A DNA stretch of 64,000 bases. It comes from Vicinamibacterales bacterium. Its GTDB lineage: Bacteria > Acidobacteriota > Vicinamibacteria > Vicinamibacterales > UBA8438. Below, piece by piece: positions 1 through 64,000 of this stretch. Where the stretch lies: positions 12,512 to 76,511 of the forward strand of contig CBDCCN010000004.1 in NCBI GenBank assembly GCA_965214865.1. The letters are read 5' to 3'. The notes under the pieces are model-generated. The model saw only the letters and a program-made list of their open reading frames with translations. It was not told the origin of the DNA and searched no databases. The position numbers were made by a program, and so were the translations under genes. Numbering within the stretch: position 1 is the first letter of the stretch; each line of letters opens with the position of its first letter.

Positions 1-1
1 C

Positions 2-922
2 GTCGTCCGTATCCACCGGCCGGCAAGCTCTCGGCGCTCCCCCCCCGCCCCGCGTTCGTCAGCGGAGCCGCTGTCTCCCGAGGCGGAGATCTACCGCGCG
101 CTCACCCTGGGAACGGCCGACTACATCCGGAAGAACGGCTTCCCGGGAGCCGTGCTCGGGCTTTCCGGCGGCATCGATTCCGCCCTGGCCCTCACCGTCG
201 CGGCGGACGCCATCGGCCCCGACGCGGTGACCGCCGTCTCCATGCCGTCGCGCTACACCGCCGGGATGAACCGGGACGATGCGGCGGTCCTGGCCCGCCG
301 GCTCGGCGTCCGGTTCCTGGAGCTGCCGATCGAGACCCTGGCCGGCGCCTATGGCGCGGCGCTGGCCGGACCTTTCGCCGGCACGGAGCCGAACGTCGCC
401 GAAGAGAACCTGCAGGCGCGCATCCGGGGCAACCTGCTGATGGCGCTCTCGAACAAGTTCGGCTGGCTCGTGCTGACCACCGGCAACAAGAGCGAGATGA
501 GCGTCGGCTACGCCACCCTCTACGGCGACATGGCCGGCGGCTTCGCGATCCTGAAGGACGTGCTGAAGACCTGGGTGTACCGTCTGGCCGTCTGGCGCAA
601 CCGCGACGGCGAGGTGATCCCGCAGCGGATCATCGACAAGCCGCCGACCGCGGAGCTGCGCGACAACCAGCGCGACTCCGACAGCCTGCCGCCCTACGAC
701 GTGCTCGACGGGATCCTGGAAGTGTACGTCGAGCGGGATGGAAGCCCGGCCGAGATCGAAGCCCTCGGCTTCGCCCGGGACACGGTGGAGCGCGTCGTGC
801 AACTCGTCGACCGCACCGAGTACAAGCGCCGGCAGGCCCCGCCCGGCGTCCGCATCTCGACCCGCGCGTTCGGCAAGGACCGGCGGCTGCCCATCACCAA
901 CCGCTACACGCCGACACGCTGA
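2..922 (+). CDS. nadE: NAD+ synthetase (NadE), synthetase domain; 5' end lies outside the window
   Basis: The frame is open from nt 2. The translation has the ATP-PPase SGGIDS motif (GLSGGIDSALA) and a NadE-type C-terminus (TEYKRRQAPPGVRIS). Stop TGA at 920-922. Confidence 0.9.
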   Translation, partial: VVRIHRPASSRRSPPAPRSSAEPLSPEAEIYRALTLGTADYIRKNGFPGAVLGLSGGIDSALALTVAADAIGPDAVTAVSMPSRYTAGMNRDDAAVLARRLGVRFLELPIETLAGAYGAALAGPFAGTEPNVAEENLQARIRGNLLMALSNKFGWLVLTTGNKSEMSVGYATLYGDMAGGFAILKDVLKTWVYRLAVWRNRDGEVIPQRIIDKPPTAELRDNQRDSDSLPPYDVLDGILEVYVERDGSPAEIEALGFARDTVERVVQLVDRTEYKRRQAPPGVRISTRAFGKDRRLPITNRYTPTR

Positions 923-1017
923 GCGACGGCGCGCGTTCCCTGAACGAGGCCGCCTTCGGCCGCCGGCTCCAGCCGCTCCGCACGAGCGCCACCGACGGCC
1001 GTCGCTCGCGCTCGCCG

Positions 1018-1962
1018 CTAGCGGCCCGACACCGGGCCGCCGTCGCCCGAGACCTGCTTCAGGACCGTGGTGGCGGCGCCGATCATGGACGACACGTCGC
1101 TCAGGTTCGCGGGCACGATCAGGGTGTTGCCCGCCTTCGCCAGGTTGCCGAAGCGTTCCAGGTAGTCCTCGGCGATGCGGAGCTGCATGGCCTTGTCGCC
1201 GCCTTCCGCATCGAGCGCCGCGGCCACCTTCTTCAACCCCTCGGCCGTCGCCTCGGCGACCGCCAGGATCGCGGCCGCTTCACCCTCTGCCTCGTTGATC
1301 TGCTGCTGCTTGGCGCCTTCCGACTCCTTGATGACCCGCTGCTTCTCGCCTTCCGCCTGGTTGACCTTGGCGTCCCGGTCGCCTTCGGACTCGAGTACGG
1401 TCGCGCGCTTCTCCCGCTCGGCGCGCATCTGCTTTTCCATCGCCGTCAGCACGTCGCGCGGCGGGTTGATGTTCTTGATCTCGTAGCGCAGCACCTTGAC
1501 GCCCCACGGATTGGAGGCCTGGTCGAGCTCCTCGACCACCCGCAGGTTGATGTGGCTGCGCTCCTCGAACGTCTTGTCCAGTTCGATCTTGCCGATCTCG
1601 CTGCGCAGCGTGGTCTGGGCGAGCTGGGAGATCGCGAACAGGTAGTCGCCGATGCCGTAGGACGCCTTGCGCGCATCCATCACCTGGAGGTAAAGCACGC
1701 CGTCCACCCCCACCTGCACGTTGTCCGCGGTGATGCAGATCTGCTCCTCGACGTCGATCGCCCGCTCCTTCAGGCTGTGCCGGTAGGCGACCCGCTCGAG
1801 GAACGGGATCAGGATGGCGAACCCGGATTCCAGCGTTCTCGAATACTTGCCGAGACTCTCGACGATGTAGGCATTCTGCTGCGGCACGACCACCGCCGTC
1901 TTCGCGATGACGGTGATCACGACGATGGCCAGCACCAGGGCGACGATGAGACCCACGTCCAT
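1018..1962 (-). CDS. SPFH/band-7 (stomatin/prohibitin-like) membrane protein
   Basis: N-terminal TM helix (GLIVALVLAIVVITVIA), an SPFH core (VVPQQNAYIVESLGKY...RYEIKNINPP) and an E/A/K-rich coiled-coil tail. ATG at 1962 is preceded by AAGGAG. The ORF track starts 12 codons earlier, at 1998. Confidence 0.9.
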   Translation of the reverse strand: MDVGLIVALVLAIVVITVIAKTAVVVPQQNAYIVESLGKYSRTLESGFAILIPFLERVAYRHSLKERAIDVEEQICITADNVQVGVDGVLYLQVMDARKASYGIGDYLFAISQLAQTTLRSEIGKIELDKTFEERSHINLRVVEELDQASNPWGVKVLRYEIKNINPPRDVLTAMEKQMRAEREKRATVLESEGDRDAKVNQAEGEKQRVIKESEGAKQQQINEAEGEAAAILAVAEATAEGLKKVAAALDAEGGDKAMQLRIAEDYLERFGNLAKAGNTLIVPANLSDVSSMIGAATTVLKQVSGDGGPVSGR

Positions 1963-1981
1963 CGCTTGTCTCCTTGTTCGA

Positions 1982-2431
1982 TCAACCGACGGACTCACCC
2001 GCGGAAAGCATGATCTGCAGCTCGACGCCGTTCGTATCGACCACGACGGCGCCGGCGCCGCGCGGGATGGGCGCCGATCCGATGTTCACCGCGGTCCATT
2101 CCGTCCCCTGCAGGCGAATCCGCGTCCGCCGGCCGGGGGCGACCTCCTCGTCGACGCCGACCACCGCACCGACCGCCGGATGCTGGAACTCCTCCAGCGG
2201 ACCGCCCCGGAGCCGGTCGTAGCACTTGCGTCGAAACAGCACCATGGACGCGACGGCCAGCACCGAGAACGCCACCCACTGCACCCAGACCGGCAAGCCG
2301 ACGCCGGCCAGCCCGACGAGCCCGATGCAGATCGCCGCTGCGCCCGCGAAGACGAGATAGAACGCGGCGTCCGCCGTCAACTCCGCGCCCGCCAGGGCGA
2401 TACCGAAGATCAGCCAGCCCCACCACGACAT
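1982..2431 (-). CDS. NfeD-family membrane protein (partner of the SPFH protein)
   Basis: Has an N-terminal hydrophobic (TM) region and a C-terminal soluble NfeD-like domain (RIRLQGTEWTAVNIGSAPIPRGAGAVVVD). It sits directly upstream of the SPFH gene in the same orientation, the classic nfeD-SPFH operon. Confidence 0.85.
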   Translation of the reverse strand: MSWWGWLIFGIALAGAELTADAAFYLVFAGAAAICIGLVGLAGVGLPVWVQWVAFSVLAVASMVLFRRKCYDRLRGGPLEEFQHPAVGAVVGVDEEVAPGRRTRIRLQGTEWTAVNIGSAPIPRGAGAVVVDTNGVELQIMLSAGESVG

Positions 2432-2519
2432 GTCGTGCTCCCGCTGTCGGCTCCGGTCAGGACTCTCCGCCTGCCCGGTTCCACGGTTGTGCGCATCCCC
2501 CGTGCTGTCCCAGTGTACA

Positions 2520-2621
2520 CGTCGGAACGGAACGGCGGCGCGGCCCGACGCGACATCTGCTCCCCGACGTCCATGCCATCCACGCGGAAACGTCGGAACG
2601 GAACGGCGGCACGGCCCGACG
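2520..2621. repeat. Two copies of a 31-nt direct repeat, CGTCGGAACGGAACGGCGGC(G/A)CGGCCCGACG
   Basis: Copies at 2520-2550 and 2591-2621 differ at one position. The period is 71 nt (not a multiple of 3). Each copy has CGTCGG...CCGACG terminal inverted ends. Confidence 0.8.
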
Positions 2622-2713
2622 TGACCGCCACGCGAAGCGAACTGAATCTCGACGATCCCGACGTGGCGGCCGTGCCGGCCTCGATGCTGGCGTGGCTGAT
2701 CGACACATGACGG

Positions 2714-2893
2714 TCAGCGTCGATTGCCGGTCCACATACGGTCGAGAAGAGATGTGCTTGCACGGGAGGCAGGATCTCGACCGGGAATCTCCAGGTGATC
2801 CGGGTCGGTCCACAACGCCTGCGCCTCGACGAAGTCGGTGCCGTGCTCGGCCCGGTTGCTGTCGCTCCTGGCGCGATCGAACTCGAACTCCAT
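2714..2893 (-). pseudogene. BrnT/DUF497-like toxin remnant (59-codon ORF, C-terminal half lost or frameshifted)
   Basis: My own translation is MEFEFDRARSDSNRAEHGTDFVEAQALWTDPDHLEIPGRD... The first ~37 aa fit the DUF497 pattern FE[WF]DxxKxxxNxxKHGxxFxEAxxxFxDP. After that the similarity disappears and the ORF stops early. No BrnA-like partner is found downstream. Confidence 0.45.
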
Positions 2894-2912
2894 CTGGACG
2901 ACGGTCCGGCGC

Positions 2913-3323
2913 TCACACGTCGATCATCCGCGACCGCAGCATCGACTGCACGAACCGCGCCAGGCGCTCCTCGGCCGGCTCGACGCGATCGCCGAACTGG
3001 CTGCGCAGGCGCCCGGCGATCTCGGTCAGCGGCGTCTCGCCATCACACGCCTTCCAGATGAACGTTCCGACGTCGTCGAGGCGGATGCGATAGCAGGGGT
3101 CGCCCAGCTTCGAGGCGAGCCAGCGGCCGATGCGGCTCTCGCCGAGCTGCGGGCGCAGGACGACGCAACGCCCGTCGTCCAGCTCCCGCCAGTCAAGGCG
3201 GCGGTGCGGGCGCGCGTCCCGGATGGCTGCGGCAGCGGCGGAGGCCGCCACGCGGAGGGCCTGCGCACCGACGGACCCGGGGCCCGTTCCCGAATCGTTC
3301 GCCGAGCGCGCTCCCGGCGTCAC
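2913..3323 (-). CDS. PqqD-family (RRE-type) small protein
   Basis: The C-terminal ~95 aa (RLDWRELDDGRCVVLRPQL...RIRLDDVGTFIWKACDGETPLTEIAGRLRSQFG...RFVQSMLRSRMIDV) match the PqqD-family pattern. The proposed GTG start at 3323 overlaps the OPT stop (GTGA). The true start could be further downstream. Confidence 0.7.
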   Translation of the reverse strand: MTPGARSANDSGTGPGSVGAQALRVAASAAAAAIRDARPHRRLDWRELDDGRCVVLRPQLGESRIGRWLASKLGDPCYRIRLDDVGTFIWKACDGETPLTEIAGRLRSQFGDRVEPAEERLARFVQSMLRSRMIDV

Positions 3324-5299
3324 TCCCCGCCGCCGGCGCCGCCGCGCATCGCGTTCAGCGGCATCCTCACCAGCATGTAGTAGAGCAGGATGAAGACGAG
3401 CGCCCCGCCGAGAGCGCTGTCGGCGATCTCCGGCAGATCCAGCCACGGCAGCGCTTCGCCGGCACCGACCAGGAGGGCGAGCAGCACCGCCATGAGCGCC
3501 TCGCCGGCGATGAAGCCGGACGACAGGAGCACCCCGGTATTGGTGGCGCGCGTCCGTTCCTCCCCGGCCGCCTGCTGTTCGTCGAGCGAGCGCGACAGCC
3601 ACCAGCTCACGAGGCCGCCGACGAAGATCCCCGCCGTCGACGGAAACGGCAGATACATGCCGACCGCGATCAGCATGGGCGACGGCGAATTGAGGAGGAT
3701 GAGGACCCCGGCCAGCGCCATCCCGGCGATGACCAGCGGCCAGGCCATCTCCCCGCCGACGATGCCCTGCGAGATGAGCGCCATCAGCCCGGCCTGCGGC
3801 GCCGGCAGCTCCGGACTACCGATCTCGTAGACCTGGTCCATCAGGATCATCGGCCAGATGAGCACCATCGCGGCGATGGTCACGCCGACCAGCTCGCCGA
3901 TCTGCATCTTCCACGGGGTGCCGCCGAGGATGTGGCCGACCTTCAGGTCCTGCAGCATGTCGCCGGCGATGCCGCAGGCGCAGCAGACGACACCGGCCAC
4001 CGCCAGCACGCCGAGGATGCCGCTCGATCCGGTCACGCCGATGCCCACCATTACGATGGCGGCGATGAGCAGCGTGCTGAGGGTCAGGCCGCTGATCGGG
4101 TTGTTGGAGCTGCCGAGCAGGCCCACCAGGTAGCCGGCCACCGCGGCGAACAGGAAGCCCAGGATGACCATCATGACGGTCAGCAGGATGGCGCCGCCGA
4201 AACTCTCGCTGAAGTACCAGTAGAGGCCGAACAGCGGCACCGCCAGCGCCGCGATCGCCACGCCTGTTTTCCTGAAGTCGATGTCGACGTCCTGCCGCCC
4301 GGCGCCTCCTTCCTGTGACGTGTGCAGGTCGCCGAGCGCGCGCCCGATGCCCTGAATGAGCGACGTGCGCAGCTTGTATAGCGTGTAGAACGCGGCGACG
4401 ATCATCGTGCCGACGGCGAGCGGGCGGACCTGCCGCAGCCACACCTCGGTGCTCAATTCGATGAACCCGGCGGAATCGGTCGCCTGGGCGGCCAGCTCCG
4501 GGTTCAGGAAGAGGCCAAGGGGAACCAGCAGCAGCCAGCCGAGTACCGCACCGGCGAACAGCGTGGCGGCAATCTGCGGCCCGACGATGAAGCCGACCCC
4601 GATCAGCGCCGGTGACGCGGCGGGCGATTGCAACAGGAACCCGCCGACGTAGTTCACCTGCCGGCCCAGAATCTCGATCGTCGACTGCCCGAGCGAGACG
4701 AACCAAGTGGCCGAGTCGGCCACCAGCTTGACGCCGTTGCTGTTCTTGAGCAGCTCCCACGCACCGGCGACCCCCATCGCCTGGAACACGAACTTGGCGC
4801 CCGTCTGCCGCCCGCCCTGTCCCGCCTTGACCAGCTCCGCCGCGGCGACGCTCTCGGGGAACGGCAGCTCCGCCTCGACCACCAGGGTGCGGCGCAGCAC
4901 GATGATGAAGAGGACGCCGAGGATACCGCCCACCAGCATGATGGCGGTGCTCTCCCAGTAACGCAGCTCGTCCCAGACTCCGCTGATGACGAATGCGGGA
5001 ATCGTGAAGATTGCCCCGGCGACCAGCGCCTCGCCCACCGACGCGGTCGTCCGCGCCATGTTCTCCTCGAGAATCGAGCCGCCGAAGAGACGCAGCGCCG
5101 CCATCGCCACCACCGCGGCCGGGAAGGTGGCGGCCACCGTGAGGCCGGCCCGCATCCCGAGGTAGGCGTTGGCGGTGCCGAGCACGATCGCCATCGCGGT
5201 GCCGAGCAACACCGCGCGGAACGTGAGCTCGGGCAGGTCGGACGATTCGGGCACGAACGGCACGAAGGGACGGGACGACGGCTCGCTGGTCGGATTCAT
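3320..5299 (-). CDS. OPT-family oligopeptide transporter
   Basis: Polytopic membrane protein. The N-terminus (LTFRAVLLGTAMAIVLGTANAYLGMRAGLTVAATFPAAV) is typical of the OPT superfamily. ATG chosen at 5299 (MNPTSEPSS); the ORF track extends 36 codons upstream. Confidence 0.88.
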   Translation of the reverse strand: MNPTSEPSSRPFVPFVPESSDLPELTFRAVLLGTAMAIVLGTANAYLGMRAGLTVAATFPAAVVAMAALRLFGGSILEENMARTTASVGEALVAGAIFTIPAFVISGVWDELRYWESTAIMLVGGILGVLFIIVLRRTLVVEAELPFPESVAAAELVKAGQGGRQTGAKFVFQAMGVAGAWELLKNSNGVKLVADSATWFVSLGQSTIEILGRQVNYVGGFLLQSPAASPALIGVGFIVGPQIAATLFAGAVLGWLLLVPLGLFLNPELAAQATDSAGFIELSTEVWLRQVRPLAVGTMIVAAFYTLYKLRTSLIQGIGRALGDLHTSQEGGAGRQDVDIDFRKTGVAIAALAVPLFGLYWYFSESFGGAILLTVMMVILGFLFAAVAGYLVGLLGSSNNPISGLTLSTLLIAAIVMVGIGVTGSSGILGVLAVAGVVCCACGIAGDMLQDLKVGHILGGTPWKMQIGELVGVTIAAMVLIWPMILMDQVYEIGSPELPAPQAGLMALISQGIVGGEMAWPLVIAGMALAGVLILLNSPSPMLIAVGMYLPFPSTAGIFVGGLVSWWLSRSLDEQQAAGEERTRATNTGVLLSSGFIAGEALMAVLLALLVGAGEALPWLDLPEIADSALGGALVFILLYYMLVRMPLNAMRGGAGGGE

Positions 5300-5371
5300 G
5301 CGGCCATTCTGCACGACGCGGCGCCGGTTGTCATCCTCGTTGCGCGTTCGCGATCCCCGGCAGCATGGGCA

Positions 5372-5459
5372 GCATACGGGACACCCGCGGAGCCTCCCCA
5401 GGCCCACCCCGACTACTGCGTGCTGGTGGTGGCATCCGGGACACCTGCGGAACCTCCCG
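5372..5459. repeat. 28-nt direct repeat pair, GCAT(A/C)CGGGACACC(C/T)GCGGA(G/A)CCTCCC, period 60 nt
   Basis: Copies at 5372-5399 and 5432-5459. The second continues into GTCAATCGT..., which resembles the dispersed repeat family seen at 56654-56690. Confidence 0.65.
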
Positions 5460-5644
5460 TCAATCGTTCGCCGGATGTTTCGCCGCGGAGGTCCGCGACC
5501 GCTCTGCAGGACGGGTCGCGCACCGGCTCAAGCCAGCCGCTCACCGGTATACTTGGCCGGAGAACAGCGGCACGTTTGCGCCCGGCCGCCGGGAAGCACC
5601 AGCATGTCACCCACGAAACGACCCTCCGCCGGAAACCGGATCCC

Positions 5645-6538
5645 GTGAGGCGCATTCCCGACATCTACGCCGAGAAGCGCGCCGCCGGCCGGCCGGTCAT
5701 CTCCATCGAGTTCTTTCCGCCGAAGACGCTGCGGGGGGACGAAAGCCTGTTCGAGCGGGTGCTGCCCCGCCTGGCGGCGGCGCGGCCCGACTTCTGCTCG
5801 GTCACCTACGGCGCCGCCGGCGGCGGCACGCGGGCGCGGACCCTGCAGATCGTCGACCGCATGCAGCGGGAGCACGGCCTGACCGCGATGGCGCACGTCA
5901 CCTGCGTCAGCTTCACGCGGGCGGAGATGGACGGCTTCCTCGACGAGGCGGCCGGGCTCGGCATCCGGAACATCCTGGCGCTGCGCGGAGACCCGCCCTC
6001 GGGGGAACCGTACTTCGTGCGACCGCCCGGCGGGTTCGACTACGCCTACCAGCTCATCGACGTCCTGAAGGCGCGGTCCGACGAGTTCGCGATCGGCTGC
6101 GCCGGCTTCCCGGAGGGCCATCCCGACTGTACGGCGGGAAAGCAGGTCGACTGGCAGCGCCTGCGCGACAAGGTCGAACACGGCGCCGATTTCATCCTCA
6201 CGCAGCTCTTCTTCGACAACGCCGACTACTTCCGGATGGTCGACTACCTGACCGGCACGCTCGGCGTGACCGTGCCGATCACCCCCGGCGTGTTGCCGAT
6301 CCTGAGCACGACGCAGGTCAAGCGCTTCACCGCGCTCTGCGGCGCGACCCTGCCCGCCCCGTTGGTCACGGATCTTGACCGGCTGGGCGACGACGAAGCA
6401 GTGACGAAGTTCGGCATAGAGTACGCATCGCGACAGTGCGAGGCGCTGCTGGCGGGCGGCGCGCCCGGCCTGCACCTCTACGGCCTCAACCGCTCCCGGT
6501 CCGCCCTCGCGATTCTTCGGAACCTCAGGCTGGCGTAG
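5645..6538 (+). CDS. metF: 5,10-methylenetetrahydrofolate reductase
   Basis: The translation from GTG 5645 (VRRIPDIYAEKRAAGRPVISIEFFPPKT...LALRGDPP...FILTQLFFD...) matches the MetF family along its whole length. Confidence 0.9.
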   Translation: MRRIPDIYAEKRAAGRPVISIEFFPPKTLRGDESLFERVLPRLAAARPDFCSVTYGAAGGGTRARTLQIVDRMQREHGLTAMAHVTCVSFTRAEMDGFLDEAAGLGIRNILALRGDPPSGEPYFVRPPGGFDYAYQLIDVLKARSDEFAIGCAGFPEGHPDCTAGKQVDWQRLRDKVEHGADFILTQLFFDNADYFRMVDYLTGTLGVTVPITPGVLPILSTTQVKRFTALCGATLPAPLVTDLDRLGDDEAVTKFGIEYASRQCEALLAGGAPGLHLYGLNRSRSALAILRNLRLA

Positions 6539-6755
6539 CCCGGCCGGCGGCCCGCCGATGGCGCGGGAATGCTCGGCGGCGCTTGTCGGGATGCGGCAGA
6601 TCCAGACGCCAGATATCGCCGCGATTCACTCTGGCGGCCATTCCTGCCCGCGGATCAGGTTGGCATTGTTGTGCCCGGTGCGGCCCCCCACGTTCCTCTT
6701 GCTTACCGAGAAGAACTGTGCCACACTGTTCCACGCGGTAACCGATAGGAATCCG

Positions 6756-9251
6756 ATGGCCAAGCTGTCGAACCCGGCGCAGGGGCAGTCGAAGACGACC
6801 GAGCGCGCGTGGCGACCCGGCGCGGCGCTGGAGCAGGTCTACCGGGACGTCCGCTTCGGCCTGCGGACGCTGCGCCGGGAGCCCGGCTTCACGGCGACGA
6901 CGATCCTCACCCTGACGCTCGCGATCGGCGCGACCACGACCATCTTCTCGGTCGTCGACGCGGTGCTGCTCCAGCCGCCGCCGTTTCCGGAACCCGACCG
7001 CCTGGTCACGCTGTGGCAGACCGATCCCGACAACGGCAACCGCCCCGCAGAACCGGCGCCGGCGAACTTTCTGGACTGGCGCGAGCAGGCGACGAGCTTC
7101 GAGTACGTGGCGGCGGTCGAGCCCTACTCGTTCGACTTCACCGGCGCCGGCGACCCCGAGCTGGTCTACGCGTCGCTCGTCACGGAAGGGTTCTTCGAGG
7201 CGCTCGGCGCCGGCGCCGCGTACGGCCGGACGTTTCTGCCGGACGAGTACCGCCCGGGCAGCGGCGTCGTCGTTCTGACGAACGGATTCTGGGAACGCCG
7301 CTTCGGCGGCGACACCGGCATCATCGGCCGAGCGCTGACGCTGGACGGCCAACCCCGCACCGTGGTCGGCGTGCTCGCACCGGATTTCGAGCTCGGTATC
7401 GAGCGCAATCGGGGCGAGCGCGACCTCTTCGCCCCCAAGGCGATCGCCGATTACGAGACCCGGATCCGCGGCGGCGGCTGGTGGCACGTGATCGCGCGTC
7501 TCCGGCCGGAGGTCGGCCTCTCGGCGGCGCAGGCGGAAATGGACGCCGTCGCCGGCCGGCTGGCCGTCGACCATCCCCGCACCAATACGGACGTCGGCGC
7601 GCGGGTCATCCCGCTCCGGACGCAACAGGTCGAGACGGTGCGGCCGGCGCTGTTGCTGCTGTGGGGCGGGGTGGTTCTGGTCCTGCTGATCGCCTGTGCC
7701 AACGTCGCGAACCTGATGCTGGCGCGCTGCACCCGGCGGGCGCAGGAGTTCGCCGTTCGCACGGCGGTGGGCGGCGGGCGCGGACGCCTGCTGCGCCAGT
7801 TGGTGACCGAGGGTCTGGTGATCGCGGCGCTCGGCGGCATCGGCGGCCTGCTGCTTACCGCCTCGGCGCTCGATGCGATCGTGGCGCTGATGCCCGCCGA
7901 CGTGCCGCGCGCCGGGCAGATCGACGTGAACGGACGCATCCTCGGCTTCGCCGTCGGCCTCGTCATCGTCACCGCGATGGCGTTCAGCCTCGCGCCCGCG
8001 GTGCAGATGCTCCGACAGGACGTGAACGGCCCGCTCCGCGCGCAGCGCGCCGGCGCCACCGCGGCGCAGCAGCGGCTGCGGCGCCTGCTGGTGACGGCGG
8101 AAGTCGCCCTGGCGCTGGTCCTGCTGGCCGGCGCCGGGCTGCTGGTGCAGAGCTTCGCGCGGCTCGTGAACATGAATCTCGGTTTCGCCACCCGGAACAC
8201 GGTCGCATTGCAGGTCTTCGTCTGGGACCGTCAGACCGACAACGAGGCGCGGGCGAGCTTCTTCCGGGAGACCCTGCAGAACATCCGGGCCCTGCCGGGC
8301 GTGACCGCCGCGGGAGCCGTCAGGTCGTTCCCGCTCGGGCTGGCCGACATCACGATCGAGGCGCCGTTCACGATGCACGACAGGCCGCCGCCGCCAGCCG
8401 GCGAAGAGCCGTCCGCCGCCGTCTCCCAGGCGACCCCCGGCTACTTCGAGGCGTTGCGGATCCCGCTCCGGGGCGGGCGGTGGTTCGACGAGCGGGACGA
8501 TGCCGAACGACCGGGCGTCGCCCTGATCACCGAGACGTTGGCGCGACAGCACTGGCCGGAAACCGACCCGCTCGCCCGGCGGCTGACCGTGCAGGTATCG
8601 GGACAGGCATTCGAGGCAGAGATCGTCGGGGTCGTCGGAGCAACGCGTCCGCGGGGCTTCGACAGCCGCCCGCGCCCGGAGATCTTCATTCCGCACGCCC
8701 AGGCCGCGACCGGCGACATGACCTACGTCGTGCGGACGGCCGGCGACCCGGCGGCCAGCATCGCGGCGATCCAGGACGCCGTCCGGACCGTCGATCCGCT
8801 CCAGACCTTCTACAGCGTCGCCACCGTCGACCAGCTTCTGTCGGGGACGCTCGCGGCGCGGCGGTTCACGACGACCCTCCTCGCGCTGTTCGCCCTGGCG
8901 GCCCTGACGCTCGCCGGCCTCGGCATCTACGGCGTGATCGCCGTCGCCACCGCGCAACGGACGCGCGAGATCGGCCTGCGCCTCGCCATGGGCGCGCGGC
9001 CGGGAGACGTCGTGCGCATGGTCATCCGCGGCGCGCTCGGTCTCGCCGGAGCGGGCGTGGCGTGCGGGCTCGTCGCCGCGATCTGGACGTCGCGATTCCT
9101 CACCAGCCTGCTGTTCGAGATCGCGCCGACGGACGCCGCAACGCTCGCAACGGTCTCTTCGTTGCTGCTGCTGGTGGCCGCCGGGGCCGCCTGGCGCCCG
9201 GCGCGCCGCGCCGCCGCCGTGGATCCCGTCGTCGCGCTCCGTATGGAATAG
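6756..9251 (+). CDS. ADOP-type FtsX-like permease (duplicated MacB-like permease, no ATPase partner), copy 1
   Basis: The N-terminus YRDVRFGLRTLRREPGFTATTILTLTLAIGATTTIFSVVDAVLL and a duplicated FtsX module are characteristic of the ADOP family. ATG 6756 is preceded by AGGA. It is a paralog of 9746-12466. Confidence 0.9.
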   Translation: MAKLSNPAQGQSKTTERAWRPGAALEQVYRDVRFGLRTLRREPGFTATTILTLTLAIGATTTIFSVVDAVLLQPPPFPEPDRLVTLWQTDPDNGNRPAEPAPANFLDWREQATSFEYVAAVEPYSFDFTGAGDPELVYASLVTEGFFEALGAGAAYGRTFLPDEYRPGSGVVVLTNGFWERRFGGDTGIIGRALTLDGQPRTVVGVLAPDFELGIERNRGERDLFAPKAIADYETRIRGGGWWHVIARLRPEVGLSAAQAEMDAVAGRLAVDHPRTNTDVGARVIPLRTQQVETVRPALLLLWGGVVLVLLIACANVANLMLARCTRRAQEFAVRTAVGGGRGRLLRQLVTEGLVIAALGGIGGLLLTASALDAIVALMPADVPRAGQIDVNGRILGFAVGLVIVTAMAFSLAPAVQMLRQDVNGPLRAQRAGATAAQQRLRRLLVTAEVALALVLLAGAGLLVQSFARLVNMNLGFATRNTVALQVFVWDRQTDNEARASFFRETLQNIRALPGVTAAGAVRSFPLGLADITIEAPFTMHDRPPPPAGEEPSAAVSQATPGYFEALRIPLRGGRWFDERDDAERPGVALITETLARQHWPETDPLARRLTVQVSGQAFEAEIVGVVGATRPRGFDSRPRPEIFIPHAQAATGDMTYVVRTAGDPAASIAAIQDAVRTVDPLQTFYSVATVDQLLSGTLAARRFTTTLLALFALAALTLAGLGIYGVIAVATAQRTREIGLRLAMGARPGDVVRMVIRGALGLAGAGVACGLVAAIWTSRFLTSLLFEIAPTDAATLATVSSLLLLVAAGAAWRPARRAAAVDPVVALRME

Positions 9252-9256
9252 TGTTT

Positions 9257-9283
9257 GCCTTGCTTACCGAGAGGAAGCAAGGC
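9257..9283 (+). terminator. Hairpin just after the permease-1 stop (GCCTTGCTT-N9-AAGCAAGGC)
   Basis: Perfect 9-bp stem at 9257-9265 / 9275-9283. There is no U-tract, so it is only a candidate terminator or RNA-stability element. Confidence 0.3.
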
Positions 9284-9306
9284 TACGCTCGGAACAGGAC
9301 GGCACC

Positions 9307-9393
9307 CCGGGAGTGTGCGCCGTAGAAACGGCGCACACTCCCGGGCAGGCTTGGTTGGGCGGGAATCGGAGCCGCAGGCGACGGTTTCCGGGC
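9307..9393 (+). repeat. Dispersed intergenic palindromic repeat unit (archetype copy)
   Basis: Perfect 16-bp inverted repeat CCGGGAGTGTGCGCCG-TAGAAA-CGGCGCACACTCCCGG (9307-9344), followed by the conserved tail GCAGGCTTGGTTGGGCGGGAATCGGAGCCGCAGGCGACGGTTTCCGGGC. Related copies lie at 17056, 49346, 56591 and 63933. Confidence 0.85.
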
Positions 9394-9406
9394 TTGGAGA
9401 CAACGC

Positions 9407-9742
9407 ATGAGCAAACCGTCGAACCTGGTGCAGGGCACGCTGGATCTGCTGATTCTGAAGCTCCTCGATCTCGAACCGTTGAGCGGGTGGGCCATCGGCC
9501 AGCGGCTGAAGCAGGTGTCGAGCGACGTGCTGCAGGTGAGCGACGGCTCGCTCTATCCGGCGCTGCACAAGCTCGAGCAGCAGGGCTGGGTCACCGCGGA
9601 GTGGCGCAACACCGAGAACAACCGGCGCGCGAAGATCTACGCGCTGACGCCCCCCGGACGCCGCTACCTGCGGCAGGAGACCGCGAACTGGGAGCGGCTG
9701 TCGCAAGCCATCACCCATGTCGTGCGCCTGACCGAGGCGTGA
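9407..9742 (+). CDS. PadR-family transcriptional regulator
   Basis: GTLDLLILKLLDLEPLSGWAIGQRL...SDGSLYPALHKLEQQGWVTAEW...RRAKIYALTPPGRRYL is a canonical PadR winged helix. It lies 4 nt upstream of the second ADOP permease. Confidence 0.93.
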   Translation: MSKPSNLVQGTLDLLILKLLDLEPLSGWAIGQRLKQVSSDVLQVSDGSLYPALHKLEQQGWVTAEWRNTENNRRAKIYALTPPGRRYLRQETANWERLSQAITHVVRLTEA

Positions 9743-9745
9743 GGC

Positions 9746-12466
9746 ATGTTCTTCGAACGCTGGCTGTACGCCTGGCGGGCCCGGCTGCGGACTTTGCTCG
9801 ACCGGGACGCGGTGGACCGCGAGCTGGACGACGAGCTGCAGCAACACGTCGCCCTGGAGATCGAGGCTCTCCGCGCCCGGGGCGTACCGCCGGCGGAGGC
9901 GCGCCGGCAGGCGCTGGCGGCGCTCGGCGGTCTCGTCTCGGTCCGGGAACACGTCCGCGAATCGCGATTCGGGGCTTCGCTGGAGCACGTCTGTCGGGAC
10001 GTCGGCTTCGGCCTGCGGCTGCTGCGCCGCGAGCCCGGCTTCGCGGCGACGACCATCCTCACCCTCACGCTCGCGATCGGCGCCACGACGACCATCTTCT
10101 CCGTCGTCGATGCGGTGCTCTTCCGACCGCCGCCCTTTCCGACGCCGGACCGCCTCGTCACGCTGTGGCAGACCGATCCCGAGAACGACGACCGCCCGGC
10201 CGAGCCCGCCCCCGCGAACTTTCTGGACTGGCGCGAGCGGACGACGAGCTTCAAGCACCTGGCGGCGCTCGACCCCTGGTCGTTCGACTTCAACGGGGCC
10301 GGCGATCCCGAGGTGTTCTATGCGTGGCGCGTCACGGAAGGGTTCTTCGAGGCGCTCGGCGCCGGCGCCGCGCTCGGACGCACGTTTCTGCCGGAAGAAA
10401 TCCGCGCGGGCAGCAGGGTCGTCGTCCTGACGGACGCGCTGTGGCGACGCCGCTTCGGCGGTGACGCCGCCATCGTCGGCCGGTCGCTGGCGTTGGACGG
10501 CCACCCGTACACCGTCGTCGGCGTGCTCGCCCCGCACTTCGAACTCGGCCTCGATCTCGGCCAGGGCGAGCGCGACCTCTTCGCGCCCAAGGCGAGCGCA
10601 GAATACGAGGCCTACGTTCGCGGGGAGGGCTGGTGGCACGTGATCGGACGGCTCCGCCCAGACGTCACGCTCGCGGAGGCGCAGGCGGAGATGGACGCCG
10701 TGGCCGACCGACTCGCCGCCGACCATCCCCGCACCAATACGGGCGTCGGCGCGCGCTTGATCCCGCTGCGGACACGTCAGATCGAAGCGGTGCGGCCGGT
10801 GCTGCTGCTGCTCTGGGGCGCCGTGATCTTCGTCCTGGCGATCGCCTGCGTCAACGTCGCCAACCTGATGCTGGCGCGCTGCATGCGGCGCGGGCGGGAA
10901 TTCGCCATCCGGACCGCGGTCGGCGGCGGGCGCGGGCGCCTGTTGCGCCAACTGTTGACCGAGAGCCTGGCGATCGCGGCCCTGGGAGGGATCGGGGGCG
11001 TTGCACTGACCGCTTCCGCGCTCGACACGATCGTGGCGCTCATGCCCGCCGACGTGCCGCGTCTGGCGCAGATCGCCGTGAACGGACGACTCCTCGGATT
11101 CGCCGTCGGGCTCGTCGTCCTGACCGTCGTGGCGTTCGGCTGTGCGCCCGCCGTCCGGATATTGCGACAGGACGTGAACGGCCCCCTCACCCGAGGACAC
11201 CACGCCGGCGCCGCCGAGGCGCGACAGCCGCTGCGCCGGGTGCTGTTGCCGGCGGAAGTCGCCCTGGCGCTGGTGCTCCTGGTGGGCGCGGGTCTCCTGG
11301 TGCAGAGCTTCGCGCGCCTGGTGAACGTCGAGCTGGGCTTCTCCCCGGAGAACATGGTGGCGCTTCAGGTGTTCCACTACGAAGAACGACCACCCGGTGA
11401 CGATCGACAGGACGACGACGGGCTCGACGACGAGGACGAGTTCGGCGCCACCGCGACCTTCTTTCGCGAGACGCTGCGGGGCATCCGCGCGCTGCCCGGC
11501 GTCGCCGCCGCCGGCGCGGTGTCGTCGTTCCCGCTCGGACTGGCGGACCTGACGCTCGACAGGCCGCTCACGATCCACGATCGGCCGCGGCCGGCGTTCG
11601 GCGCGGAGCCCACCACGAGCGTCTCCCTGGCGACCCCCGGCTACCTGGACACGATGCGGATCCCGCTCCGGGCCGGGCGGTGGTTCGATGCGCGCGACGA
11701 CGCCGACGGACCGGCCGTGGCGGTGATCAACGAGACGCTGGCGCAACGGCACTGGCCGGACGCCGATCCGATCGACGCGCGGGTGTCCGTGCAGCTCCAG
11801 GGGAGCATTTCCAGGGGGGCGACGACCGTGGCGGAGATCGTCGGCGTCGTCGGCGCAGTCCATCCGCGCGGCTTCGACAGCGCGCCGCGCCCGGAGATCT
11901 TCATACCGCACGCACAGGCGCCGGAAGGCTCCATGACCTACGTCGTGCGGACGGTCGGGGACCCGGCGGCCAGCCTCCCGGCGATCAAGGACGCCGTCTG
12001 GGCCGTCGACCCGCTGGAGACCTTCTACAGCGTCGCCACGGTCGACCAGCTTCTGTCCGACACGCTGGCGGCGCGGCGATTCACGACGGTGCTCCTCACG
12101 CTGTTCGGCATGGCGGCCCTGATGCTTGCCGGTCTCGGCATCTACGGGGTAATAGCGGTCGCTACGGCACAGCGGACACACGAAATCGGCCTGCGCCTCG
12201 CGCTGGGCGCGCTACCGCGCGACGTGGTGCGCATGGTCGTTCGCGACGCCGTCGGCCTGGCGGGGGCGGGCATCGTTGCCGGCCTGCTCGGCGCGCTCGT
12301 CACCTCGCAGGCCCTGGCGACCCTGCTCTACGAGGTCGCGCCGACGGACATCGCGACGCAGGGCGCGGTGTCGGCGCTGCTGTTGCTCGTGGCCGCGGCC
12401 GCCGCTTGGTTTCCTGCGCGTCGCGTCGCGAGCATCGATCCCCTAGTGGCTCTACGCACGGAGTAG
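9746..12466 (+). CDS. ADOP-type FtsX-like permease, copy 2 (with the PadR-associated N-terminal extension)
   Basis: Paralog of 6756-9251, alignable at protein and nucleotide level. It has an extra N-terminal segment (MFFERWLYAWRARLRTLLDRDAVDRELDDELQQH) and an acidic insert (HYEERPPGDDRQDDDGLDDEDEF). Confidence 0.9.
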   Translation: MFFERWLYAWRARLRTLLDRDAVDRELDDELQQHVALEIEALRARGVPPAEARRQALAALGGLVSVREHVRESRFGASLEHVCRDVGFGLRLLRREPGFAATTILTLTLAIGATTTIFSVVDAVLFRPPPFPTPDRLVTLWQTDPENDDRPAEPAPANFLDWRERTTSFKHLAALDPWSFDFNGAGDPEVFYAWRVTEGFFEALGAGAALGRTFLPEEIRAGSRVVVLTDALWRRRFGGDAAIVGRSLALDGHPYTVVGVLAPHFELGLDLGQGERDLFAPKASAEYEAYVRGEGWWHVIGRLRPDVTLAEAQAEMDAVADRLAADHPRTNTGVGARLIPLRTRQIEAVRPVLLLLWGAVIFVLAIACVNVANLMLARCMRRGREFAIRTAVGGGRGRLLRQLLTESLAIAALGGIGGVALTASALDTIVALMPADVPRLAQIAVNGRLLGFAVGLVVLTVVAFGCAPAVRILRQDVNGPLTRGHHAGAAEARQPLRRVLLPAEVALALVLLVGAGLLVQSFARLVNVELGFSPENMVALQVFHYEERPPGDDRQDDDGLDDEDEFGATATFFRETLRGIRALPGVAAAGAVSSFPLGLADLTLDRPLTIHDRPRPAFGAEPTTSVSLATPGYLDTMRIPLRAGRWFDARDDADGPAVAVINETLAQRHWPDADPIDARVSVQLQGSISRGATTVAEIVGVVGAVHPRGFDSAPRPEIFIPHAQAPEGSMTYVVRTVGDPAASLPAIKDAVWAVDPLETFYSVATVDQLLSDTLAARRFTTVLLTLFGMAALMLAGLGIYGVIAVATAQRTHEIGLRLALGALPRDVVRMVVRDAVGLAGAGIVAGLLGALVTSQALATLLYEVAPTDIATQGAVSALLLLVAAAAAWFPARRVASIDPLVALRTE

Positions 12467-12523
12467 GTGTCCGGTGCATCCTCGTCCGTGGGCGCGGTCG
12501 ACCCGGCGGGGCGGGCATCACCG

Positions 12524-13033
12524 TCAGCGCCGGGGGCGGCCCGTCTTCTCCTGCGACGACCTCGCGAAGGTCATCGCGGAATCGACGCCGGGCGCATCGG
12601 GGGGCCGCCGCTCCTGCACGCCGTAGAGCCTCGTGTTCTCGCGGGTCGACTCGATCGCCCGCAGGACGTCGCGGCGGCTGACCTGTCCGACCACGTGCCC
12701 GGCGGCGTCGACCACCGGCAGCTTGCGGTACGGGCGCGTCAGGAAGAGATGCACGACATCGTAGACGGTCGCCGTCGGCAGGACCGATTCGGCCGGGGTC
12801 GTCATGTGGTCCTCGACCCGGCCCGACGGCCGCCCGTCGAGCGCCCCGCCGACCACCACCTTCAGGCAATCCTTCTCGGTCAGCATGCCGAGCAGACGCC
12901 CGGCACCGTCCACGACCGGCACGCCGGTCAGCTTCCGCCTGAGCAGCAGCGAGAGCGCATCGTAGATGTCGAGGTCCGGCGACAGGGTCGATTCCGAGCG
13001 CGCCATCAAGTCGGCCGCCGTGTTGATCGCCAT
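12524..13033 (-). CDS. CBS-domain pair protein
   Basis: MAINTAADLM...LTGVPVVDGAGRLLGMLTEKD...YRKLPVVDAAGHVVGQVSRRDVL gives two CBS motifs. ATG 13033 is preceded by GAGGGGGG. The 1126-aa track ORF containing it is otherwise spurious. Confidence 0.85.
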   Translation of the reverse strand: MAINTAADLMARSESTLSPDLDIYDALSLLLRRKLTGVPVVDGAGRLLGMLTEKDCLKVVVGGALDGRPSGRVEDHMTTPAESVLPTATVYDVVHLFLTRPYRKLPVVDAAGHVVGQVSRRDVLRAIESTRENTRLYGVQERRPPDAPGVDSAMTFARSSQEKTGRPRR

Positions 13034-13239
13034 CGGTCCCCCCTCTCGCGCTCTCATCCTACTGGAAACGAGGGCGCTGCACCCAATCACCGCGGCGTGG
13101 ACGGCTCCGGGTGTCGGCGGCGGCGGACGACGAGCGACCCTGCGCACCGGGTCCGGCGATATCGCGATCGACTGAAGCCCCGTGATACCGAATGACTCGG
13201 TTATCCAGCCGGTGGCGCCGATCTCGAGGCGCTGATCGG

Positions 13240-13794
13240 CTAATGCGGGTTGTCGTCGTACAAATACTCGGCCAGCTTCAGCGACTCCAGCATGTCGTTC
13301 CAGACCTTGTCGGCGACCCGGCGGTCTTCGGGCCAGTACTCCATGGTGATGAACGCCTGGACGTTCCCGCCGCGGGCAAGGCAGGCCCTGGAACGCGCCT
13401 TGCGCTTCTCGGCCGGGTCCATGAAGTCCATCTCCAGCCACAGGTACTCCAGATTGCCCCGGCATGCGCCGAGCATGGGCCCCCGCGTGCGCCGGCGCGT
13501 GTCGTCGGCCAGCACGGTGTTGTCCATCAGGTCGGCGAGCGACGGCATCGCGCTCCAGTCGATGCTCGATCCATCGGGACCGAGTCGAATCACCGAGACC
13601 TGCAGGCGCATGTTGTCGTCCGGCGCCTCCGCGTCGTAGAGGCAGATGGATTCCCCGTCGGGCCTGAGCACCCAGCCCGACGGGTACTCGAAATGCACCG
13701 CTCCCCGGTTCGCCACGAAGATGCTGTTGCCGGGCTTGGCGCTCCATCCGTGATCGTCGGGCAGGTCGACTACTCTGCGGCTCCATTCCGCCAC
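13240..13794 (-). CDS. Hypothetical protein (no family recognised)
   Basis: 184-aa ORF with a balanced, non-repetitive composition (MAEWSRRVVDLPDDHGWSAKPGNSIFVANRG...EYWPEDRRVADKVWNDMLESLKLAEYLYDDNPH). It looks locally less GC-rich. It has neither a signal peptide nor a TM segment. Confidence 0.6.
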   Translation of the reverse strand: MAEWSRRVVDLPDDHGWSAKPGNSIFVANRGAVHFEYPSGWVLRPDGESICLYDAEAPDDNMRLQVSVIRLGPDGSSIDWSAMPSLADLMDNTVLADDTRRRTRGPMLGACRGNLEYLWLEMDFMDPAEKRKARSRACLARGGNVQAFITMEYWPEDRRVADKVWNDMLESLKLAEYLYDDNPH

Positions 13795-13845
13795 GGTGCA
13801 CCACTCTCTGCTCCTGCGACAGTATCACGGTCACCGGCGAAGACG

Positions 13846-16800
13846 TCAGAACCGGAACAGCCGGTTGAACTTCACCACGAAGCCGCGGTTGCGCAGATCC
13901 CAGCGGTCGGGCCGCAATCCGCCGGTGACGTCGCGGTCGTCCGTGTAGACCACGAACAGCTCGCTGCCGGGGCTGTACTCCCACCGCAGACGCAGGTTGC
14001 TGCCGAACGAGTTGCTGGCGGAGTTGTATTGCAGGAGTCCGCTGAAGAACATCCGCGGGTTGAACGCGTAGTTCACGCGCGTCACGGCCAGGTTGGTCTG
14101 GAACCGCCCGTACGGCGTGTCGATCCAGTTGAACGAGACGGTCGGCTCCACGGACATCTGCGGCAGCACCGCGATGCGTCCCTGGCCCAGCTCCACCGTC
14201 GTCAGGTCGCCGTCGAAATAGGCGCCCCGCTTCAGCGCCACCGTCCCGTTGACGCGCCGCTGCTGGCCGATGGAGTACGACACCTGGGCGTCGGCGAAGC
14301 TGTAGCCCCCCAACGGGATCGAGAAACCGGAGCCGGGAGGCGTGAACGGCCGCACCAGCAGCTCGTAGTTGTCGGTCATGGTGAAGGTGAGGCGGTCGCT
14401 GGACTCGAACTCGGTCTGGAACGCCAGGACGTTCTGGCGCGTCTCCAGGTGGTTCTGGTCGGCCGTCAGGATGTAGTCGACGGCTCCTTCCAGGCTGAAC
14501 TGCCGGACGCTCTCGATGGACTGCGGCCGGGGACTGAACCGGCCGGACAGGTAGGTGCGGCGGAAGTTGTCGCGCCGCAGGAAGCCCACCTCGGGCAGGA
14601 AGTTGTCCTCCACCAGGAGATGATCGACCTTCAGACCGTAGCGATCCGCCGCGTACTCGAACGCGCCCTGATAGCTCAGGTCCTTGTCGCGGTGGTCCGG
14701 ACCGGGAACCCGGGTGCGGGCGAGGTAGGTGATCAGGCTGAGATTCTCGAAGAAGGCGAAGGTGCCGTCGACGCCGTAGGCCTGGCTGGAGCCCGGGGCC
14801 ACCCGGGAGACGGACCGGTTGGTGAACATCGCGCCGACCGAGCTGCGCCGCAGGACGTCGCGCCGCAGGCGCACGACGGTGAAGTTGGTCGGGTCGGAGC
14901 GCGAGACCGTTTCGTCGCCGGCCTGGATGTTCAGGGCGCCGACGTCGAACGGCCCGATTTTCCCGGTCACACGGGCGCCGCCGACGATCGGCACGACCCG
15001 CGACGTGCCGTCGGGGGCGCGCTCGAGTCCGATCTTCCGGCTGTAGAAGAGCTGCGGCACGTTGACGTCGCCGAAGATCCCGCCCACCGGTCCGCCGCCC
15101 GGTCCGCCGAAGCGGCCCGTGACGCCGCCGCGCGCGAAGCCGAAGATGCCCCGCCCCTCGAGGAAGAACTCGCGCTTCTCGGGAAAGAACAGCGGGAAGC
15201 GGGTCAGGTTGACCTGCCGTTCGTCCACCTCCACCTGGGCGAAGTCGGTGTTGTAGGTGAAGTCCGCCGTCAGGTTCTGGGTGATGCCGTACTTGACGTC
15301 CAGGCCGGCATCTCCGCTCCTCTCGTTGTCCAGCACCGGACTCGCGGTCAGGTCGGTGCTCACCCCGCCGATGGCGTACGGCTTGACCTCGATGTTGCGG
15401 CTGGCCGGGGGCGGATCGAGACCGACCAGCGACCCGGCCGCCGAGACCCGGAAGATGCCGGCCGACCCGCTGCCGCCGCCGGCCGAGATCGGCAACCGCG
15501 TCAGGTAGACCCACTCGTTCTTGCGGCGGATCGCGCGGCGGAGCTGGAGGCCCCAGACGTGCGGCGGCTCCGAGCGGTAGCGCAGGGTCTTGAACGGGAT
15601 CTCCATCTCGACCGTCCAGCCGCCGTCGAAGCGGCCGGTCCGCACGTCCCACACCGGGTTCCAGTCGGCGTTCGGGTTGCCCTCGTTGGTGAACTGCTGG
15701 TCGGCGCGGGCGCCGAGCGGATTGGTGTAGAAGTTGAAGCCGTTGCGCCGGTCGTAGAAGGTGTCGAAGAAGGCGGTGAACGTGTCGTTCTGGCGGAGCT
15801 GACTCGTGTCGCGGCGCATCTCGTTGGCCACCCACCGGCTCTCGGGCGCCGAGTCCCAGACCCGCGCCGAGACGTAGACGTTCGTGTCGTCGAACGTGAT
15901 CCACGCCTCGGTCCGTTCGGTCGCCGGCGCGCCGATGTCGGGCACCTGCTGGATGAAGTCGGTGATCGGCGGCATCGTCTCGTAGACCGGCTCGTCGAGG
16001 ACGCCGTCCAGCCGGATGCCACGGTCGAGACGGATCGCGCGGACCGTCGTGCGCCCCTCCTCGTCGCGCGTCATCACCGCGGGCGGCACCGGCGCCGGAG
16101 GCCCGTCGATGAGGCCGGCGTCGACGATGGCGCCCGCCGATGCGACGGCGGGGAGCCCGGCGACGCCGGGCGCGGCGACGGCGGCCGCCTCGGTTGCGGG
16201 CGGGTCCGGCCGCGGCGGAACCGGCGCAGGCGCCCGAGGCGCTTCGGCGCCGGGCCGCGGGGCCGGCCCGGCGAACGGACCGCGGCGCCCGGACGCAACG
16301 TTCGGCGCGGCCCTGGCGGCCGGGGGCTCCCGACCGGCGCGGGGCGGCGCGGCCGGCGGCTCGGCCTGTCCCTGCCCCCGCCCGTCGGCGGGGGCAGGCG
16401 ACCGACCGGCGCGGGGCGGCGCGGCCGGCGGCTCGGCGAGCTCGGGCCCGCCGCGCAGTCCCAGGCCGCTGCGCAGTTCCGCTGCGACCCGATCCTGCAA
16501 CTCGAAGATGTCCGCGACCATGCCCGTCACGATCACCGACCGCAGCACGGTCCCGTCCGCCGCGTCGACGAGGCGTGCGGTCACCCGGATCCCGTCACCG
16601 AGTCGTTGATAGGCGCCGCAGACGACGCGCCCGGCGCCCGCCTGCCGGGCCGCCCCCAGCGCCCCGTTCGGGCCGGCGTACTCCCGCACCGCGGCCGTTG
16701 CACGCACGATCCGAGCGCCGCCCGCCTGCAGGTCGATCGCGACCGTCTCGGCGATGCCGGCGCCGATCCAGTCGTCCGCCGGGTCACGGCTCAGGTTGGT

Positions 16801-16935
16801 GAAAGGAACCACGAACAGGAGGTCGTCACCTCCCGGCGGAGGCGCCGTCCCGTCGGGCCGAGACTGCGCCGACGCCGGGGATGCGACCGCGAGCGCCGTG
16901 GCGAGAAGTCCTGAAACGATTCGTATCATCCGCAT
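13846..16935 (-). CDS. Secreted DUF5916 / CBM9-like domain protein with an extra N-terminal TolB-N-like domain and a Pro/Ala-rich linker
   Basis: Signal peptide (MRMIRIVSGLLATALAVASPASA). N-domain: LLFVVPFTNLSRDPADDWIGAGIAETVAIDL...GDGIRVTARLVDAADGTVL. The core is shared with 17133-19535 (FIQQVPDIGAPATERTEAWITFDD...NLTADFTYNTDFAQVEVDERQVNLTRFPLFFPEKREFF). Confidence 0.85.
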   Translation of the reverse strand: MRMIRIVSGLLATALAVASPASAQSRPDGTAPPPGGDDLLFVVPFTNLSRDPADDWIGAGIAETVAIDLQAGGARIVRATAAVREYAGPNGALGAARQAGAGRVVCGAYQRLGDGIRVTARLVDAADGTVLRSVIVTGMVADIFELQDRVAAELRSGLGLRGGPELAEPPAAPPRAGRSPAPADGRGQGQAEPPAAPPRAGREPPAARAAPNVASGRRGPFAGPAPRPGAEAPRAPAPVPPRPDPPATEAAAVAAPGVAGLPAVASAGAIVDAGLIDGPPAPVPPAVMTRDEEGRTTVRAIRLDRGIRLDGVLDEPVYETMPPITDFIQQVPDIGAPATERTEAWITFDDTNVYVSARVWDSAPESRWVANEMRRDTSQLRQNDTFTAFFDTFYDRRNGFNFYTNPLGARADQQFTNEGNPNADWNPVWDVRTGRFDGGWTVEMEIPFKTLRYRSEPPHVWGLQLRRAIRRKNEWVYLTRLPISAGGGSGSAGIFRVSAAGSLVGLDPPPASRNIEVKPYAIGGVSTDLTASPVLDNERSGDAGLDVKYGITQNLTADFTYNTDFAQVEVDERQVNLTRFPLFFPEKREFFLEGRGIFGFARGGVTGRFGGPGGGPVGGIFGDVNVPQLFYSRKIGLERAPDGTSRVVPIVGGARVTGKIGPFDVGALNIQAGDETVSRSDPTNFTVVRLRRDVLRRSSVGAMFTNRSVSRVAPGSSQAYGVDGTFAFFENLSLITYLARTRVPGPDHRDKDLSYQGAFEYAADRYGLKVDHLLVEDNFLPEVGFLRRDNFRRTYLSGRFSPRPQSIESVRQFSLEGAVDYILTADQNHLETRQNVLAFQTEFESSDRLTFTMTDNYELLVRPFTPPGSGFSIPLGGYSFADAQVSYSIGQQRRVNGTVALKRGAYFDGDLTTVELGQGRIAVLPQMSVEPTVSFNWIDTPYGRFQTNLAVTRVNYAFNPRMFFSGLLQYNSASNSFGSNLRLRWEYSPGSELFVVYTDDRDVTGGLRPDRWDLRNRGFVVKFNRLFRF
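16331..16438. repeat. In-frame 72-bp tandem duplication inside the Pro/Ala-rich linker
   Basis: CGACCGGCGCGGGGCGGCGCGGCCGGCGGCTCGGC occurs at 16331 and 16403. This corresponds to AEPPAAPPRAGR repeated 24 aa apart in the protein. Confidence 0.85.
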
Positions 16936-17055
16936 GGAATTCGCACAGAGTCCGATCAGGGTATCGGTCGCACACGGCTCGTCCGCCAGACTGGCGCCGT
17001 TTCATATGACAAGTACGTCAGACGGACCGCGTAACGGCGGCGTTTACGCGCCGCG

Positions 17056-17120
17056 CCGGGGTCTGCGCCGCAGAACGGTGCAGACCCGGTGAGGAGGGGC
17101 GGGCCGCAGGCGACGACCGA
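17056..17120 (+). repeat. Dispersed palindromic repeat unit (shorter copy)
   Basis: CCGGGGTCTGCGCCG-CAGAA-CGGTGCAGACCCGG, followed by ...GGGGCGGGCCGCAGGCGACGACCG. It sits between the two DUF5916 genes. Confidence 0.6.
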
Positions 17121-17132
17121 CGAGCCGAGCTG

Positions 17133-19535
17133 CTAGTTGCGAAACAGCCGGGTGAGCTTGATCACGAACCCCCGGTCGCGCAGCCCGTCGTAGCGCTCCG
17201 GCCGCAACGGATCGGTATCCTGCTCCTCGGTGTAGACCACGAACAGCTCGCTGCCGGGGGAGTACTCCCAGCGCAGCCGAAGATTGGTCCCCAGCGTGCG
17301 GTTCGCCGAGTTGTACTGCAGCAGGCCGCTGAAGAACATCCGCGGAGAGAAGGTGTAGTTCAGCCGCGCGCGCACGAGATCGGTGCGGAACGACCCGCCC
17401 GGCAGGTCGATCCAGTGGAACGAGACGCTCGGCTCGACCGACAGTTGCGACGACAGGTCGACGCGGCCCCGGCTCAGGTCGACGGACGTGATGTCGCCGT
17501 CGAAGTAGCCGCCCGTCGCCACCTCCACCCGTCCGTTGAGCAGCCGCTGCGGGCCGAGAGCATAGGTCAGGCGCACGTCGGTGAAGTCGTAGCCCCCGGC
17601 AGGAATGCTGACGTCCGCGCCCGACGGCGAGAACGGCTCCTGCAGCAGCTCGTAGCTGTCGCTCAGCCGCACGCCGAACTGATCGCTGTTCTCGAGCTCG
17701 GTCTGGAACGCCACCTGGTTCTGGCGCGTCTCCGGGAGCCCCGTGTCGGCCGTCAGGAAGTAGTCGTGGCTCGCCTCGAGCACGAACTGGCGGACGGCCT
17801 CGAGGGACCGGGGCCGCGGGCTGAACCGCCCGGACAGCGACGTGCGGCGGAAGTTGTCGCGCCGGAGGAACCCGACCTCCGGCCGGAAGTCGTCCTCGAC
17901 GAGCAGGTGGTCCACCTCGAGTCCGTAACGGTCGGCGCCGTAGTCGAAGCGGGCCTGGTAGCTCGTATCGCGGCCCGACACGCCGGTGGTGCGGGTCCTC
18001 GCGTAGTAGCCGAGCAGGTTGACGCTGTCGAAGAACGAGAAGGTGGCGTCGGCGCCGTAGACCCGGTTGGATCCGTCGCCCGACAGCGAAAGCGACCGGT
18101 TGGTGGCGATGGCGCCGACGCTGCTGCGCCGCAGGAGGTCCCGCTTGACGCGCAGCACCGTGAAGTTCGTATCGCGAGCGCGCGAGACCGCTTCGTCGCC
18201 GGTCTGGATGTTCAGCGCCCCGACGTCGAACGCGCCGATCTTCCCGGTCAGGCGTCCGCCGCCGAGGATCGGCACCGCCTGCCCGCCCTGCAGCCCGATG
18301 CGGCGGCTGTAGAAGATGGTCGGCGCGTCGCCGCCGCCGAGCACGCTGCCCCGCCGCAGGCTCCGCGCGGTGCGGAAGCTGCCGCGGGCGAAGTCGAAGA
18401 TGCCGCGCCCTTCGAGAAAGAACTCCCGCTTTTCGGGAAAGAAGAGGTTGAAACGGGTCAGGTTGACCTGCTGCTCGTCCACCTCGACCTGTGCGAAATC
18501 GGTGTTGTACGTGAAGTCGGCGGTCAGGTTCTGCGTGATCCCGTACTTCAGGTCCACGCCCAGCTTGCCGTCGCGTTCGAGCGGCATCCCCGCCCCGGCC
18601 GGTCCGGCGGATTCCGGGGCGGCGGTGGTCAGGCCGCCGATGGCGTACGGCTTGAGCTCCAGGTGGCCGCCGGCGGGCGGCGCCTCGAGCCCGACCAGCG
18701 TGCCGGCGGCGGACACGCGAAAGACGCCGCCGCGTCCGCCGAACCCCGCGGCGGAGATCGGGATCAGGGTCAGGTAGGCCCATTCGTTCTTGCGCATCAC
18801 GGTGCGCCGAAGCTGAATGCCCCAGACCTGGTCGCGCGCCGGCCGGTAACGGAGCGACTTGAACGGCACGACCATCTCGATGGTCCAGCCCCCGTCGAAC
18901 CGATCCGTCCTGACGTCCCACACCGGGTTCCAGTCGCGATTCGGGTTGCCCTCGTTGGTGAGCGCCTGGTCGACGAAGCCGCCGAGCGGATTCGCATAGA
19001 AAAGCAAGGCGTTGCGGCGGTCGTAGAACGTGTCGATCAGGAACCCGAACAGGTCGTTGTTCAACATGTTGAACGCGTCGCGGCGCATCTCGGTCGCCAC
19101 CCACTCGGTGGGCGGGGCGCTGTCCCAGCAGCGCCCCGCGACGTAGAAGTTCTCGTCGTCGAACATCACCCAGGCGTCGGTCCGCTCGGTGGCCGGCGCT
19201 CCTTCGTCGGGAAGCTGCTGGATGAAGTCGGAGACGGGCGCGACGGCGTCGTAGACCGGCTCGTCGAGCCGGCCGTCGACCTCGATGCCGGCGAGGAGGC
19301 GAATGGCGCGCATGGTCGCCTGCCCCCCGTCCCGCGTGATGACGTCGGGCGCCACGGGCGCAGGCGGCCCGTCGATGACGACGTCGGTCTCGAACCGGGT
19401 CCCGTCGGGAACCGGCGCCGGCGTGCCGGCCGGGACCTGCATCCGCCCGGACGGCGCCTCGACGGCCCGGGCCGTTGCGGAGACGGCGCACGACACGCAG
19501 AACGCCGGCAGGACGCCGACCGCGATCGCCTTCAT
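17133..19535 (-). CDS. Secreted DUF5916 / CBM9-like domain protein (paralog without the N-terminal extension)
   Basis: Signal peptide MKAIAVGVLPAFCVSCAVSATARA from ATG 19535. Collinear homology to 13846-16935 (FIQQLPDEGAPATERTDAWVMFDD...NLTADFTYNTDFAQVEVDEQQVNLTRFNLFFPEKREFF). Confidence 0.85.
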   Translation of the reverse strand: MKAIAVGVLPAFCVSCAVSATARAVEAPSGRMQVPAGTPAPVPDGTRFETDVVIDGPPAPVAPDVITRDGGQATMRAIRLLAGIEVDGRLDEPVYDAVAPVSDFIQQLPDEGAPATERTDAWVMFDDENFYVAGRCWDSAPPTEWVATEMRRDAFNMLNNDLFGFLIDTFYDRRNALLFYANPLGGFVDQALTNEGNPNRDWNPVWDVRTDRFDGGWTIEMVVPFKSLRYRPARDQVWGIQLRRTVMRKNEWAYLTLIPISAAGFGGRGGVFRVSAAGTLVGLEAPPAGGHLELKPYAIGGLTTAAPESAGPAGAGMPLERDGKLGVDLKYGITQNLTADFTYNTDFAQVEVDEQQVNLTRFNLFFPEKREFFLEGRGIFDFARGSFRTARSLRRGSVLGGGDAPTIFYSRRIGLQGGQAVPILGGGRLTGKIGAFDVGALNIQTGDEAVSRARDTNFTVLRVKRDLLRRSSVGAIATNRSLSLSGDGSNRVYGADATFSFFDSVNLLGYYARTRTTGVSGRDTSYQARFDYGADRYGLEVDHLLVEDDFRPEVGFLRRDNFRRTSLSGRFSPRPRSLEAVRQFVLEASHDYFLTADTGLPETRQNQVAFQTELENSDQFGVRLSDSYELLQEPFSPSGADVSIPAGGYDFTDVRLTYALGPQRLLNGRVEVATGGYFDGDITSVDLSRGRVDLSSQLSVEPSVSFHWIDLPGGSFRTDLVRARLNYTFSPRMFFSGLLQYNSANRTLGTNLRLRWEYSPGSELFVVYTEEQDTDPLRPERYDGLRDRGFVIKLTRLFRN

Positions 19536-19622
19536 GAACGGTGTGGATCCTCGCACATTCGAGCGGGCCATGAACGGCGGGCGCTGACGGCGGGCGGCGC
19601 AGGCGCCCGCGAGCCGCGCGTC

Positions 19623-19651
19623 TTGACGCCCCCCGCCGCCGGTTGTAGGCT
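19623..19651 (+). promoter_or_regulatory. Candidate sigma70-type promoter for the DUF3500 gene
   Basis: TTGACG (19623-19628), a 17-nt spacer, then TAGGCT (19646-19651). A GAGGAGGG Shine-Dalgarno sequence lies at 19674-19681 before ATG 19687. Confidence 0.35.
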
Positions 19652-19686
19652 CGGCTCACTCACAAAGAGGCCCGAGGAGGGAATCC

Positions 19687-20736
19687 ATGAAGGTGTCCGC
19701 ACGACTCGTTCCACTCGTCTTCGTGGTTCTGGCCATCGTCACCGCCGGGGCCGCCACCATGCAGGACAAGGCCGGCCGGACCGCCTCGATGGCGGAGGCG
19801 GCGCAGGCGTTCCTCGACACGCTGACGCCGGAGCAGCGCTCGGCCGCGATGTTCCCGTTCGACAGCGACGATCGCTTCGACTGGCACTACATCCCGCGCG
19901 AGCGCAAGGGCGTTCCGCTGAAGGCGATGAGCGGGACCCAGAAGAAGGCGGCGCTGGCCCTCGTGGCGGCGAGCCTGAGCGCCGAGGGCTACGACAAGTC
20001 GGAGCGGATCCGGCAGCTCGAGCAGATCCTCTACGACCGCGAGGGGCGCGCCATCCGCGACACCGAGCTCTACTTCTTCATGATTTTCGGCGAGCCGACG
20101 GCGGACGGGACGTGGGGCTGGCGTTACGAGGGGCACCACATCTCGCAGAACTGGACGGTCCTCGACGGCATGCTCAGCTCCAGCACGCCGCAATTCTTCG
20201 GCACGAACCCCGCCCACGTCCGCGAGGGCAGCCGCGCCGGCGAGCGGGTCCTGGTGCTGGAGGACATCCTGCCCCGCAGCCTGATCGCCTCGATGTCCGA
20301 CGCCCACCGCAGGGCCGCCATCGTCTCCGACGAGGCTCCGAGCGACATCCTGACCACCTCCGACCGGCAGGCCGCGATACAGGAGAACACCGGCGTCGCC
20401 TTCGGCGACCTCAGCCGGGGTCAGCAGGACGTGCTCTGGGCGCTGATCGAGGAGTACGCCGGAGCGCAGCCGCCGGCGATCGCGGCCGAGCGCCTCGCCA
20501 AGGTGAAGGAAGCCGGCCTCGACGGCATCCGGTTCGCCTGGATGGGCAGCCTCGACGAGGGTGTGCCGCACTACTACCGCGTGCAGGGCCCGACGTTCCT
20601 CATCGAGTACGACAACGTGCAGAACGGGGCGAACCACGTGCACAGCGTGTGGCGCGACTTCGACGGCGACTTCGGGCGCGACATGCTCGCCGCGCACTAC
20701 CGGCAGTACCCGCACGGCGCGTTCAACGCCGATTGA
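19687..20736 (+). CDS. DUF3500-family secreted protein
   Basis: Signal peptide plus family-typical segments (RFDWHYIPRERKGVPL, WRYEGHHISQNW, HYYRVQGPTFLIEYDNVQNGANHVHSVWRD). Confidence 0.85.
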   Translation: MKVSARLVPLVFVVLAIVTAGAATMQDKAGRTASMAEAAQAFLDTLTPEQRSAAMFPFDSDDRFDWHYIPRERKGVPLKAMSGTQKKAALALVAASLSAEGYDKSERIRQLEQILYDREGRAIRDTELYFFMIFGEPTADGTWGWRYEGHHISQNWTVLDGMLSSSTPQFFGTNPAHVREGSRAGERVLVLEDILPRSLIASMSDAHRRAAIVSDEAPSDILTTSDRQAAIQENTGVAFGDLSRGQQDVLWALIEEYAGAQPPAIAAERLAKVKEAGLDGIRFAWMGSLDEGVPHYYRVQGPTFLIEYDNVQNGANHVHSVWRDFDGDFGRDMLAAHYRQYPHGAFNAD

Positions 20737-20798
20737 GCGGCGAATCGTGCCCGTTGCGCCCCCCCGGCCGGGCAGCCGGAGGGGCGCGAGCAGGCCGG

Positions 20799-20833
20799 GA
20801 GCCGGGCGGCAGGCGTTCCGTCCGGCTCTTTCC
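20799..20833 (+). terminator. Candidate terminator hairpin between convergent genes
   Basis: GAGCCGG-N16-CCGGCTC followed by TTTCC. The stem is weak (7 bp) with a large loop. Confidence 0.3.
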
Positions 20834-20845
20834 GCGTTCGGACCG

Positions 20846-22156
20846 TCACGACGGCGACGGGCGGTTGGCCGCCGCGGCGTTCGAGCGGATGACGACCAGC
20901 GTGCGGTCGTCCACCTGCTTGCCGGCCCCGAACCGGTGCACGTCCTGCATCACGCGGCTGCAGAGCTCCGTCGCGCCCGCCCGGCCCGCCTCCCGCAGCG
21001 TCGCGATGAGTCGCGAGCTGCCGTACTCCTCGCCGTCGGGATTCGTCTGCTCGACGATGCCGTCGGTGTACAGACCCAGGACGTCGCCCGGCGCCAGCAC
21101 CGCGCGTCCTTCGAAGTAGCGCGGCGCCTCGAACAGCCCGAGCGGAACGCCGCCTTCCTCCAGCAGCTCCACCTCGCCGTTCGCGCGCACCAGCACCGGC
21201 GGCACGTGCCCGGCGTTGACGTAGAGCAGGCTTTTCGCCGGCACGTCGAGCACCATGTAGAAGAGCGTCACGTAGCGCCCCTCCTCCACCGACTCGTGGA
21301 AGAAGCGGTTCGCGCGGCGCATGATCGCACGCACGGCCAGCTCGTGGCCGACGAGCGAGGCGATGGAGGCGCGGGTTGCGGCGACGAGCAGCGCGGCGGC
21401 GATGCCCTTGCCGACGACGTCCGCGATCACCACGCCCCAGCGATCCTCCGGCAACGGAATGAACTCGTAGTAGTCGCCGCCGACGGCCAGCGACGACTCG
21501 TGCGCCCCCGCGATGTCGAATCCGGCCACCGCCGGCGTCGCCCGCGGCAACAGGTCCGTCATCACGTCCCGTGCGAGGGCGAGATCGCTGTCGAGGCGGC
21601 GCTTGTCGCGTACCTCCGCAATGAGGCGCGCGTTCTCGATGGTCGCGGCGACGGCGGCGGCATAGACGCGGACCACCTCCTCCGCCGCATCGTCGTACCC
21701 CGACGGCCGGTCCGACCAGAGGTCGAGCGCCCCGCGCACGCGCCCCCGGGAACCGATCAGGGGCACGACCAGCCGCGAGCGCGCCCGCGCGCGCCCCTCG
21801 CACACGCCGGGCTGATCCTGCAGCGACACCGGCTCGCCGGAGGCGAGGACCCGGCCGACCACGCCGTGGCCCTCGAAGGGCGCGGTCATCTCGACCGGCA
21901 CGGGATTGACGCATCCGCGCACGAGACTGTGCGACACGCGCGCCCCGAGCGGATCGACGACGTAGACGCCGGCCGCATCGTGCTCGACGAGCGACACCAG
22001 ACCGTCGAGGATGCCGTTCAGAATGCGGTTCGCGTCACTCCCGTCGGTGGTGAGACGAAACGCCTCGACCATGACGCGCGCCGCGGCGACGGCGTCGTCA
22101 CCGACCCTGGCCGTGGGCCGGCCGTGCCCGCTCCCGGAGTCGCCCGACTTCGGCAT
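20846..22156 (-). CDS. GAF domain-containing PP2C/SpoIIE-family serine phosphatase
   Basis: N-terminal GAF-like region, then the SpoIIE motifs (AVGGDYYEFIPL...VVIADVVGKGIAAALL...YVNAGHVPPVL...LYTDGIVE...DDRTLVVI). ATG chosen at 22156. Confidence 0.85.
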   Translation of the reverse strand: MPKSGDSGSGHGRPTARVGDDAVAAARVMVEAFRLTTDGSDANRILNGILDGLVSLVEHDAAGVYVVDPLGARVSHSLVRGCVNPVPVEMTAPFEGHGVVGRVLASGEPVSLQDQPGVCEGRARARSRLVVPLIGSRGRVRGALDLWSDRPSGYDDAAEEVVRVYAAAVAATIENARLIAEVRDKRRLDSDLALARDVMTDLLPRATPAVAGFDIAGAHESSLAVGGDYYEFIPLPEDRWGVVIADVVGKGIAAALLVAATRASIASLVGHELAVRAIMRRANRFFHESVEEGRYVTLFYMVLDVPAKSLLYVNAGHVPPVLVRANGEVELLEEGGVPLGLFEAPRYFEGRAVLAPGDVLGLYTDGIVEQTNPDGEEYGSSRLIATLREAGRAGATELCSRVMQDVHRFGAGKQVDDRTLVVIRSNAAAANRPSPS

Positions 22157-22304
22157 GCCGCTATTGTAGATGTTCGCCCGCGGATGTTCGCCCGTGGCGG
22201 CCACGAGCGCCGTTACGCACGGGACGCCGCAGGCGGCGGCGCACCGTGGCGCGCCGTGAACCGGCGGTGGAGCGCGTGGTAGGATCACCGGGATCCGAAC
22301 ACGT

Positions 22305-22381
22305 GGTGAGTGTAGCTCAGTCGGTAGAGCGCCGGACTGTGGCTCCGGATGTCGCGGGTTCGAGTCCCGTCACTCACCCCA
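22305..22381 (+). tRNA. tRNA-His (anticodon GTG)
   Basis: Folded by hand: extra G-1, acceptor GTGAGTG/CACTCAC, anticodon arm CCGGA-CTGTGGC-TCCGG, T-arm GCGGG-TTCGAGT-CCCGT, encoded CCA. Confidence 0.95.
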
Positions 22382-22482
22382 TATCCGATCACCGTCTCGC
22401 GCGTGCGTTCCGGCCGGCGGTCTGCCGGTGCGCCGACGCGTGTCGCGCCGTGCCCGCGGAACGCCTCCACCGGCTCGGCGCC

Positions 22483-23805
22483 ATGTGGCGCTCCGTTCGG
22501 TGGGGCCTGCTGCAGGCGGCGCGGCTTTTCATCGCCGCCGCCTGGATCACCGCGTGCGGCGCCGTGGCGAGCGCCGAGCGCGCGCGGCCGGCGCAGGCGA
22601 CCGGCACCGGCGGGATCAACCAGCCCGCGGCAGAATCCCGGCCGTTCGTCGTCCTCGTTTCGTTCGACGGCTTTCGCCCCGTCTACCTGACCCGCTTCGA
22701 CACGCCGCACTTCGACCGTCTCGCGGCCCGCGGAATGCGCGCCGCCGGCCTGGTCAGCGTCTTCCCTTCATTGACGTTCCCGGCGCACTACTCCATCGCC
22801 ACCGGCCTCCATCCGGAAGAGCACGGGATCGTCGGCAACCGGTTCTTCGATCCGGCGCGAGGGGCCGAGTTCGACTACCGCCGACGCGGCGACCCGCGGG
22901 ACGGCTCGTGGTGGGGCGGCGAGCCGATCTGGGTCACCGCGGAAACCCAGGGGATGGTCGCGGCGGCGTTCTTCTTCCCGGGCACGGAAGCCGACATCGG
23001 CGGCGTTCGCCCGAGCCGCTGGCGCCCGTACGACGGCCGCGTCCCGAACCCCGAGCGGGTCGAACAGGTCCTGACGTGGTTGGCGCTGCCGCCCAGGGAA
23101 CGTCCGCACCTCGTCACGCTCTACTTCTCGCTGGTCGACAGCGCCGGCCACCGGCTCGGCCCCGACCATCCGGACATGCGGCGGAGCGTCGAGAGCGCCG
23201 ACCGCCTGCTGGGACGGCTGCTGGACGGCGTCGCCGCGCTGCCGCACGCGGACCGCGTCGCCCTGGTCGTGGTCTCCGATCACGGGATGGCCGCGCCGGA
23301 CCCGGACCGGACGACCGTGCTCCCGGAAGTGACGGACCTGACCGGCGTGCGACTCGTGGCGGCCGGTCCCGCGGTCAGCCTGCACGTCGGCGATCCGGAG
23401 CGCGCCCGCGCCCTGCGCGACCGGCTCGACGCGCGGCTCGTCCACGCGCGGGCGTATCTGCGGGAAGAGCTCCCGGCGCATCTGCACGCACGCGGCAATG
23501 CGCGTTTCGGCGACCTGCTGGTGATGCCGGCCGGCACGGGCGTGGTGCAGTTCGACGCCGACGACAGGCCGCCCGCCGGCACGCACGGCTGGGATCCGAC
23601 CCTGCCGGAAATGCACGGCATCTTCCTCGCGGCCGGTCCGGGAATCGCGGCGGGCGTCACGCTGCCGACAGTCGATGCGGTCGATGTCTATCCGCTCGTC
23701 GCCCACCTGCTCGGCCTGACGCCGAATCCGGAAATCGCCGGGAACCTCGCGGCGTTCGCGCCGGCGCTGCTGCCGGCGAGGTCGCCGCCCGCGTTCCCGA
23801 GGTAG
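22483..23805 (+). CDS. Ectonucleotide pyrophosphatase/phosphodiesterase (NPP, alkaline-phosphatase superfamily), secreted
   Basis: VVLVSFDGFRPVYL...VFPSLTFPAHYSIATGLHPEEHGIVGN...YFSLVDSAGHRLGP...VVVSDHGM are NPP/type I phosphodiesterase motifs. An N-terminal signal-like helix is present. Confidence 0.85.
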   Translation: MWRSVRWGLLQAARLFIAAAWITACGAVASAERARPAQATGTGGINQPAAESRPFVVLVSFDGFRPVYLTRFDTPHFDRLAARGMRAAGLVSVFPSLTFPAHYSIATGLHPEEHGIVGNRFFDPARGAEFDYRRRGDPRDGSWWGGEPIWVTAETQGMVAAAFFFPGTEADIGGVRPSRWRPYDGRVPNPERVEQVLTWLALPPRERPHLVTLYFSLVDSAGHRLGPDHPDMRRSVESADRLLGRLLDGVAALPHADRVALVVVSDHGMAAPDPDRTTVLPEVTDLTGVRLVAAGPAVSLHVGDPERARALRDRLDARLVHARAYLREELPAHLHARGNARFGDLLVMPAGTGVVQFDADDRPPAGTHGWDPTLPEMHGIFLAAGPGIAAGVTLPTVDAVDVYPLVAHLLGLTPNPEIAGNLAAFAPALLPARSPPAFPR

Positions 23806-23819
23806 ACACGGCAACATCG

Positions 23820-24686
23820 ATGGCGACGCGGGTGCACTCCGTCCTCGCCCACGCGGGCAGCCTGGTGTTCCCCGGCGTCTACGACACCCTGTCGGCGAAG
23901 CTGGCCGAGCGGGCCGGCTTCGAGCTCGCGTTCGTGTCGGGGTACGCGGTCTCGGCCACCTGCATCGGCGAGCCGGACGTCGGCCTGCTGACCCAGAGCG
24001 AGGTGATCGATCGGGCGCGGCGCATCTGCGGCAGCGTCGACATTCCCATCCTCGTCGACGCCGACACCGGCTACGGCAATGCGCTGAACGTCGTCCGCAC
24101 CGTGCGCGAGCTGATCGCGGCGGGGGCCGCGGGCTGCTTCATCGAGGATCAGGTGTGGCCGAAGCGCTGCGGTCACATGCGCGGCAAGCGGGTCGTCCCG
24201 CGCAGCGATTACCTCGGCAAGATCCGCGCCGCGGTGGACACGAAGGGCGGCGCGGACTTCTTCCTCGTCGCCCGCACCGACGCGATCGCCGACGGCGGCA
24301 TCGACGAGGCGCTGGCGCGCGCGGAGGAAGCCCGCGCCGCAGGAGCCGACGCCACTTTCGTGGAGGCGCCGCGCACCCGCGAGGAGCTGGCCGCGGTGGG
24401 CCGGCGGGCGCCGAAGCCGACCGTGGCGAACATGGTCGAACAGGGACGTACGCCGGTGCTCCCGCGCGAGGAACTGGCCGCGCTCGGGTTCCAGCTCGTC
24501 CTCTATCCGGTGTCCGGTCTGTACGCGGCGGCCAGGGCCCTGGAGACGGTTTACGGGCGCCTGCGGGCCGAGGGGACGACGGCGGGCGCCGAGGATCGGT
24601 TCATCGCCTTCGAGCGGTTCAACGACCTGATCGGCGTCGACGAGAAGCACGCCCTGGCCGAGCGCTACGACGGCGGTGATGCGTAG
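23820..24686 (+). CDS. Isocitrate lyase/PEP mutase superfamily enzyme (2-methylisocitrate lyase-like)
   Basis: FPGVYDTLSAKLAERAGFE...ILVDADTGYGN...IEDQVWPKRCGHMRGK. The KRCGH catalytic-loop motif is of the lyase type rather than the PEP mutase type. Confidence 0.8.
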   Translation: MATRVHSVLAHAGSLVFPGVYDTLSAKLAERAGFELAFVSGYAVSATCIGEPDVGLLTQSEVIDRARRICGSVDIPILVDADTGYGNALNVVRTVRELIAAGAAGCFIEDQVWPKRCGHMRGKRVVPRSDYLGKIRAAVDTKGGADFFLVARTDAIADGGIDEALARAEEARAAGADATFVEAPRTREELAAVGRRAPKPTVANMVEQGRTPVLPREELAALGFQLVLYPVSGLYAAARALETVYGRLRAEGTTAGAEDRFIAFERFNDLIGVDEKHALAERYDGGDA

Positions 24687-24762
24687 CCGCTCCGATCTCC
24701 GGCCCGGGCTCCGCGCCGGCCCGTCCGCGAGCTCACCAGTAGCGCGCATCCGTCGCGGGCGC

Positions 24763-24768
24763 TATAAT
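24763..24768 (+). promoter_or_regulatory. Candidate -10 box (TATAAT) upstream of coxS
   Basis: Perfect TATAAT 27 nt before GTG 24795, with a GGGAGG Shine-Dalgarno sequence at 24783-24788. No convincing -35 was seen. Confidence 0.3.
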
Positions 24769-24794
24769 GCCGCTCCCTGCCTGGGAGGTGACGT

Positions 24795-25289
24795 GTGAAA
24801 GTCCCCGTCCGCATCACGGTCAACGGCCGCCTCATCGAACGCGAGGTCGAGCCCCGGCTGCTGCTGGTCCACTTCATCCGCGACCTCGCCGAGCTGACCG
24901 GCACGAAGGTCGGCTGCGACACGAGCCAGTGCGGCTCGTGCACGGTGCTGCTGGACGGCGTGTCCGCCAAGTCGTGCACCACGCTGGCGGTGCAGGCCGA
25001 CGGCGCCGGCGTCACGACGGTCGAAGGGCTGGCCGACGGCGAGAAGCTGCATCCGCTCCAGGAGAGCTTCTGGAACAAGCACGGCCTGCAGTGCGGCTTC
25101 TGCACCCCCGGCATGCTCCTCGCCTCGCACGAGCTGCTGCGGACGAACGCGTCGCCGAGCGACGACGAGATCCGACACGGGCTCGAGGGCAACATCTGCC
25201 GGTGCACCGGCTACCAGAACATCGTGCGCGCCGTGCATGACGCGGCCGCAGCGATGGCGGCGGACCAGTGGCGGGAGAGACAGCCATGA
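24795..25289 (+). CDS. coxS: (2Fe-2S)-binding small subunit of a molybdenum hydroxylase (CoxS/CutS-like)
   Basis: Two [2Fe-2S] cysteine clusters ([11 protein letters not shown] and CGFCTPG...CRCTGY). Confidence 0.92.
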
Positions 25290-27667
25290 GCAGCAGAATC
25301 TTCGGCTCCGGAATCCGTCGCCGTGAAGACCCGCGGCTGATCACCGGCAGCGCCACCTACACCGACGACATCAGGCTCCCCGGCATGGCGCACGCGGCCA
25401 TGCTGCGCAGCAGCCACGCGCACGCCCGGATCACGCGCATCGACACCGAGAAGGCCAGGGTCGCCCCGGGCGTCGTCGCCGTCTACACCGGCGCCGACAT
25501 CGAGGGCGCCCTGCAGCCGATGCCCTGCGCGTGGCTGCTTCCCGACTCGGAGCTCAGGGTCGCTCCCTATCCGTGCATCGCGAAGGACGTTGTCCGCTAC
25601 ACGGGCGACATCGTGGCGGCGGTCGTGGCCGAAACCCCGCACCAGGCCTACGACGCGCTCGATCTCATCGAGGTCCACTACGATCCGCTCCCGACCGTGA
25701 CCGATCCGGAGAAGGCGGCCGGGGCGGACGCGCCGCAGCTTCACGCCAAGGACGTCAACGGGGACGACATCAGCGGGAACCAGGCGTTCCACTGGGTGGT
25801 CGCCGGCGGCGGCGACGTCGACGCGGCGTTCGCCGAGGCGGAAGCGAACGGCGTCATCATCAAGGAGCGGATCCTCCAGCAGCGCCTGATTCCGAACGCG
25901 ATGGAGACGCGCGGGGCGGTCGCCCAGTACAACCGGGCGACGGGCGAGCTGACGCTCTGGAACACGACCCAGAATCCGCACATCGTCCGCTTCCTCTGCT
26001 CGGTCGTCACCGGGGTGCCGGAGGACAGGCTGCGCGTCATCGCGCCGGAGGTCGGCGGCGGCTTCGGCAGCAAGATCGCCGCCTACCCCGCCGACTTCGT
26101 CACGGTGTTCTGCTCGAAGACGCTCGGCCGGCCGGTCAAGTGGACCGAGACCCGCAGCGAGAACTACCAGGCGACGACGCACGGCCGCGATCACGTCCAG
26201 GACGTCGAGCTCGCGGCCACGAAGGACGGCAGGATCACCGGGCTGCGCTGCACCGTCCACGCCGGCATGGGAGCGTACCTGTCGACCGCCGCGCCCGGCA
26301 TCCCGACCATCCTGCACGGCCTGATGCTGTCGGGCTGCTACACGATCCCGGCCCTGAAGGAGGACGTCTACGGCGTCTACACCAACGGCGTCCCGGTGGA
26401 GGCGTACCGCGGCGCCGGCCGGCCGGAAGCGACGTTCATGCTCGAGCGGCTGATCGACATGCTGGCCGACCGGCTGGAGATGGATCCGGCCGACGTGCGC
26501 CGGAAGAACTTCATCCCGAAGTTCGACGACGGCCACGAGGTCGTCACCACGCTGAACTACGACAGCGGCGACTACCCCGGCGCGCTGGAGAAGCTGCTGG
26601 AGCACACCGGTTACCGGGCGCTGCGCGAGAAGCAGAAGGCAGGTGCGTCCAACGGGAAGCACCTGGGCCTGGGCCTGTCGTCCTACGTCGAGATCTGCGG
26701 CCTCGGACCGTCGCAGGTGGCCGGGGCCATCGGCTTCCAGGGCGGCCTCTGGGAGAGCGCCATCGTCCGCTTCCACCCGACCGGCAAAGTGCACGTCTTC
26801 ATCGGGGCCTCGCCGCACGGGCAGGGCGAGGAGACGACCTTCGCGCAGATCGTCGCGAGCGAGATCGGCGTCGATGCCGGCGACGTGAAGATCTTCCACG
26901 GCGACACCGACTCCACCCCGATGGGCTGGGGCACCTACGGCAGCCGGACCACCGCGGTGGGCGGCGCGGCGCTGGCCCTGGCCGTGCGCAAGATCCGCGA
27001 CAAGGCGAAGGTGCTGGCCGCGCATCTGCTGGAGGCGTCGGTCGAGGACATGGACTACGAGGACGGCAAGTTCTTCGTCAAGGGGTCCCCCGACAAGGCG
27101 AAGACGATCCAGGACGTCGCCCTGATGGCGAACGTCGCCTGGAACCTGCCGGAGGGCATGGAGGCCGGCCTCGAGGCGTCGACGTTCTACGATCCGCCGA
27201 ACTTCGTCTTCCCCTACGGCGCGCATCTCGCGGTGGTCGAGGTCGATGCGAACACCGGGCACGTCGAGCTGACCGGCTACACGGCGCTCGACGACTGCGG
27301 GCCGCAGATCAACCCCACCATCGTCGAGGGACAGGTGCACGGGGGCATCGTGCAGGGCGTCGGCCAGGCGCTGTGGGAAGGCGCCGCCTACGACGAAAGC
27401 GGACAGCTCGTCACCGGATCGATGCTCGACTACGCGCTGCCGCGGGCCGACCGCCTGCCGGATCTCGACGTCATTTCGACCGTGACGCGATCCCCCCACC
27501 ACCCGCTGGGAGTGAAGGGGATCGGCGAGGCGGGCACGATCGCATCGACGGCCGCCGTCTACAACGCGGTGATGGATGCGCTGAAGCCGCTCGGCGTCAA
27601 GCGCGTGGACATGCCGTTCACGCCCGAGCGGGTGTGGCGCGCCATCCAGGAAGCGAAGGGGAGCTGA
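25286..27667 (+). CDS. coxL: Molybdopterin-binding large subunit, CoxL-like form II (xanthine dehydrogenase family)
   Basis: [28 protein letters not shown]... The active-site loop reads [13 protein letters not shown] (AYRGAGR, not the form I AYRCSFR). The ATGA start overlaps the coxS stop. Confidence 0.9.
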
Positions 27668-27670
27668 GCC

Positions 27671-28582
27671 ATGTTCGCTGCCGATTTCGAGTACTACCGG
27701 GCGGGCTCGGTCGCCGAGGCAGGCCGACTGCTCGCCGCGCACCCCGGCGCGAAGCTCCTCGCGGGCGGCCACAGCCTGATTCCGCTGCTCAAGCTGCGCT
27801 TGGCGGCGCCGGCCGCGGTGGTGGACATCGGACGCATCGCGGAGTTGCGCGGCATCTCCACCGACCGCGACGGGCTGCGCATCGGCGCGCTGACCACCCA
27901 CGCGGAGATCGCCGCGTCGGACGCGGTCAAGGAGCACGCGGCGGCGCTCGCCGAGGCGGCGAGCCAGATCGGCGACCCGGCGGTGCGCAACCGCGGCACC
28001 ATCGGGGGCAACCTCGCGCACGCCGACCCCGCGTCGGATCTTCCGACGGTGCTCGCGGCGCTCGGCGCCGCGCTGACGGTGGCGGGCAGGGACGGCGAGC
28101 GCTCGGTCACCGCCGGCGACTTCTTCACCGGCGTCATGACGACGTCGCTCGGCGAGAACGACCTGCTCACCTCGATCCGGGTCCCCTCGGCCGCGGGCCG
28201 CGGCACCGCCTACGTCAAGTTCTCGCATCCCGCCTCGCGCTACGCCGTCATCGGCGTGGCCGCCTGCATCGGCAACGGCACCCGCGGCGGGGGCTGGATG
28301 TCCAAGTTCAAGGGCGAGACCAAAGAGACCGTCTGCACGGACGTCTCCGTCGCCATCGGCGGGCTCGTGCCGAAGCCGGTGCGCTGCGGGGCGGTCGAGG
28401 CGGCGCTGCGGGACCAGCCCCCGTCGGACGAGGCGTTCGCCGCCGCGGCCGCCGCGGTGTCGGGCGATCTCGACAGCGACGACCTGCTCGGCGACGTCTT
28501 CGCGGCGGCCGACTACCGCAAGGCGGTCGCGCCGGTGTACGTCCAGCGCGCGCTGGCGGCGGCGGCGGGGCGGGCCGGGTAG
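27671..28582 (+). CDS. coxM: FAD-binding medium subunit (CoxM/CutM-like)
   Basis: FEYYRAGSVAEAGRLLAAHPGAKLLAGGHSLIPLLKLRLA...IGGNLAHADPASD is typical of the FAD_binding_5 / CO dehydrogenase flavoprotein family. Confidence 0.9.
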   Translation: MFAADFEYYRAGSVAEAGRLLAAHPGAKLLAGGHSLIPLLKLRLAAPAAVVDIGRIAELRGISTDRDGLRIGALTTHAEIAASDAVKEHAAALAEAASQIGDPAVRNRGTIGGNLAHADPASDLPTVLAALGAALTVAGRDGERSVTAGDFFTGVMTTSLGENDLLTSIRVPSAAGRGTAYVKFSHPASRYAVIGVAACIGNGTRGGGWMSKFKGETKETVCTDVSVAIGGLVPKPVRCGAVEAALRDQPPSDEAFAAAAAAVSGDLDSDDLLGDVFAAADYRKAVAPVYVQRALAAAAGRAG

Positions 28583-28633
28583 GCGCGCGGTCGCGCGGCT
28601 CAGGTCGGACGGATCCCGGATTCAGGGCGCGCA

Positions 28634-29041
28634 TCACAGCGAACCCTTCGGCGCGACCCACTCCATCTCCTGGCGGGTGACGGCCGCGATGGTGTCGAAG
28701 TCCGCGTCGTAGTGCAACACCGTCATGCGGGCCGCCTCGGCCGCCGCCGCGATGATCAGGTCCGGTATCGGCAGGCGATGCCACCCCCGCGCGGCCAGCA
28801 GTCCCTGAACTTCGACGGCCCGTTCGAAGATCGCGTTCGTCAATTCGACGTTGCTATAGGCGAGTTCCCGACGGGCACGAGTACGCGCATGCTCGTCCCG
28901 ATTGCGCGTCGAGTACAGGACCTCAAGCTCGATGATCGCGCATGTCGCCGCCTCACCCGCTGCAATGACGGGCGCGAGCCGCGCCTGAACGCGCGGGTGC
29001 TCCATCCGAGCCAGCGCGCTCTTGTCGATCAGACAGGGCAT
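28634..29041 (-). CDS. vapC: PIN-domain toxin (VapC)
   Basis: 135 aa, MPCLIDKSAL...ELEVLYS...PIPDLIIAAAAEAARMTVLHYDADFD. The acidic PIN residues are placed as expected. It lies directly downstream of a small antitoxin gene. Confidence 0.85.
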   Translation of the reverse strand: MPCLIDKSALARMEHPRVQARLAPVIAAGEAATCAIIELEVLYSTRNRDEHARTRARRELAYSNVELTNAIFERAVEVQGLLAARGWHRLPIPDLIIAAAAEAARMTVLHYDADFDTIAAVTRQEMEWVAPKGSL

Positions 29042-29062
29042 GCGTCGGGATGGCGGCGGCGG

Positions 29063-29272
29063 TCAGGATCGCCACGCCTTCGCCATCACCTGCTCATCGG
29101 CCAGATCGAGCCCGTCCATGGCGGCGAGCGCCCTGATCTCGCGGCGTCGCGCCTCGGCACGCACGACTTCACGCAGCGCGCGGTCTATCGTCTCCTTGAT
29201 CGACGACGTGCCGAGCACGTCCCGCACCTGCTCGAGCAGGCGGTCATCGACGTCGACACTCGTTTTCCGCAT
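29063..29272 (-). CDS. vapB: VapB-type antitoxin
   Basis: 69 aa, MRKTSVDVDDRLLEQVRDVLGTSSIKETIDRALREVV..., a typical VapB/DUF2191-like N-terminus. It lies upstream of vapC. Confidence 0.8.
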   Translation of the reverse strand: MRKTSVDVDDRLLEQVRDVLGTSSIKETIDRALREVVRAEARRREIRALAAMDGLDLADEQVMAKAWRS

Positions 29273-29301
29273 GGCAGTCCCTTCCTGCAGCCCTCGTGGA
29301 A

Positions 29302-29332
29302 TGATATATCAGCCGCCTCTGATTTGATATCA
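29302..29332. promoter_or_regulatory. Two AT-rich palindromes (TGATATATCA, TGATATCA) upstream of vapB; candidate VapB operator/promoter
   Basis: Palindromes at 29302-29311 and 29325-29332, 30-60 nt upstream of the vapB start. This is an AT-rich spot in otherwise GC-rich DNA, lying between vapB (-) and coxD (+). Confidence 0.45.
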
Positions 29333-29352
29333 TCACAGTCGGTAGATTGACC

Positions 29353-30300
29353 ATGCCCCCATCGACGCCCGCATCCATCGACGACCTCGGACGGCTCCTC
29401 GCGGAACACCTGTACATCGCCGACGACGGCCTCGCGACGGCCATCTACCTGGCGCTGAAACTGCGCCGCCCGCTGTTGCTCGAAGGCGAGGCGGGGGTAG
29501 GCAAGACCGAGGTCGCCAAGGTCCTTTCGGCCGCGCTCGGCGCAGACCTGATCCGCCTCCAGTGCTACGAGGGACTCGACGTCACCCACGCCGTCTACGA
29601 ATGGAACTACGCGCGGCAGTTGATCGAGATCCGGCTCGGCGAGGCGGCCGGCGACCAGGCGCGTGACCGCCGCGAGCGCGCGCGCGAGCTGTTCGGTCCC
29701 GAGTTCCTCATTGAGCGACCACTCCTCCAGGCGTTGCGGAACGGCCGGGAACGGCCGCCGGTGCTGCTCATCGACGAGCTCGACCGCGCCGACGAGGAGT
29801 TCGAAGGCTACCTGCTGGAGCTGCTCTCCGACTTCCAGATCACGATCCCGGAGCTCGGCACCATCAAGGCGGCGGCGCCCCCCGTCGTCGTCATCACCTC
29901 CAACCGCACCCGCGAGCTGCACGACGCACTGAAGCGGCGCTGCGTCTACGCCTGGATCGACTACCCCGGCTTCGAGAAGGAGCTGCGGATCATCACCACC
30001 AAGGTGCCCGAGGCCCCGGCCGTGCTCGCCGAGCAGGTGACGGGGTTCGTGCAGGAGCTGCGGCAGGCCGACCTCTACAAGGTGACCGGCGTGTCGGAGA
30101 CGCTCGACTGGGTGGCGGCGCTCGTCGCCCTCCACCGTCAGGAGCTCGACGCGGCGACCATCGAGCGCACGCTCGGCATCGTCCTCAAGACGCAGGAGGA
30201 CCTGCAGAACGTCCGCGGCGAGCGGATTCAGCAGATGCTGAACCGGGCGAAGACGCCGGGGGCCCGGACGGCCGGGGCGGACAGGCCCGCCCGCGGCTGA
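29353..30300 (+). CDS. coxD: MoxR-type AAA+ ATPase (CoxD-like)
   Basis: Walker A (LLLEGEAGVGKT) and Walker B (VLLIDELDRAD), with CoxD/MoxR-like length and order. ATG 29353; the ORF track uses TTG 29347. Confidence 0.88.
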   Translation: MPPSTPASIDDLGRLLAEHLYIADDGLATAIYLALKLRRPLLLEGEAGVGKTEVAKVLSAALGADLIRLQCYEGLDVTHAVYEWNYARQLIEIRLGEAAGDQARDRRERARELFGPEFLIERPLLQALRNGRERPPVLLIDELDRADEEFEGYLLELLSDFQITIPELGTIKAAAPPVVVITSNRTRELHDALKRRCVYAWIDYPGFEKELRIITTKVPEAPAVLAEQVTGFVQELRQADLYKVTGVSETLDWVAALVALHRQELDAATIERTLGIVLKTQEDLQNVRGERIQQMLNRAKTPGARTAGADRPARG

Positions 30301-30314
30301 CCATCGACCGAGCC

Positions 30315-31520
30315 GTGTCCTTCCTCCTCCACAACCTGCTCCACTTCACCCGGCTGCTCCACCGCCTGGGGCTCGACGTGCAGGCCGGCCGCGCGCGCGA
30401 GGCGGCGGCGGCGCTCGCCCACGTCGACGTCGGACGGCGGGCCGACTTCTACCACACGCTGCGCAGCCTGCTCATCCACCGCGCGGAAGACCTCGCGGTG
30501 TTCGACGAGGCGTTCCGCGTGTTCTGGCGGCGCCCGCACGGCGACTGGACCGAGAAGGACCTGAGCGCGATGGGCGAGAAGCGGCGCTCGGGGGCGCCGG
30601 AGTACGAATCGGAGGCGCCGGAATCGAATGCCGAAGACGAAGGCGGAGAGCGGCGGGCCGGCTATCAGGTGGAACGGATGGCGGTGCTCAGCTACAGCGA
30701 TCGCGAGTCGCTCTACGCCAAGGACTTCGAGCACTTCACCGAGGACGAACTGGCCGCGGCCGAGCGGATGCTGGCGGACCTGGACTGGGATCCGGGCGAG
30801 CGTACGTCCAGGCGCTGGACGGCCGGCCGGGGACCGGCGCCGGACCTGCGCCGGGCGGTGCGCGCCAACATGCGCTACGGCGGCGAGCTGGTCGACCTGC
30901 CGGAACGGCGGCGGAAGACGAAACGGCGCCCGCTGATCCTGCTGTGCGACGTCAGCGGCTCGATGGAACGCTACAGCCGGATGCTGCTCCACTTCGTGCA
31001 CGCGCTGACCGGCGGCGGGAGGCTGGGCCGGGTCGAGTCGTTCGTCTTCGCGACACGGTTGACGCGCATCACCCGGCAGCTCGTCACGCGCAAGGCCGAG
31101 GTCGCGGTGCCCGGCCTCCCGCGCACGATCGCCGACTTCGGCGGCGGCACGCGGATCGGCGACGCGCTGCGGACGTTCAACGTCGAGTGGGCGCGGCGGG
31201 TCCGCGGCCAGGGACCGGTCGTGCTGCTGATCTCGGACGGCTGGGACCGCGGAGAGCCGGTGCGGCTGCGGGCGGAGATCGCACGACTCCAGCGCTCGTG
31301 CCGGCGCCTGATCTGGCTGAACCCGCTGCTCGGATCCCCGGATTACGTGCCCCTGACGCGCGGCATGCAGGCCGCTCTGCCGGCAATAGACGACTTTCTC
31401 CCGGTCCACAACCTCGCCAGCCTCGAGGCGCTGGCCCGCCACCTGAACAACCTGCCGGCGCACCGTCCGGCCCGGCGTCAGGCGCCGGTCACGTCCGCTC
31501 CGAACCGGGCGCCGGCGTAG
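30315..31520 (+). CDS. coxE: VWA domain protein (CoxE-like)
   Basis: The C-terminal VWA domain has the MIDAS motif LILLCDVSGSM. The N-terminus (LLHFTRLLHRLGLDV) is typical of CoxE. It follows coxD. Confidence 0.85.
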   Translation: MSFLLHNLLHFTRLLHRLGLDVQAGRAREAAAALAHVDVGRRADFYHTLRSLLIHRAEDLAVFDEAFRVFWRRPHGDWTEKDLSAMGEKRRSGAPEYESEAPESNAEDEGGERRAGYQVERMAVLSYSDRESLYAKDFEHFTEDELAAAERMLADLDWDPGERTSRRWTAGRGPAPDLRRAVRANMRYGGELVDLPERRRKTKRRPLILLCDVSGSMERYSRMLLHFVHALTGGGRLGRVESFVFATRLTRITRQLVTRKAEVAVPGLPRTIADFGGGTRIGDALRTFNVEWARRVRGQGPVVLLISDGWDRGEPVRLRAEIARLQRSCRRLIWLNPLLGSPDYVPLTRGMQAALPAIDDFLPVHNLASLEALARHLNNLPAHRPARRQAPVTSAPNRAPA

Positions 31521-31647
31521 TCGGCGCCTCCGGTCGCCGCGGACTCCCGGCTTCGCGCGGTACGCTCGTGACATGGAAGTTTCGACCATCTACACGTCGC
31601 CGAGGCCGAGCCGAAGTTCGATCCCGTCGTCTTGTATGCTCAATGAC

Positions 31648-32106
31648 ATGGAAGTTTCGGCCCACTACAAGTTCGACGCACCGCGGCAGCGGGTCTGGGA
31701 TCTGCTGGTCGATCCCGAGGTCATCGCCGGCTGCCTGCCCGGCTGCGAGTCGATGGCGCCCACGGGTGACGACACCTGGCGCGCCACGCTGACCATCGGT
31801 ATCGCCGCCGTCACCGGGCGCTACCAGGGCACCGTCCGCATGACCGACAAGGACGAGCCGGCGGGCTATACGCTCGCCGTCGAGGGCAAGGGCAAACCGG
31901 GTTTCGTGAACGGCTCGGCCAACATCGCGCTGACGGAGACCGACGGCGGGGCGCGGACGAGCGTCGCGGTGACCGGGAACGCGCAGGTCGGCGGCACCAT
32001 CGCCCGCGTCGGCCAGCGGCTGCTGGGCGGCGTCTCGAAGATGACGATGGACCGCTTCTTCGCCTGCCTGCAGGAAAAGGCGAAGGCCTCGGGCGGGGGG
32101 TCATGA
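31648..32106 (+). CDS. coxG: SRPBCC-fold protein (CoxG-like)
   Basis: MEVSAHYKFDAPRQRVWDLLVDPEVIAGCLPGCES matches CoxG N-termini. An in-frame duplicated start at 31573 would add 25 aa. Confidence 0.8.
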   Translation: MEVSAHYKFDAPRQRVWDLLVDPEVIAGCLPGCESMAPTGDDTWRATLTIGIAAVTGRYQGTVRMTDKDEPAGYTLAVEGKGKPGFVNGSANIALTETDGGARTSVAVTGNAQVGGTIARVGQRLLGGVSKMTMDRFFACLQEKAKASGGGS

Positions 32107-34562
32107 CGCTGTTCCGGGAACGCCGCGGCCAGCCTGCCCCCGGGCCCCTGGCGGCCGCCGGGCATGACACGTTTCGGAACCTGCGCCAGGCGAATCGCGC
32201 GCTGCGCGCCCGCCTGGCGAATCTCGATCCGAACGGAACACCGGGAACCGTCTTCGACTTCGCTTTCGCACCGCACAACCACTATCACATGATGACGGCG
32301 TTTCCGGTTGCCGAGCGTGTCCGGCGGGGCGGTCTGAGCGTATGCTTCCTCGACTTCACGAAAGTACTCCGCGACGAGGGGTTGCAGGGAGCCGTAGCTC
32401 GACTCGAGGAACGGCACTGCCGCGACGTTTCCGCCTTCATCGCCGCCGGCCATGGCTTCAGGAACCTGGTCGTGTTCAACGACTGGGACCGGCAGTCCAC
32501 TCATCCGCTCGTCCTGGACGCGAAGGAGATGGGGATCAGCACCATCGGCTTCGTCGAAGGAGTCAACGACTTCGACGACGTCGACACCGGAAAACGGCGC
32601 AATGCCTACCGAACCGTCGAGTGGGTGCTTGGCGCCGGAGAGAACGATCGCCGGTTTTTCGATGCGCTTGGCGACAGGTTCCGGGTTGTCGGGTTTCCAC
32701 GGATTGCGGACGATCTGCTGCGGCCCCGTCAGGCTCCCAGCCGGATGCGCGCCGTAATCAACGTCAACTTCACCTACAACGTTCTGACCCACGAACGGGA
32801 CCGCTGGCTCACCTCGGCGATAGAAGGGTGTCGAGTGGCCGGAATCGAGTACGTCATCTCTCGGCATCCGGCCGACAAGGGCGATCTGGCCGGCCATCCG
32901 CTGGACCCGAGGAGCTTCCACGAGTCGATGACCGAGAACGCGGTTCTAATCAGCCGTTTCAGCTCCTGCATCATCGAAGCGCTGGCGCTGGGGCGTGCCG
33001 TCGTCTACCACAACCCCGATGTCGAAAGGGTGGACAAGTTTCGTGATCCGCTGGGCGCCTATAGCGTAAGCACCGACGTTTCGAGTCTGGCGGGCTCGCT
33101 GAAGTTCGAATTGGCCCGGGAGGGCAGCGTCGTCGATAGAAGAAGCAGGTTCCTGGCCGAGCACTGCGATTTTTCCGATAATTTCATCCCGTACGAGAAA
33201 GCAGCGGAGGTGTTGAGGGAGATTCACGCAGCACATGCGCCTGCGGCTCGCGAACCAGGTTCCAGGGCAGTGAACCCGTCGCCGTCCATGACCACCGAAT
33301 CGACTGCGGGCCGGGCGTCGAATCCGCTCGCGCGCCTGATGGCCAGCGAACATGCCCGGAGGTGGCCGGTCAGCCCGACCGCCTGGCTGCTCGCTGCGGG
33401 GCTGGCTCTTGTCGGCGCAGGGTTCACCGACGTCATCCGGAGCGTCTGGTTCGCCGCTGCGGGGCTGGCCGTGGTCGGTCTGGTCATCGCGAAGGAGTCC
33501 ATTCTGTGGCGGTGGCGGCTCGACCGGACCCGCGGCGAACTGGCTGCGCAACGGGCCGAGTCGCGAAAGTTCGCAGAGGCGCTGGCGGCCGAGCGGGGCC
33601 GGGCGGAGAAGGCGCTGAGCAAGGCCCTGGCGGCCGAGCGAAGCCGGGCGGAGAAGGCGCTGAACGCGGCCCTGGCGGCCGAGCGAAGCCGCAGATCGCT
33701 GGTGGACGTGCATCTCGCGGATCGGGATCTTCCCGTTCGGCGGGTCCTGTTGCTGTGCACGACGCAGCGATCGGGGAGTACGTGGCTGTTCGACATGCTG
33801 CGCACACACCCGGCCGTGCGGGTGGAGCCGACGGTGCGGGTATGGAGTGAACTGCTGCTCATGGACGGATGGCGGTATCCCGGTGCGTTCCATCACGTCG
33901 ATGGCGCGTCGACGCCCATCGAAGTGGCGCCGGGTCTGGCAGCGGCGATTCCCACGTTTCCGCGCGCCGGGGTCCCGGACGTGCGGGACGTCGACGAAGC
34001 CGACCGTTGGACTCTGGAGAAGACGCACCCCCAATTCGTCGAGTTCGACGCCGCCGGGCTCGGTGCGCGGATCATGAGCCTCCGGAAGCGCGGCGTGGAC
34101 GTCGAGGTCGTCTACGGCGTGCGCAGTCCGCTCGACACCATGTGGTCGATGGCCGAGTTCAAGACGCGCGACCGGAAGTGGTACGGAAGGTTGCCGGTCG
34201 CGGAGGTGCCTCGGTTCATCGCGAAATCCCTCGACGTGCTGGCGGCGTTGCACGCCCTGGTCGGAGGGACCATCGTCGAGTACGAGACCCTGCCGGACGG
34301 CGCCGTGATGAACACGCTGTGCCGGCGACTCGATCCATCCTGGAACGACGCGGCGGTAAAGGCGTGGCTCGTGCACGCTGCGGCGGTGACCGAGCGGTCG
34401 AGGCGCCGGCAACGGTCGGGGTTCCTGGGCAAAACGCGGTCGCGCCGGGACCCGGACGGTCCGGATCGGGCGTGGCTTCCGTGTGCCGCCGAGATCGAGG
34501 CCGCGGATGCGGCCTACCGTCGTTTGCTCGCCGCCCGCGAACCGGCGAGCATGGTCGGATGA
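32103..34562 (+). CDS. Large fusion protein: N-terminal transferase-like domain, central TM/coiled-coil segment, C-terminal sulfotransferase-like domain
   Basis: 819 aa. Central hydrophobic helices (WLLAAGLALVGAGF, WFAAAGLAVVGLVIA), then AAER.RAEKAL repeats. The C-terminal domain starts with the PAPS-loop-like VLLLCTTQRSGSTWLFDML. ATGA overlap with the coxG stop. Confidence 0.75.
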   Translation: MTLFRERRGQPAPGPLAAAGHDTFRNLRQANRALRARLANLDPNGTPGTVFDFAFAPHNHYHMMTAFPVAERVRRGGLSVCFLDFTKVLRDEGLQGAVARLEERHCRDVSAFIAAGHGFRNLVVFNDWDRQSTHPLVLDAKEMGISTIGFVEGVNDFDDVDTGKRRNAYRTVEWVLGAGENDRRFFDALGDRFRVVGFPRIADDLLRPRQAPSRMRAVINVNFTYNVLTHERDRWLTSAIEGCRVAGIEYVISRHPADKGDLAGHPLDPRSFHESMTENAVLISRFSSCIIEALALGRAVVYHNPDVERVDKFRDPLGAYSVSTDVSSLAGSLKFELAREGSVVDRRSRFLAEHCDFSDNFIPYEKAAEVLREIHAAHAPAAREPGSRAVNPSPSMTTESTAGRASNPLARLMASEHARRWPVSPTAWLLAAGLALVGAGFTDVIRSVWFAAAGLAVVGLVIAKESILWRWRLDRTRGELAAQRAESRKFAEALAAERGRAEKALSKALAAERSRAEKALNAALAAERSRRSLVDVHLADRDLPVRRVLLLCTTQRSGSTWLFDMLRTHPAVRVEPTVRVWSELLLMDGWRYPGAFHHVDGASTPIEVAPGLAAAIPTFPRAGVPDVRDVDEADRWTLEKTHPQFVEFDAAGLGARIMSLRKRGVDVEVVYGVRSPLDTMWSMAEFKTRDRKWYGRLPVAEVPRFIAKSLDVLAALHALVGGTIVEYETLPDGAVMNTLCRRLDPSWNDAAVKAWLVHAAAVTERSRRRQRSGFLGKTRSRRDPDGPDRAWLPCAAEIEAADAAYRRLLAAREPASMVG
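33583..33700. repeat. 45-bp tandem repeat (about 2.6 copies) inside the fusion gene
   Basis: CTGGCGGCCGAGCG... restarts at 33583, 33628 and 33673, encoding ALAAER(G/S)RAEKAL(S/N)(K/A). Confidence 0.85.
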
Positions 34563-35341
34563 TGTTCGGGCGGCGAAGACGTCCCGGCCAGGGAGTGACC
34601 GCGGCGGTCCCGACGTGCGGCAGACCCGACAAGTTGCGCGAATGCATAGAACGCCTCCTCGTCGACGACGTCATCGAGAGAGTGCTCGTCTGGGACAGCG
34701 CCCCCTGCGAGAAGAATCGTGCGCTCGCCGCGGAGTTTGCCATCGTCTCGGTGGTGGAATCCGAACGCCTTACCGGTCCGGCCGAAGCACGCTTCGAGCT
34801 CGCCCGGCGGGTCGAGACCGACTTCACCCTCTACACGGATGACGATCAGTATGCCCGGAACGGCGCGGTCGCCGAGATGCTGCGGTTGATGACGCGACAT
34901 TCCGCCGTCCAGATCCTCGGCGGCGCGCTATGTCACGACGGAAAGTGTTGGAACGTCGCCCAACACATCAACTTCGGCCGAATCGGCGGCGAACTGACGG
35001 TGCACAAGACCTTCACGCACCCGCAGGATCTCGATCGGTTGGGTATCGACATGATCGCAGCGGACATCACGAATCCGAACATGCTGGTGCGGACTCCGGC
35101 GTTCAGGAGGGTGAACTTCGATCCGAGGTTCGATTTCTTTTTCGACCTCTACGATTTCGGCATGCAGTGCAAGCGCGAGGGAATCCAGGTCTTCGCGACC
35201 CATCGCGCCGTCTTCGAGCACGACGCCGGAGGTTACACGGGTCCGACGATGCGGGCCGCCGACCGTGAGCTCGATCGGCAGAAATTCATGACCAAGTGGG
35301 GTGTCCGGCAGATCGGGCCTACCGGGGGAGGTTGGCGGTGA
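34559..35341 (+). CDS. GT-A fold (family 2-like) glycosyltransferase
   Basis: VTAAVPTCGRPDKLRECIERLL...VLVWDSAP...LYTDDDQYA (DxD-type motif). ATGA overlap with the upstream stop. Confidence 0.7.
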   Translation: MMFGRRRRPGQGVTAAVPTCGRPDKLRECIERLLVDDVIERVLVWDSAPCEKNRALAAEFAIVSVVESERLTGPAEARFELARRVETDFTLYTDDDQYARNGAVAEMLRLMTRHSAVQILGGALCHDGKCWNVAQHINFGRIGGELTVHKTFTHPQDLDRLGIDMIAADITNPNMLVRTPAFRRVNFDPRFDFFFDLYDFGMQCKREGIQVFATHRAVFEHDAGGYTGPTMRAADRELDRQKFMTKWGVRQIGPTGGGWR

Positions 35342-37353
35342 CCGTGAAGCACCGCGCCGCACTGCTTCGCTGGGTCTCCGTCGCGATCCTGACGTGGTTT
35401 TCGATCTGGATATTCTTCTTCCAGCATGCAACACCGTGGCAACTGACGCTCCTGCTCTCCCCCGTTCTGTCGGCGCTCGGACTCGCGGCGGTCGCGGTCG
35501 CCGGCCGCCGGCCGCGTCTCGGTCCGTGGTCGTACTGGTTCGGGGCGTTGCTCCTCCATATCGTGCTGGCCGGCGCGTCCAACCCGTCCTTCTTTGCGTC
35601 GTGGCGGTACACGGAGGCTTTCCTGCTCGTCGCAGTGCTCGGGACGCCCATCCTGCTCGCCTCGAGCCAGGCGGCGATCCGCGCACGGATCCTCTGCGGA
35701 ATCTGCATCGTGCTGTCCCTGGCCAGCCTGCTGGACAATATCGGAATCGGCGTGCGGCCAGGCGTGGCGGGCTTCGTGAACTCGGAGCCGGGATTGAATC
35801 TCGAGATGACTCCATACCGGGCCACGCCAAGCTCCGTGGACTCGGAGTCGGAATCGGAGGGGATGTGGATCGAGATCCCCACCGACAGGTCGCAGCCCCC
35901 CTATCGGAGGAGTCAGAAGGCAAGCGAAACCTGGATTCTGTTTCTGACCTGGATCGCCCTGGCGGCTCTCCGGCCCGCGACACGACGAGACTGGCTCGCC
36001 GCAGCAGGCTTCATGGCCATCGCCGGACTCGCCATCGCCACGGGATATTCGTGGATGACCCGGCTGACCTTCGTCGCCGGCATCTGTGTGTTCCTCGCGG
36101 TACTCTCGGCCCCTCGTTTCATGCGCGGATTCTCGCTGGCCGCGCTCCTCGTGGTTTTCCTGGGCGCCCCGGTCGCAGCGGAAGCCGCCTGGTCATGGTT
36201 CACGAGCCATCCGGACGTCTTCGAGGGACTCCGTGATCCGCATCGCTTCGTGCTGCGGCTCGCTCGTTACGAGTACTGGGCCGAGATGATCGAACGACAG
36301 CCCTGGACCGGCCTCGGGCTCGGCGCCTTCCGGGAGTTGCCGGGGCTCCCGTTCCACGAACTCTTCGGAGCAAGGGCGTATCCAGCGAGCCTTCAGCGGT
36401 ACCTGTTCGAGGACAGGACCCTCTTCCCGCACAACTTCGCCCTGCACGTGTGGGGCGAGCTCGGAGCGTTCGGAGTGCTCCTCGCCACCGGTTTCGTCGC
36501 GAGTCTGCTCGTCAACGTCTTTCCCGTGCGGCGGTGGGACGTCGGCGCAGCCGCCCGGGTTACGCTGCTGGCTGCCGTTCTCCTTGTCCACGGCGTCGAC
36601 CGCGTGGCCTGGACCGAACAGAACGCCGCGCAGCTCTTCCTTGCGGCCGGGCTCGCGGCCGGAACCATGCGCGATCGCGACCGCTCCGCGCCGGCGACGG
36701 CGTTGCCCGGCTTGTCGCGGCGCGGCGAGAGACTCCTGATCCTGTCCGTGCTGCTGATCGGCCTGCTTGTCGCGGCGGGGAATCGCGCGCGGATACACCT
36801 CGCCGACAGTCGCTACGTGCCGGAGCACACGCTGCTCGACGTCGAACGCGGCGAGGTCCGCCGGCATCGCGCGGAGGAGATCGTTCTCGACGGGTGCGCA
36901 GGCGACTATGGGGACCGGCTCGACGGGTGCGCAGCCGGCTTCATCGACCGGGTGGCGCGTCGCGGCGGGAACGTGTTCGAGGTGCGCGGCTGGGCGTCGG
37001 ACCCCGCGGCGGCCGGCGAAGTCCTGCAGGTGCTCGTCTTCCACGGCGCGGAGCTGCTCGGCGCGACCCGAACGGGACGCGCCCGTCCCGATCTGCAACG
37101 CCCGTCCAGCCTGCCCAACCTGGACCTGCTCTTCGCCGGGTTCTCGCTGCGCATACGCCGGCAGCAGGACTGGAACCCGCAGCCGCACGAGCTCCACGCG
37201 GTCGTTCTCGGTTCGTCCGGCTCCTTCCTGCTCAGGCATGTCCGAACCGCCGCCGGGGGATCCGGCAGCCGGACCGGCATGCAACCGTGCCCGGCTGCGC
37301 GGTCGGCGAGGTCAACCGGGTCTGGAACGCGATCGACACCCGGGTTAGATTAG
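35338..37353 (+). CDS. O-antigen ligase/polymerase-like (Wzy_C-type) polytopic membrane protein with an extra C-terminal soluble domain
   Basis: At least 10 hydrophobic helices. Has the loop motif RYEYWAEMIERQPWTGLGLGAF...PHNFALHVWGELGAFG. GTGA overlap with the upstream stop. About 200 aa follow the last TM segment. Confidence 0.75.
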   Translation: MTVKHRAALLRWVSVAILTWFSIWIFFFQHATPWQLTLLLSPVLSALGLAAVAVAGRRPRLGPWSYWFGALLLHIVLAGASNPSFFASWRYTEAFLLVAVLGTPILLASSQAAIRARILCGICIVLSLASLLDNIGIGVRPGVAGFVNSEPGLNLEMTPYRATPSSVDSESESEGMWIEIPTDRSQPPYRRSQKASETWILFLTWIALAALRPATRRDWLAAAGFMAIAGLAIATGYSWMTRLTFVAGICVFLAVLSAPRFMRGFSLAALLVVFLGAPVAAEAAWSWFTSHPDVFEGLRDPHRFVLRLARYEYWAEMIERQPWTGLGLGAFRELPGLPFHELFGARAYPASLQRYLFEDRTLFPHNFALHVWGELGAFGVLLATGFVASLLVNVFPVRRWDVGAAARVTLLAAVLLVHGVDRVAWTEQNAAQLFLAAGLAAGTMRDRDRSAPATALPGLSRRGERLLILSVLLIGLLVAAGNRARIHLADSRYVPEHTLLDVERGEVRRHRAEEIVLDGCAGDYGDRLDGCAAGFIDRVARRGGNVFEVRGWASDPAAAGEVLQVLVFHGAELLGATRTGRARPDLQRPSSLPNLDLLFAGFSLRIRRQQDWNPQPHELHAVVLGSSGSFLLRHVRTAAGGSGSRTGMQPCPAARSARSTGSGTRSTPGLD

Positions 37354-38327
37354 TGTCTGCCGTGGCGACCGTCTCCATCATAATCCGCGCCCTGAACGAA
37401 GCCGCCCATCTCCCGACGCTGTTCGACGGCATCGCCCGTCAGATACGCCAGCCAGAGGAAGTCGTCCTCGTCGATTCGGGGTCGACCGACGCCTCGGTGG
37501 CGATCGGCGAACGGGCCGGAGCACGCATCGTCAGGATCGCGCCCTCGACGTTCACGTTCGGGCGGGCGCTCAATACCGGTTGCGCCGAGGCGTCGGGCGA
37601 TCTGTTCGTCTTCGCAAGCGCCCATACCTATCCGGCCTGCGAGCACTGGCTGCAGCGGCTGGTGGCGCCGCTGGAGGCGTTCGACGACGTCGCGCTCGTC
37701 TACGGCCGCCAGATCGGTGACGAACGCACCAGCTTCTCCGAGCTGGAAGTGATGCGGCACTGGTTTCCGGCCACGTCCGATCCGGATCAGGATCATCCGT
37801 TCTGCAACAACGCCAACTGCGCGGTGCGGGCGTCGGTGTGGCGAACCCGCCGTTACGACGAAGCGCTGCCCGGACTCGAAGACGTCGAGTGGGCGCTCCG
37901 GGCCCGACAGGACGGCCATCGAATCTGGTACGAAGCGGACGCGCCGGTCGTCCACGTGCACGAGGAGACGTTCGCGCAAAGGGTAAACCGCTACCGGCGG
38001 GAGGCAATCGCCCACAAACGAATCTTCAGCCACCACCGGATGTACGCGCCGGAGGCCGTCGCTCTCTTCGCAGCCAACACGGTACGTGACTACCTCGCCG
38101 CCCTGCGGCAACGCCGCCTGCTGGCGAACCTGTGGGCGATCCCCGGATTCCGCGCCGCGCAGTTCCGGGGAACCTGGTTGGGGTTCCGTCAGGTCGGCGA
38201 ACCGTCGATGGCGCTGAAGCGTCGATTCTATTACCCCGAAGGCTTCGAGCGCCCTCCGGGACGGACCTTTCCCGGATCGCGGAGCACGAAGGACACGAAG
38301 GCAACCCTGAAGGAAGAGCCCTCGTGA
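37353..38327 (+). CDS. Family 2 glycosyltransferase
   Basis: VSIIIRALNEAAHLPTLFDGI...VVLVDSGSTDAS...FVFASAHTYP...EDVEWA is a classic GT2 N-terminal pattern. The GTG start overlaps the upstream TAG by 1 nt. Confidence 0.85.
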   Translation: MSAVATVSIIIRALNEAAHLPTLFDGIARQIRQPEEVVLVDSGSTDASVAIGERAGARIVRIAPSTFTFGRALNTGCAEASGDLFVFASAHTYPACEHWLQRLVAPLEAFDDVALVYGRQIGDERTSFSELEVMRHWFPATSDPDQDHPFCNNANCAVRASVWRTRRYDEALPGLEDVEWALRARQDGHRIWYEADAPVVHVHEETFAQRVNRYRREAIAHKRIFSHHRMYAPEAVALFAANTVRDYLAALRQRRLLANLWAIPGFRAAQFRGTWLGFRQVGEPSMALKRRFYYPEGFERPPGRTFPGSRSTKDTKATLKEEPS

Positions 38328-38995
38328 ACGTCGTCGCCTTCGTGCCCATGCGTCATACCAGCGAACGCGTGCCCGGGAAAAACTATCGCCCTCTCGACGG
38401 CCGGCCGTTGTTCCAGCATATGGTGCTGGCGCTTCTGGCCTGTCCGGAGGTCACGCAGATCGTCATCGACACCGACAGCACGACCGTCACGGAGCAATGC
38501 GCCGCGCACTTTCCGTCGGTACGGGTGCTCGACCGCCCGCGGGGCCTGTGCGGCGGCGACGTGCCGGTGACCGAAGTGCTGCGCCACGCCGCCGGCGTCG
38601 TCGACAGCGAGTGGTACCTCCAGACCCACTCCACCAGTCCGCTGCTGCGGTCCGAGACCATTTCCTCGGGTCTGCGCACCCTGGGCGCAAGCCTCGACCG
38701 CCACGACTCGCTGCTGTCGGTGACCCGGCTGCAGACCAGGCTCTACGACGCCGGCGGCCGGCCGATCAACCATGATCCGGAGGTGTTGTTGCGCACCCAG
38801 GACCTCCCGCCGCTCTTCGAGGAGAACTCCGGGATGTACGTGTTCACGCGCGCGCAGATCGCACGGGGCCGCCGGTTCGGCGCGCGGCCCCTGCTGTTTG
38901 AAATCGCTCCGATCGAGGCGATAGACATCGACACGGAATCGGACTTCATCCTGGCCGAAACCCTCCACCGCCTTCGGCGTGCGGGGACGCTGTGA
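38324..38995 (+). CDS. Acylneuraminate/CMP-sugar-type cytidylyltransferase (CTP_transf_3 family)
   Basis: VVAFVPMRHTSERVPGKNYRPLDGRPLFQHMV...IVIDTDS matches the NeuA/KdsB-like family. GTGA overlap with the upstream stop. Confidence 0.8.
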   Translation: MNVVAFVPMRHTSERVPGKNYRPLDGRPLFQHMVLALLACPEVTQIVIDTDSTTVTEQCAAHFPSVRVLDRPRGLCGGDVPVTEVLRHAAGVVDSEWYLQTHSTSPLLRSETISSGLRTLGASLDRHDSLLSVTRLQTRLYDAGGRPINHDPEVLLRTQDLPPLFEENSGMYVFTRAQIARGRRFGARPLLFEIAPIEAIDIDTESDFILAETLHRLRRAGTL

Positions 38996-39939
38996 AGGTC
39001 GCCGTCACCTGCCGGCAGCTCATCCGGGATCTCGATGACGTGCGGGGCGCAATGGAGGCGGCCGGATTCGATCTCCGGGTCCCCGACATCCCGGGCCAGC
39101 ACCTCGAAGGCGACGCACTGGTCGAGGCGCTGCAAGGATGTGTCGGCGTCGTGGCCGGTGACGATCGATTCACCGCGGCGGCGATCGCCCGGCTGCCCGC
39201 GCTGCGGGCGATCTCGAAGTGGGGCGTCGGCGTCGACGGGATCGACCGCGGCGCGGCGGCGGCGCGGGGTATCGTCGTCTCCAACACCCCGGCCGTCTTC
39301 GACGACGAGGTTGCCGACGTGGCGATGGCCTACACGATCATGCTGCTGCGCCGCCTGCACGTGATCCACGGCGGTGTGCGGCGCGGAGAATGGCCGCAGC
39401 CGGCCGGCCGCTCGGCGCGGGGGCGGCGGATGGGGATCATCGGCCTGGGCGGTATCGGGCGGGCGCTGGCGGCGCGCGCGCGCGTCGCGGGCATGGACGT
39501 GGTCGGGACCGATCCGGCGCCGGCAAGCCGCGCCGCGGCGGAGGCGGCCGCGGCGACGTGCGTCTCGCTCGACGAACTGCTGTCGACGAGCGACGTCGTG
39601 TCGCTGCACTGCCCGCTCACCCGCGAGACCCGCTACCTGCTGGACGGCGGCCGCCTCGCGGCGATGAAGCCGGGCGCCTGCGTGGTCAACACCGGCCGCG
39701 GCGCGCTGATCGACACGCCGGCGCTGGCCGCAGCGCTCCGGTCGGGCCACCTGGCCGGAGCCGCGCTCGACGTCCTGGAAGAAGAACCTCCGGCCCCGTC
39801 GAACCCGCTGATCGCCCTCGACAACGTGATCCTCGGGTCCCATAACGCGTCCAACACGCTGGAAGCCTCGGCGCGAACCCATCGCCGGGCAATCACCAAC
39901 CTGGCGCGTGCGCTCGGCCGGGAGGTCCGCTTCGCATGA
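38992..39939 (+). CDS. D-isomer-specific 2-hydroxyacid dehydrogenase family protein
   Basis: NAD-binding site GIIGLGGIGRALA. Catalytic-region motifs are VNTGRGALID and HNASNT. GTGA overlap with the upstream stop. Confidence 0.85.
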   Translation: MKVAVTCRQLIRDLDDVRGAMEAAGFDLRVPDIPGQHLEGDALVEALQGCVGVVAGDDRFTAAAIARLPALRAISKWGVGVDGIDRGAAAARGIVVSNTPAVFDDEVADVAMAYTIMLLRRLHVIHGGVRRGEWPQPAGRSARGRRMGIIGLGGIGRALAARARVAGMDVVGTDPAPASRAAAEAAAATCVSLDELLSTSDVVSLHCPLTRETRYLLDGGRLAAMKPGACVVNTGRGALIDTPALAAALRSGHLAGAALDVLEEEPPAPSNPLIALDNVILGSHNASNTLEASARTHRRAITNLARALGREVRFA

Positions 39940-40034
39940 CGTCCTCCCCCGCCGCGAAGGGCGGAGAGTCCTCCTGCGGTTGCAGTGTCGTGAGCCGCTT
40001 GCGAAAGCGTGCTCGGCCGGATTTCTTCCGGAGG

Positions 40035-40943
40035 CTACGCGCGCTTCCGCTTCCGGAGCGGGGCCACGGCTCCCGCCGCCGCCCCGGTCGCCGCCGCTTG
40101 CGACGTCCGCTTGCGCGCGGTCCTTGCGGCCCGCTTCGCAGGCGCCTTGACCGTCTTCTTCTTCGACGCGCTGACCTGGTCGAGGCTCCTGCGCAGCGCC
40201 TCCATCAGGTTGACCACCTTGGCGGGTGAATCGGCCTCCTCCTCGACCACCTCTTCGCCGGCCACCTTCGCATCGATGATGCGCCGCAGCTCCGCCTGAT
40301 ACCCGTCGGTGAACTCCGACAGATCGAGGTCGCCGGCGAAGGTGCCGATCACCTGCCGGGCAAGCTGCACCTCGGCGTCGTTGACCGTCTCCGGCAGGTC
40401 CTCGAGCTCCTCGATCGCCGACATCCGGCGCACCTCGCCCGCCGCCCGCAGCGTGAACATCATCAGGCCCTTCTCGCGCGGCTGCACGGCGACCAGATAC
40501 TCGCGCCCGAGCAGCGCCAGCTTGCCGATGCCGGCCTTCCCTTCGAGCGCTTCGCGGAGCACCGCGAACGCCTCGGCCGCCACCTTGCCGTCCGGCGCCA
40601 GGTAGTACGGGCGCTCGACGTAGATCGGGTCGATCGACTCGACGTCGGCGAATCGGAGCAGGTTGATGATCCGCGTGGACTCGGGCTTCGCCTTGGCGAG
40701 GTCCTCGTCGTCCACGACCACGTAGCGGCCCTTCTCGAACTCGTAGCCCTTGACGATCTCCGACTTGTCGACCTCGCGGTCGCACTCCTGGCACCACTTC
40801 TTCTGCCGGATCCGCGTCTGACACTCGGCGTGCAACTGGTTGAACCGGATCGCGCCGGTCACGCTGGTCGCGGGAAACACCCGCACCGGCACGTTCACCA
40901 GACTCACCTTCAGGTAACCCTTCCACGTCGGACGTGCGGCCAT
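40035..40943 (-). CDS. ku: Ku protein (NHEJ DNA end-binding)
   Basis: MAARPTWKGYLKVSLVNVPVRVFPAT...YEFEKGRYVVV...YYLAPDG, plus a Lys/Arg/Ala-rich C-terminal tail. ATG chosen at 40943. Confidence 0.9.
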   Translation of the reverse strand: MAARPTWKGYLKVSLVNVPVRVFPATSVTGAIRFNQLHAECQTRIRQKKWCQECDREVDKSEIVKGYEFEKGRYVVVDDEDLAKAKPESTRIINLLRFADVESIDPIYVERPYYLAPDGKVAAEAFAVLREALEGKAGIGKLALLGREYLVAVQPREKGLMMFTLRAAGEVRRMSAIEELEDLPETVNDAEVQLARQVIGTFAGDLDLSEFTDGYQAELRRIIDAKVAGEEVVEEEADSPAKVVNLMEALRRSLDQVSASKKKTVKAPAKRAARTARKRTSQAAATGAAAGAVAPLRKRKRA

Positions 40944-41232
40944 CGGTCGTGCTCCTTCCGTCGGGTTCACACACCCCGGCGGCGCGCGCCCGGGCGAACG
41001 CGGCGGCGCAACGCGCGGCCCGGCGCCCGGCGCGGGTCCACCTCATGCGCCGCCCGCTCGTTCAATATATCGGCACCGGACGCCGCCGGGTTCCATGGCG
41101 GCCGCGGATTCGGGCCCGAGCGGCGCCGACCAGGCAAGGCGGGACGCCCGGCGGCGCCGCCGCCGGGGCAATTCCGGGCGATCCGGGCCATTCCAGGTCG
41201 CGGCGCGTGCGCCGTTATGCTGGTAGCTTCCC

Positions 41233-43503
41233 ATGGCGAAGCAGCAGGCGCGACAACGGCGGGCGGTGACGACCTGGCGCGACGATCCGCGCGACGTGCG
41301 GCCGATGCTGGCCGTGGCGGCGCCCGCGAGCACGCACGCACGCCTCCTCGCGAGACCCGAGCTCGTCTTCGAACCGAAGTACGACGGTATCCGCGCACTC
41401 GTGGCCCTCGAGACCGGGGCGCGGGCCGCGATCCTCACGCGGCTCGGACGCGACAAGACCGGGCAGTTCCCGGATCTGGTCGAGCCGCTGACGACGTTCG
41501 GGCGCCGGCTCGGGCGGCCGGTGCTGCTCGACGGCGAGATCGTGGCGACCGGCGACGAAGGCGCGGCGCTGCAGTTCGAGCACCTCCAGGAACGGCTGCA
41601 GATCACCGGTGACGCGGTGCGCGCCGCCGTCCGCCGCGTCACGACGGCGCTCGTCGTCTTCGACGTGCTGCGCGACGGGGACGAGGATCTCCGGCCGCTG
41701 CCGTTCACGGAGCGCCGGCGGCGGCTGGAGCGCGTGATGCGCGACGCCGACTCGCATGCGGTGCGCCTGGTCGACAGCACGGTCGGCAACGGCGCCGAGC
41801 TGGCCGCCCGCGGCCGGGACCAGGACTGGGAAGGGATCATCGTCAAGCAGCCGGAGGGGCGCTACGTCAGCGGCAGCCGCGGTCCGGGCTGGCGGAAGCT
41901 GAAGTTCACGCTGACGGAGGAATTCGTGGTCGGCGGCTGGACCGCGCCCCGCGGGTCGCGCCGGCACTTCGGCGCCCTGCTTCTCGGCTACTACCCGGAG
42001 GGCGGCCGGCGCACACGAGCCGAGCGGCCCATCTTCGCCGGTCAGGTGGGAACCGGGTTCACCGACGCCGAGCTGGACCGCATCGCCGGGCTGCTGGCCC
42101 CGCTGGCGGCGCAGGGGGCCCCGTTCGTCGAGCTGGCGCCCCCGAAGCCGTCCGAGAAGCGCCGCTGGGTCGAGCCGGTCCTCGTGGCGCAAACGTCGTT
42201 CAGCCGCTGGACGCCCGACGGGGTGCTGCGTCATCCGGTCTATCTCGGCCTGCGGGACGACAAACAGCCGGAGGACGTGCGGCTCCCGGCCAGACGTCCT
42301 CCCGGCGCGCGTGCGCCCGAACGGGCTCCCGGTCGAGGTGCAGGCGCTGGTCGCCACCGGCCTCCTCCCGGCGTGCGCGCGCCCGAACGGACGGCGCGCC
42401 GCCCCGCGCCGCGGTCCTCCGGCCGCGCGGCGCGGCGATCGACCCGCGCCGCGCCGAGCCGGCCGGCGGGAACGCGGCCGGACGCGCCGCCTGCAGGACC
42501 GGCGCATCCGATGCACCCGGAACCGGCGGTCGACGATCTCCTGGCGCAGCTCGAAGAGCTGGAACGCAGCCGGCGGCGCGGCACCCTCGTCCTGAGCGAC
42601 GGCGCGCGCCTCCCGGCCGGCAACCTCCACAAGGTGTTCTGGCCCGAGCCGGGCGTCACCAAGGGGGAGCTGCTCCGTTTCTACCTGCGCATCGCCCCGT
42701 ATCTGCTGCCGGTCGTAGAGAACCGGCCGCTCGTCATGAAGCGGTTCCCCGACGGGGTGGACGGCAAGTCGTTCTACCAGCACCGCGCGCCCGACCCGCT
42801 GCCGGACGGCCTCCGCGCGGCGACCGTCCGCGAGAGTCCGGACGAGCCGGACTCGGTGGTGCCGTACCTGGTCGGGGGGCGGCTTCAGACCCTGCTCTAC
42901 ATGGCGCAGCTCGCCGTGCTATCCCAGGATCCCTGGTTCTCGACCCTGCCGGACATCGAGACGGCGGATCTGGCCGCGCTCGACCTCGACCCGATGCCGG
43001 ACGCGTCCTTCGACCGGGTGCTGGACGTCGCGTGCTGGCTGCACGACGAGCTCGACCGGCTCGGCGTGCCCTGCTGCGCCAAGACGTCGGGCGCCGCCGG
43101 GCTGCACATCTTCATTCCGCTCCCTCCCGGCACCCCCTACGAGGCGGGCATGATCTTCTGCCAGATCATCGCCACCGTGGTGGCGGATGCGCACCCGGCG
43201 GCGGCCACCGTCGAGCGCCTGGTCAAGGGGCGGCGGCCGGACGCCGTGTACATCGATTACCTCCAGAACATCTACGGCAAGACGCTCGCCTGCGCCTACA
43301 GCGCCCGCGCCAGCGCCTTCGCCGGCGTGTCGACGCCGCTCGCCTGGACGGAGGTGCACGAGGGAGTCGCGGCGGGACTCCGGCCGCGCGACTTCACGAT
43401 GCGATCGATCTTCGGGCGGCTCGAGCGGGTCGGAGACCTCTGGGCGGCGCTGCGCACGTCCGAGCCGGCGCGGCTCGAGGCGGCGTTCGCCTACCAGCGA
43501 TAG
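41233..43503 (+). CDS. ligD: ATP-dependent DNA ligase LigD (ligase domain + polymerase/primase domain)
   Basis: Ligase motif I is FEPKYDGIRAL. After an R/P/A-rich linker come PolDom motifs (KVFWPEPGVTKGELLRFY, LDLDP, KTSGAAGLHIFIPL). I saw no phosphoesterase domain. Confidence 0.88.
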   Translation: MAKQQARQRRAVTTWRDDPRDVRPMLAVAAPASTHARLLARPELVFEPKYDGIRALVALETGARAAILTRLGRDKTGQFPDLVEPLTTFGRRLGRPVLLDGEIVATGDEGAALQFEHLQERLQITGDAVRAAVRRVTTALVVFDVLRDGDEDLRPLPFTERRRRLERVMRDADSHAVRLVDSTVGNGAELAARGRDQDWEGIIVKQPEGRYVSGSRGPGWRKLKFTLTEEFVVGGWTAPRGSRRHFGALLLGYYPEGGRRTRAERPIFAGQVGTGFTDAELDRIAGLLAPLAAQGAPFVELAPPKPSEKRRWVEPVLVAQTSFSRWTPDGVLRHPVYLGLRDDKQPEDVRLPARRPPGARAPERAPGRGAGAGRHRPPPGVRAPERTARRPAPRSSGRAARRSTRAAPSRPAGTRPDAPPAGPAHPMHPEPAVDDLLAQLEELERSRRRGTLVLSDGARLPAGNLHKVFWPEPGVTKGELLRFYLRIAPYLLPVVENRPLVMKRFPDGVDGKSFYQHRAPDPLPDGLRAATVRESPDEPDSVVPYLVGGRLQTLLYMAQLAVLSQDPWFSTLPDIETADLAALDLDPMPDASFDRVLDVACWLHDELDRLGVPCCAKTSGAAGLHIFIPLPPGTPYEAGMIFCQIIATVVADAHPAAATVERLVKGRRPDAVYIDYLQNIYGKTLACAYSARASAFAGVSTPLAWTEVHEGVAAGLRPRDFTMRSIFGRLERVGDLWAALRTSEPARLEAAFAYQR

Positions 43504-43531
43504 CGGGCCGCATGGTAAGATGACGGTTCGC

Positions 43532-43608
43532 GCGCCCGTAGCTCAGCTGGATAGAGCGCCGGGCTTCGAACCCGTAGGTCGGGGGTTCAAATCCCTCCGG
43601 GCGCGCCA
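43532..43608 (+). tRNA. tRNA-Arg (anticodon TCG)
   Basis: Folded by hand: acceptor GCGCCCG/CGGGCGC, D-arm GCTC-AGCTGGATA-GAGC, anticodon loop CTTCGAA, T-arm GGGGG-TTCAAAT-CCCTC, encoded CCA. TGGTAAGAT (extended -10-like) lies just upstream of the start (ends ~10 nt before it). Confidence 0.9.
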
Positions 43609-43664
43609 GAAGCGAACACCGCTAGCCGCGCAGGAACCGGGTGGCGTGCGAATCGCGGGGACAG

Positions 43665-43741
<77 letters not shown>

Positions 43742-43786
43742 ATCTCCCCTATGGTGACGAAGACGATCGCGCGGGAGGGAGTGGCC

Positions 43787-44086
43787 ATGACGTGGCAGAG
43801 AGCCGGCCTCGCGGCCGCCATCGCCTTCGGGCTGACGCTGGTGGAGACGGCGCCGCACGCCGCCACCATGGCCATCGCCTGCATCGCCTTCTACGTGATC
43901 TCCAGGACCCTGGCCGGCAAGGCGGTGCTGGCGGACGGCACTCCCATCACCATGCAGAGCGGCGTGCCCGTGGCTGCGGTCCTGATGGGGTTGACGCTGG
44001 TGGACCTGTGGCCCCACGCGGTCACCCTGGCAATCGGCGTCGCGGTCATCTGGGCGGTTTGCGCACGCCTGGATTCCTCAGCCTGA
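43787..44086 (+). CDS. Small hydrophobic protein with an internal duplication (hypothetical)
   Basis: High third-position GC. ATG 43787 is preceded by GGGAGGGA. Two similar halves (GLTLVETAPHAATMAIACIAFYVI / GLTLVDLWPHAVTLAIGVAVIWAV). The ORF track starts at 43751. Confidence 0.5.
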   Translation: MTWQRAGLAAAIAFGLTLVETAPHAATMAIACIAFYVISRTLAGKAVLADGTPITMQSGVPVAAVLMGLTLVDLWPHAVTLAIGVAVIWAVCARLDSSA

Positions 44087-44116
44087 TCACTTCACTCCTC
44101 CGCCGCCGTTCTATTT

Positions 44117-44578
44117 CTATTCCTGCGGGGCGGCCTCCTGCTGCTGCAGGCACAGGCTGACGATCTGGTCGCTCCCGAACACGTCGAAGGACAGTTCCCG
44201 GTCGCCCACGCGGACGGACAGGCTCGCGGCGTTGCGCAGCATCCGAAACATGAAATCGCGCCCGGGGCCGCTGGCGATGGCGAGGAAATACCCGCCGGAC
44301 TGCCACCGGACCGCGACGTTGCGCCGCCCGCCGGGAATGCCGCGCATCGTGACCCGCCGGGCCGACGCGACCGGCTGGGCGAGCTGGATGGCCGCCCCGG
44401 TACCCCGGGTCAGACACTGCAGCAGAATCGAGTCGCCCGCTGCGGTGAAGAGCCGAAACTCCTTTCCACCCTCGACGTCGGTCTCGTTCCACTGCGCCTG
44501 TCCGGCGGCCGGAACCGCGCCGAGCGTCGCGAGCGCACCGAGCAGCACCAGGGCCGGCACCGTGTTCTTCATCGTCAT
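44117..44578 (-). CDS. Secreted two-Cys protein, paralog 3 of a tandem triplet (unknown family)
   Basis: Signal peptide MTMKNTVPALVLLGALATLGAVPAAGQA. Shares W..D.EGGKEF, a Cys after a hydrophobic run, RGIPGGRRNVAV, GRDF and SFDVFGS..IV..CL with its neighbours. Its ATG overlaps the upstream stop (ATGA). Confidence 0.75.
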   Translation of the reverse strand: MTMKNTVPALVLLGALATLGAVPAAGQAQWNETDVEGGKEFRLFTAAGDSILLQCLTRGTGAAIQLAQPVASARRVTMRGIPGGRRNVAVRWQSGGYFLAIASGPGRDFMFRMLRNAASLSVRVGDRELSFDVFGSDQIVSLCLQQQEAAPQE

Positions 44579-45090
44579 TGCGGGTTCCCGTTCCCGAACG
44601 TGACGAGCGCCGGCATGTCCGTGTCGCGGCTCATGCCCGCCGCCCGATCCTCCATTTGTTCCAGACATTGATTGACGATCGCTTCGCTGCCGAACACCGC
44701 GAACGACGCCGCCTCGCCGGAGGCCCGCACGTAGAGGCTGGACGCGCTGCGCAGCATCGCCAGCGTGAAATCGAGACTCCGGCCTCCCGCGATCTGCACC
44801 GTATACGGATTGACGGGCTCGACCGCGATGTTCTCCCGCGCGCCCGGAATGCCGCGCACCATCGCCCGTTGCGTCGGCTCGAGGGGCTCGACGAACTCGA
44901 ATCCGGCGCCGAGCCCGTGCAGGCGGCACGCGAGGATGATCACCGCCCCCTCGTCGTTCCGGAGCTGAAACTCCTTGCCGCCGCCCTCGAGATCGCGCAC
45001 TTCCCACCGCTCCTGTTGTCCGACGGCCGGAACCGCACCGACCGTCGCGAGGACGCCGAGCACCGCCGCCGCCGCGACGAGAGTCTTCAT
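44575..45090 (-). CDS. Secreted two-Cys protein, paralog 2 of the tandem triplet
   Basis: Signal peptide MKTLVAAAAVLGVLATVGAVPAVGQ, then RDLEGGGKEFQLRNDEGAVIILAC...VRGIPGARENIAV...IAGGRSLDF...SFAVFGSEAIVNQCL. Confidence 0.8.
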   Translation of the reverse strand: MKTLVAAAAVLGVLATVGAVPAVGQQERWEVRDLEGGGKEFQLRNDEGAVIILACRLHGLGAGFEFVEPLEPTQRAMVRGIPGARENIAVEPVNPYTVQIAGGRSLDFTLAMLRSASSLYVRASGEAASFAVFGSEAIVNQCLEQMEDRAAGMSRDTDMPALVTFGNGNPQ

Positions 45091-45099
45091 GGTTTCCCC

Positions 45100-45567
45100 T
45101 CAGAAACGCCTGGGAGCTCCGATACGGTCCTCTTCCTGGTTCAGGCACTCGCTGATGATCGAGGTGCTGCCGAAGACCTCGAAGGAGGTGCTCTCGCCGG
45201 ACGCCCGCACGGAGATGCGCGTGGATTCGCGCAGGAGATCGAAGGTGAAGTCGAGCCCGCGGCCGCCCGCGATCTGCAGCACGCGATCGTTGACAGGGGT
45301 GACCGCGACGTTCTCCCGCCCCCCGGGAACGCCGCGCACGGTTGCTCGTTCCGTCGGCCGGATCGGCTCGGGGAACCCGAATGCCGCGGCCTGCCCGTTG
45401 ACCAGGCACGCGAGGATGATCACCGCCCCCTCGTCGTTCCGGAGCTGGAACTCCTTGCCGCCGCCCGCGAGATCCCGGGAATCCCACTGCGCCTGCGCGG
45501 CAGCCGGTCCCGCCCCGATCGTCGCGAGCGCACCGAGCATCGCAATCGCCGTGATGGTCGTCTTCAT
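45100..45567 (-). CDS. Secreted two-Cys protein, paralog 1 of the tandem triplet
   Basis: Signal peptide MKTTITAIAMLGALATIGAGPAAAQA, then RDLAGGGKEFQLRNDEGAVIILAC...VRGVPGGRENVAV...IAGGRGLDF...SFEVFGSTSIISECL. Confidence 0.8.
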   Translation of the reverse strand: MKTTITAIAMLGALATIGAGPAAAQAQWDSRDLAGGGKEFQLRNDEGAVIILACLVNGQAAAFGFPEPIRPTERATVRGVPGGRENVAVTPVNDRVLQIAGGRGLDFTFDLLRESTRISVRASGESTSFEVFGSTSIISECLNQEEDRIGAPRRF

Positions 45568-45772
45568 CGAGTCCCTCCCTCGGAACGGATCGGGCCGGCG
45601 TTTTCTTCTTCTGACTCTACCGGAAAGCGGCTTTCCTGGCGACAGTTTTCGCGAACGGGAAACCTCGGGTTCGTCCCTCCCCCGGGGCTCGGGTTGCGTC
45701 CCCGCGAATCCGTGGAACCGGCGCGCATCGCCGGGGAGCGCCGGGAGCGATCCGCTCCGGGCCGCCGTGAGC

Positions 45773-45778
45773 TATAAT
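45773..45778 (+). promoter_or_regulatory. Candidate -10 box (TATAAT) for tRNA-Lys
   Basis: Perfect TATAAT 20 nt upstream of the mature tRNA 5' end. Confidence 0.35.
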
Positions 45779-45798
45779 TCAATTGTCCGCTTTCGAAC

Positions 45799-45874
45799 GG
45801 GCCGCTAGCTCAACTGGTAGAGCAGCAGACTCTTAATCTGCGGGTTCGGGGTTCGAGTCCCTGGCGGCTCACCA
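45799..45874 (+). tRNA. tRNA-Lys (anticodon CTT)
   Basis: Folded by hand: acceptor GGGCCGC/GCGGCTC, D-arm GCTC-AACTGGTA-GAGC, anticodon arm GCAGA-CTCTTAA-TCTGC, T-arm CGGGG-TTCGAGT-CCCTG, encoded CCA. Confidence 0.92.
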
Positions 45875-45888
45875 CTTCTCGGCAGGCC

Positions 45889-47154
45889 ATGACCAGGGGC
45901 GCTTCGACCGTCGGGCGGCTGGCCGCGGCGACCGCCGCGATCGGCTCCTTCCTCCTGCACGCCAGCGTCATCGCACACGCCGACTGGCCGCAGTTCCGCG
46001 GGCCGACGGGCCAGGGGCACGCTCCCGGCGCGGCGGTCCCGCTGGAGTGGAGCGAGACCGAGAACGTCGCCTGGAAGGCGCCGGTCGCAGGCCGCGGCTG
46101 GTCATCGCCGGTCATCGCCGACGGCCGCATCTGGCTGACGACCGCCGTGACCGATCCCGCCGACGGCAGCTCGCTCCGCCTGCTCGCCTACGACGTCGAG
46201 ACCGGCGCCAACGCCCTCGACGTCGAGGTGTTCGGCAGCGACGAGACCTGGCTCCTCAATCCGAAGAACAGCTTCGCGTCGCCGACGCCGGTTCTCGATC
46301 CGGACGGCCGGAGCGTCTACGTCCACTTCGGCGCGACGGGAACGGCCGCGGTGAGCACCGCCGGCGACGTCCTCTGGCGCGCCCGCTTCCCCTACATCTC
46401 GCAGCATGGGAACGGCGGCTCGCCGATCCTGCACGACGGCCGGCTCGTGGTCAGCATCGACGGCTACGACACCGCCTACGTCGTGGCGGTCGACGCGCGC
46501 ACGGGCGCGGAGCGCTGGCGCTCGACCCGCCGCGGCCCGGTGTCGCAGGCGTACTCCACGCCGCTCCTCATTCGCGTCGGAGACCGTGAACAGATCGTCA
46601 ACGTCAGCGCGTTCCGCGCCACGGCGCACGATCCGGCGACCGGCCGGGAGATCTGGCGGGTGCGCTATCCCAACGGGTTCTCGAACGTGCCGCGGCCCAT
46701 CTACGGCCACGGGCTCGTCTACCTGTCGACCGGCTTCCAGACGCCCGCCCTGCTCGCGGTGCGCGCCGACGGCGAGGGCGACGTCACGCGGTCGCACGTC
46801 GCCTGGCGCCTGCGCCGCGGCGCGCCGCTCACCCCCTCCCCGATCCTGGTCGGCGACGAGCTGTACGTCGTGACGGACTTCGGCATCGCGACCTGCGTCG
46901 ACGCGCTGACCGGCGACATTCACTGGCAGCGACGGCTGGGCGGCAACCACTCCGCCTCGCCGGTATTCGTCGGCGGCCGGATCTACTTCCAGAACGAAGA
47001 GGGCGTGACGACGGTGCTGGCTCCCGGCCCCGAGTTCCGCGTGCTGGCCCGGAACCGGCTCGACGGGGTCACGCTCGCGTCGATGGCGGTCGCGGACGGC
47101 GCGCTGTTCATCCGCACCGACGGCCACCTCTACCGGATCGAAGAGCAGCGGTAG
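45889..47154 (+). CDS. PQQ-like beta-propeller repeat protein (secreted)
   Basis: The signal-like N-terminus is followed by DWPQFRGPTGQGHA...WSSPVIADGRIWL and repeated propeller blades. No PQQ-dehydrogenase catalytic motifs were noticed. Confidence 0.8.
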   Translation: MTRGASTVGRLAAATAAIGSFLLHASVIAHADWPQFRGPTGQGHAPGAAVPLEWSETENVAWKAPVAGRGWSSPVIADGRIWLTTAVTDPADGSSLRLLAYDVETGANALDVEVFGSDETWLLNPKNSFASPTPVLDPDGRSVYVHFGATGTAAVSTAGDVLWRARFPYISQHGNGGSPILHDGRLVVSIDGYDTAYVVAVDARTGAERWRSTRRGPVSQAYSTPLLIRVGDREQIVNVSAFRATAHDPATGREIWRVRYPNGFSNVPRPIYGHGLVYLSTGFQTPALLAVRADGEGDVTRSHVAWRLRRGAPLTPSPILVGDELYVVTDFGIATCVDALTGDIHWQRRLGGNHSASPVFVGGRIYFQNEEGVTTVLAPGPEFRVLARNRLDGVTLASMAVADGALFIRTDGHLYRIEEQR

Positions 47155-47218
47155 GCGGCCCCCGGGACATGGCGCCCGGTGCGGCGCCGCGCGCGGGCCG
47201 GCCGGCCCGGAGAACGCC

Positions 47219-49189
47219 CTACTCGGACGCCGGCAACCGGAACGCGATCAGCTCGCCCGGGAACCCGCCGCCGCCGATCGCCGTGACGATGTACTGCCGC
47301 CCCTCGTGCAGGTACGTCATCGGCGATCCGGTCACCCCGGCCGGCATGTGGACGGCGCCCAGCTCCTCGCCCGACATCTTGTCGTAGGCGCGCAGCATCG
47401 CGCCCACCGCGCCGGACGGCGTGGTGAAGGTGCCCGCCTCGCCGGCGATCACCAGCGTCGGGGTGTTCAGCGTCCCCACCCGTCCGATGCGTCCGGTCCG
47501 CGGGATGTCGACGCCCTCCAGCAGCCGGTGGTTGCGGATGTTGTCCGGCGTCTCCCCGTGCGGCACCTGCCAGAGGATCTCCCCTGCCTTGAGGTCGATG
47601 GCGGTGATGCGCCCCCAGGGCGGCTTGATGATCGGGATCCCCTCGATGGCCAGCGACGCCTCCCGGGCGGAGATGCCCTCGCCGCGCCCGCGGATGAAGC
47701 GCATGTCCGAGAGTTCCGGATCGTTGACCAGACCGAGCGAGACCACCTGCGTGAACGTGTACAGGTAGATGATGCCGGTCTCGGGGTCGAGCGAGCCGCC
47801 CGGCCAGTTCGTCCCGCCCGCCTGCGACGGCAGCATCAGGGTGCCGTAGACCCCGTCCGCCTCCGAAACGGTCGGCGGCGTGAAGATCGGCCCCATCCGG
47901 TGCCGCGACGCGATCTCCTCGGCGCGCCGCCGCAGCTCGGGGGTGAAGTCGATCAGGTCGTCGAGATCGACCCCCTGCCGGTCGTAGGCGGGCGGCTTCG
48001 TCACGTAGGGCTGGGTCGGCGCCAGCAGCTCGCCCGGCACGATCGACGGCGCCACCTCGCGCTCCTCGATCGGCCAGATCGGCTCGCCGGTCACCCGGTC
48101 GAAGACGTACAGCCACGACTGCTTGCTCGGCTGCGCCACGATCCTGCGCAGCTCGCCGTCGATCATCACGTCGGCCAGGATCGGCGCGCACGGCAGGTCC
48201 CAGTCCCACACGTCGTGGTGGATGAACTGGAAGTGCCACAGCCGGTCGCCGGTGTCGATGTCCACCGCCACCAGGCTGTCCGAGTAGAGGTTGTCGCCGT
48301 GCCGGTGGCCGCCGTAGTAGTCGTTGGTCGGCATCTCGGTCGGCAGGTAGACGATGCCCAGCTCCAGGTCGGCGCTGATCTGCCCCCACACCCCGGTGTT
48401 GCCGGTGTAGCGCCAGGAATCGTTCAACCAGGTGTCGTTGCCGAACTCGTCCGCCCCCGGAATCGTGTGGAAGATCCACTTGCGGACGCCGGTGTCGGCG
48501 TCGAAGCCGCGGATGTAGCCCTTCGTGTTGCGCATCGAGCGGGGCCGGCCGCCGGGGACGTGCGCCGCGCCCACGACGATGGTGTCGCCGGCCACCAGCG
48601 GCGTGGCGTGCAGGCCGATCTCGCCGGCCAGCGGATCGATCTCCTGATCCATGTTCCGCATCAGGTCGACGATGCCGTCCTCCCCGAAGTCGGTCAGCCG
48701 CTCGCCGGTCTTCGCGTTCAGGCCGATCAGCCGGTAGCCGGGCGTGACGTAGAAGATCTGCCCGTCGCCCCCGTCGTCGCGGTACGCCAAGCCGCGCCCC
48801 GACCGCCGCCGCGGGGCCGCCTCGGCCCGCTCGCCCTCGTCGAGCCGGTGCATCCAGAGCAGCTCGCCGGTGCCGGCGTCCGCCGCGATCGCCGCGCGGC
48901 GCAGGCCGGCGGTGGAGTAGAGCACGCCGTCCACCATCAACGGCGTCGCCTGGAAGTTGTACTCCGGCTCCGGCCCGAAGTTGGCCGTCTTCAACCGCCA
49001 GGCGACCTCCAGGTCGTTGAAGTTCCCGGCCGTGATCTGGTCGAGCGGCGAGTAGCGCGTGTTCGCGACGTCGCCGCCGTAGCTTCGCCACTCCCCGTTG
49101 TCGGTCTGCCCCGCCGCGGGGGCCGCACCGGCTGCGAGCAGCCCGCCGAGCATGATGATCGACGCGATGTGCATGCGATGTATTGCCAC
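47219..49189 (-). CDS. PQQ-dependent dehydrogenase (soluble, glucose/quinate-type quinoprotein), copy 1
   Basis: Signal peptide, then [21 protein letters not shown]...[15 protein letters not shown]... an eight-bladed quinoprotein pattern. Paralog of 50558-52525. Confidence 0.88.
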
Positions 49190-49345
49190 GTTCGACTCCT
49201 TCCCGCCCCTCGCCCGGAGGCTTCGGCCGGCGCACTTCGATCCCGCGTTCCATCACGGCCGCCCGGCAGGCGATGCGACGGCGCGCATCGACTCGCCCGG
49301 TCGCGTCGCGCAGACATGGCAGCTTACACCGGCCGGCACGATTCG

Positions 49346-49471
49346 CCGGGAATCTGCGCCGGACCGCAGGCGACGATTTTCGGGCCGGGATCTGCGCCGC
49401 GGAAGCGGTGCAGGCGCCCGGACAGGCCCGGCTGGGCGGAAAGCGGAGCCGCAAGGCGACGATTTTCGGGC
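49346..49471 (+). repeat. Dispersed palindromic repeat: one partial unit plus one full unit
   Basis: CCGGGAATCTGCGCCGG+ACCGCAGGCGACGATTTTCGGGC, then CCGGGATCTGCGCCG..CGGTGCAGGCGCCCGG+...GGCTGGGCGGAAAGCGGAGCCGCAAGGCGACGATTTTCGGGC. Confidence 0.8.
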
Positions 49472-49485
49472 TAGGATGGCGACCG

Positions 49486-50544
49486 ATGACCGCTTCATCG
49501 TCTTCATCCCCGCACGGACCGGCGGACGGCGACCTCGCCTACCAGACCGCGATCCTGCAAGGCGTCTCCCGCACCTTCGCCCTCAACATTCCGCAGCTTC
49601 CGGGCGCGTTGCGCGACGTCGTCGGCAACGTGTACGCACTTTGCCGAATCGCGGACACCATCGAGGACGAACCAGCGCTGTCGCCGGCGCAGAAGCGCGC
49701 GTTCTCGGAACGCTTCATCGACGTGGTCGCCGGCCGCGGCGACGTCGGGCCGTTCTCGCGGGAGCTCGGTGCGCTGCTGTCTTCGTCCAGCACCGAGCGC
49801 GAGCAGGACCTCGTCGCCAACACCGCGCGGGTCGTCCGCATCACCAGAGGGTTCCACGCCGCCCAGCGCCGCGCCATCGAGCGCTGCGTGCGGATCATGT
49901 CGCGCGGCATGGCCGAGTTCCAGCAGCACGCCACGGCGGACGGGCTGGACGACATCCCCCACTTGAATCGCTACTGCTACCACGTGGCCGGTATCGTCGG
50001 CGAGACCCTCACGGACCTGTTCTGCGACTACTCCGCCGAGATCCGCGGACGCCGCGACGACCTCTTCGCCCTGTCGGTGTCCTTCGGCCAGGGGTTGCAG
50101 ATGGTCAACATCCTCAAGGACGTCTGGGAGGACCGGCGCCGCGGCGCGTGCTGGCTTCCGCGCGACGTCTTCCGCGCCGCCGGTTTCGAGCTGCGCTCGT
50201 TGTCCCCCGGGCCGGTTGCTCCCGGGTTCGTCGACGGACTGTCGGCACTGGTGGGGATAGCCCGCCGTCACCTCGGCAACGCGCTGCGGTTCGTCCTGAT
50301 CATTCCGCCCCACGAAACCGGCATCCGCCGATTCTGCCTCTGGCCGCTCGGCATGGCGGTGCTCACGCTGCGCCGCATCCACGCCACGCCGGCCTTCGGC
50401 AGCGGCCGCGAGGTGAAGATTTCACGCGGCAGCGTGCGGGCGGTCACGACCCTCACCAGCCTCCTGGTGCGCTCGAACGCGGCTCTGACGTTGCTCTTCG
50501 AGGAGCTGACCCGGCGTCTCCCGCGGACCCCGGAGGCAGCCTGA
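49486..50544 (+). CDS. Squalene/phytoene synthase family protein
   Basis: SRTFALNI...[13 protein letters not shown] (first Asp-rich region) and [13 protein letters not shown]...[14 protein letters not shown] (second) are typical of the trans-isoprenyl diphosphate synthase head-to-head family. Confidence 0.85.
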
Positions 50545-50557
50545 CTCCCGGCCGGCG

Positions 50558-52525
50558 CTACTCCTCGGGCAACCGGTAGGCGATCAACTCCCCCGGGAAC
50601 CCGGCCCCGCCGATGGCGGTCACGATGTACTGCCGTCCCTCGTGCATGTAGGTCATCGGCGACCCGGACACCGACGTCGGCATGTACACCGCGCCGACCT
50701 CCTCGCCCGACGCCTTGTCGTAGGCGCGCAGCATCGCCCCGACGTCGCCCGACGGCGTGGTGAACGTGCCCGGCTCGCCCGCGATCAGCAGCGTCTTCGT
50801 GATCAGCGTGCCGACCCGCCCGATGCGGCCGGTGCGGGGGATGTCCACGCCCTGCAGGGCCGGGTGGTTGCGGACGTTGTCGGGCGTCTCGCCGTGCGGG
50901 ATCTGCCAGAGGAAATCCCCCGTCGAGAGATCGATGGCGGTGATGCGCCCCCACGGCGGCTTGATCAGCGGCAGTCCGCGCACGTTCAGCGCGCGCCGGC
51001 GCGCCGGCACCCCGGGCGGATTCCCGCGGATGAAGTTCATGTCCGACCGTTCGGGATCGTTCACCAGTCCCAGCGACGTGACCTGCGTGAAGGAGTACTG
51101 GTAGAAGATGCCGGTCTCGGGATCGACCGAGCCGCCCGGCCAGTTGGTGCCGCCGCCGGCCGACGGCAGCATCAGCGTGCCGTAGGGACCGTCCGGGTCG
51201 GCCACCACCGGCGGCGTGAAAATCGGTCCGAGGCGGAAGTTCGACACCAGCTCCACCGCCTCGGCCCGCAGCTCCGGCGTGAAGTCGATCAGGTCGTCGA
51301 TGCCGACCCCCTGCCGGTCGTAGGCGGGCGGATGGGTCGGGAACGGCTGCGTCGGCGACAGCAGCTCGCCCGGCACGTCGGACGGCGGCATCTCCCGCTC
51401 CTCGATCGGCCAGATCGGCTCGCCGGTCACCCGGTCGAGGACGTACAACCACGACTGCTTGCTCGGCTGGGCGATGAGCTTGCGCTCGACGCCGTCGATC
51501 TCCACGTCGACGAGCACCGGCGCGCAGGGAAAGTCCCAGTCCCAGACGTCGTGGTGGATCACCTGCAGGTGCCACAGCCGCTCCCCGGTGTCGATGTCCA
51601 CCGCGACGATGCTGTCCGAGTAGAGGTTGTCGCCGTGCCGGTGGCCGCCGTAGTAGTCGTTGGTCGGCATCTCGGTCGGCAGGTAGACGATGCCCAGCTC
51701 CAGGTCGGCGCTGATCTGCCCCCACACCCCGGTGTTGCCCGTATAGCGCCAGGAATCGTTCAGCCACGTGTCGTTGCCGAACTCGTCCGCGCCCGGAATC
51801 GTGTGGAAGATCCACTTGCGCGTGCCGGTGTCGGCGTCGAAGCCGCGGATGTAGCCCTTCGTGTTGCGCATCGAGCGCGGCGCGCTGCCCGGCACGTGCG
51901 CGGCCCCGACGACGATCGTGTCGCCCGCCACCAGCGGCGTGGCGTGCAGGCCGATCTCGCCGGCCAGCGGATCGATCTCCTGATCCATGTTCTGCATCAG
52001 GTCGACGATGCCGCCCTCCCCGAAGTCGGCCAGCCGCTCCCCGGTCTTCGCGTTCAATCCGATCAGCCGGTAGCCCGGCGTGACGTAGAAGATCTGCCCG
52101 TCACCGCCGTCGGCACGATACGCGAGACCGCGGCCGGAGCGGCGCCGCGGCGCCGCCTCGGCCCGCTCGCCCTCGTCCAGGCGGTGCATCCAGAACAGCT
52201 CGCCGGTCGCCGCGTCCGCCGCGATCGCCGCCCGGCGCAGACCGGCCGTCGAGTAGATCACCCCGTCCACCATCAGCGGCGTCGACTGGAAGTTGAACTC
52301 CGGCTCCGGCCCGAAGTTGGCGGTCCTCAGCCGCCAGGCGATCTCCAGGTCGTCGAAGTTCTCCGCGTCGATCTGATCGAGCGGCGAATAGCGCGTGTTC
52401 GCGATGTCGCCGCCGTAGCTCCGCCACTCGCCGTCGTCGGTCTGCGCGGCCACCGGCGAAGCGCCGGCCGCGAGCAGCCCGCCGAGGACGACGACCGCCG
52501 CTATCCTGATTCTGCACGCTGGCAT
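50558..52525 (-). CDS. PQQ-dependent dehydrogenase, copy 2
   Basis: Collinear with copy 1, including a 128-nt identical run (48276-48403 = 51612-51739). Same signal peptide style and the [15 protein letters not shown] motif. Confidence 0.88.
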   Translation of the reverse strand: MPACRIRIAAVVVLGGLLAAGASPVAAQTDDGEWRSYGGDIANTRYSPLDQIDAENFDDLEIAWRLRTANFGPEPEFNFQSTPLMVDGVIYSTAGLRRAAIAADAATGELFWMHRLDEGERAEAAPRRRSGRGLAYRADGGDGQIFYVTPGYRLIGLNAKTGERLADFGEGGIVDLMQNMDQEIDPLAGEIGLHATPLVAGDTIVVGAAHVPGSAPRSMRNTKGYIRGFDADTGTRKWIFHTIPGADEFGNDTWLNDSWRYTGNTGVWGQISADLELGIVYLPTEMPTNDYYGGHRHGDNLYSDSIVAVDIDTGERLWHLQVIHHDVWDWDFPCAPVLVDVEIDGVERKLIAQPSKQSWLYVLDRVTGEPIWPIEEREMPPSDVPGELLSPTQPFPTHPPAYDRQGVGIDDLIDFTPELRAEAVELVSNFRLGPIFTPPVVADPDGPYGTLMLPSAGGGTNWPGGSVDPETGIFYQYSFTQVTSLGLVNDPERSDMNFIRGNPPGVPARRRALNVRGLPLIKPPWGRITAIDLSTGDFLWQIPHGETPDNVRNHPALQGVDIPRTGRIGRVGTLITKTLLIAGEPGTFTTPSGDVGAMLRAYDKASGEEVGAVYMPTSVSGSPMTYMHEGRQYIVTAIGGAGFPGELIAYRLPEE

Positions 52526-52583
52526 GTTTCCTGTCTCCTCTGCTGATCCCCGGTCCCTCCCGGTTCCCGGCCGCCACCCGCCG

Positions 52584-53135
52584 CTACTGGATGAGTGGAT
52601 TGACCCAGCCGGCCGGCAGCACCTTGTCCGGGTCCGGCCGGATGCTCAGGTACGTCACGTGGTCCGGGACCGCCGTCCAGCCATGGAACACGCCCCCGGG
52701 AATCACCACGACGTCTCCCTCGGAGACGTCGCGCACCTGCCCGCCTTCGGCCGCGGCGCGGTAGCTCTCGCCGACCAGCACCTGCACGATGTGGCTGTCG
52801 GCCGGTATGTCGCCCCGCTCGGTGATGGTGCCGCCGGTCATCAACGTGCCGCCCCCCGACACGATGTAGTAGACCTCGGTCACCAGCGTGTGCACGATGC
52901 CGCGGGCCGGCCCGTCGCCCGGCTCCAGGGCGTCGCGATGCAGGATGCCGACCGCGACGTTCGACTTGCCGATGTCGACCACCTTGACCTGACGGTCGAC
53001 GCCCCCCTCCGGGGCGTTCCTGACCGCCATGTACTCCTCCTGCGTCACGTCCGTCGCGGTCGCGATCTGCGCAACGACCTGCGCGGGGACGAGCAGCGCG
53101 GCGGCGGCGGCGAATCCGAGCAGCAACCTGGACAT
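52584..53135 (-). CDS. Cupin-domain protein (secreted)
   Basis: Signal peptide MSRLLLGFAAAAALLVPAQVVAQ. The cupin core includes HTLVTEVYYIVSG...GDVVVIPGGVFHGW. Confidence 0.75.
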   Translation of the reverse strand: MSRLLLGFAAAAALLVPAQVVAQIATATDVTQEEYMAVRNAPEGGVDRQVKVVDIGKSNVAVGILHRDALEPGDGPARGIVHTLVTEVYYIVSGGGTLMTGGTITERGDIPADSHIVQVLVGESYRAAAEGGQVRDVSEGDVVVIPGGVFHGWTAVPDHVTYLSIRPDPDKVLPAGWVNPLIQ

Positions 53136-53187
53136 GGCGACTCCTTCCATCGACCGCTCACGAAGCATCGGGCGACCCCGGGCGACC

Positions 53188-54126
53188 TTACCCCCGGGAG
53201 GCGGACGTGCGGCGTTTCAGAAACTCGATCACGAGACGGTTGAACAGCGCCGGCTTCTCGTAGTAGACCGAATGCCCGGCGCCGGGCACGAGCGCGAACT
53301 CCGAGTCCGGCACCTTGCGGTGCAGCTCCTCGATCGCGGCCGGCGGAATCAGCCGGTCCTCTTCGCCGGTGATGAAGAGGATCGGGATCCCGTGCTCGAC
53401 GACCGGACCGACATCGGTCGTCTTCTCCAGGAGCCCCGTGACCGCGCGCGGAGCGCCGGCCGGCGTACGATCGAGCGTCGTGCGCTGGATTTGGCGGTAC
53501 AGAAATGCGAGCTCCGGTTCCCGTTCCGCGAACGACGGCGGGTATGCGCCGATCTCGGCGGGATTGCCGCCCCCGGCCGCCCGCAGGTCCAGGAGCCGCG
53601 CGACCTCCGGGTCCGTATACCCGCCGTGCGTGTTGCAGAGCACGAGCGCGCTGACGCGCGCCGGCCAGGCGGAGGCGAACCCGAGCGTCGTCCAGCCCCC
53701 CATCGACTGCCCGACGAGCGCCGCCCGCTCGATGCCGAGGTAATCGAGCAGCCCGCGGAGATCGTCGACGAACGCCTCGTGGCCCGGCCCCGCCGGCAGG
53801 TCGCGGGAGTAGCCGAAGCCGCGGTGATCGAACGTGATGCAGCGGAAATGCTCGGACAGCGCCGGGATCTGCCGCCACCAGCTCATGTGGGTTCCGCCGC
53901 CGCCGTGCGCGAAGACCACCGGCGATCCCTCGCCGTGCACTTCGTAGTACAGCTCCAAGCCGTCCGCGAGCGTCACCGGGGTGCGGAACCGACCCTGCGC
54001 GGCAAGACGCGGAACCACGCCCGTGGCCGCCAGCACCCCGCCTGCGACGAGCACCCGGCCGAAAAAGTCCCGGCGCCCGACGCCCCGCCGCGCGGTCCGG
54101 GACGCCGAAGAATCACGTCGTGTCAT
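53188..54126 (-). CDS. Alpha/beta hydrolase with a twin-arginine (Tat) signal
   Basis: GRRDFFGRVLVAGGVLAA Tat motif, HGGGG oxyanion region, GQSMGG nucleophile elbow and a C-terminal GHSVYYE. ATG chosen at 54126. Confidence 0.85.
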   Translation of the reverse strand: MTRRDSSASRTARRGVGRRDFFGRVLVAGGVLAATGVVPRLAAQGRFRTPVTLADGLELYYEVHGEGSPVVFAHGGGGTHMSWWRQIPALSEHFRCITFDHRGFGYSRDLPAGPGHEAFVDDLRGLLDYLGIERAALVGQSMGGWTTLGFASAWPARVSALVLCNTHGGYTDPEVARLLDLRAAGGGNPAEIGAYPPSFAEREPELAFLYRQIQRTTLDRTPAGAPRAVTGLLEKTTDVGPVVEHGIPILFITGEEDRLIPPAAIEELHRKVPDSEFALVPGAGHSVYYEKPALFNRLVIEFLKRRTSASRG

Positions 54127-54339
54127 GGCCCTTCCAGCAGGGCCCATTGTATCGCCTCCGAGCTCGGTCGAGCGGCGTCGTCGGAGCTACACCCCCGTTC
54201 ACACACGAGCCGGTCGAGCTCGCCGACACGGACAGATCCCGCTGGACGCCGCTGCTCCTCGAGGGTTGAACAGCCGGCTCTACGGACCGAGCCGCGGCGT
54301 GCAGGATGAACTGATACTGGTGGTTTCCGAGACACCCGG

Positions 54340-54695
54340 TACTCGTAATGCGTCTTGTCACCGAAATCGCCGTGTCCCGGGAACGCGCGTATCGTCTCGT
54401 GATGGTTCGTCAGGTCGTGAAGACGGTCGAAGCCGCAACCCGGCCCCTGCTGCAGGATCCCCAACACCAGGATCCGCCACAGGTCCATTCCCGGACGTCC
54501 GACCGTGCGGTCGGTCTCCGGCAGAATATGCTCGTCCGGCAGCGCCGACAGCCGCGCGCGCAACGCTTCGTCGCCCCAGACGTGCTGAAGCCCTTTCAAG
54601 ACCGCCGGAATTTCGTCCCGCGACTTGGGGTCGATACGGATTTTCTCGATCGGCGCCTGGCCGAGCTGGAACTGCCGCCTGTGTACTTCTCTCAT
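54340..54695 (-). pseudogene. ISNCY-family-like transposase, N-terminal fragment only (IS remnant)
   Basis: MREVHRRQFQLGQAPIEKIRIDPKSRDEIPAVLKGLQHVWG...GRPGMDLWRILVLGILQQG...FDRLHDLTNHH follows the conserved N-terminal pattern I recall for this family (PIE.I.I..KSRDE.P..L.GLQ...GRPGMDLW.ILVLG). Similarity ends after ~115 aa, and the frame runs into the hydrolase gene. Confidence 0.6.
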
Positions 54696-54797
54696 GATCG
54701 CAATGCCGCGAAGATTCTCCGCAGGGAGCCGAAATCGAGGCTTTCACCCGCACGAATACGACATCCGGACGATCTTCGCCACTTGAAACCGGGATAA

Positions 54798-55004
54798 AGT
54801 CCCGTAAATCAATGTCGAATCACGAAGAAACCATATGAGGTTCCGAGCTTCGCCGGGCGCCTGAACAGCTTCTGCCGGCCCGAGCGCGGACGTGTGCTCG
54901 GGAGGGAAGGCCAAAAGCACCGCTATCGCTACCGGTTCACCGATCCGCTGATGCAGCCTTTCGTAATCATGAAGGGCATCGTCGAGAACGGAAGCGGAAC
55001 ATGA
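54798..55004 (+). pseudogene. Possible C-terminal gene fragment (winged-helix-like tail of an ATPase-type protein)
   Basis: My own translation is ...CRPERGRVLGREGQKHRYRYRFTDPLMQPFVIMKGIVENGSGT*. It has no start codon or N-terminal part, lies in locally low-GC DNA and abuts the IS remnant. Confidence 0.3.
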
Positions 55005-55192
55005 GGTAGAAGGCCATTGGCCCGCCCGCCGGTACGACCCCATGGCATGCCGCGCGTGTCCGCGCAATCTGACGGCGTCGAACCGGCGGATGCGGGTGCT
55101 GCTTTCAACACTACGAGCCGCGGGCGTTGGCGGCCGGCGCATCGCGGTAGTACAGGCATGGACCGCGATGCCGCGTATACTGCCTACCGTCG

Positions 55193-56599
55193 ATGCGACC
55201 GTCCCCCGGCGCACCCCGCTACCGGTTCTCCGGTCACACCCTGTCCCCCGCCCGCAGGACGCTCGTCCGCGACGGCCGGGAGCTGCCGCTGATCCCGCGC
55301 TGCTTCGACCTGCTCGTCCTGCTCGTCGAACGGCGCAACGAGGCGGTGTCGAGGCGTGACATCCTCGACGCGATCTGGAGCGACGTGGTGGTCACCGACG
55401 GTGCTCTGAGCCAGGCGGTCCGGATCCTCCGGCGCACGCTGGGCGACGATCCGCGCGAGCCGACCTTCATCCGTACGGTGACGCGGCACGGCTACCGCTT
55501 CGTCTGCGGCGACGTCGTCGAGGAGCCGGACGAGGGACCGCCGGAACCCGTGCGGACCGCCCCGGCGGAGCCCGACGCGAACGCCTCCTTCGACCAGGCT
55601 CTCAAAACGTTGCTCGACGACGATGCCGGCGATGCCGGCGATGCCGAAGGCGCGGACGTCCGGCGGCGACAGGCCGCCGAGACCCTGCACCAGTTGGGCA
55701 CGGCGGAAGCGCTCGACCGGCTGAACCGCAGACTCGACCGGCTGAACCGCAACGAGGGGCACGCCGTGGCCCGCGCCTACCTGCGCGAGACCCGCTGGAA
55801 CGTTCCGCGTGCGGGGCCGGTTCCGTTGTTCGGACATCCGGGCTGGTTTGCCGCCGCGCGAATTCTGTTCCTGCTTCGCATCCGACGCGCGGCCCGGCTG
55901 GCCGGGCGCCGGTGGACGGCCGCGGCCGCCGGTGGGGCCGCCGCCGGGGCGCTCGCGGGTTTCCTCGGCGGCCTCGTCCTGCGCTTCGGACCGGGGTCGA
56001 CGGCAGGCGACGGCGTGCCGGCGCTGCTGCCGCTTCTGGGAGCGGCGGTCGGCGGCGTCGCGGCCGCGGGGGTCGGAGCCGGTCTGGCCGCCGCGGAAGC
56101 CGCCTTCCGCGCATGGCGGCGGCTGGCCCTCGCCGCGGCCGGGGCGGCGAGCGGTCTGGTTGTCGGCGCGACCGCCCACCTCCTGGGACGCCTCGTGCTC
56201 GAGGGTCTGTTCGGTCGCGATCTCTCGCCGCTGACCGGCGCCGTGGAAGGCCTGGTCCTCGGCGGAGCGGTCGGGCTGGGCTACGGGGTGGCCACGCCGA
56301 CCGCGGAGGGCGGCATGGCCACCCCGCAGGGGCTCGCCCGCGTCCGCGTCGCTCTCCTGACGGGACTCGCCTGCGCGCTGGCGGCCGGGATGCTCGGTTG
56401 GAGCGGCCGCTTCCTGGGGGCGATGAGCCTCGATTTCATGGCGCAGAGCTTTCCCGGCTCGCAGGTCGGCCTCGCGCCCCTGGCCCGCCTGCTCGGCGAG
56501 CAGGAGCCGGGGGGCGTGACCCGGGTCGCGATCAGCGTCTTCGAGGGCCTGATGTTCGGCTCGGGCCTGGCCGCCGGGCTGACCAGACGGGCCCGCTGA
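55193..56599 (+). CDS. Membrane-bound OmpR/PhoB-type winged-helix regulator (CadC/ToxR-like)
   Basis: YRFSGHTLSPARRTLVRDGRELPLIPRCFDLLVLLVERRNEAVSRRDILDAIW...IRTVTRHGYRF is a trans_reg_C domain. It is followed by a Gly/Ala-rich polytopic hydrophobic C-terminal half. Confidence 0.8.
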   Translation: MRPSPGAPRYRFSGHTLSPARRTLVRDGRELPLIPRCFDLLVLLVERRNEAVSRRDILDAIWSDVVVTDGALSQAVRILRRTLGDDPREPTFIRTVTRHGYRFVCGDVVEEPDEGPPEPVRTAPAEPDANASFDQALKTLLDDDAGDAGDAEGADVRRRQAAETLHQLGTAEALDRLNRRLDRLNRNEGHAVARAYLRETRWNVPRAGPVPLFGHPGWFAAARILFLLRIRRAARLAGRRWTAAAAGGAAAGALAGFLGGLVLRFGPGSTAGDGVPALLPLLGAAVGGVAAAGVGAGLAAAEAAFRAWRRLALAAAGAASGLVVGATAHLLGRLVLEGLFGRDLSPLTGAVEGLVLGGAVGLGYGVATPTAEGGMATPQGLARVRVALLTGLACALAAGMLGWSGRFLGAMSLDFMAQSFPGSQVGLAPLARLLGEQEPGGVTRVAISVFEGLMFGSGLAAGLTRRAR

Positions 56600-56756
56600 A
56601 ACCCGGAGCGTCGCCTCGCGGCTCCTCGCGCCGCCGCCCCCGAACCAACCCAGCCGGGAATCTGCGCCGTTCCGGCCGTCAATCGTCTCCTGCGGCTTCG
56701 CTTGCCGCCCAACCGACCCTGACCGGGAGTCTGCTCCGTTCTACGGCGCAGACTCC
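56591..56756 (-). repeat. Dispersed palindromic repeat: two tandem units in reverse orientation
   Basis: Unit 1 (56591-56675) starts on the regulator's stop codon. Unit 2 (56675-56756) ends with GGAGTCTGC-N-GCAGACTCC. Both carry the GCTTGCCGCCCAACC-type core (the reverse complement of GGTTGGGCGG). Confidence 0.8.
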
Positions 56757-57053
56757 AGGACGCAGGCTCCCAAACCCGTTCCAGCCTCTTTCAGCGGAAT
56801 ATCACCGAACCCTCACTTCTCGCTCATGTCTCGCGGCGGCCGTCTGCCGATACTGCCTGCGAGCCAATCCGATCGCGGCCCTGCCGCCGACAAGGAGCGA
56901 AAACGATGCCATTGCGAGCCCGTGAAGGATCCGGCGCGAGGGTCAAGATGATCCTCCCGGCGCTGACCGCTGTTCGAGGGGATGCCCAGACGCCCGGCGG
57001 CGACGTCGACGGTTCGTGTGAGCCGGTGACCGTCCGGGGCCCGGGGCGTTGAG

Positions 57054-57809
57054 ATGGAGCGACCAGCGAACGGCGGCCTGCACGTGGGCCTGATCATGGA
57101 CGGCAACGGCCGCTGGGCCCGCGCGCGCGGGATCCCGCGCACGGAGGGACACCGCCGCGGGGCCGACGCCGTGCGGCGCGCGGTGGAGGCGGCGCCCGGG
57201 CTCGGCATCACGACGCTGACGCTCTACGCCTTCTCCGCCGACAACTGGCGCCGGCCGGCCGCCGAGGTCGCGACGCTGATGCGGTTGCTGGAGTCCTTTC
57301 TCGTCCGCGCGCGCCCGGACTGTCGCCGGCACGGCGTGCGGCTCGCCCTGATCGGCCGGCGAGACCGCCTGTCGCCCGCGCTGATTCGCGCGATCGAGGA
57401 GACGGAGCGCGCGACACGCGACGGCGCCAGGCTCCATCTGCGGTTGGCCGTGGACTACTCGGCCCGCTCGGCGATCCTCGCCGCGGCCGGCACGCTGCGG
57501 TCGGACGAACGCTGCGACGAGAACGGCTTCCTGCGGCGGGTCAACCGCGCGTGCCACTCCGATCCGGAAACACCGTCGGTCGACCTGGTGATCCGCACCA
57601 GCGGCGAGCAGCGCCTGAGCGACTTCCTGCTCTTCGAGTCGGCCTACGCGGAGCTCCTGTTCGTCGAGACGTTGTGGCCGGACTTCGACGGCGAGGATCT
57701 GAGCCGGGCGGTCGAGGCGTTCCGTCGCCGCGAGCGCCGCTACGGGGGCCTGACCCCGGACAAGGCGATCCGAGCGGGTCAGTGCACTGCCGTCCCGTCG
57801 AGCGCGTGA
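57054..57809 (+). CDS. uppS: Isoprenyl transferase (undecaprenyl-diphosphate synthase family)
   Basis: [17 protein letters not shown]...[14 protein letters not shown]...[25 protein letters not shown] are canonical cis-prenyltransferase motifs. Confidence 0.92.
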
Positions 57810-58009
57810 ACCCCGGAGCGCGGGTCTGCTACCGCCCGGCCGGGCCAAGGCGAAGCCGGACGCGGCGACCCCCCGTCGGGCCCGCGAAACCGGAGTTTCG
57901 GCGCTACTTGTTCGGCCGCAGCTCATCCCCGTTGCGGTTTCCCGGACGGATTCCTAGAATGGAAGCCTCGATCCGGCCGGAAACCGCGTGCGCACCGAGG
58001 AGGCCGCAG

Positions 58010-59452
58010 ATGTCGACGACGCGAAACCGGCGGCGGACGTTCACTTGGCGGGTGTTGCTCGGCACGACGGTCGCGGCGCTCGTCGCGCTGCCGTCTCCGG
58101 CGGCCGCACAGGCGGCGACGGACGAGGTCACGTTCACCCGCGACATCGCTCCCATCCTGCAGCGGAGCTGCCAGAAGTGCCATCGGCCCGACTCGCTGGC
58201 CCCGATGTCGCTGATCGACTACGAGGAGGTGCGCCCCTGGGCGCGGGCCATCAAGTACCGCACCGGGCTGCGCGACCAGCCGGGCGTGATGCCCCCGTGG
58301 TACATCGAGAAGGACATCGGCATCCAGCGGTTCAAGGACGATCCGTCGCTGAGCGACGCGGAGATCGCCCTGATCGCGAAGTGGGCGGACAACGGCGCGC
58401 CCCGGGGCAACCCCGCCGATCTGCCGCCGCCGGTGCCGTTCATCGACGTCGACGAATGGGAGATCGGTCAGCCCGACCTGATCGTGTCGTCGCCGAGCTT
58501 CGAGATCGCGGCCGACGCGCCGGACTGGTGGGGCTCCATCGGCGAGGTGCCGACCGGACTGACCGAGGACCGCTACGTCGCGGCGATGGAATACAAGGAG
58601 ATCACCGAGTCCAGCGTGGGCGAGATCCGCGACACCGTCGGCGGGCTATTCGTGGTGCACCACGCCACCCTCGGCGTGACCGATCCGGATCCCGATCCGA
58701 ACGAGAACGACCCGCTGGCCGCGCAGCGGCGCTGGCCGACCCACGAGGTCGGGCGCAACGCCGACGCCTTCGACCCGGAGGCGGGCAAGATCATGAAGGC
58801 CGGGTCCAAGCTCCAGTTCAACTCGATGCACCTGCACGCGAACGGGGCGGACACGCGGGCGCACCTGAACGTCGGCTTCAAGTTCCATCCCCGCGGCTAT
58901 CAACCGACCCGCAAGTGGGTGCGCATGTCCTTCGGCAACGGCGTCGACCTCGACATCGAGGCGATGGATCCCGACCAGCGGATGGAGGCCTGGTTCACCC
59001 TGCCGGAGAACACGCTGATCACGATCTTCGAGCCCCACATGCACGCGCCCGGCGTGCGGATGTGCTTCGACGCCATCTGGGGGCACAACGTCCAGACACT
59101 GAACTGCGCCGGCTACGACCATAGCTGGGTGCGGGTCTACAACTACGAGGACGACGCGGCGCCGCTGCTGCCCAGGGGCACCATCCTGCGGATCACCGGC
59201 TACTTCAACAACTCGCCGTCGAACCCCAACGTGCCCGATCCGCGCAACTGGTCCGGAGGCGGCCACCGCTCGGTCGACCAGATGTTCATCAACCTGATGC
59301 GCGGGGTCTACCTGACCGACGAGGAGTTCGCGGCGGAGATGGTCAAGCGGCGCGGGAACCTCGGCCTCGCCGACGGCGAAATGGTCCTCGGCTGCCCGCT
59401 GTGCGGAACCGTGCAGGTGGAGCCGGCCGACAACGCCGGGGGAAACCAGTGA
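58010..59452 (+). CDS. Secreted protein with an N-terminal c-type heme motif and a copper type II monooxygenase-like His pattern
   Basis: GAGGAGG Shine-Dalgarno sequence before ATG 58010. Signal peptide. DIAPILQRSCQKCHRPDS (CxxCH). His clusters are VVHHATL, SMHLHANG and EPHMHAPG. Confidence 0.75.
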   Translation: MSTTRNRRRTFTWRVLLGTTVAALVALPSPAAAQAATDEVTFTRDIAPILQRSCQKCHRPDSLAPMSLIDYEEVRPWARAIKYRTGLRDQPGVMPPWYIEKDIGIQRFKDDPSLSDAEIALIAKWADNGAPRGNPADLPPPVPFIDVDEWEIGQPDLIVSSPSFEIAADAPDWWGSIGEVPTGLTEDRYVAAMEYKEITESSVGEIRDTVGGLFVVHHATLGVTDPDPDPNENDPLAAQRRWPTHEVGRNADAFDPEAGKIMKAGSKLQFNSMHLHANGADTRAHLNVGFKFHPRGYQPTRKWVRMSFGNGVDLDIEAMDPDQRMEAWFTLPENTLITIFEPHMHAPGVRMCFDAIWGHNVQTLNCAGYDHSWVRVYNYEDDAAPLLPRGTILRITGYFNNSPSNPNVPDPRNWSGGGHRSVDQMFINLMRGVYLTDEEFAAEMVKRRGNLGLADGEMVLGCPLCGTVQVEPADNAGGNQ

Positions 59453-60336
59453 GAGCCCTCGCGGTCGTCCTCCTGGCCGGGTTTCTGTTCGGCCCGGCGG
59501 CGGACGACGCCACCGCACAGTTCCGGCGCGCCTACGACCACGGGCAGGAGGTGGTGCCCGCTTACGAGGGATGGGAGCAGAACCCGGACGGCTCGTTCAA
59601 CCTGGTGTTCGGGACGATGAACCGGAACTGGGCGGAGGAGCTGCACATCCCGATCGGCCCCGACAACCACATCGAGCCGGGCGGGCCCGACCAGGGGCAG
59701 CCGACCTGGTTCCTGCCGCGGCGGAACCGTTTCCTGTTCCGCGTCCGGGTCCCGGCGGACTTCGGCGACAGGGAACTGGTCTGGACGCTGAGCAGCCACG
59801 GGGAAACGAAGCGCGCCTACGGGACGCTGAAACCCGACTACTACATGGACGACAACGTCCGGATGGCGAACAACGGGGCCGGCGTCTCCGGAACGATCTT
59901 CGAGAACGTGGCTCCCGTGCTCACGGTGCACGGCGAGTCGACGAGGACGGTCGAGGCGAACGAGCCGATCACCCTGACCGCGGTCGCGCACGACGAGGAC
60001 GGACTGCCCAGACGGCGGGCGATGCGCCCCGTGGATCCGGGCCGCCCCACGAGCCTGACCCCGATCGCCGCCACCGGCCTCCGGCTCTCGTGGTTCCTCT
60101 ACCGGGGGGCTGCGCCGGTGACCTTCGATCCGGTGCAGACCAAGGTCTGGGAGGACACGCGGGCCAACTCGAACTCGCCGTGGGGCGCCGGCTGGGAGAC
60201 TCCCGACCCGCCCCCCGCCAACAAGTGGGTGGTGCAGGCCACCTTCAGCGAGCCCGGCACCTACGTGCTGCGGTGCATCGCGCACGACGGCGGCTTGGCG
60301 ACCTACGAGGACGTCACGTTCGTGGTGGCGGAGTGA
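59449..60336 (+). CDS. Hypothetical secreted protein, translationally coupled to the upstream gene
   Basis: The GTG start overlaps the upstream stop (GTGA). Signal-like RALAVVLLAGFLFGPAADDATAQ. A C-terminal Ig-like segment ends in TYVLRCIAHDGGLATYEDVTFVV. Confidence 0.7.
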   Translation: MRALAVVLLAGFLFGPAADDATAQFRRAYDHGQEVVPAYEGWEQNPDGSFNLVFGTMNRNWAEELHIPIGPDNHIEPGGPDQGQPTWFLPRRNRFLFRVRVPADFGDRELVWTLSSHGETKRAYGTLKPDYYMDDNVRMANNGAGVSGTIFENVAPVLTVHGESTRTVEANEPITLTAVAHDEDGLPRRRAMRPVDPGRPTSLTPIAATGLRLSWFLYRGAAPVTFDPVQTKVWEDTRANSNSPWGAGWETPDPPPANKWVVQATFSEPGTYVLRCIAHDGGLATYEDVTFVVAE

Positions 60337-60358
60337 GGCGGGCGGGAGGAGCCCGAGC

Positions 60359-60433
60359 GAGAAAACACCGAAGCGGCCGGCGGACTTCGTTGCCGGCGTC
60401 CGGAGCGCCGGAAGCCGTGCCGGCCGTTTTCTC
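60359..60433 (+). terminator. Nested stem-loop followed by TTTTCTCC (candidate terminator of the 58010-60336 operon)
   Basis: The outer arms GAGAAAAC..GGCCGGC (60359-60381) pair with GCCGGCCGTTTTCTC (60419-60433). An inner hairpin is CCGGCG-TCCGGAG-CGCCGG. Confidence 0.4.
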
Positions 60434-60700
60434 CAGGAGTGCGGCCACGAAGCACCGCCGGACGCCGCCCGACTTCGGGCCTGCAGGTCGATGACGCGGG
60501 CGCGCGAGCAGGTACTCCACCGGGAACGAGTCGACGGCCGGCGAGGACCCGACCACCGCCGCCACGCGGCTCGTGACGACAGGACCGCCGGACGCGCCGG
60601 ACGCACTACCGAATCGGAAAGTCCGATGCGAACGAAGCGACAGTCGAGTCTCCCACGGTACCGGAGGACCAGGATCCCGCTACGAATCGGAGAGCCCGAG

Positions 60701-61708
60701 ATGCCGATGAAACCGCTCACGCTGGTGCTTGCCGTTGCGGCCGCCGCGACCGCCGGCGCGCAGCAGGCCGCGTTCGACCGTCTGCCGCCCGACGCCCTCG
60801 ACGCCGTGGCACCGCCGGCCCGAGTCACGGGCGAACCCGGCGCCATGAAGATCCGCCGGAGGTCGTGCCGGACGGCGCCGATGAACGAGGTCCGCCAGCG
60901 GATCGTCGACCTGGCGGCGCAGGAGTGGGCGTTCTTCGGATTCATCGTCGTGGACCAGACGATGGTCGAGGCGTCCGTACCGGGCCAGCCGCGCCGGCGC
61001 CGCTGGCGGCGTCCGGACCGGGCCGAGTCGGCCCGGGTGGCCGGCTCGATCGCCGGCTACTGGACGGTCACGCCGCAGGGCGGCTGGATCCTCGACGCCC
61101 AGAACGCCGCCTGGCGCGGGCCGCGCGGTGCGGGCTCGCGCTGGCGATACCCGTGGTCGGCGGCCTTCGTGTCGTGGGTGATGTGCGAGGCAGGCCTCGG
61201 CGAGGCGTCTCTCTTCCGGCGCGCCGTAGCCCATCACGTCTACATCGACCAGGCCATCCGCGCACGCGGCGCCGACGCGCCGGCCGCGGCGTTCGAGGCC
61301 TACGACGTCGGCGAGGCGCCGGTCGCGCCGGGCGATCTGCTGTGCAGCGCGCGGCGGCCGGCCTATCGGTCCATCGCCGAGCGGCGGCGGCAGATGGGCG
61401 TCGGCGCCCGGACCCACTGCGACATCGTCGTGAAGCTGGATCCGCCTCGCCGGCGCATTCTCGCCATCGGCGGCAACGTACGTGGCGCGGTGAGCCTGAA
61501 GCTGCTCCCGGCGGCCGATGGCCCCGACGGCGGTCTCCGCCCGCTACCGACCAGGCGGCGCATCTTCGCCCACCTCAAGCTGCGCGCCGCGTCGATCGCG
61601 GCCGACGCGCTGGACCACACGCCCACGATGCGCGCGGTCCGGTGCACCGACGGCCATCCGTCGGCGTTGGCCGCCGCCCGCCTCGTCAGTCGCGGCGCCC
61701 GCTGCTGA
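60701..61708 (+). CDS. DUF2272 domain-containing secreted protein
   Basis: Signal peptide MPMKPLTLVLAVAAAATAGA. Also PWSAAFVSWVMCEAG, HHVYIDQA, GDLLCSAR, THCDIVV and AIGGNVRGAVS, as in the DUF2272 family. Confidence 0.75.
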   Translation: MPMKPLTLVLAVAAAATAGAQQAAFDRLPPDALDAVAPPARVTGEPGAMKIRRRSCRTAPMNEVRQRIVDLAAQEWAFFGFIVVDQTMVEASVPGQPRRRRWRRPDRAESARVAGSIAGYWTVTPQGGWILDAQNAAWRGPRGAGSRWRYPWSAAFVSWVMCEAGLGEASLFRRAVAHHVYIDQAIRARGADAPAAAFEAYDVGEAPVAPGDLLCSARRPAYRSIAERRRQMGVGARTHCDIVVKLDPPRRRILAIGGNVRGAVSLKLLPAADGPDGGLRPLPTRRRIFAHLKLRAASIAADALDHTPTMRAVRCTDGHPSALAAARLVSRGARC

Positions 61709-61809
61709 ACCAGAGCAACGGCGCTACGGACGTTCGCGCGTAGCGTTCCGGGCGCGGAGTTTCTCCGCCGTCGCCGATCATCCGGAAGTCGTCTTCCGGG
61801 CGCCGGCTC

Positions 61810-63108
61810 TCACGCGAAGCGGATCTCCATCTCGCGCCGCGCCTGCACCGCATCGCCGCCCGGATCGAACCCGACATCCTGCCACCGCACCATCTCACCT
61901 GCCTCGAGGGCCCGTTTCAACGCAACTCCGTGCGCGAGCCCGATCGGCAGCACGCCGCGGTCGAGCGATGCCCGCGCCGGGAGCAGCTTGCCGTACACCG
62001 TGAACCCGCCCTCGCCGTCGAGGGTCTCCCCCGCCGCGAGATCGCGCTTCGCGGTCGCCGCCACGTCGCCGACGAAGTCGCGCGTCGCGCCGGTCGGCTT
62101 CCCGAGCAGGCCGGCGGCGAGAATCGACACGTTCAGCTCCAGCCCGATGAGGTGGAACGGCTTGTACATCGCCGAGTAGCGGCCCGTGGCGTCGGTGTTC
62201 ATGCCGTACTGGCGGAAGCAGGCGGCGGTGTAGTCGTTGGGCGCCTCGATGACGACGTAGACGCCCCACCGCAGGTCGTTCGGCACCGGCCGGCCGTCGC
62301 GCTCGATGGACGACACCACCTCGACCTGCCCCTTGTGGTGAAGCTGCCCCCCGTCCTCGGCGGGCCGCAGCACGTGCGCGAGATCCTCCTTGCCGCAGGG
62401 CGGAAACCGCAGGCCGTCCGGCGGCGGGGTGAGGCCGGTCGCGTTGGCGATGGCGGCCATCTCGATGGCGGACTTCGTCCCGTCGAGGAACGAGTTGAAC
62501 ATCCGGCTGTTCATCCCTGCCGCCGCTGCCTCCGCGGCGGTGAGCCCGTAGTGCTCCCACACCGTGTCGGGCGTCGACGCGTGGTACGACGGGAGATACC
62601 TGGTGCCCTTCCCTGCCGCCGCGACGTCGAAGCCGCACGCACGCGCCCACTCCACCAGCTCGCAGGTGAGCGCCGGTTGATCGCCGTAGGCCATCGTGTA
62701 GACGACGCCCGCCGCGCGCGCCTCGGCGGCGAGCAGCGGCCCGGCCAGCGCGTCGGCCTCGACGTTGACCATCACGATGTGACGGCCCGCCGCGCAGGCG
62801 GCGCGGGCGTGCGCGATGCCGGCCGCGGGGTCTCCCGTCGCCTCGACCACGACGTCGACGCCGTCCTCGCCGATGGCCTCCACCGCGTCGCCCGTGAACC
62901 GTGTCCCCGCGATGCGCTCGACGCTCCAGCCCACGGCCCGGCACGCGGCGCGGGCACGGTCCGGATCCAGATCCGCGATCACGGCCACCTCGACACCGGT
63001 CGCCGACGGCACCTGGCTCAGGAACATCGAGCCGAACTTGCCGGCGCCGACAAGGCCGACCCGCACCGGCCGGCCGACGCGCTCGCGGAGCTGGTCGTAG
63101 AGGTACAT
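61810..63108 (-). CDS. NAD(P)-binding oxidoreductase with a C-terminal SAF-like domain (homoserine dehydrogenase-like, COG4091-type)
   Basis: Rossmann motif VRVGLVGAGKFGSMF. C-terminal segment DVAATAKRDLAAGETLDGEGGFTVYGKL. ATG chosen at 63108 (MYLYDQL). Confidence 0.75.
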   Translation of the reverse strand: MYLYDQLRERVGRPVRVGLVGAGKFGSMFLSQVPSATGVEVAVIADLDPDRARAACRAVGWSVERIAGTRFTGDAVEAIGEDGVDVVVEATGDPAAGIAHARAACAAGRHIVMVNVEADALAGPLLAAEARAAGVVYTMAYGDQPALTCELVEWARACGFDVAAAGKGTRYLPSYHASTPDTVWEHYGLTAAEAAAAGMNSRMFNSFLDGTKSAIEMAAIANATGLTPPPDGLRFPPCGKEDLAHVLRPAEDGGQLHHKGQVEVVSSIERDGRPVPNDLRWGVYVVIEAPNDYTAACFRQYGMNTDATGRYSAMYKPFHLIGLELNVSILAAGLLGKPTGATRDFVGDVAATAKRDLAAGETLDGEGGFTVYGKLLPARASLDRGVLPIGLAHGVALKRALEAGEMVRWQDVGFDPGGDAVQARREMEIRFA

Positions 63109-63118
63109 CGGATTCCGA

Positions 63119-63913
63119 TCAGGCTGCCGTGCCGGCGCGCAGGAAATCGGCAAGACAGTCGTCCGGCAGCGGCTCGATCGGCGTGAAGTCGCGGTGGGCG
63201 ATCCACGCGGCGCGCTTGAACCGGCGGATGTGGTTGTCGACGTGACACAGCGAAAGGTAGACGATGCTGCGGCCGAACGGACTGATGTTCGGTGGGCTCG
63301 CGTGCACCAGCGTCGACGCAAAGACGATGATGCTGCCGGCGGGGCCGGTCGGGGCCACGCACCCGCCCTGCTCGGCGAGCCGCGTCACCGTGGCCCGATC
63401 GAGCGTCCAGAGCGGGTAGCTGGTCGTCTCCAGGTCGTGCCCGGCGTCGAACACCCCCTGCTTGTGGCTCCCCGGCAGGAAGAGCAGCGGTCCATTGGCG
63501 GCGGTCACCTCGTCCAGGAACACCGCGACGTTCATGGCGCGCGGCTCCGGCATCTCGTCGTCCCGATGCCATGTGCCGAAGTCCTGGTGCCACTGCCAGA
63601 CCTCGCCGTCGAACGCGGCCTTGGCGTTCACCTTGTACTGGTGCATGTAGACCGGGCCGTCGACGAGCTGCATCACGGGTTCGACCAGGCGCGGGTGGCG
63701 CCCGAGACGGCGGAACGCCTCGTGGTAGGTGTGCGCGGCGAATGCGGTGCGGGCGACGCCGCTCGACTCGCGCCACACCTCCTTGCGATCGAGGGCATAG
63801 ACCTCGTCCGCGGCGGCTCGCAGCAGCGCCGCCTCCGCAGCCGAGAAGCGTGACGGAAAGAAGAGGTAGCCCTGCTCGTCGAACCGTGCGATCTCCGCGG
63901 CGGTCAGCTTCAT
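63119..63913 (-). CDS. PhyH-superfamily Fe(II)/2-oxoglutarate dioxygenase, ectoine hydroxylase (EctD)-like
   Basis: FDEQGYLFF... and WQWHQDFGTWHRDDEMPEPRAMNVAVFLDEVTAANGPLLFLPGSH closely follow the EctD signature (F.WHSDFETWH.EDGMP.MRA...NGPL...PGSH). ATG chosen at 63913. Confidence 0.8.
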   Translation of the reverse strand: MKLTAAEIARFDEQGYLFFPSRFSAAEAALLRAAADEVYALDRKEVWRESSGVARTAFAAHTYHEAFRRLGRHPRLVEPVMQLVDGPVYMHQYKVNAKAAFDGEVWQWHQDFGTWHRDDEMPEPRAMNVAVFLDEVTAANGPLLFLPGSHKQGVFDAGHDLETTSYPLWTLDRATVTRLAEQGGCVAPTGPAGSIIVFASTLVHASPPNISPFGRSIVYLSLCHVDNHIRRFKRAAWIAHRDFTPIEPLPDDCLADFLRAGTAA

Positions 63914-63932
63914 GACGGTTCTCCTCGCACTC

Positions 63933-64000
63933 GCCCGCAAGTCGTCGCCTCGCGGCTCCGCTTGCCGCCCAACCAAACCTCTCCGGGAGTCCGCACCGTT
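63933..64000 (-). repeat. Dispersed palindromic repeat unit (reverse orientation, cut by the window end)
   Basis: GCCCGCAAGTCGTCGCCTCGCGGCTCCGCTTGCCGCCCAACCAAACCTCTCCGGGAGTCCGCACCGTT aligns with unit 2 at 56675-56756. Confidence 0.75.

Follow-up and report, generated by a model that had tools for sequence, protein, structure and literature searches.

A dispersed intergenic repeat of about 85 nt, built from two hairpins, represents an apparently undescribed family in the Vicinamibacterales. We put it at about an even chance that these sequences are lineage-specific, non-coding, non-autonomous mobile repeats, assembled as a mosaic of hairpin modules and comparable to REP/BIME elements and to MITEs. 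An initial annotation of the 64-kb stretch of DNA analysed here (the window) had proposed a REP/MITE-like intergenic family under selection for hairpin structure, and this proposal is supported by the present analysis.

The repeat was recovered in the window both by nhmmer, started from a single seed (copy c1), and by a covariance model, R1, run with filters off. The searches revealed five loci with seven units or part-units, at E-values from 1e-21 to 5e-5 in the profile or the covariance model, and every copy is intergenic on a gene map built from third-position GC (Table 1). The copies previously placed at 17056, 49346, 56591 and 63933 all hold up.

Table 1. Copies of the repeat in the window and parts of the archetype c1.
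Feature	Positions	Strand	Details
c1, archetype, complete unit	9307..9393	+	R1 match 9305-9398, 97.5 bits
c1, H1 hairpin	9307-9344	+	arms 9307-9322 / 9329-9344, loop TAGAAA
c1, G-rich spacer	9345-9359	+	
c1, H2 hairpin	9360-9390	+	arms 9360-9368 / 9382-9390, loop GAGCCGCAGGCGA at 9369-9381
c2, internally deleted unit	17053..17123	+	R1 35.9 bits, E 4.5e-5
c3a, part-unit	49346..49385	+	R1 8.6 bits, partial; M2 profile match 49364-49385
c3b, complete unit	49386..49471	+	R1 match 49383-49476, 68.1 bits
c4a, complete unit	56669..56761	-	R1 80.3 bits
c4b, degenerate second unit	56591..56668	-	R1 match 56596-56660, 19 bits, E 0.064; nhmmer E 3e-5
c5, cut inside the H1 loop by the window end	63933..64000	-	R1 match 63928-63997, 41.5 bits

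The unit starts with GGAGTCTGCGCC, ends with CGATTTCCGGGC and consists of the modules H1 and M2; its spacing varies from 82 to 87 nt and no reading frame is kept. H1 is a 38-nt hairpin with a 16-bp stem, C(T/C)AGGAGTCTGCGCCG-TAGAA-CGGCGCAGACTCCT(A/G)G. M2 comprises a G-rich spacer, GGGTTGGTTGGGCGG, and an 8–9-bp hairpin ending in CCGGGC-TAG, with a conserved 13-nt loop; part of this conservation follows from the way the loci were selected, since 21 bases of M2 were fixed in the search pattern. Both parts of the two-part unit first described are present, and the supposed tail turns out to be a second hairpin module, likewise conserved. The stems of H1 and H2 differ in length and in sequence, and the end of M2, GCCCGGAAATCGTCGCC, is unrelated to the H1 arm. 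The stretch GGTTGGTTGGGCGG of the spacer could possibly form a two-tetrad quadruplex.

In c1, H1 is the perfect palindrome that had been reported, its 16 + 16-nt arms enclosing a loop of 6 nt; the window contains no second instance, and none of 100 shuffles matched it. The whole unit has a folding energy of -65.6 kcal/mol (z = -6.4) and is 100% identical in three other assemblies. It is flanked upstream by a MacB/FtsX-type permease gene (stop at 9251) and downstream by a PadR gene (ATG at 9407), and is sense to both. Copy c2, antisense to two flanking paralogous minus-strand genes, keeps a whole H1 (17056-17089, stem GGGTCTGC/GCAGACCC), while a deletion has removed the spacer and the 5′ arm of hairpin 2, leaving GGGGCGGGCCGCAGGCGACGACCGACG as the M2 remnant; 12 nt separate its 3′ end from the CTAG at 17133, where the 17133 gene has its stop codon. 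In c3a the left H1 arm is fused straight to the 3′ part of M2 (CCGCAGGCGACGATTTTCGGGC), which is an internal deletion at a GCCG microhomology. It is followed head-to-tail by c3b, which terminates in GGGCTAG (CTAG at 49471) and is flanked by two divergent genes, one on the minus strand (start about 49174–49189) and one on the plus strand. Copy c4a is the first of another head-to-tail pair, antisense to both flanking plus-strand genes; c4b lacks the left H1 arm, has an expanded M2 and overlaps with its 3′ end the TGA stop (56597-56599) of the plus-strand gene 55193-56599. Copy c5 is sense to a minus-strand gene and stops 20 nt short of its ATG (63913). For the genes next to c2, c4 and c5, no database record with exactly the same protein was found, probably owing to differences in the called starts.

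The co-variation of the hairpin arms, first noticed on a few window copies, was borne out on 129 distinct copies, well above shuffled and slid controls. Paired cells amounted to 90.1%, against 29–43% when the partners were slid, and two-sided changes occurred in 19 of the 28 pairs. The covariation score was 0.203, compared with 0.136 ± 0.004 in shuffles (none of 500 reached the observed value) and 0.03–0.06 for slid partners. Both stems are kept by compensatory change, and several paired changes in H1 separate the orthologous arrays of L055 and L064. G·T pairs outnumber A·C pairs in the stems by about 3:1 (248 vs 84), an excess that owes much to two subfamily-defining substitutions and that is 17 vs 6 when counted per column. 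The ratio was 4.0 in sense copies and 2.1 in those antisense to the flanking genes (42 vs 20). Because G·T is tolerated and A·C is not, also in antisense copies, one particular strand appears to be the one that folds. The orientation of the H1 loop relative to M2 is identical in 128 of the 129 copies. The tetranucleotides at the foot of H1 were CCAG (39 of 129), CTAG (21), CCGG (19), GCAG (14) and GTAG (6), and GT(A/G)G is found in the H1 loop.

Scanning a genome collection with an exact pattern, which fixed 21 bases of M2, gave many further copies. Among the matches listed, the full element was present in 115 of 117 genome blocks, from about 40 related species-level metagenome-assembled genomes (MAGs). 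The carrier blocks in this list are Vicinamibacterales, Vicinamibacteria or Acidobacteria MAGs, save two labelled Alphaproteobacteria and Spirochaetia; several carrier genomes are closed chromosomes. Two chance matches to the pattern (Halorientalis and Mycobacterium) had no other part of the element. The window and 120 fetched loci together gave 177 profile matches in 154 arrays. The covariance model gave 146 matches at E <= 1e-3, spread over 100 loci; some of the weaker ones, a minority, are opposite-strand echoes of the H1 palindrome. Since at least 15 of the at least 117 listed blocks come from one 6.1-Mb chromosome, and copies beyond the one that selected each block occur at about one per 15 kb, a genome probably holds hundreds of copies, in agreement with the number initially suggested. 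No match was obtained in the plasmid, phage and viral-contig collections. Rfam identified only four tRNAs in the window at gathering thresholds, and in three loci with two to four copies each the repeats were unmatched at E <= 1; thus no described RNA family corresponds to the element, and no paper on the repeat was found in the literature searched.

The Vicinamibacterales rank among the most abundant bacteria of soil, and almost all knowledge of them comes from MAGs. With probably hundreds of copies per genome, such a repeat has consequences for assembly and binning, a matter on which the two blocks with labels from other groups bear. The family can also serve as a lineage marker and possibly for typing, and it shows where genes have their 3′ ends in a phylum for which no terminators are described.

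Essentially all copies are intergenic (154 arrays). The median distance to a stop codon was 8 nt from the 5′ end and 20 nt from the 3′ end of the element, and medians to start codons were 129–143 nt. In 25 of 87 cases the stop of the upstream gene is the TAG of cTAGgag, and in 11 more it is the GTAG of the loop; for genes on the opposite strand, GGG|CTA is the stop in 16 of 46 cases. Of the stops adjacent to elements, 72% are TAG, compared with 38% overall. CTAG is depleted 10-fold (259 observed vs 2678 expected), and 29% of all CTAG sites lie at element junctions, which cover 1.8% of the DNA. The unit thus lands directly beside TAG stops or CTAG at gene 3′ ends, in either orientation. Relative to flanking transcription, 52 copies between co-directional genes were sense and 21 antisense, and 49 arrays lay between convergent or divergent genes. 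Orientation presented a weak link to local GC skew (87 vs 67) and no replichore switch along the 6.1-Mb chromosome OY282382.1.

One orthologous pair of loci, the only clean empty/filled pair obtained, presents the insertion directly: L059 is empty (CGT|CTACAG) and L114 is filled (CGT[CCAGGAG...H1...M2...CCTGG]CTACAG). H1-M2 was inserted as a single piece, with CCA at the left junction and CTA at the right, and with neither terminal inverted repeats nor a clear target duplication. The stop codon that the element occupies in L005 (CTGCTAG) also carries it in L070, turned the other way round. The usual flanks, C(T/C)A...TAG, would fit a decayed TA duplication; no correlation was seen between the junction tetranucleotides on the left and those on the right. 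Twenty arrays are direct (head-to-tail), with one inverted adjacent pair. The unit is copied as a single piece with fixed internal orientation, and it stacks head-to-tail, also with other modules bearing the same leader. Some other arrangements were discarded. A circularly permuted unit (right arm-M2-left arm, with outward repeats) would have a left arm on its 3′ side, which is seen in about a quarter of the copies and is missing from L114; the independent insertion of H1 beside M2 was ruled out by the 128:1 loop orientation. A 0.8-kb segment starting at a unit and 97% identical between L016 and L065 is a conserved cytochrome c gene and not an element carrying the unit; the transposase-like fragment beside it is presumably of ISKra4 type.

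The 5′ leader GGAG(T/C)(C/T)TGCGCCGTAGAA heads H1-M2 and at least three other small hairpin elements. Modules with this leader include a solo H1 hairpin, which corresponds to two type B terminal repeats back to back; the type B MITE itself (108–113 nt, 19–20-bp terminal inverted repeats, flanks cTA...TAg); a two-hairpin unit designated type C; hairpins of 50–55 nt with larger loops; and mixed head-to-tail A-C-C arrays. Not remarked upon in the initial annotation were the abutment of the unit to TAG or CTAG at gene ends, the leader common to several hairpin modules, and the fact that a separate 113-nt MITE has the H1 arms as its terminal inverted repeats.

A mobile origin is indicated by insertion polymorphism, by the two orientations seen at one site and by the modular leader. 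In the favoured reading as mobile repeats, the element would spread by folding as one particular single strand, as the asymmetry between G·T and A·C suggests, and a hairpin-dependent enzyme encoded elsewhere in the genome would recognise it. The likeliest candidate may be an HUH/Y1 transposase of RAYT/TIRYT-like type, and the terminal CTAG of a resident unit could serve as the next target. Once inserted, the GC-rich hairpins would sit in 3′ untranslated or intercistronic RNA, where by analogy with REP/BIME elements they probably act as RNA 3′-end or stability barriers, canonical hairpin-plus-U terminators being undetectable in this genome.

The comparison with REP, BIME and REPIN elements supports this reading in many respects. 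These are short GC-rich extragenic palindromes in high copy number, and a REP is defined as an imperfect palindrome of 20–40 nt; here H1 has 38 nt and occurs in 154 arrays, and we infer a high copy number. Shared traits are the lineage-specific subfamilies, the compensatory stem variants with frequent G·T pairs, the preference for gene 3′ ends between co-directional or convergent genes, the mosaic of few motifs, and a whole unit with no terminal inverted repeats and apparently no target duplication. TAG stops are often provided by REP termini in other phyla, where these termini also show G·T pairing (PMC3733652); the termini of the present element supply such stops too. On the other hand, the foot tetranucleotide is C(T/C)AG instead of GTAG/CGTC, with GT(A/G)G in the loop; the stem has 16 bp where 6–9 bp is usual; there is a second, non-palindromic conserved module, M2; and the units follow each other head-to-tail, whereas BIMEs and REPINs alternate in orientation and have conserved linkers. 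The shared leader, the interchangeable hairpin modules and the exact abutment to TAG/CTAG combine traits of REP/BIME elements and MITEs that are normally split, which makes the family a tractable case for how repeats choose their targets and whether one enzyme serves several module types.

Acidobacteria encode RAYT-like Y1 transposases called TIRYTs (PMC3733652). A RAYT/IS200-like partner gene had been suggested, but neither the window nor about 1 Mb of sequence surrounding 150 arrays yielded a Y1, RAYT or TIRYT gene, using a motif regex, phmmer with the E. coli RAYT, and 14 RAYT/TIRYT queries (PMC3733652, supplement 5) against the six-frame ORFs of window and loci. A weak RAYT match beside a copy in L006 is malate synthase, and the genes between inverted copies, considered as possible REPtrons, are all ordinary housekeeping genes. 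A profile of acidobacterial TIRYTs gave more than 8000 matches in the protein database, and because the best 120 were all acidobacterial proteins of low-GC composition, no Vicinamibacterales candidate could be picked.

The IS200/IS605-derived PATEs also resemble the element, sharing subterminal hairpins at both ends with no terminal repeats and apparently no duplication, insertion beside a specific short sequence, and evidence of strand-specific folding. They differ in that the two hairpins here are dissimilar, the target is palindromic with same-site insertions in both orientations, there is no replichore bias, and TnpA/TnpB are not nearby. In IS200/IS605 elements the hairpins at the two ends are alike, so the dissimilarity of H1 and H2 counts against a Y1-type mechanism. 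Further evidence against Y1 is the orientation along the chromosome: lagging-strand-coupled transposition predicts a replichore switch, and on the 6.1-Mb chromosome none was seen, the link to GC skew being only weak.

The relation of H1 to the type B element opens a second explanation, possible though doubtful, in which the family is a cut-and-paste MITE of a DDE transposase (IS630/Tc1 or IS5 type) that uses the H1 arms as repeats, inserts at the TA within CTAG and duplicates the TA. M2 would then be a passenger or neighbour travelling with H1, or its preferred target, and the parent insertion sequence would carry GGAGTCTGCGCCGTAGAAC at its ends and be flanked by TA duplications. CTAG is the target of IS630, which duplicates TA, and in the IS5 group the duplicated sequence is YTAR. 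The type B terminal repeats are perfect over 19–20 bp and identical to the H1 arms plus GTAG, with cTA...TAg flanks in L040, L083 and L122; with the TA/CTAG flanks, they fit an IS630/IS5-like transposase at least as well as a Y1 enzyme. Type B is inserted both ways round at the CTAG that ends M2, the solo H1 equals two of its repeats back to back, and the association of the elements with CTAG is strong. Like the MITEs derived from IS630/Tc1 or IS5 (Correia, Nezha), the modules have 40–115 nt, are intergenic and have hairpin potential; the H1 arms are genuine 19–20-bp terminal inverted repeats in type B and solo H1, and TA/CTAG stands on both flanks. The abundant H1-M2 unit, however, is asymmetric, as its M2 end is unlike the H1 arm and no right-hand inverted repeat is present. 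In L059/L114, H1 and M2 arrived together with no clean duplication. Insertion of a DDE element at a palindromic target should give neither a loop orientation fixed at 128:1 nor 20:1 direct arrays. The lack of correlation between the junction tetranucleotides also speaks against this reading, and the excess of G·T over A·C is unexpected for double-stranded inverted repeats. No autonomous insertion sequence was found between left-arm/right-arm pairs 0.5–3 kb apart, those at 1.2–1.4 kb enclosing L28, HtpX and a peptidase gene, and a metagenome scan for a parent of type B gave three short MITE copies only; so the loci scanned and the metagenome matches have yielded no matching parent.

A third explanation, which we consider rather unlikely, takes H1-M2 and its leader-sharing relatives as substrates of a new hairpin-recognising recombinase or nuclease that homes to TAG stops or CTAG and copies asymmetric units, which have no terminal inverted repeats, head-to-tail with no target duplication. 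The invariant M2 loop and the G-rich spacer would in that case be a recognition or priming site, and the system would be distinct from the RAYT/REP, IS200/IS605 and DDE-MITE mechanisms. If the mobilising enzyme is new, it would represent a sequence- and structure-guided DNA insertion activity.

Selection on RNA structure could also maintain the element as a host cis-acting RNA (3′-UTR or intercistronic stabiliser, terminator or insulator) or a multicopy small RNA, with spread being secondary, an explanation that seems quite improbable. The 52:21 bias to the sense of co-directional flanking genes agrees with it, as do the 5′ ends within a few nt of stop codons, the tolerance of G·U with its higher ratio in sense copies, and a junction AGGAG that can serve as ribosome-binding site for the next gene, e.g. 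in L096 and L079. The window has no more canonical terminators than chance would give (6 vs 6.3 in shuffles), and REP/BIME elements have such roles (PMC3733652). Nevertheless, 21 of the 73 copies between co-directional genes (about 29%) are antisense, 49 arrays lie between convergent or divergent genes, the G·T excess survives in antisense copies, and the signs of mobile origin listed above remain. The element is also not an intrinsic terminator, which joins a GC-rich hairpin to a U-tract: GGCAGGGTTGGTTGGG comes after H1, neither hairpin has a U-tract behind it, and a search of c1 and c4 gave no terminator-like site. No promoter consensus was found at the copies, and no Rfam family matched. 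MIRUs, which occur in a high-GC host as 40–100-nt units in head-to-tail arrays within operons, biased in orientation to the flanking genes and overlapping upstream stop codons, offer a further comparison. They are not hairpin-based and contain small reading frames whose start and stop overlap the flanking genes, unlike the present units, which keep no frame across their 82–87-nt spacing and, between co-directional genes, are antisense in 21 of 73 cases.

Chance similarity, low-complexity GC-rich sequence or an assembly artefact has practically no probability left: in a genome of 70% G+C weak GC-rich matches abound, with many R1 matches at E 1–10, but this reading is refuted by the E-values (to 1e-21 in the window and 1e-17 in the loci), by the identity of c1 across independent assemblies and by copies in about 40 genomes that were assembled separately, several as closed chromosomes; both chance pattern matches were recognisably different. 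Degenerate relatives proposed near 5432-5480 and 57812-57870 gave no R1 match even at E <= 10. By eye only, 57812-57870 could be a decayed copy just past a TGA stop.

The perfect 16-bp palindrome initially reported at 9307-9344 (CCGGGAGTGTGCGCCG-TAGAAA-CGGCGCACACTCCCGG) was confirmed; it occurs once within the window and was matched in 0 of 100 dinucleotide shuffles. The 111-nt region around this copy presents two predicted hairpins (-65.6 kcal/mol; z = -6.4 in relation to shuffles). A profile search seeded with this single unit recovered 56758-56677 (-), 49390-49470 (+), and 64000-63935 (-), with E-values from 1e-10 to 2e-5, and the window was also scored with R1, a covariance model built from 129 copies. 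One or both searches bore out the dispersed copies proposed at 17056, 49346, 56591, and 63933. The supposed degenerate relatives at 5432-5480 and 57812-57870 gave no covariance model match even at E ≤ 10, so their membership is unsupported. All window copies are intergenic, as claimed, on a third-position GC gene map that agrees with the called genes of the matching public contig; the G+C content of the window is 70%. A convergent intergenic region at 61709-61809, with a weak R1 match (21 bits, E 0.026), was rejected as a family member; its inverted repeat (CGGAACGCTACGCGCG...CGTAGCGCCG) is unrelated.

Coordinates of repeat units, related modules, and other sites (L numbers are loci fetched from genomes or metagenomes)
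Feature	Position	Strand	Bits
R1 match	9305-9398	+	97.5
R1 match	56669-56761	-	80.3
R1 match	49383-49476	+	68.1
R1 match	63928-63997	-	41.5
R1 match, internal deletion	17053-17123	+	35.9
R1 match, degenerate second unit	56596-56660	-	19
Part-unit, left arm fused to tail end	49346-49385		
Type B	L040:7198-7308 and 7434-7541		
Type B	L107:3940-4049		
Type B	L083:98-208		
Type B	L122, around 3500-3642	-	
Type B	L123:455-570		
Type C	L119:2451-2590		
Type C	L074:6080-6200		
Type C	L041:6809-6900 and 4100-4190		
Type C	L103, after unit at 620-710	-	
Type C	L044		
Type C	L081:430-560		
Window CTAG sites	1018, 12443, 17133, 43622, 45805, 49471, 57954		
Window tRNA genes (four)	22306-22378, 43532-43605, 43665-43738, 45799-45871		

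The unit (H1-M2) has the consensus C(T/C)AGGAGTCTGCGCCG-TAGAA-CGGCGCAGACTCCT(A/G)G - (C)AGGGTTGGTTGGGCGG - CAATCG-GAGCCGCAGGCGA-CGATTTCC-GGGC - (T/C)AG. H1 is the hairpin with the 16-bp stem, and the part initially called the tail is a second module, M2, formed by a G-rich spacer and an 8-9-bp hairpin (H2) whose 13-nt loop allows internal GCC/GGC pairing. Across 129 distinct copies and 28 proposed pairs, 90.1% of the cells were standard-paired, versus 29-43% when the 3' partners were slid by 1-3 columns. Both sides changed in 19 of the 28 pairs (14/16 in H1; 5/12 in H2, such as CAATCG/CGATTT versus TGAGCG/CGCTCT). The covariation score of 0.203, against 0.136 +/- 0.004 for shuffled data (reached in 0 of 500) and 0.03-0.06 for slid columns, extends to 129 copies the arm co-variation initially noticed. 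GGGCGG, CG.AGCCGC, and AGG.GACG are nearly invariant, in part because the fetch pattern itself fixed 21 M2 bases. The spacer, equivalent to window positions 9352-9362 (GGTTGGGCGG; consensus GGGTTGGTTGGGCGG), contains four G-runs spaced like a putative two-tetrad G-quadruplex, for which the thrombin aptamer GGTTGGTGTGGTTGG is the comparison.

Among non-Watson-Crick stem cells, G·T (248) exceeded A·C (84), prevailing in 17 columns versus 6; therefore, it is on the strand shown, rather than the complementary one, that the stems matter. In copies antisense to the flanking genes the excess is still present (42 versus 20), so messenger RNA alone is insufficient as an explanation.

Scanning a single genome of each species for an exact pattern, in which 21 tail bases were fixed, gave at least 117 blocks. 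Among the matches listed, 115 of 117 carried the complete element, in about 40 species-level assemblies named, bar two blocks, as Vicinamibacterales, Vicinamibacteria, Vicinamibacteraceae, or Acidobacteria. CAXXKS010000001.1 (L063, labelled Alphaproteobacteria; 95.5 bits) and CBDCDL010000002.1 (L087, labelled Spirochaetia; 63.4 bits) hold genuine copies at the same 68-70% G+C, so either the labels or bins of these MAGs are wrong or the element was transferred outside Acidobacteriota. The Halorientalis and Mycobacterium blocks were rejected, as pattern matches alone at chance level. Iterated profile searches of the window and fetched loci gave at least 177 units in at least 154 arrays, which, among the matches listed, comprised 134 single, 17 double, and 3 triple arrays. 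Copies additional to the recruiting one occur at about 1 per 15 kb, which fits the several hundred per 6-8-Mb genome that had been anticipated. The 9307 copy is present at 100% identity in one MAG assembly and two metagenome contigs that carry a PadR gene identical to that of the window. The searched plasmids, phages, and viral contigs gave no match, the Rfam search found no described RNA family, and the family was not described in any paper found. That the family is real is solidly established, and it is probably undescribed.

The element ends adjoin stop codons, not start codons. The unit 5' and 3' ends lie at medians of 8 nt and 20 nt from the facing stops, and facing starts are at medians of 129-143 nt. 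Considering arrays with called genes on both sides, 52 were sense and 21 antisense between co-directional genes (binomial p about 3e-4), 25 were between convergent genes, and 24 between divergent genes. The TAG within cTAGgag is the upstream gene's stop in 25 of 87 cases, that of the loop GTAG in 11 more, and in 16 of 46 cases a gene on the opposite strand stops at the CTA right after ...CCGGG. Of the adjacent stops, TAG makes up 76% at the 5' side and 65% at the 3' side, versus 38% of all called stops. Across all loci, CTAG is about 10-fold rarer than expected (259 observed, 2678 expected), and element junctions, which are 1.8% of the DNA, hold 29% of its sites. Junctions and the H1 foot mostly read CCAGG/CCTGG (CCWGG), not CTAGG, which would fit a lineage in which very-short-patch activity of the Dcm/Vsr kind converts CTWGG to CCWGG. 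In GTAG-type REPs of other phyla, the termini supply TAG stops, G·T pairing was reported, and the repeats sit between co-directional and convergent genes (Di Nocera and co-workers, PMC3733652), all features shared with H1-M2.

Several fetched loci are orthologous and allowed site-by-site comparison. The empty site CGT-CTACAG of L059 corresponds in L114 to CGT-[CCAGGAG...H1...M2...CCTGG]-CTACAG; in both loci a minus-strand gene stops at this CTA. The insert is an entire unit directly beside a pre-existing TAG; its far end has no inverted repeat, and there is no clean duplication (CCA on the left, CTA on the right). L005 and L070 (93% identical) share the stop CTGCTAG followed by elements in opposite orientations, one unit in one locus and two reversed units in the other. 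In the orthologous arrays of L055 and L064, H1 shows several paired differences between flanks 94% identical, a pattern more suggestive of replacement or conversion than of point mutation; the more distant relatives L050 and L091 have the same TAG stop and no element. The window has an empty site of its own, where the orthologue of an L045 gene that ends in TAG plus an array ends in TGA with no element. Relative to M2, the asymmetric H1 loop points the same way in 128 of the 129 copies, and head-to-tail arrays number 20 versus one adjacent inverted pair; therefore, H1-M2 propagated as an oriented unit.

The leader, formed by the left arm and loop (GGAG(T/C)(C/T)TGCGCCGT(A/G)GAA), also heads other elements of what is a modular superfamily, including solo H1 hairpins and 50-55-nt hairpins that share the stem but have larger loops. 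Type B is a separate MITE of 108-113 nt with an AT-richer interior (GTTTTGGGTCCGATCTGGCACA...), 19-20-bp perfect terminal inverted repeats identical to the H1 arms plus GTAG, and cTA...TAg flanks; it occurs in both orientations at the CTAG ending M2, where it is often inserted, and is also present in soil metagenome contigs. Type C, a third family, consists of the leader, GTTTCGCGCCAGCGAAACTTC, CAACGCGACCGCAAGGTCGCGC, and TAG, or more fully CCAGGAGCTTGCGCCGTAGAA, the hairpins GAAGTTTCGC-GCCA-GCGAAACTTC and GCGACC-GCAA-GGTCGC, and TAG; its copies and H1-M2 units can be stacked head-to-tail in the same array (A-C-C). The "half H1" sequences after arrays are mostly left ends of neighbouring leader elements.

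In our reading, which is fairly confident, the family is a mosaic mobile repeat, non-autonomous and dependent on structure, whose targets are TAG/CTAG sites at the ends of genes. It works like REP/BIME elements and MITEs and fails the defining tests of each: H1-M2 lacks the GTAG/CGTC foot tag of REPs, the alternating orientation of BIME arrays, and, in the main unit, the terminal inverted repeats of MITEs. It differs from IS200/IS605 derivatives in its dissimilar end hairpins and absent replication bias. Hairpin-dependent single-strand (HUH-type) mobilisation is weakly favoured, because the unit is asymmetric without terminal inverted repeats or duplication, its folding is strand-specific, a short specific target recurs at its own 3' end, and the arrays are oriented. 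Against it stand the lack of a replichore pattern in copy orientation and the perfect inverted repeats and TA/CTAG flanks of type B, which are typical of IS630/IS5-type DDE transposase elements. The RAYT/IS200-like partner initially suggested did not appear, as no Y1/RAYT/TIRYT homologue (the HUH transposase group) was found across the window and about 1 Mb of sequence surrounding copies; database matches to acidobacterial TIRYTs did not single out any from Vicinamibacterales. No insertion sequence bearing these ends was seen in the loci or metagenome matches examined, and the genes enclosed by inverted copies, rejected as mobilisers, are housekeeping genes. An unusual mobilising enzyme would raise the interest of the family. 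Beside a cytochrome c gene, L016:1119-1880 (minus strand) holds an apparently frameshifted transposase-like fragment, presumably ISKra4-type by its motif ...RYPQFRAKGLCISSGVVEAGCKQIGDRLKRAGMRW..., which breaks synteny with L065 and is unrelated to the repeat ends.

Sense copies place a very stable predicted hairpin just a few bases from the stop codon, and a 3'-end or stability barrier role is plausible by analogy with that shown for REP/BIME elsewhere. The AGGAG often left at junctions could serve the next gene (e.g. L096, L079). Hairpin-plus-U/T-tract terminators were not above chance in the 20 kb at 44001-64000 (6 versus 6.3 shuffled), and no terminator-like site was found at the 9307 copy or the 56591-56761 pair; the organism seems not reliant on canonical intrinsic terminators.

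The window also contains several duplicated genes: a pair of MacB/FtsX-type permease genes (78% identity) on either side of the PadR gene (6666-12466); a pair of large paralogues on the minus strand (about 75% identity; 13846-19535); two minus-strand genes about 80% identical (47.2-49.2 and 50.6-52.5 kb, within 47219-52453); and a triplet of small paralogues, each about 150 aa, on the minus strand (44117-45567). The copies at 9307, 17053, and 49346/49386 are located at junctions of such tandem duplicated genes. The neighbouring tRNA genes at 43.5-43.7 kb are 82% identical.

Follow-up and report, generated by a model that had tools for sequence, protein, structure and literature searches.

A two-gene locus of a Vicinamibacterales bacterium encodes a predicted cytochrome c-fused PHM/DBH-like copper protein and its obligate partner

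The two genes at positions 58010-60336 of the DNA analysed here (64,000 nt of contig CBDCCN010000004.1, assembly GCA_965214865.1, from a Vicinamibacterales bacterium; hereafter the window) form an obligate pair, and with moderate confidence we read them as coding for both subunits of a copper monooxygenase that belongs to the PHM/DBH superfamily, would act in the periplasm and would be reduced by a fused c-type haem and not by ascorbate. The source organism is an uncultured soil acidobacterium. The model and the conservation of gene 1 support the presence of the two-sandwich fold and of all six copper-ligand positions of PHM and DBH. From this architecture we infer that copper would occupy both sites, that the haem would act as electron donor to the CuH-like site, and that the chemistry would be that of an oxygenase; the role of gene 2 and the class of substrate are proposed on the same footing. 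Coordinates are collected in Table 1.

Table 1. Features of the two-gene unit in window coordinates, with the sites that each contains.
Feature	Position (nt)	Strand	Sites and basis
Shine-Dalgarno sequence GAGGAGG, gene 1	57997..58003	+	6 nt ahead of the ATG; direct sequence reading
Gene 1, 480-aa predicted secreted protein that joins a cytochrome c domain to a two-copper core like that of PHM/DBH	58010..59452	+	ATG 58010, TGA 59450-59452; ORF and translation; >7,000 homologues
Signal peptide of gene 1, ~aa 1-33/35	58010..58114	+	Cleavage sites AAA/Q or AQA/A; direct sequence reading
Mono-haem cytochrome c domain, aa ~40-135	58127..58414	+	CxxCH as SCQKCH (Cys54/Cys57/His58, 58169-58183) and probable axial Met94 (58289-58291)
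First beta-sandwich domain, aa ~150-298, CuH-like site	58457..58903	+	HH (His217/His218, 58658-58663); HLH (aa 274-276, 58829-58837; His274 at 58829-58831, His276 beside it); Foldseek, ligand conservation, hhalign, relatives' Cu2_monooxygen matches
Second beta-sandwich domain, aa ~299-452, CuM-like site	58904..59365	+	HMH (aa 343-345, His343 and His345, 59036-59044); downstream of it Met425 (59282-59284); Foldseek, ligand conservation, hhalign, relatives' Cu2_monoox_C matches
CPLC motif (Cys462, Cys465), C-terminus of gene 1	59393..59404	+	Kept in 128-130 of 151 homologues
Gene 2, 295-aa predicted secreted partner with two beta-sandwich domains	59449..60336	+	GTG start overlaps the gene 1 stop (GTGA)
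Terminator-like GC hairpin and T-run	60407..60434	+	Closes the two-gene unit

The gene models agree with independent calls, since an identical gene 1 protein is found on two public contigs where a 480-aa and a 295-aa gene overlap by 4 nt. A sequence-only reading of this DNA had claimed for gene 1 a strong Shine-Dalgarno sequence, a signal peptide, an SCQKCH haem site and three clusters of the form HH, HxH and HxH; all of these are present, the clusters as HH, HLH and HMH. On direct reading, the N-terminus of gene 1, MSTTRNRRRTFTWRVLLGTTVAALVALPSPAAAQA, shows the n, h and c regions of a signal peptide, and a hydrophobic N-terminus is found in every aligned homologue. The signal peptide includes the string RRRTF. 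Tat-type export is a poor fit with c-type haem attachment, and we rejected it for gene 1 because RRRTF is not conserved among the aligned homologues. N-terminally extended gene 1 fragments (P0333 and others) yielded no informative extra domains.

In the haem c domain, Cys54, Cys57, His58 and Met94 are invariant in an alignment of 20 sequences (34-90% identity). In a larger set of 151 full-length homologues, with identity down to 31%, the CxxCH motif that follows the signal peptide is present in 146, and Met94, which sits in an MPPW motif and is probably the axial haem ligand, in 149, so that the four residues are kept in 146-149 of the 151. Matches of the domain to Pfam, namely to Cytochrome_CBB3, Haem_bd and PccH, were all sub-threshold. 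The window protein scored 13 bits against Cytochrome_CBB3 (cut-off 27 bits), and 19 of the 20 family members gave sub-threshold matches to this model (best E 6.8e-5). Local similarity to the haem domain of hydrazine synthase alpha and to PDB 4rlr was also observed. The PSCyt1 family, suggested earlier as a search model, did not hold up: it matched none of the 20 members at E up to 10, and this identity was rejected.

As regards the remainder of gene 1, the AlphaFold2 model has a mean pLDDT of 76, with most core strands at 83-95. Foldseek ranks 1-31 for this model are human DBH (4zel, E 5.6e-9) and rat PHM (29 PHM entries), all with a probability of 1.00, and the matches after rank 31 are unrelated jelly rolls with E 1e-4 or worse. 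Because the alignments with DBH and PHM cover 306-341 columns, and thus span more than 300, both domains are matched. The TM-scores are modest (0.3-0.56), as expected for two domains that are hinged. The second domain also contains a probable Cys352-Cys366 disulfide.

The putative ligands are conserved as well. His217, His218, His274 and His343 are invariant in the 20-sequence alignment, and His276, His345 and Met425 are each found there at 90% or more. Among the 151 homologues, the CuH-like residues His217/His218/His274 are kept in 147-149 and the CuM-like residues His343/His345/Met425 in 141-146. The sequence-only reading had likened the His clusters to the scaffold of type II copper monooxygenases, a proposal that would have failed had the models lacked such a fold or had the clusters varied; instead, DBH and PHM are the top structural matches, and the clusters are kept in 141-149 of the 151 homologues. 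An hhalign comparison with 20 diverse sequences sets the six positions on PHM His107/108, His172, His242/244 and Met314 (PHM sequence verified against 1sdw) in an alignment that is marginal (E 1.3e-3, probability 18%), and in the comparison based on 148 sequences, most of them close, the register was a different one and not significant. Since these alignments were marginal or non-significant, the case for homology rested on the fold and on transitive Pfam matches.

Those matches come from distant relatives and not from the window protein, which hit no Pfam copper model even at E up to 10 and none in NCBIfam. Likewise, phmmer and profile hmmsearch against PDB sequences did not find PHM or DBH. 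On the other hand, P0282, which is 37% identical to gene 1, reached 23.6 bits for Cu2_monoox_C (cut-off 23 bits), and P0322 matched both Cu2 domains in the right order with 20.4 and 17 bits. The Cu2_monooxygen matches of the relatives map to aa 159-277 of gene 1 and the Cu2_monoox_C matches to aa 314-441. The searches with Cu2 models proposed in the sequence-only reading were therefore negative for the window protein itself but gave matches, in the right domain order, for distant relatives.

Gene 2 begins at the GTG at 59449 on the GTGA overlap, as had been read from the sequence, with GGGGGA 5 nt upstream. The encoded protein has a short signal peptide, VRALAVVLLAGFLFGPAADDATAQ, followed by a highly conserved N-terminal beta-sandwich (aa ~30-130) and an Ig/PKD-like C-terminal domain (aa ~150-295) that is predicted as a beta-sandwich with pLDDT 80-97 in the strands. 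Weak PKD matches were found in 9 of 30 homologues, in line with the earlier description of a secreted protein with an Ig-like C-terminus. Only generic Ig-like proteins were among the Foldseek matches listed, and any role of gene 2 within the complex is consequently put forward as a guess. A DOMON-like identity of the N-terminal domain was rejected, as no DBH or DOMON entry was among the matches listed, and a type 1 copper (plastocyanin-like) site in the C-terminal domain was rejected because the motif gave E 0.78, its Cys and His are not conserved and no upstream His is conserved either. Cys276 and His279 of gene 2 are kept in 68-71% of 180 homologues and occur both together in 3 of 42 genome pairs; a metal site joining the CPLC tail of gene 1 to this Cys/His pair was rejected, as there was no covariation.

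The pairing of the two genes is obligate. In 73 of 81 related loci the gene immediately downstream of gene 1 is gene 2, and the divergence of the two genes is closely correlated (r = 0.92), which answers the co-occurrence check that had been proposed for the pair. Furthermore, gene 1-gene 2 fusions form two clusters in which many full-length members come from JGI, ENA, Logan and NCBI, and a gene 2-gene 1 fusion and a permuted form also exist. Among the natural fusions is P0260 (665 aa). The conserved order, the co-divergence and the natural fusions in independent assemblies together indicate that gene 2 is a subunit.

The gene 1 family is large: at 90% identity it comprises more than 7,000 clusters, and at 50% identity 758 (E below 1e-30). 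Its members are found mainly in Vicinamibacterales, other Acidobacteriota and Gemmatimonadota. Public annotations call them only "cytochrome c" or "hypothetical protein", and a full-text literature search found no paper on a bacterial cytochrome c-PHM/DBH enzyme. Tandem arrays, of up to four gene pairs, are frequent in related loci. PQQ dehydrogenases are a minority feature, present in 16 of 80 related loci; the window has two. Of the window neighbours, UppS, a ToxR-like regulator, DUF2272, a DRL oxidoreductase and PhyH recur only where the relative is near-identical or 90% identical. A function deduced from these neighbours was rejected, as they are not family-wide.

The following mechanism would be consistent with these observations. 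Both proteins would be exported, and the haem would be bound to Cys54/Cys57 in the periplasm, where His58 and Met94 would serve as its axial ligands. An outside donor, which could be the cytochrome c pool of the respiratory chain or the PQQ dehydrogenases of the neighbourhood, would reduce the haem, and the haem would hand on single electrons to the CuH-like site (His217, His218, His274); the fusion itself suggests that the haem c has replaced ascorbate. The CuM-like site (His343, His345, Met425) would then bind O2 and hydroxylate a substrate at a C-H bond, the substrate lying in the cleft that separates the sandwiches. Gene 2 would bind the core permanently and most likely shape or cap the substrate site. 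The product, an alcohol or carbinolamine, may be processed further in the periplasm, in some relatives by neighbouring PQQ dehydrogenases or PAL-like lyases.

Several other readings of the same core were weighed. The two coppers could serve an oxidase or reductase that uses cytochrome c electrons to convert O2 to H2O2 or H2O, or to turn over a small inorganic molecule, with no hydroxylation of an organic substrate. Periplasmic copper enzymes of respiration, such as cytochrome-fused NirK and NosZ, typically have a fused haem c, and the variable neighbourhoods and the absence of recognisable substrate-binding residues in gene 1 would suit such a function; however, the full His3 plus His2Met monooxygenase ligand set is conserved, Met included, the arrays of paralogues, in which the partner varies, point to a family that has diversified to act on many organic substrates, and the neighbouring PQQ dehydrogenases and PAL-like lyases fit the processing of a hydroxylated product, so that we regard this reading as unlikely. 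Being a true bacterial counterpart of PHM, which hydroxylates glycine-extended peptides or N-acylglycines for a separate PAL-like lyase to release the amide, is quite unlikely in our judgement, even though gene 1 shares its fold and copper ligands with PHM. NHL beta-propellers of PAL-like type, with the three zinc His of rat PAL, Tyr654 and Arg706 preserved, do adjoin family members in 5 of 80 related loci, in one case (L020) directly after gene 2. This association is nevertheless a minority feature, seen in only ~6% of the loci, and the 64-kb window contains no PAL-like gene. In addition, the carboxylate anchor Arg240 of PHM and its Asn316 and Tyr318 are replaced by Glu341, Ile427 and Leu429, replacements that are conserved in the family, indicating that the substrate is not bound as peptidylglycine is in PHM; the tandem paralogue arrays also suggest many different substrates.

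A non-catalytic protein on a PHM-like scaffold, acting in copper binding, homeostasis or electron transfer with gene 2 as a structural or cell-surface Ig-like protein, seems improbable. It would agree with the generic Ig-like matches of gene 2 and with the CPLC motif of gene 1, which we take to resemble metal-handling CxxC motifs, but CPLC is missing from the most distant homologues, where the copper sites persist. Moreover, both copper sites, complete and distinct, show strict conservation over the range of 31-90% identity, and the family is large and has multiplied into paralogues as families of catabolic enzymes do. PHM belongs to the same Pfam clan as PNGase F and likewise has a double jelly-roll fold, with PHM described in eukaryotes in contrast to PNGase F in bacteria (PMC8812541), and gene 1 might on these grounds be a copper-free double jelly roll, PNGase F-like or carbohydrate-binding, whose His pattern is coincidental. 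We give this very little credence, since no PNGase F entry was among the 50 Foldseek matches listed whereas DBH and PHM take ranks 1-31, the His/Met positions are near-invariant, and relatives match the Cu2 Pfam models. The cytochrome c-fed monooxygenase remains our preferred reading.

A two-copper fold that has been centred on eukaryotes is also present in thousands of bacterial sequences, and proteins now labelled "cytochrome c" or "hypothetical protein" could be better annotated. For this enzyme class, the way in which electrons get from CuH to CuM is still under debate, and a built-in haem c donor that is visible by spectroscopy would permit controlled delivery of single electrons. The family is expanded in Vicinamibacterales and Gemmatimonadota, uncultured major groups of soil and sea, where it may mark unrecognised periplasmic oxidative turnover of carbon or nitrogen. 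More tentatively, and with rather less than even confidence, we propose a large undescribed bacterial branch of PHM/DBH: two-subunit periplasmic enzymes that would draw respiratory electrons through a built-in haem c and have diversified, through tandem duplication, among Acidobacteriota and Gemmatimonadota that abound in soil and sea. Together with PQQ dehydrogenases and PAL-like lyases, they might constitute an extracytoplasmic pathway, independent of ascorbate and NAD(P)H, in which recalcitrant organic compounds are first hydroxylated and afterwards cleaved or oxidised.

Delivery of electrons from haem to copper is known from the cellobiose dehydrogenase cytochrome domain or CYBDOM proteins, which serve LPMOs, and from cytochrome c-fused NirK. 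The logic is the same, in that a dedicated haem domain feeds single electrons to a catalytic copper outside the cytoplasm, but the copper folds of LPMO and NirK are unrelated to PHM/DBH, and in the LPMO case the haem is of type b and on a separate protein. We did not find such delivery described for the PHM/DBH fold in the literature searched. Bacterial proteins that combine AhpC/TSA (redoxin), cytochrome c and Cu2_monoox_C parts, e.g., P0305, are distant homologues (28-29% identity) with the same cytochrome c and PHM-like core. Their Cu2_monoox_C part is weakly recognised by Pfam and, unlike gene 1, they have thioredoxin-like domains and a duplicated core within a single chain. We know of no characterised member, and none was found in the literature searched.

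PHM, DBH and their relatives count as eukaryotic enzymes that depend on ascorbate, with two solvent-separated coppers ~11 Å apart. PHM (1phm, 1sdw) has the same two tandem beta-sandwich domains and the same order of ligands (His-His...His, then His-x-His...Met), with similar spacings, of 108 to 172 to 242, 244 to 314 compared with 218 to 274 to 343, 345 to 425 in gene 1. Sequence identity is ~10%, and the window protein lacks a Pfam match. Unlike PHM, gene 1 is bacterial and predicted to be periplasmic, requires a second subunit, carries a haem c domain at its N-terminus in place of the free ascorbate used by PHM, and lacks the substrate residues of PHM named above. DBH (4zel; relatives tyramine beta-monooxygenase and MOXD1) is the best structural match, over 341 columns, and its copper core is likewise surrounded by extra beta-sandwich and oligomerisation domains. 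In DBH, however, the DOMON and the C-terminal dimerisation domain belong to the same chain, whereas here the extra beta-sandwiches are on a separate subunit that is fused in some relatives only, and the electron donor would differ as well, the proposed donor in gene 1 being its own haem.

The product of gene 1, a 480-aa protein encoded in the window, was modelled with AlphaFold2 on a 20-member alignment (mean pLDDT 76, most core strands 83-95), and in the model two beta-sandwich domains come after a helical N-terminal domain. When the model was compared with the PDB by Foldseek, ranks 1-31 were human dopamine beta-hydroxylase (DBH; 4zel, E 5.6e-9) and 29 entries of rat PHM, both animal two-copper monooxygenases. 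These matches had a probability of 1.00 and 306-341 aligned columns, so that both beta-sandwich domains are covered. From rank 32 onwards the matches were unrelated jelly rolls with E 1e-4 or worse. The sequence-only reading had staked its proposal beforehand on a copper-monooxygenase fold, and this is the fold that the search returned.

The SCQKCH haem-c site and three His clusters picked out in that reading are present in gene 1, and the expected conservation of the clusters was borne out. Specifically, Cys54, Cys57, His58, Met94 (in an MPPW motif), His217, His218, His274 and His343 are invariant in the 20-member alignment (34-90% identity), in which His276, His345 and Met425 are conserved at 90% or more. 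In addition, each haem and copper-site residue is kept in 141-149 of the 151 full-length homologues, down to 31% identity. Around an F-x-x-D-I-x-P-I-L-x-x-x-C-x-x-C-H motif, the haem domain is similar to PDB 4rlr and to the haem domain at the C-terminus of hydrazine synthase alpha; the PSCyt1 identity suggested earlier did not hold, since the domain had no match to the PSCyt1 model. A CPLC motif at the C-terminus (Cys462, Cys465) was also seen in 128-130 of the 151 homologues and is lost from the most distant members.

No Pfam or NCBIfam model scored above threshold for gene 1 or its partner gene 2; the sole signal for gene 1 was a sub-threshold Cytochrome_CBB3 match (E 0.13), and a PDB sequence search with gene 1 gave no match. 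In a profile-sequence alignment to rat PHM (sequence confirmed against 1sdw), which was marginal (E 1.3e-3, probability 18%), His217/His218 fell on PHM His107/His108, His274 on His172, His343/His345 on His242/His244 and Met425 on Met314. A second profile of 148 mostly close sequences gave another, non-significant register. A firmer sequence link than this single alignment comes from two distant homologues. P0282 (37% identity to gene 1) reached the Pfam cut-off for Cu2_monoox_C (23.6 vs 23 bits), and P0322 matched Cu2_monooxygen and then Cu2_monoox_C, in order; these matches project onto gene 1 residues 159-277 and 314-441, which contain both ligand clusters. The two Cu2 models match distant relatives and leave the window protein below threshold. 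Having the structure and ligands of the PHM/DBH family with sub-threshold Pfam scores, gene 1 is predicted to encode an exported protein in which a mono-haem cytochrome c is joined to a divergent two-copper core of the PHM/DBH type, and it is not a PHM orthologue.

Gene 1 and gene 2 are a self-contained unit, as argued from their overlap, the gap of ~200 nt to the upstream undecaprenyl-diphosphate synthase (UppS) gene and the terminator-like hairpin downstream. An identical gene 1 protein occurs on two public contigs, on which independent gene callers agree on 480 and 295 aa with a 4-nt overlap. The Shine-Dalgarno sequence of gene 1, the gene 2 start on the GTGA overlap and the export of both products claimed earlier stand: both have a signal-peptide-like N-terminal segment. 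GGGGGA can also be read in the sequence 5 nt upstream of the gene 2 GTG. Note that RRRTF in the gene 1 signal peptide resembles a twin-arginine motif, which is odd here because c-type cytochromes need Sec export, and it is not kept in homologues. The stretch between gene 2 and the DUF2272 gene has two terminator-like hairpins, one on each strand. The window has a G+C content of ~70%, and its nearest relatives are Vicinamibacterales metagenome-assembled genomes (Acidobacteriota).

Coordinates of the two-gene unit, its motifs and neighbouring genes (window positions unless a residue or a related genome locus, L0xx, is given)
Feature	Position	Strand	Remark
Gene 1	ATG 58010 to TGA 59450-59452	+	ORF, 480 aa
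Gene 2	GTG 59449 to 60336	+	ORF, 295 aa; start within GTGA overlap
Shine-Dalgarno GAGGAGG, gene 1	57997-58003	+	6 nt 5' of ATG
SCQKCH haem-c site, gene 1	Cys54, Cys57, His58	+	from sequence
His clusters, gene 1	HH 217-218, HLH 274-276, HMH 343-345	+	from sequence
RRRTF, gene 1	58028-58042		
CPLC, gene 1	59393-59404		
Plastocyanin-like loop, gene 2	60238-60306		residues 264-286
Terminator-like hairpin and T-run	60407-60434	+	3' of gene 2
Opposite-strand hairpins	60382-60366; 60407-60424	-; +	within 60366-60434
UppS gene	57054-57809		upstream of gene 1
ToxR/CadC-like gene	55193-56599	+	468 aa
Two PQQ-dependent dehydrogenases	50558-52525; 47219-49189	-	~655 aa; 5.5-11 kb upstream of module
~330-aa secreted family, examples	L008:8269-9246; L075:8394-9413; L057:7733-8812; L073:8305-9156; L028:10338-11387		
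NHL beta-propeller genes	L020:8225-9361; L005:4161-5393; L018:8416-9567; L028:11395-12474; L047:2312-3451		

Pairing was counted over 81 related loci, all but one of them from species-representative genomes. A gene 2 homologue lay directly downstream of gene 1 on the same strand in 73 of them; four others had it upstream, and two further loci are truncated right after gene 1. Distance from the window pair was tightly correlated between the two genes (Pearson r = 0.92). Natural gene 1-gene 2 fusions fall into two clusters, one with 19 sequences at 90% identity (JGI, ENA, Logan, NCBI; many 627-691 aa long) and one with 6; the reverse order occurs in a single example. Because of this pairing, co-divergence and fusion, the two proteins almost certainly form one enzyme, in line with the coupled partner proposed at the outset. 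One homologue, P0256 (697 aa, on a 4.09-Mb contig), is a permuted fusion of the gene 2 N-terminal domain, gene 1 and the gene 2 C-terminal domain; in this arrangement each end of gene 1 may be in contact with one of the gene 2 domains.

Gene 2 belongs to a family of more than 6,500 homologues, and its N-terminal half is extremely conserved. The gene 2 model (pLDDT 68) has two beta-sandwich domains and matched generic Ig-like proteins only in Foldseek, and its C-terminal half gave weak PKD matches in 9 of 30 members, consistent with the Ig-like C-terminus noted before. Residues 264-286 (ATFSEPGTYVLRCIAHDGG) resemble a plastocyanin copper loop (E 0.78), but the test for a gene 2 copper site led to its rejection. 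Cys276 and His279 are each kept in only ~70% of 180 homologues, just 3 of 42 genome pairs have both, and there is no conserved upstream His. A metal site common to the gene 1 CPLC and gene 2 Cys276/His279 was also rejected, as covariation was absent. Since the Cys and His are not conserved family-wide and the upstream His is missing, the loop is probably a relic of the fold rather than a copper site.

Among the candidates scored, over 7,000 clusters (90% identity) match gene 1, and an exhaustive search of 50%-identity representatives gave 758 matches with E below 1e-30; in public records these proteins go only by "cytochrome c", "mono/diheme cytochrome c family protein" or "hypothetical protein". 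The 80 best genome loci were all from metagenome-assembled genomes: 63 from Acidobacteriota (mostly Vicinamibacterales, four Bryobacteraceae), 13 from Gemmatimonadota (Longimicrobiales among them), 3 from Proteobacteria and 1 from Acidimicrobiia. Two or more copies in tandem gene 1/gene 2 arrays were found in 19 of 81 loci (e.g. L018, L047, L075, L073 and L026), with four copies of each gene inside 13 kb in L018:1-13419. Such arrays are typical of enzyme families diversifying towards different substrates. In some distant relatives there are also domains of AhpC/TSA or thioredoxin-like type, EF-hands or a second copy of the core. For example, P0305 (1251 aa) reads AhpC/TSA, cytochrome c and PHM-like core, then thioredoxin-like, haem and PHM-like core, and P0301 (1064 aa) has two PHM-like cores and EF-hands. 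The predicted architectures of these two proteins show that haem-linked PHM-like proteins make up a wider and varied superfamily in bacteria.

The genes flanking the window pair (ToxR-like regulator, UppS, DUF2272, DRL-type oxidoreductase, PhyH) are kept only in very close relatives. The 468-aa ToxR/CadC-like protein starts with a winged-helix Trans_reg_C domain, and its long C-terminal part is rich in Gly and Ala and apparently spans the membrane; its upstream position is conserved only on near-identical contigs. Three kinds of gene recur at up to ~6 kb from family members. PQQ-dependent dehydrogenases were seen in 16 of 80 loci; the two in the window have no fused cytochrome domain, and enzymes of this kind could donate electrons or process the product. 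A ~330-aa secreted family, often directly 3' of gene 2, occurs in 18 of 80 loci; it shares the motifs G-x-PD-L/I-Q/N-G-I/V-W, ERC, W-x-G-x-S-x-G-x-W-x-G-x-TLVVET and EYACHEGNY and had no Pfam, NCBIfam or PDB match. Secreted NHL beta-propeller genes were found near family members in 5 of 80 loci. Compared with rat peptidyl-alpha-hydroxyglycine lyase (PAL; sequence confirmed identical to 3fvz), they keep the zinc ligands His585 (4/5), His690 (5/5) and His786 (4/5), together with Tyr654 (4/5) and Arg706 (5/5), and by these residues all five are PAL-like; in L020 the gene lies directly 3' of gene 2. PHM-like and PAL-like genes are thus placed side by side in bacteria. Both the PAL-like gene and the ~330-aa family are absent from the 64-kb window, and all three associations are minority features whose raw counts are suggestive.

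In PHM and DBH, the His3 site takes single electrons, and the His2Met site binds O2 and takes an H atom from substrate in the inter-domain cleft. By analogy, we infer that the fused haem c would replace the eukaryotic ascorbate as reductant; the haem would take electrons from the periplasmic cytochrome c pool or neighbouring PQQ dehydrogenases and would pass them singly to the His3 site, with O2 binding and H abstraction at the His2Met site. Gene 2 might contribute to the substrate pocket or keep the two-domain core stable. In PHM the glycine carboxylate is held by Arg240, Asn316 and Tyr318; gene 1 has Glu341, Ile427 and Leu429 at these positions, and therefore the substrate is presumably not bound like peptidylglycine in PHM. 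A carbinolamine or alcohol product may be further processed, which the PAL-like and PQQ-dehydrogenase neighbours of some relatives fit. Of this scheme, the fold, the ligands, the haem motif and the pairing are established, and the steps built on them are proposed.

Double jelly-roll proteins were surveyed in 2022, with PHM treated as the eukaryotic branch of the clan (PMC8812541), and our full-text literature searches turned up no account of a PHM/DBH member from bacteria with a fused cytochrome c. The catalytic fold itself is known and is common to PHM/DBH and gene 1. On the other hand, eukaryotic PHM/DBH use ascorbate, whereas gene 1 carries a built-in haem c as putative electron donor, and this donor, the obligate subunit and the very large bacterial distribution are new.
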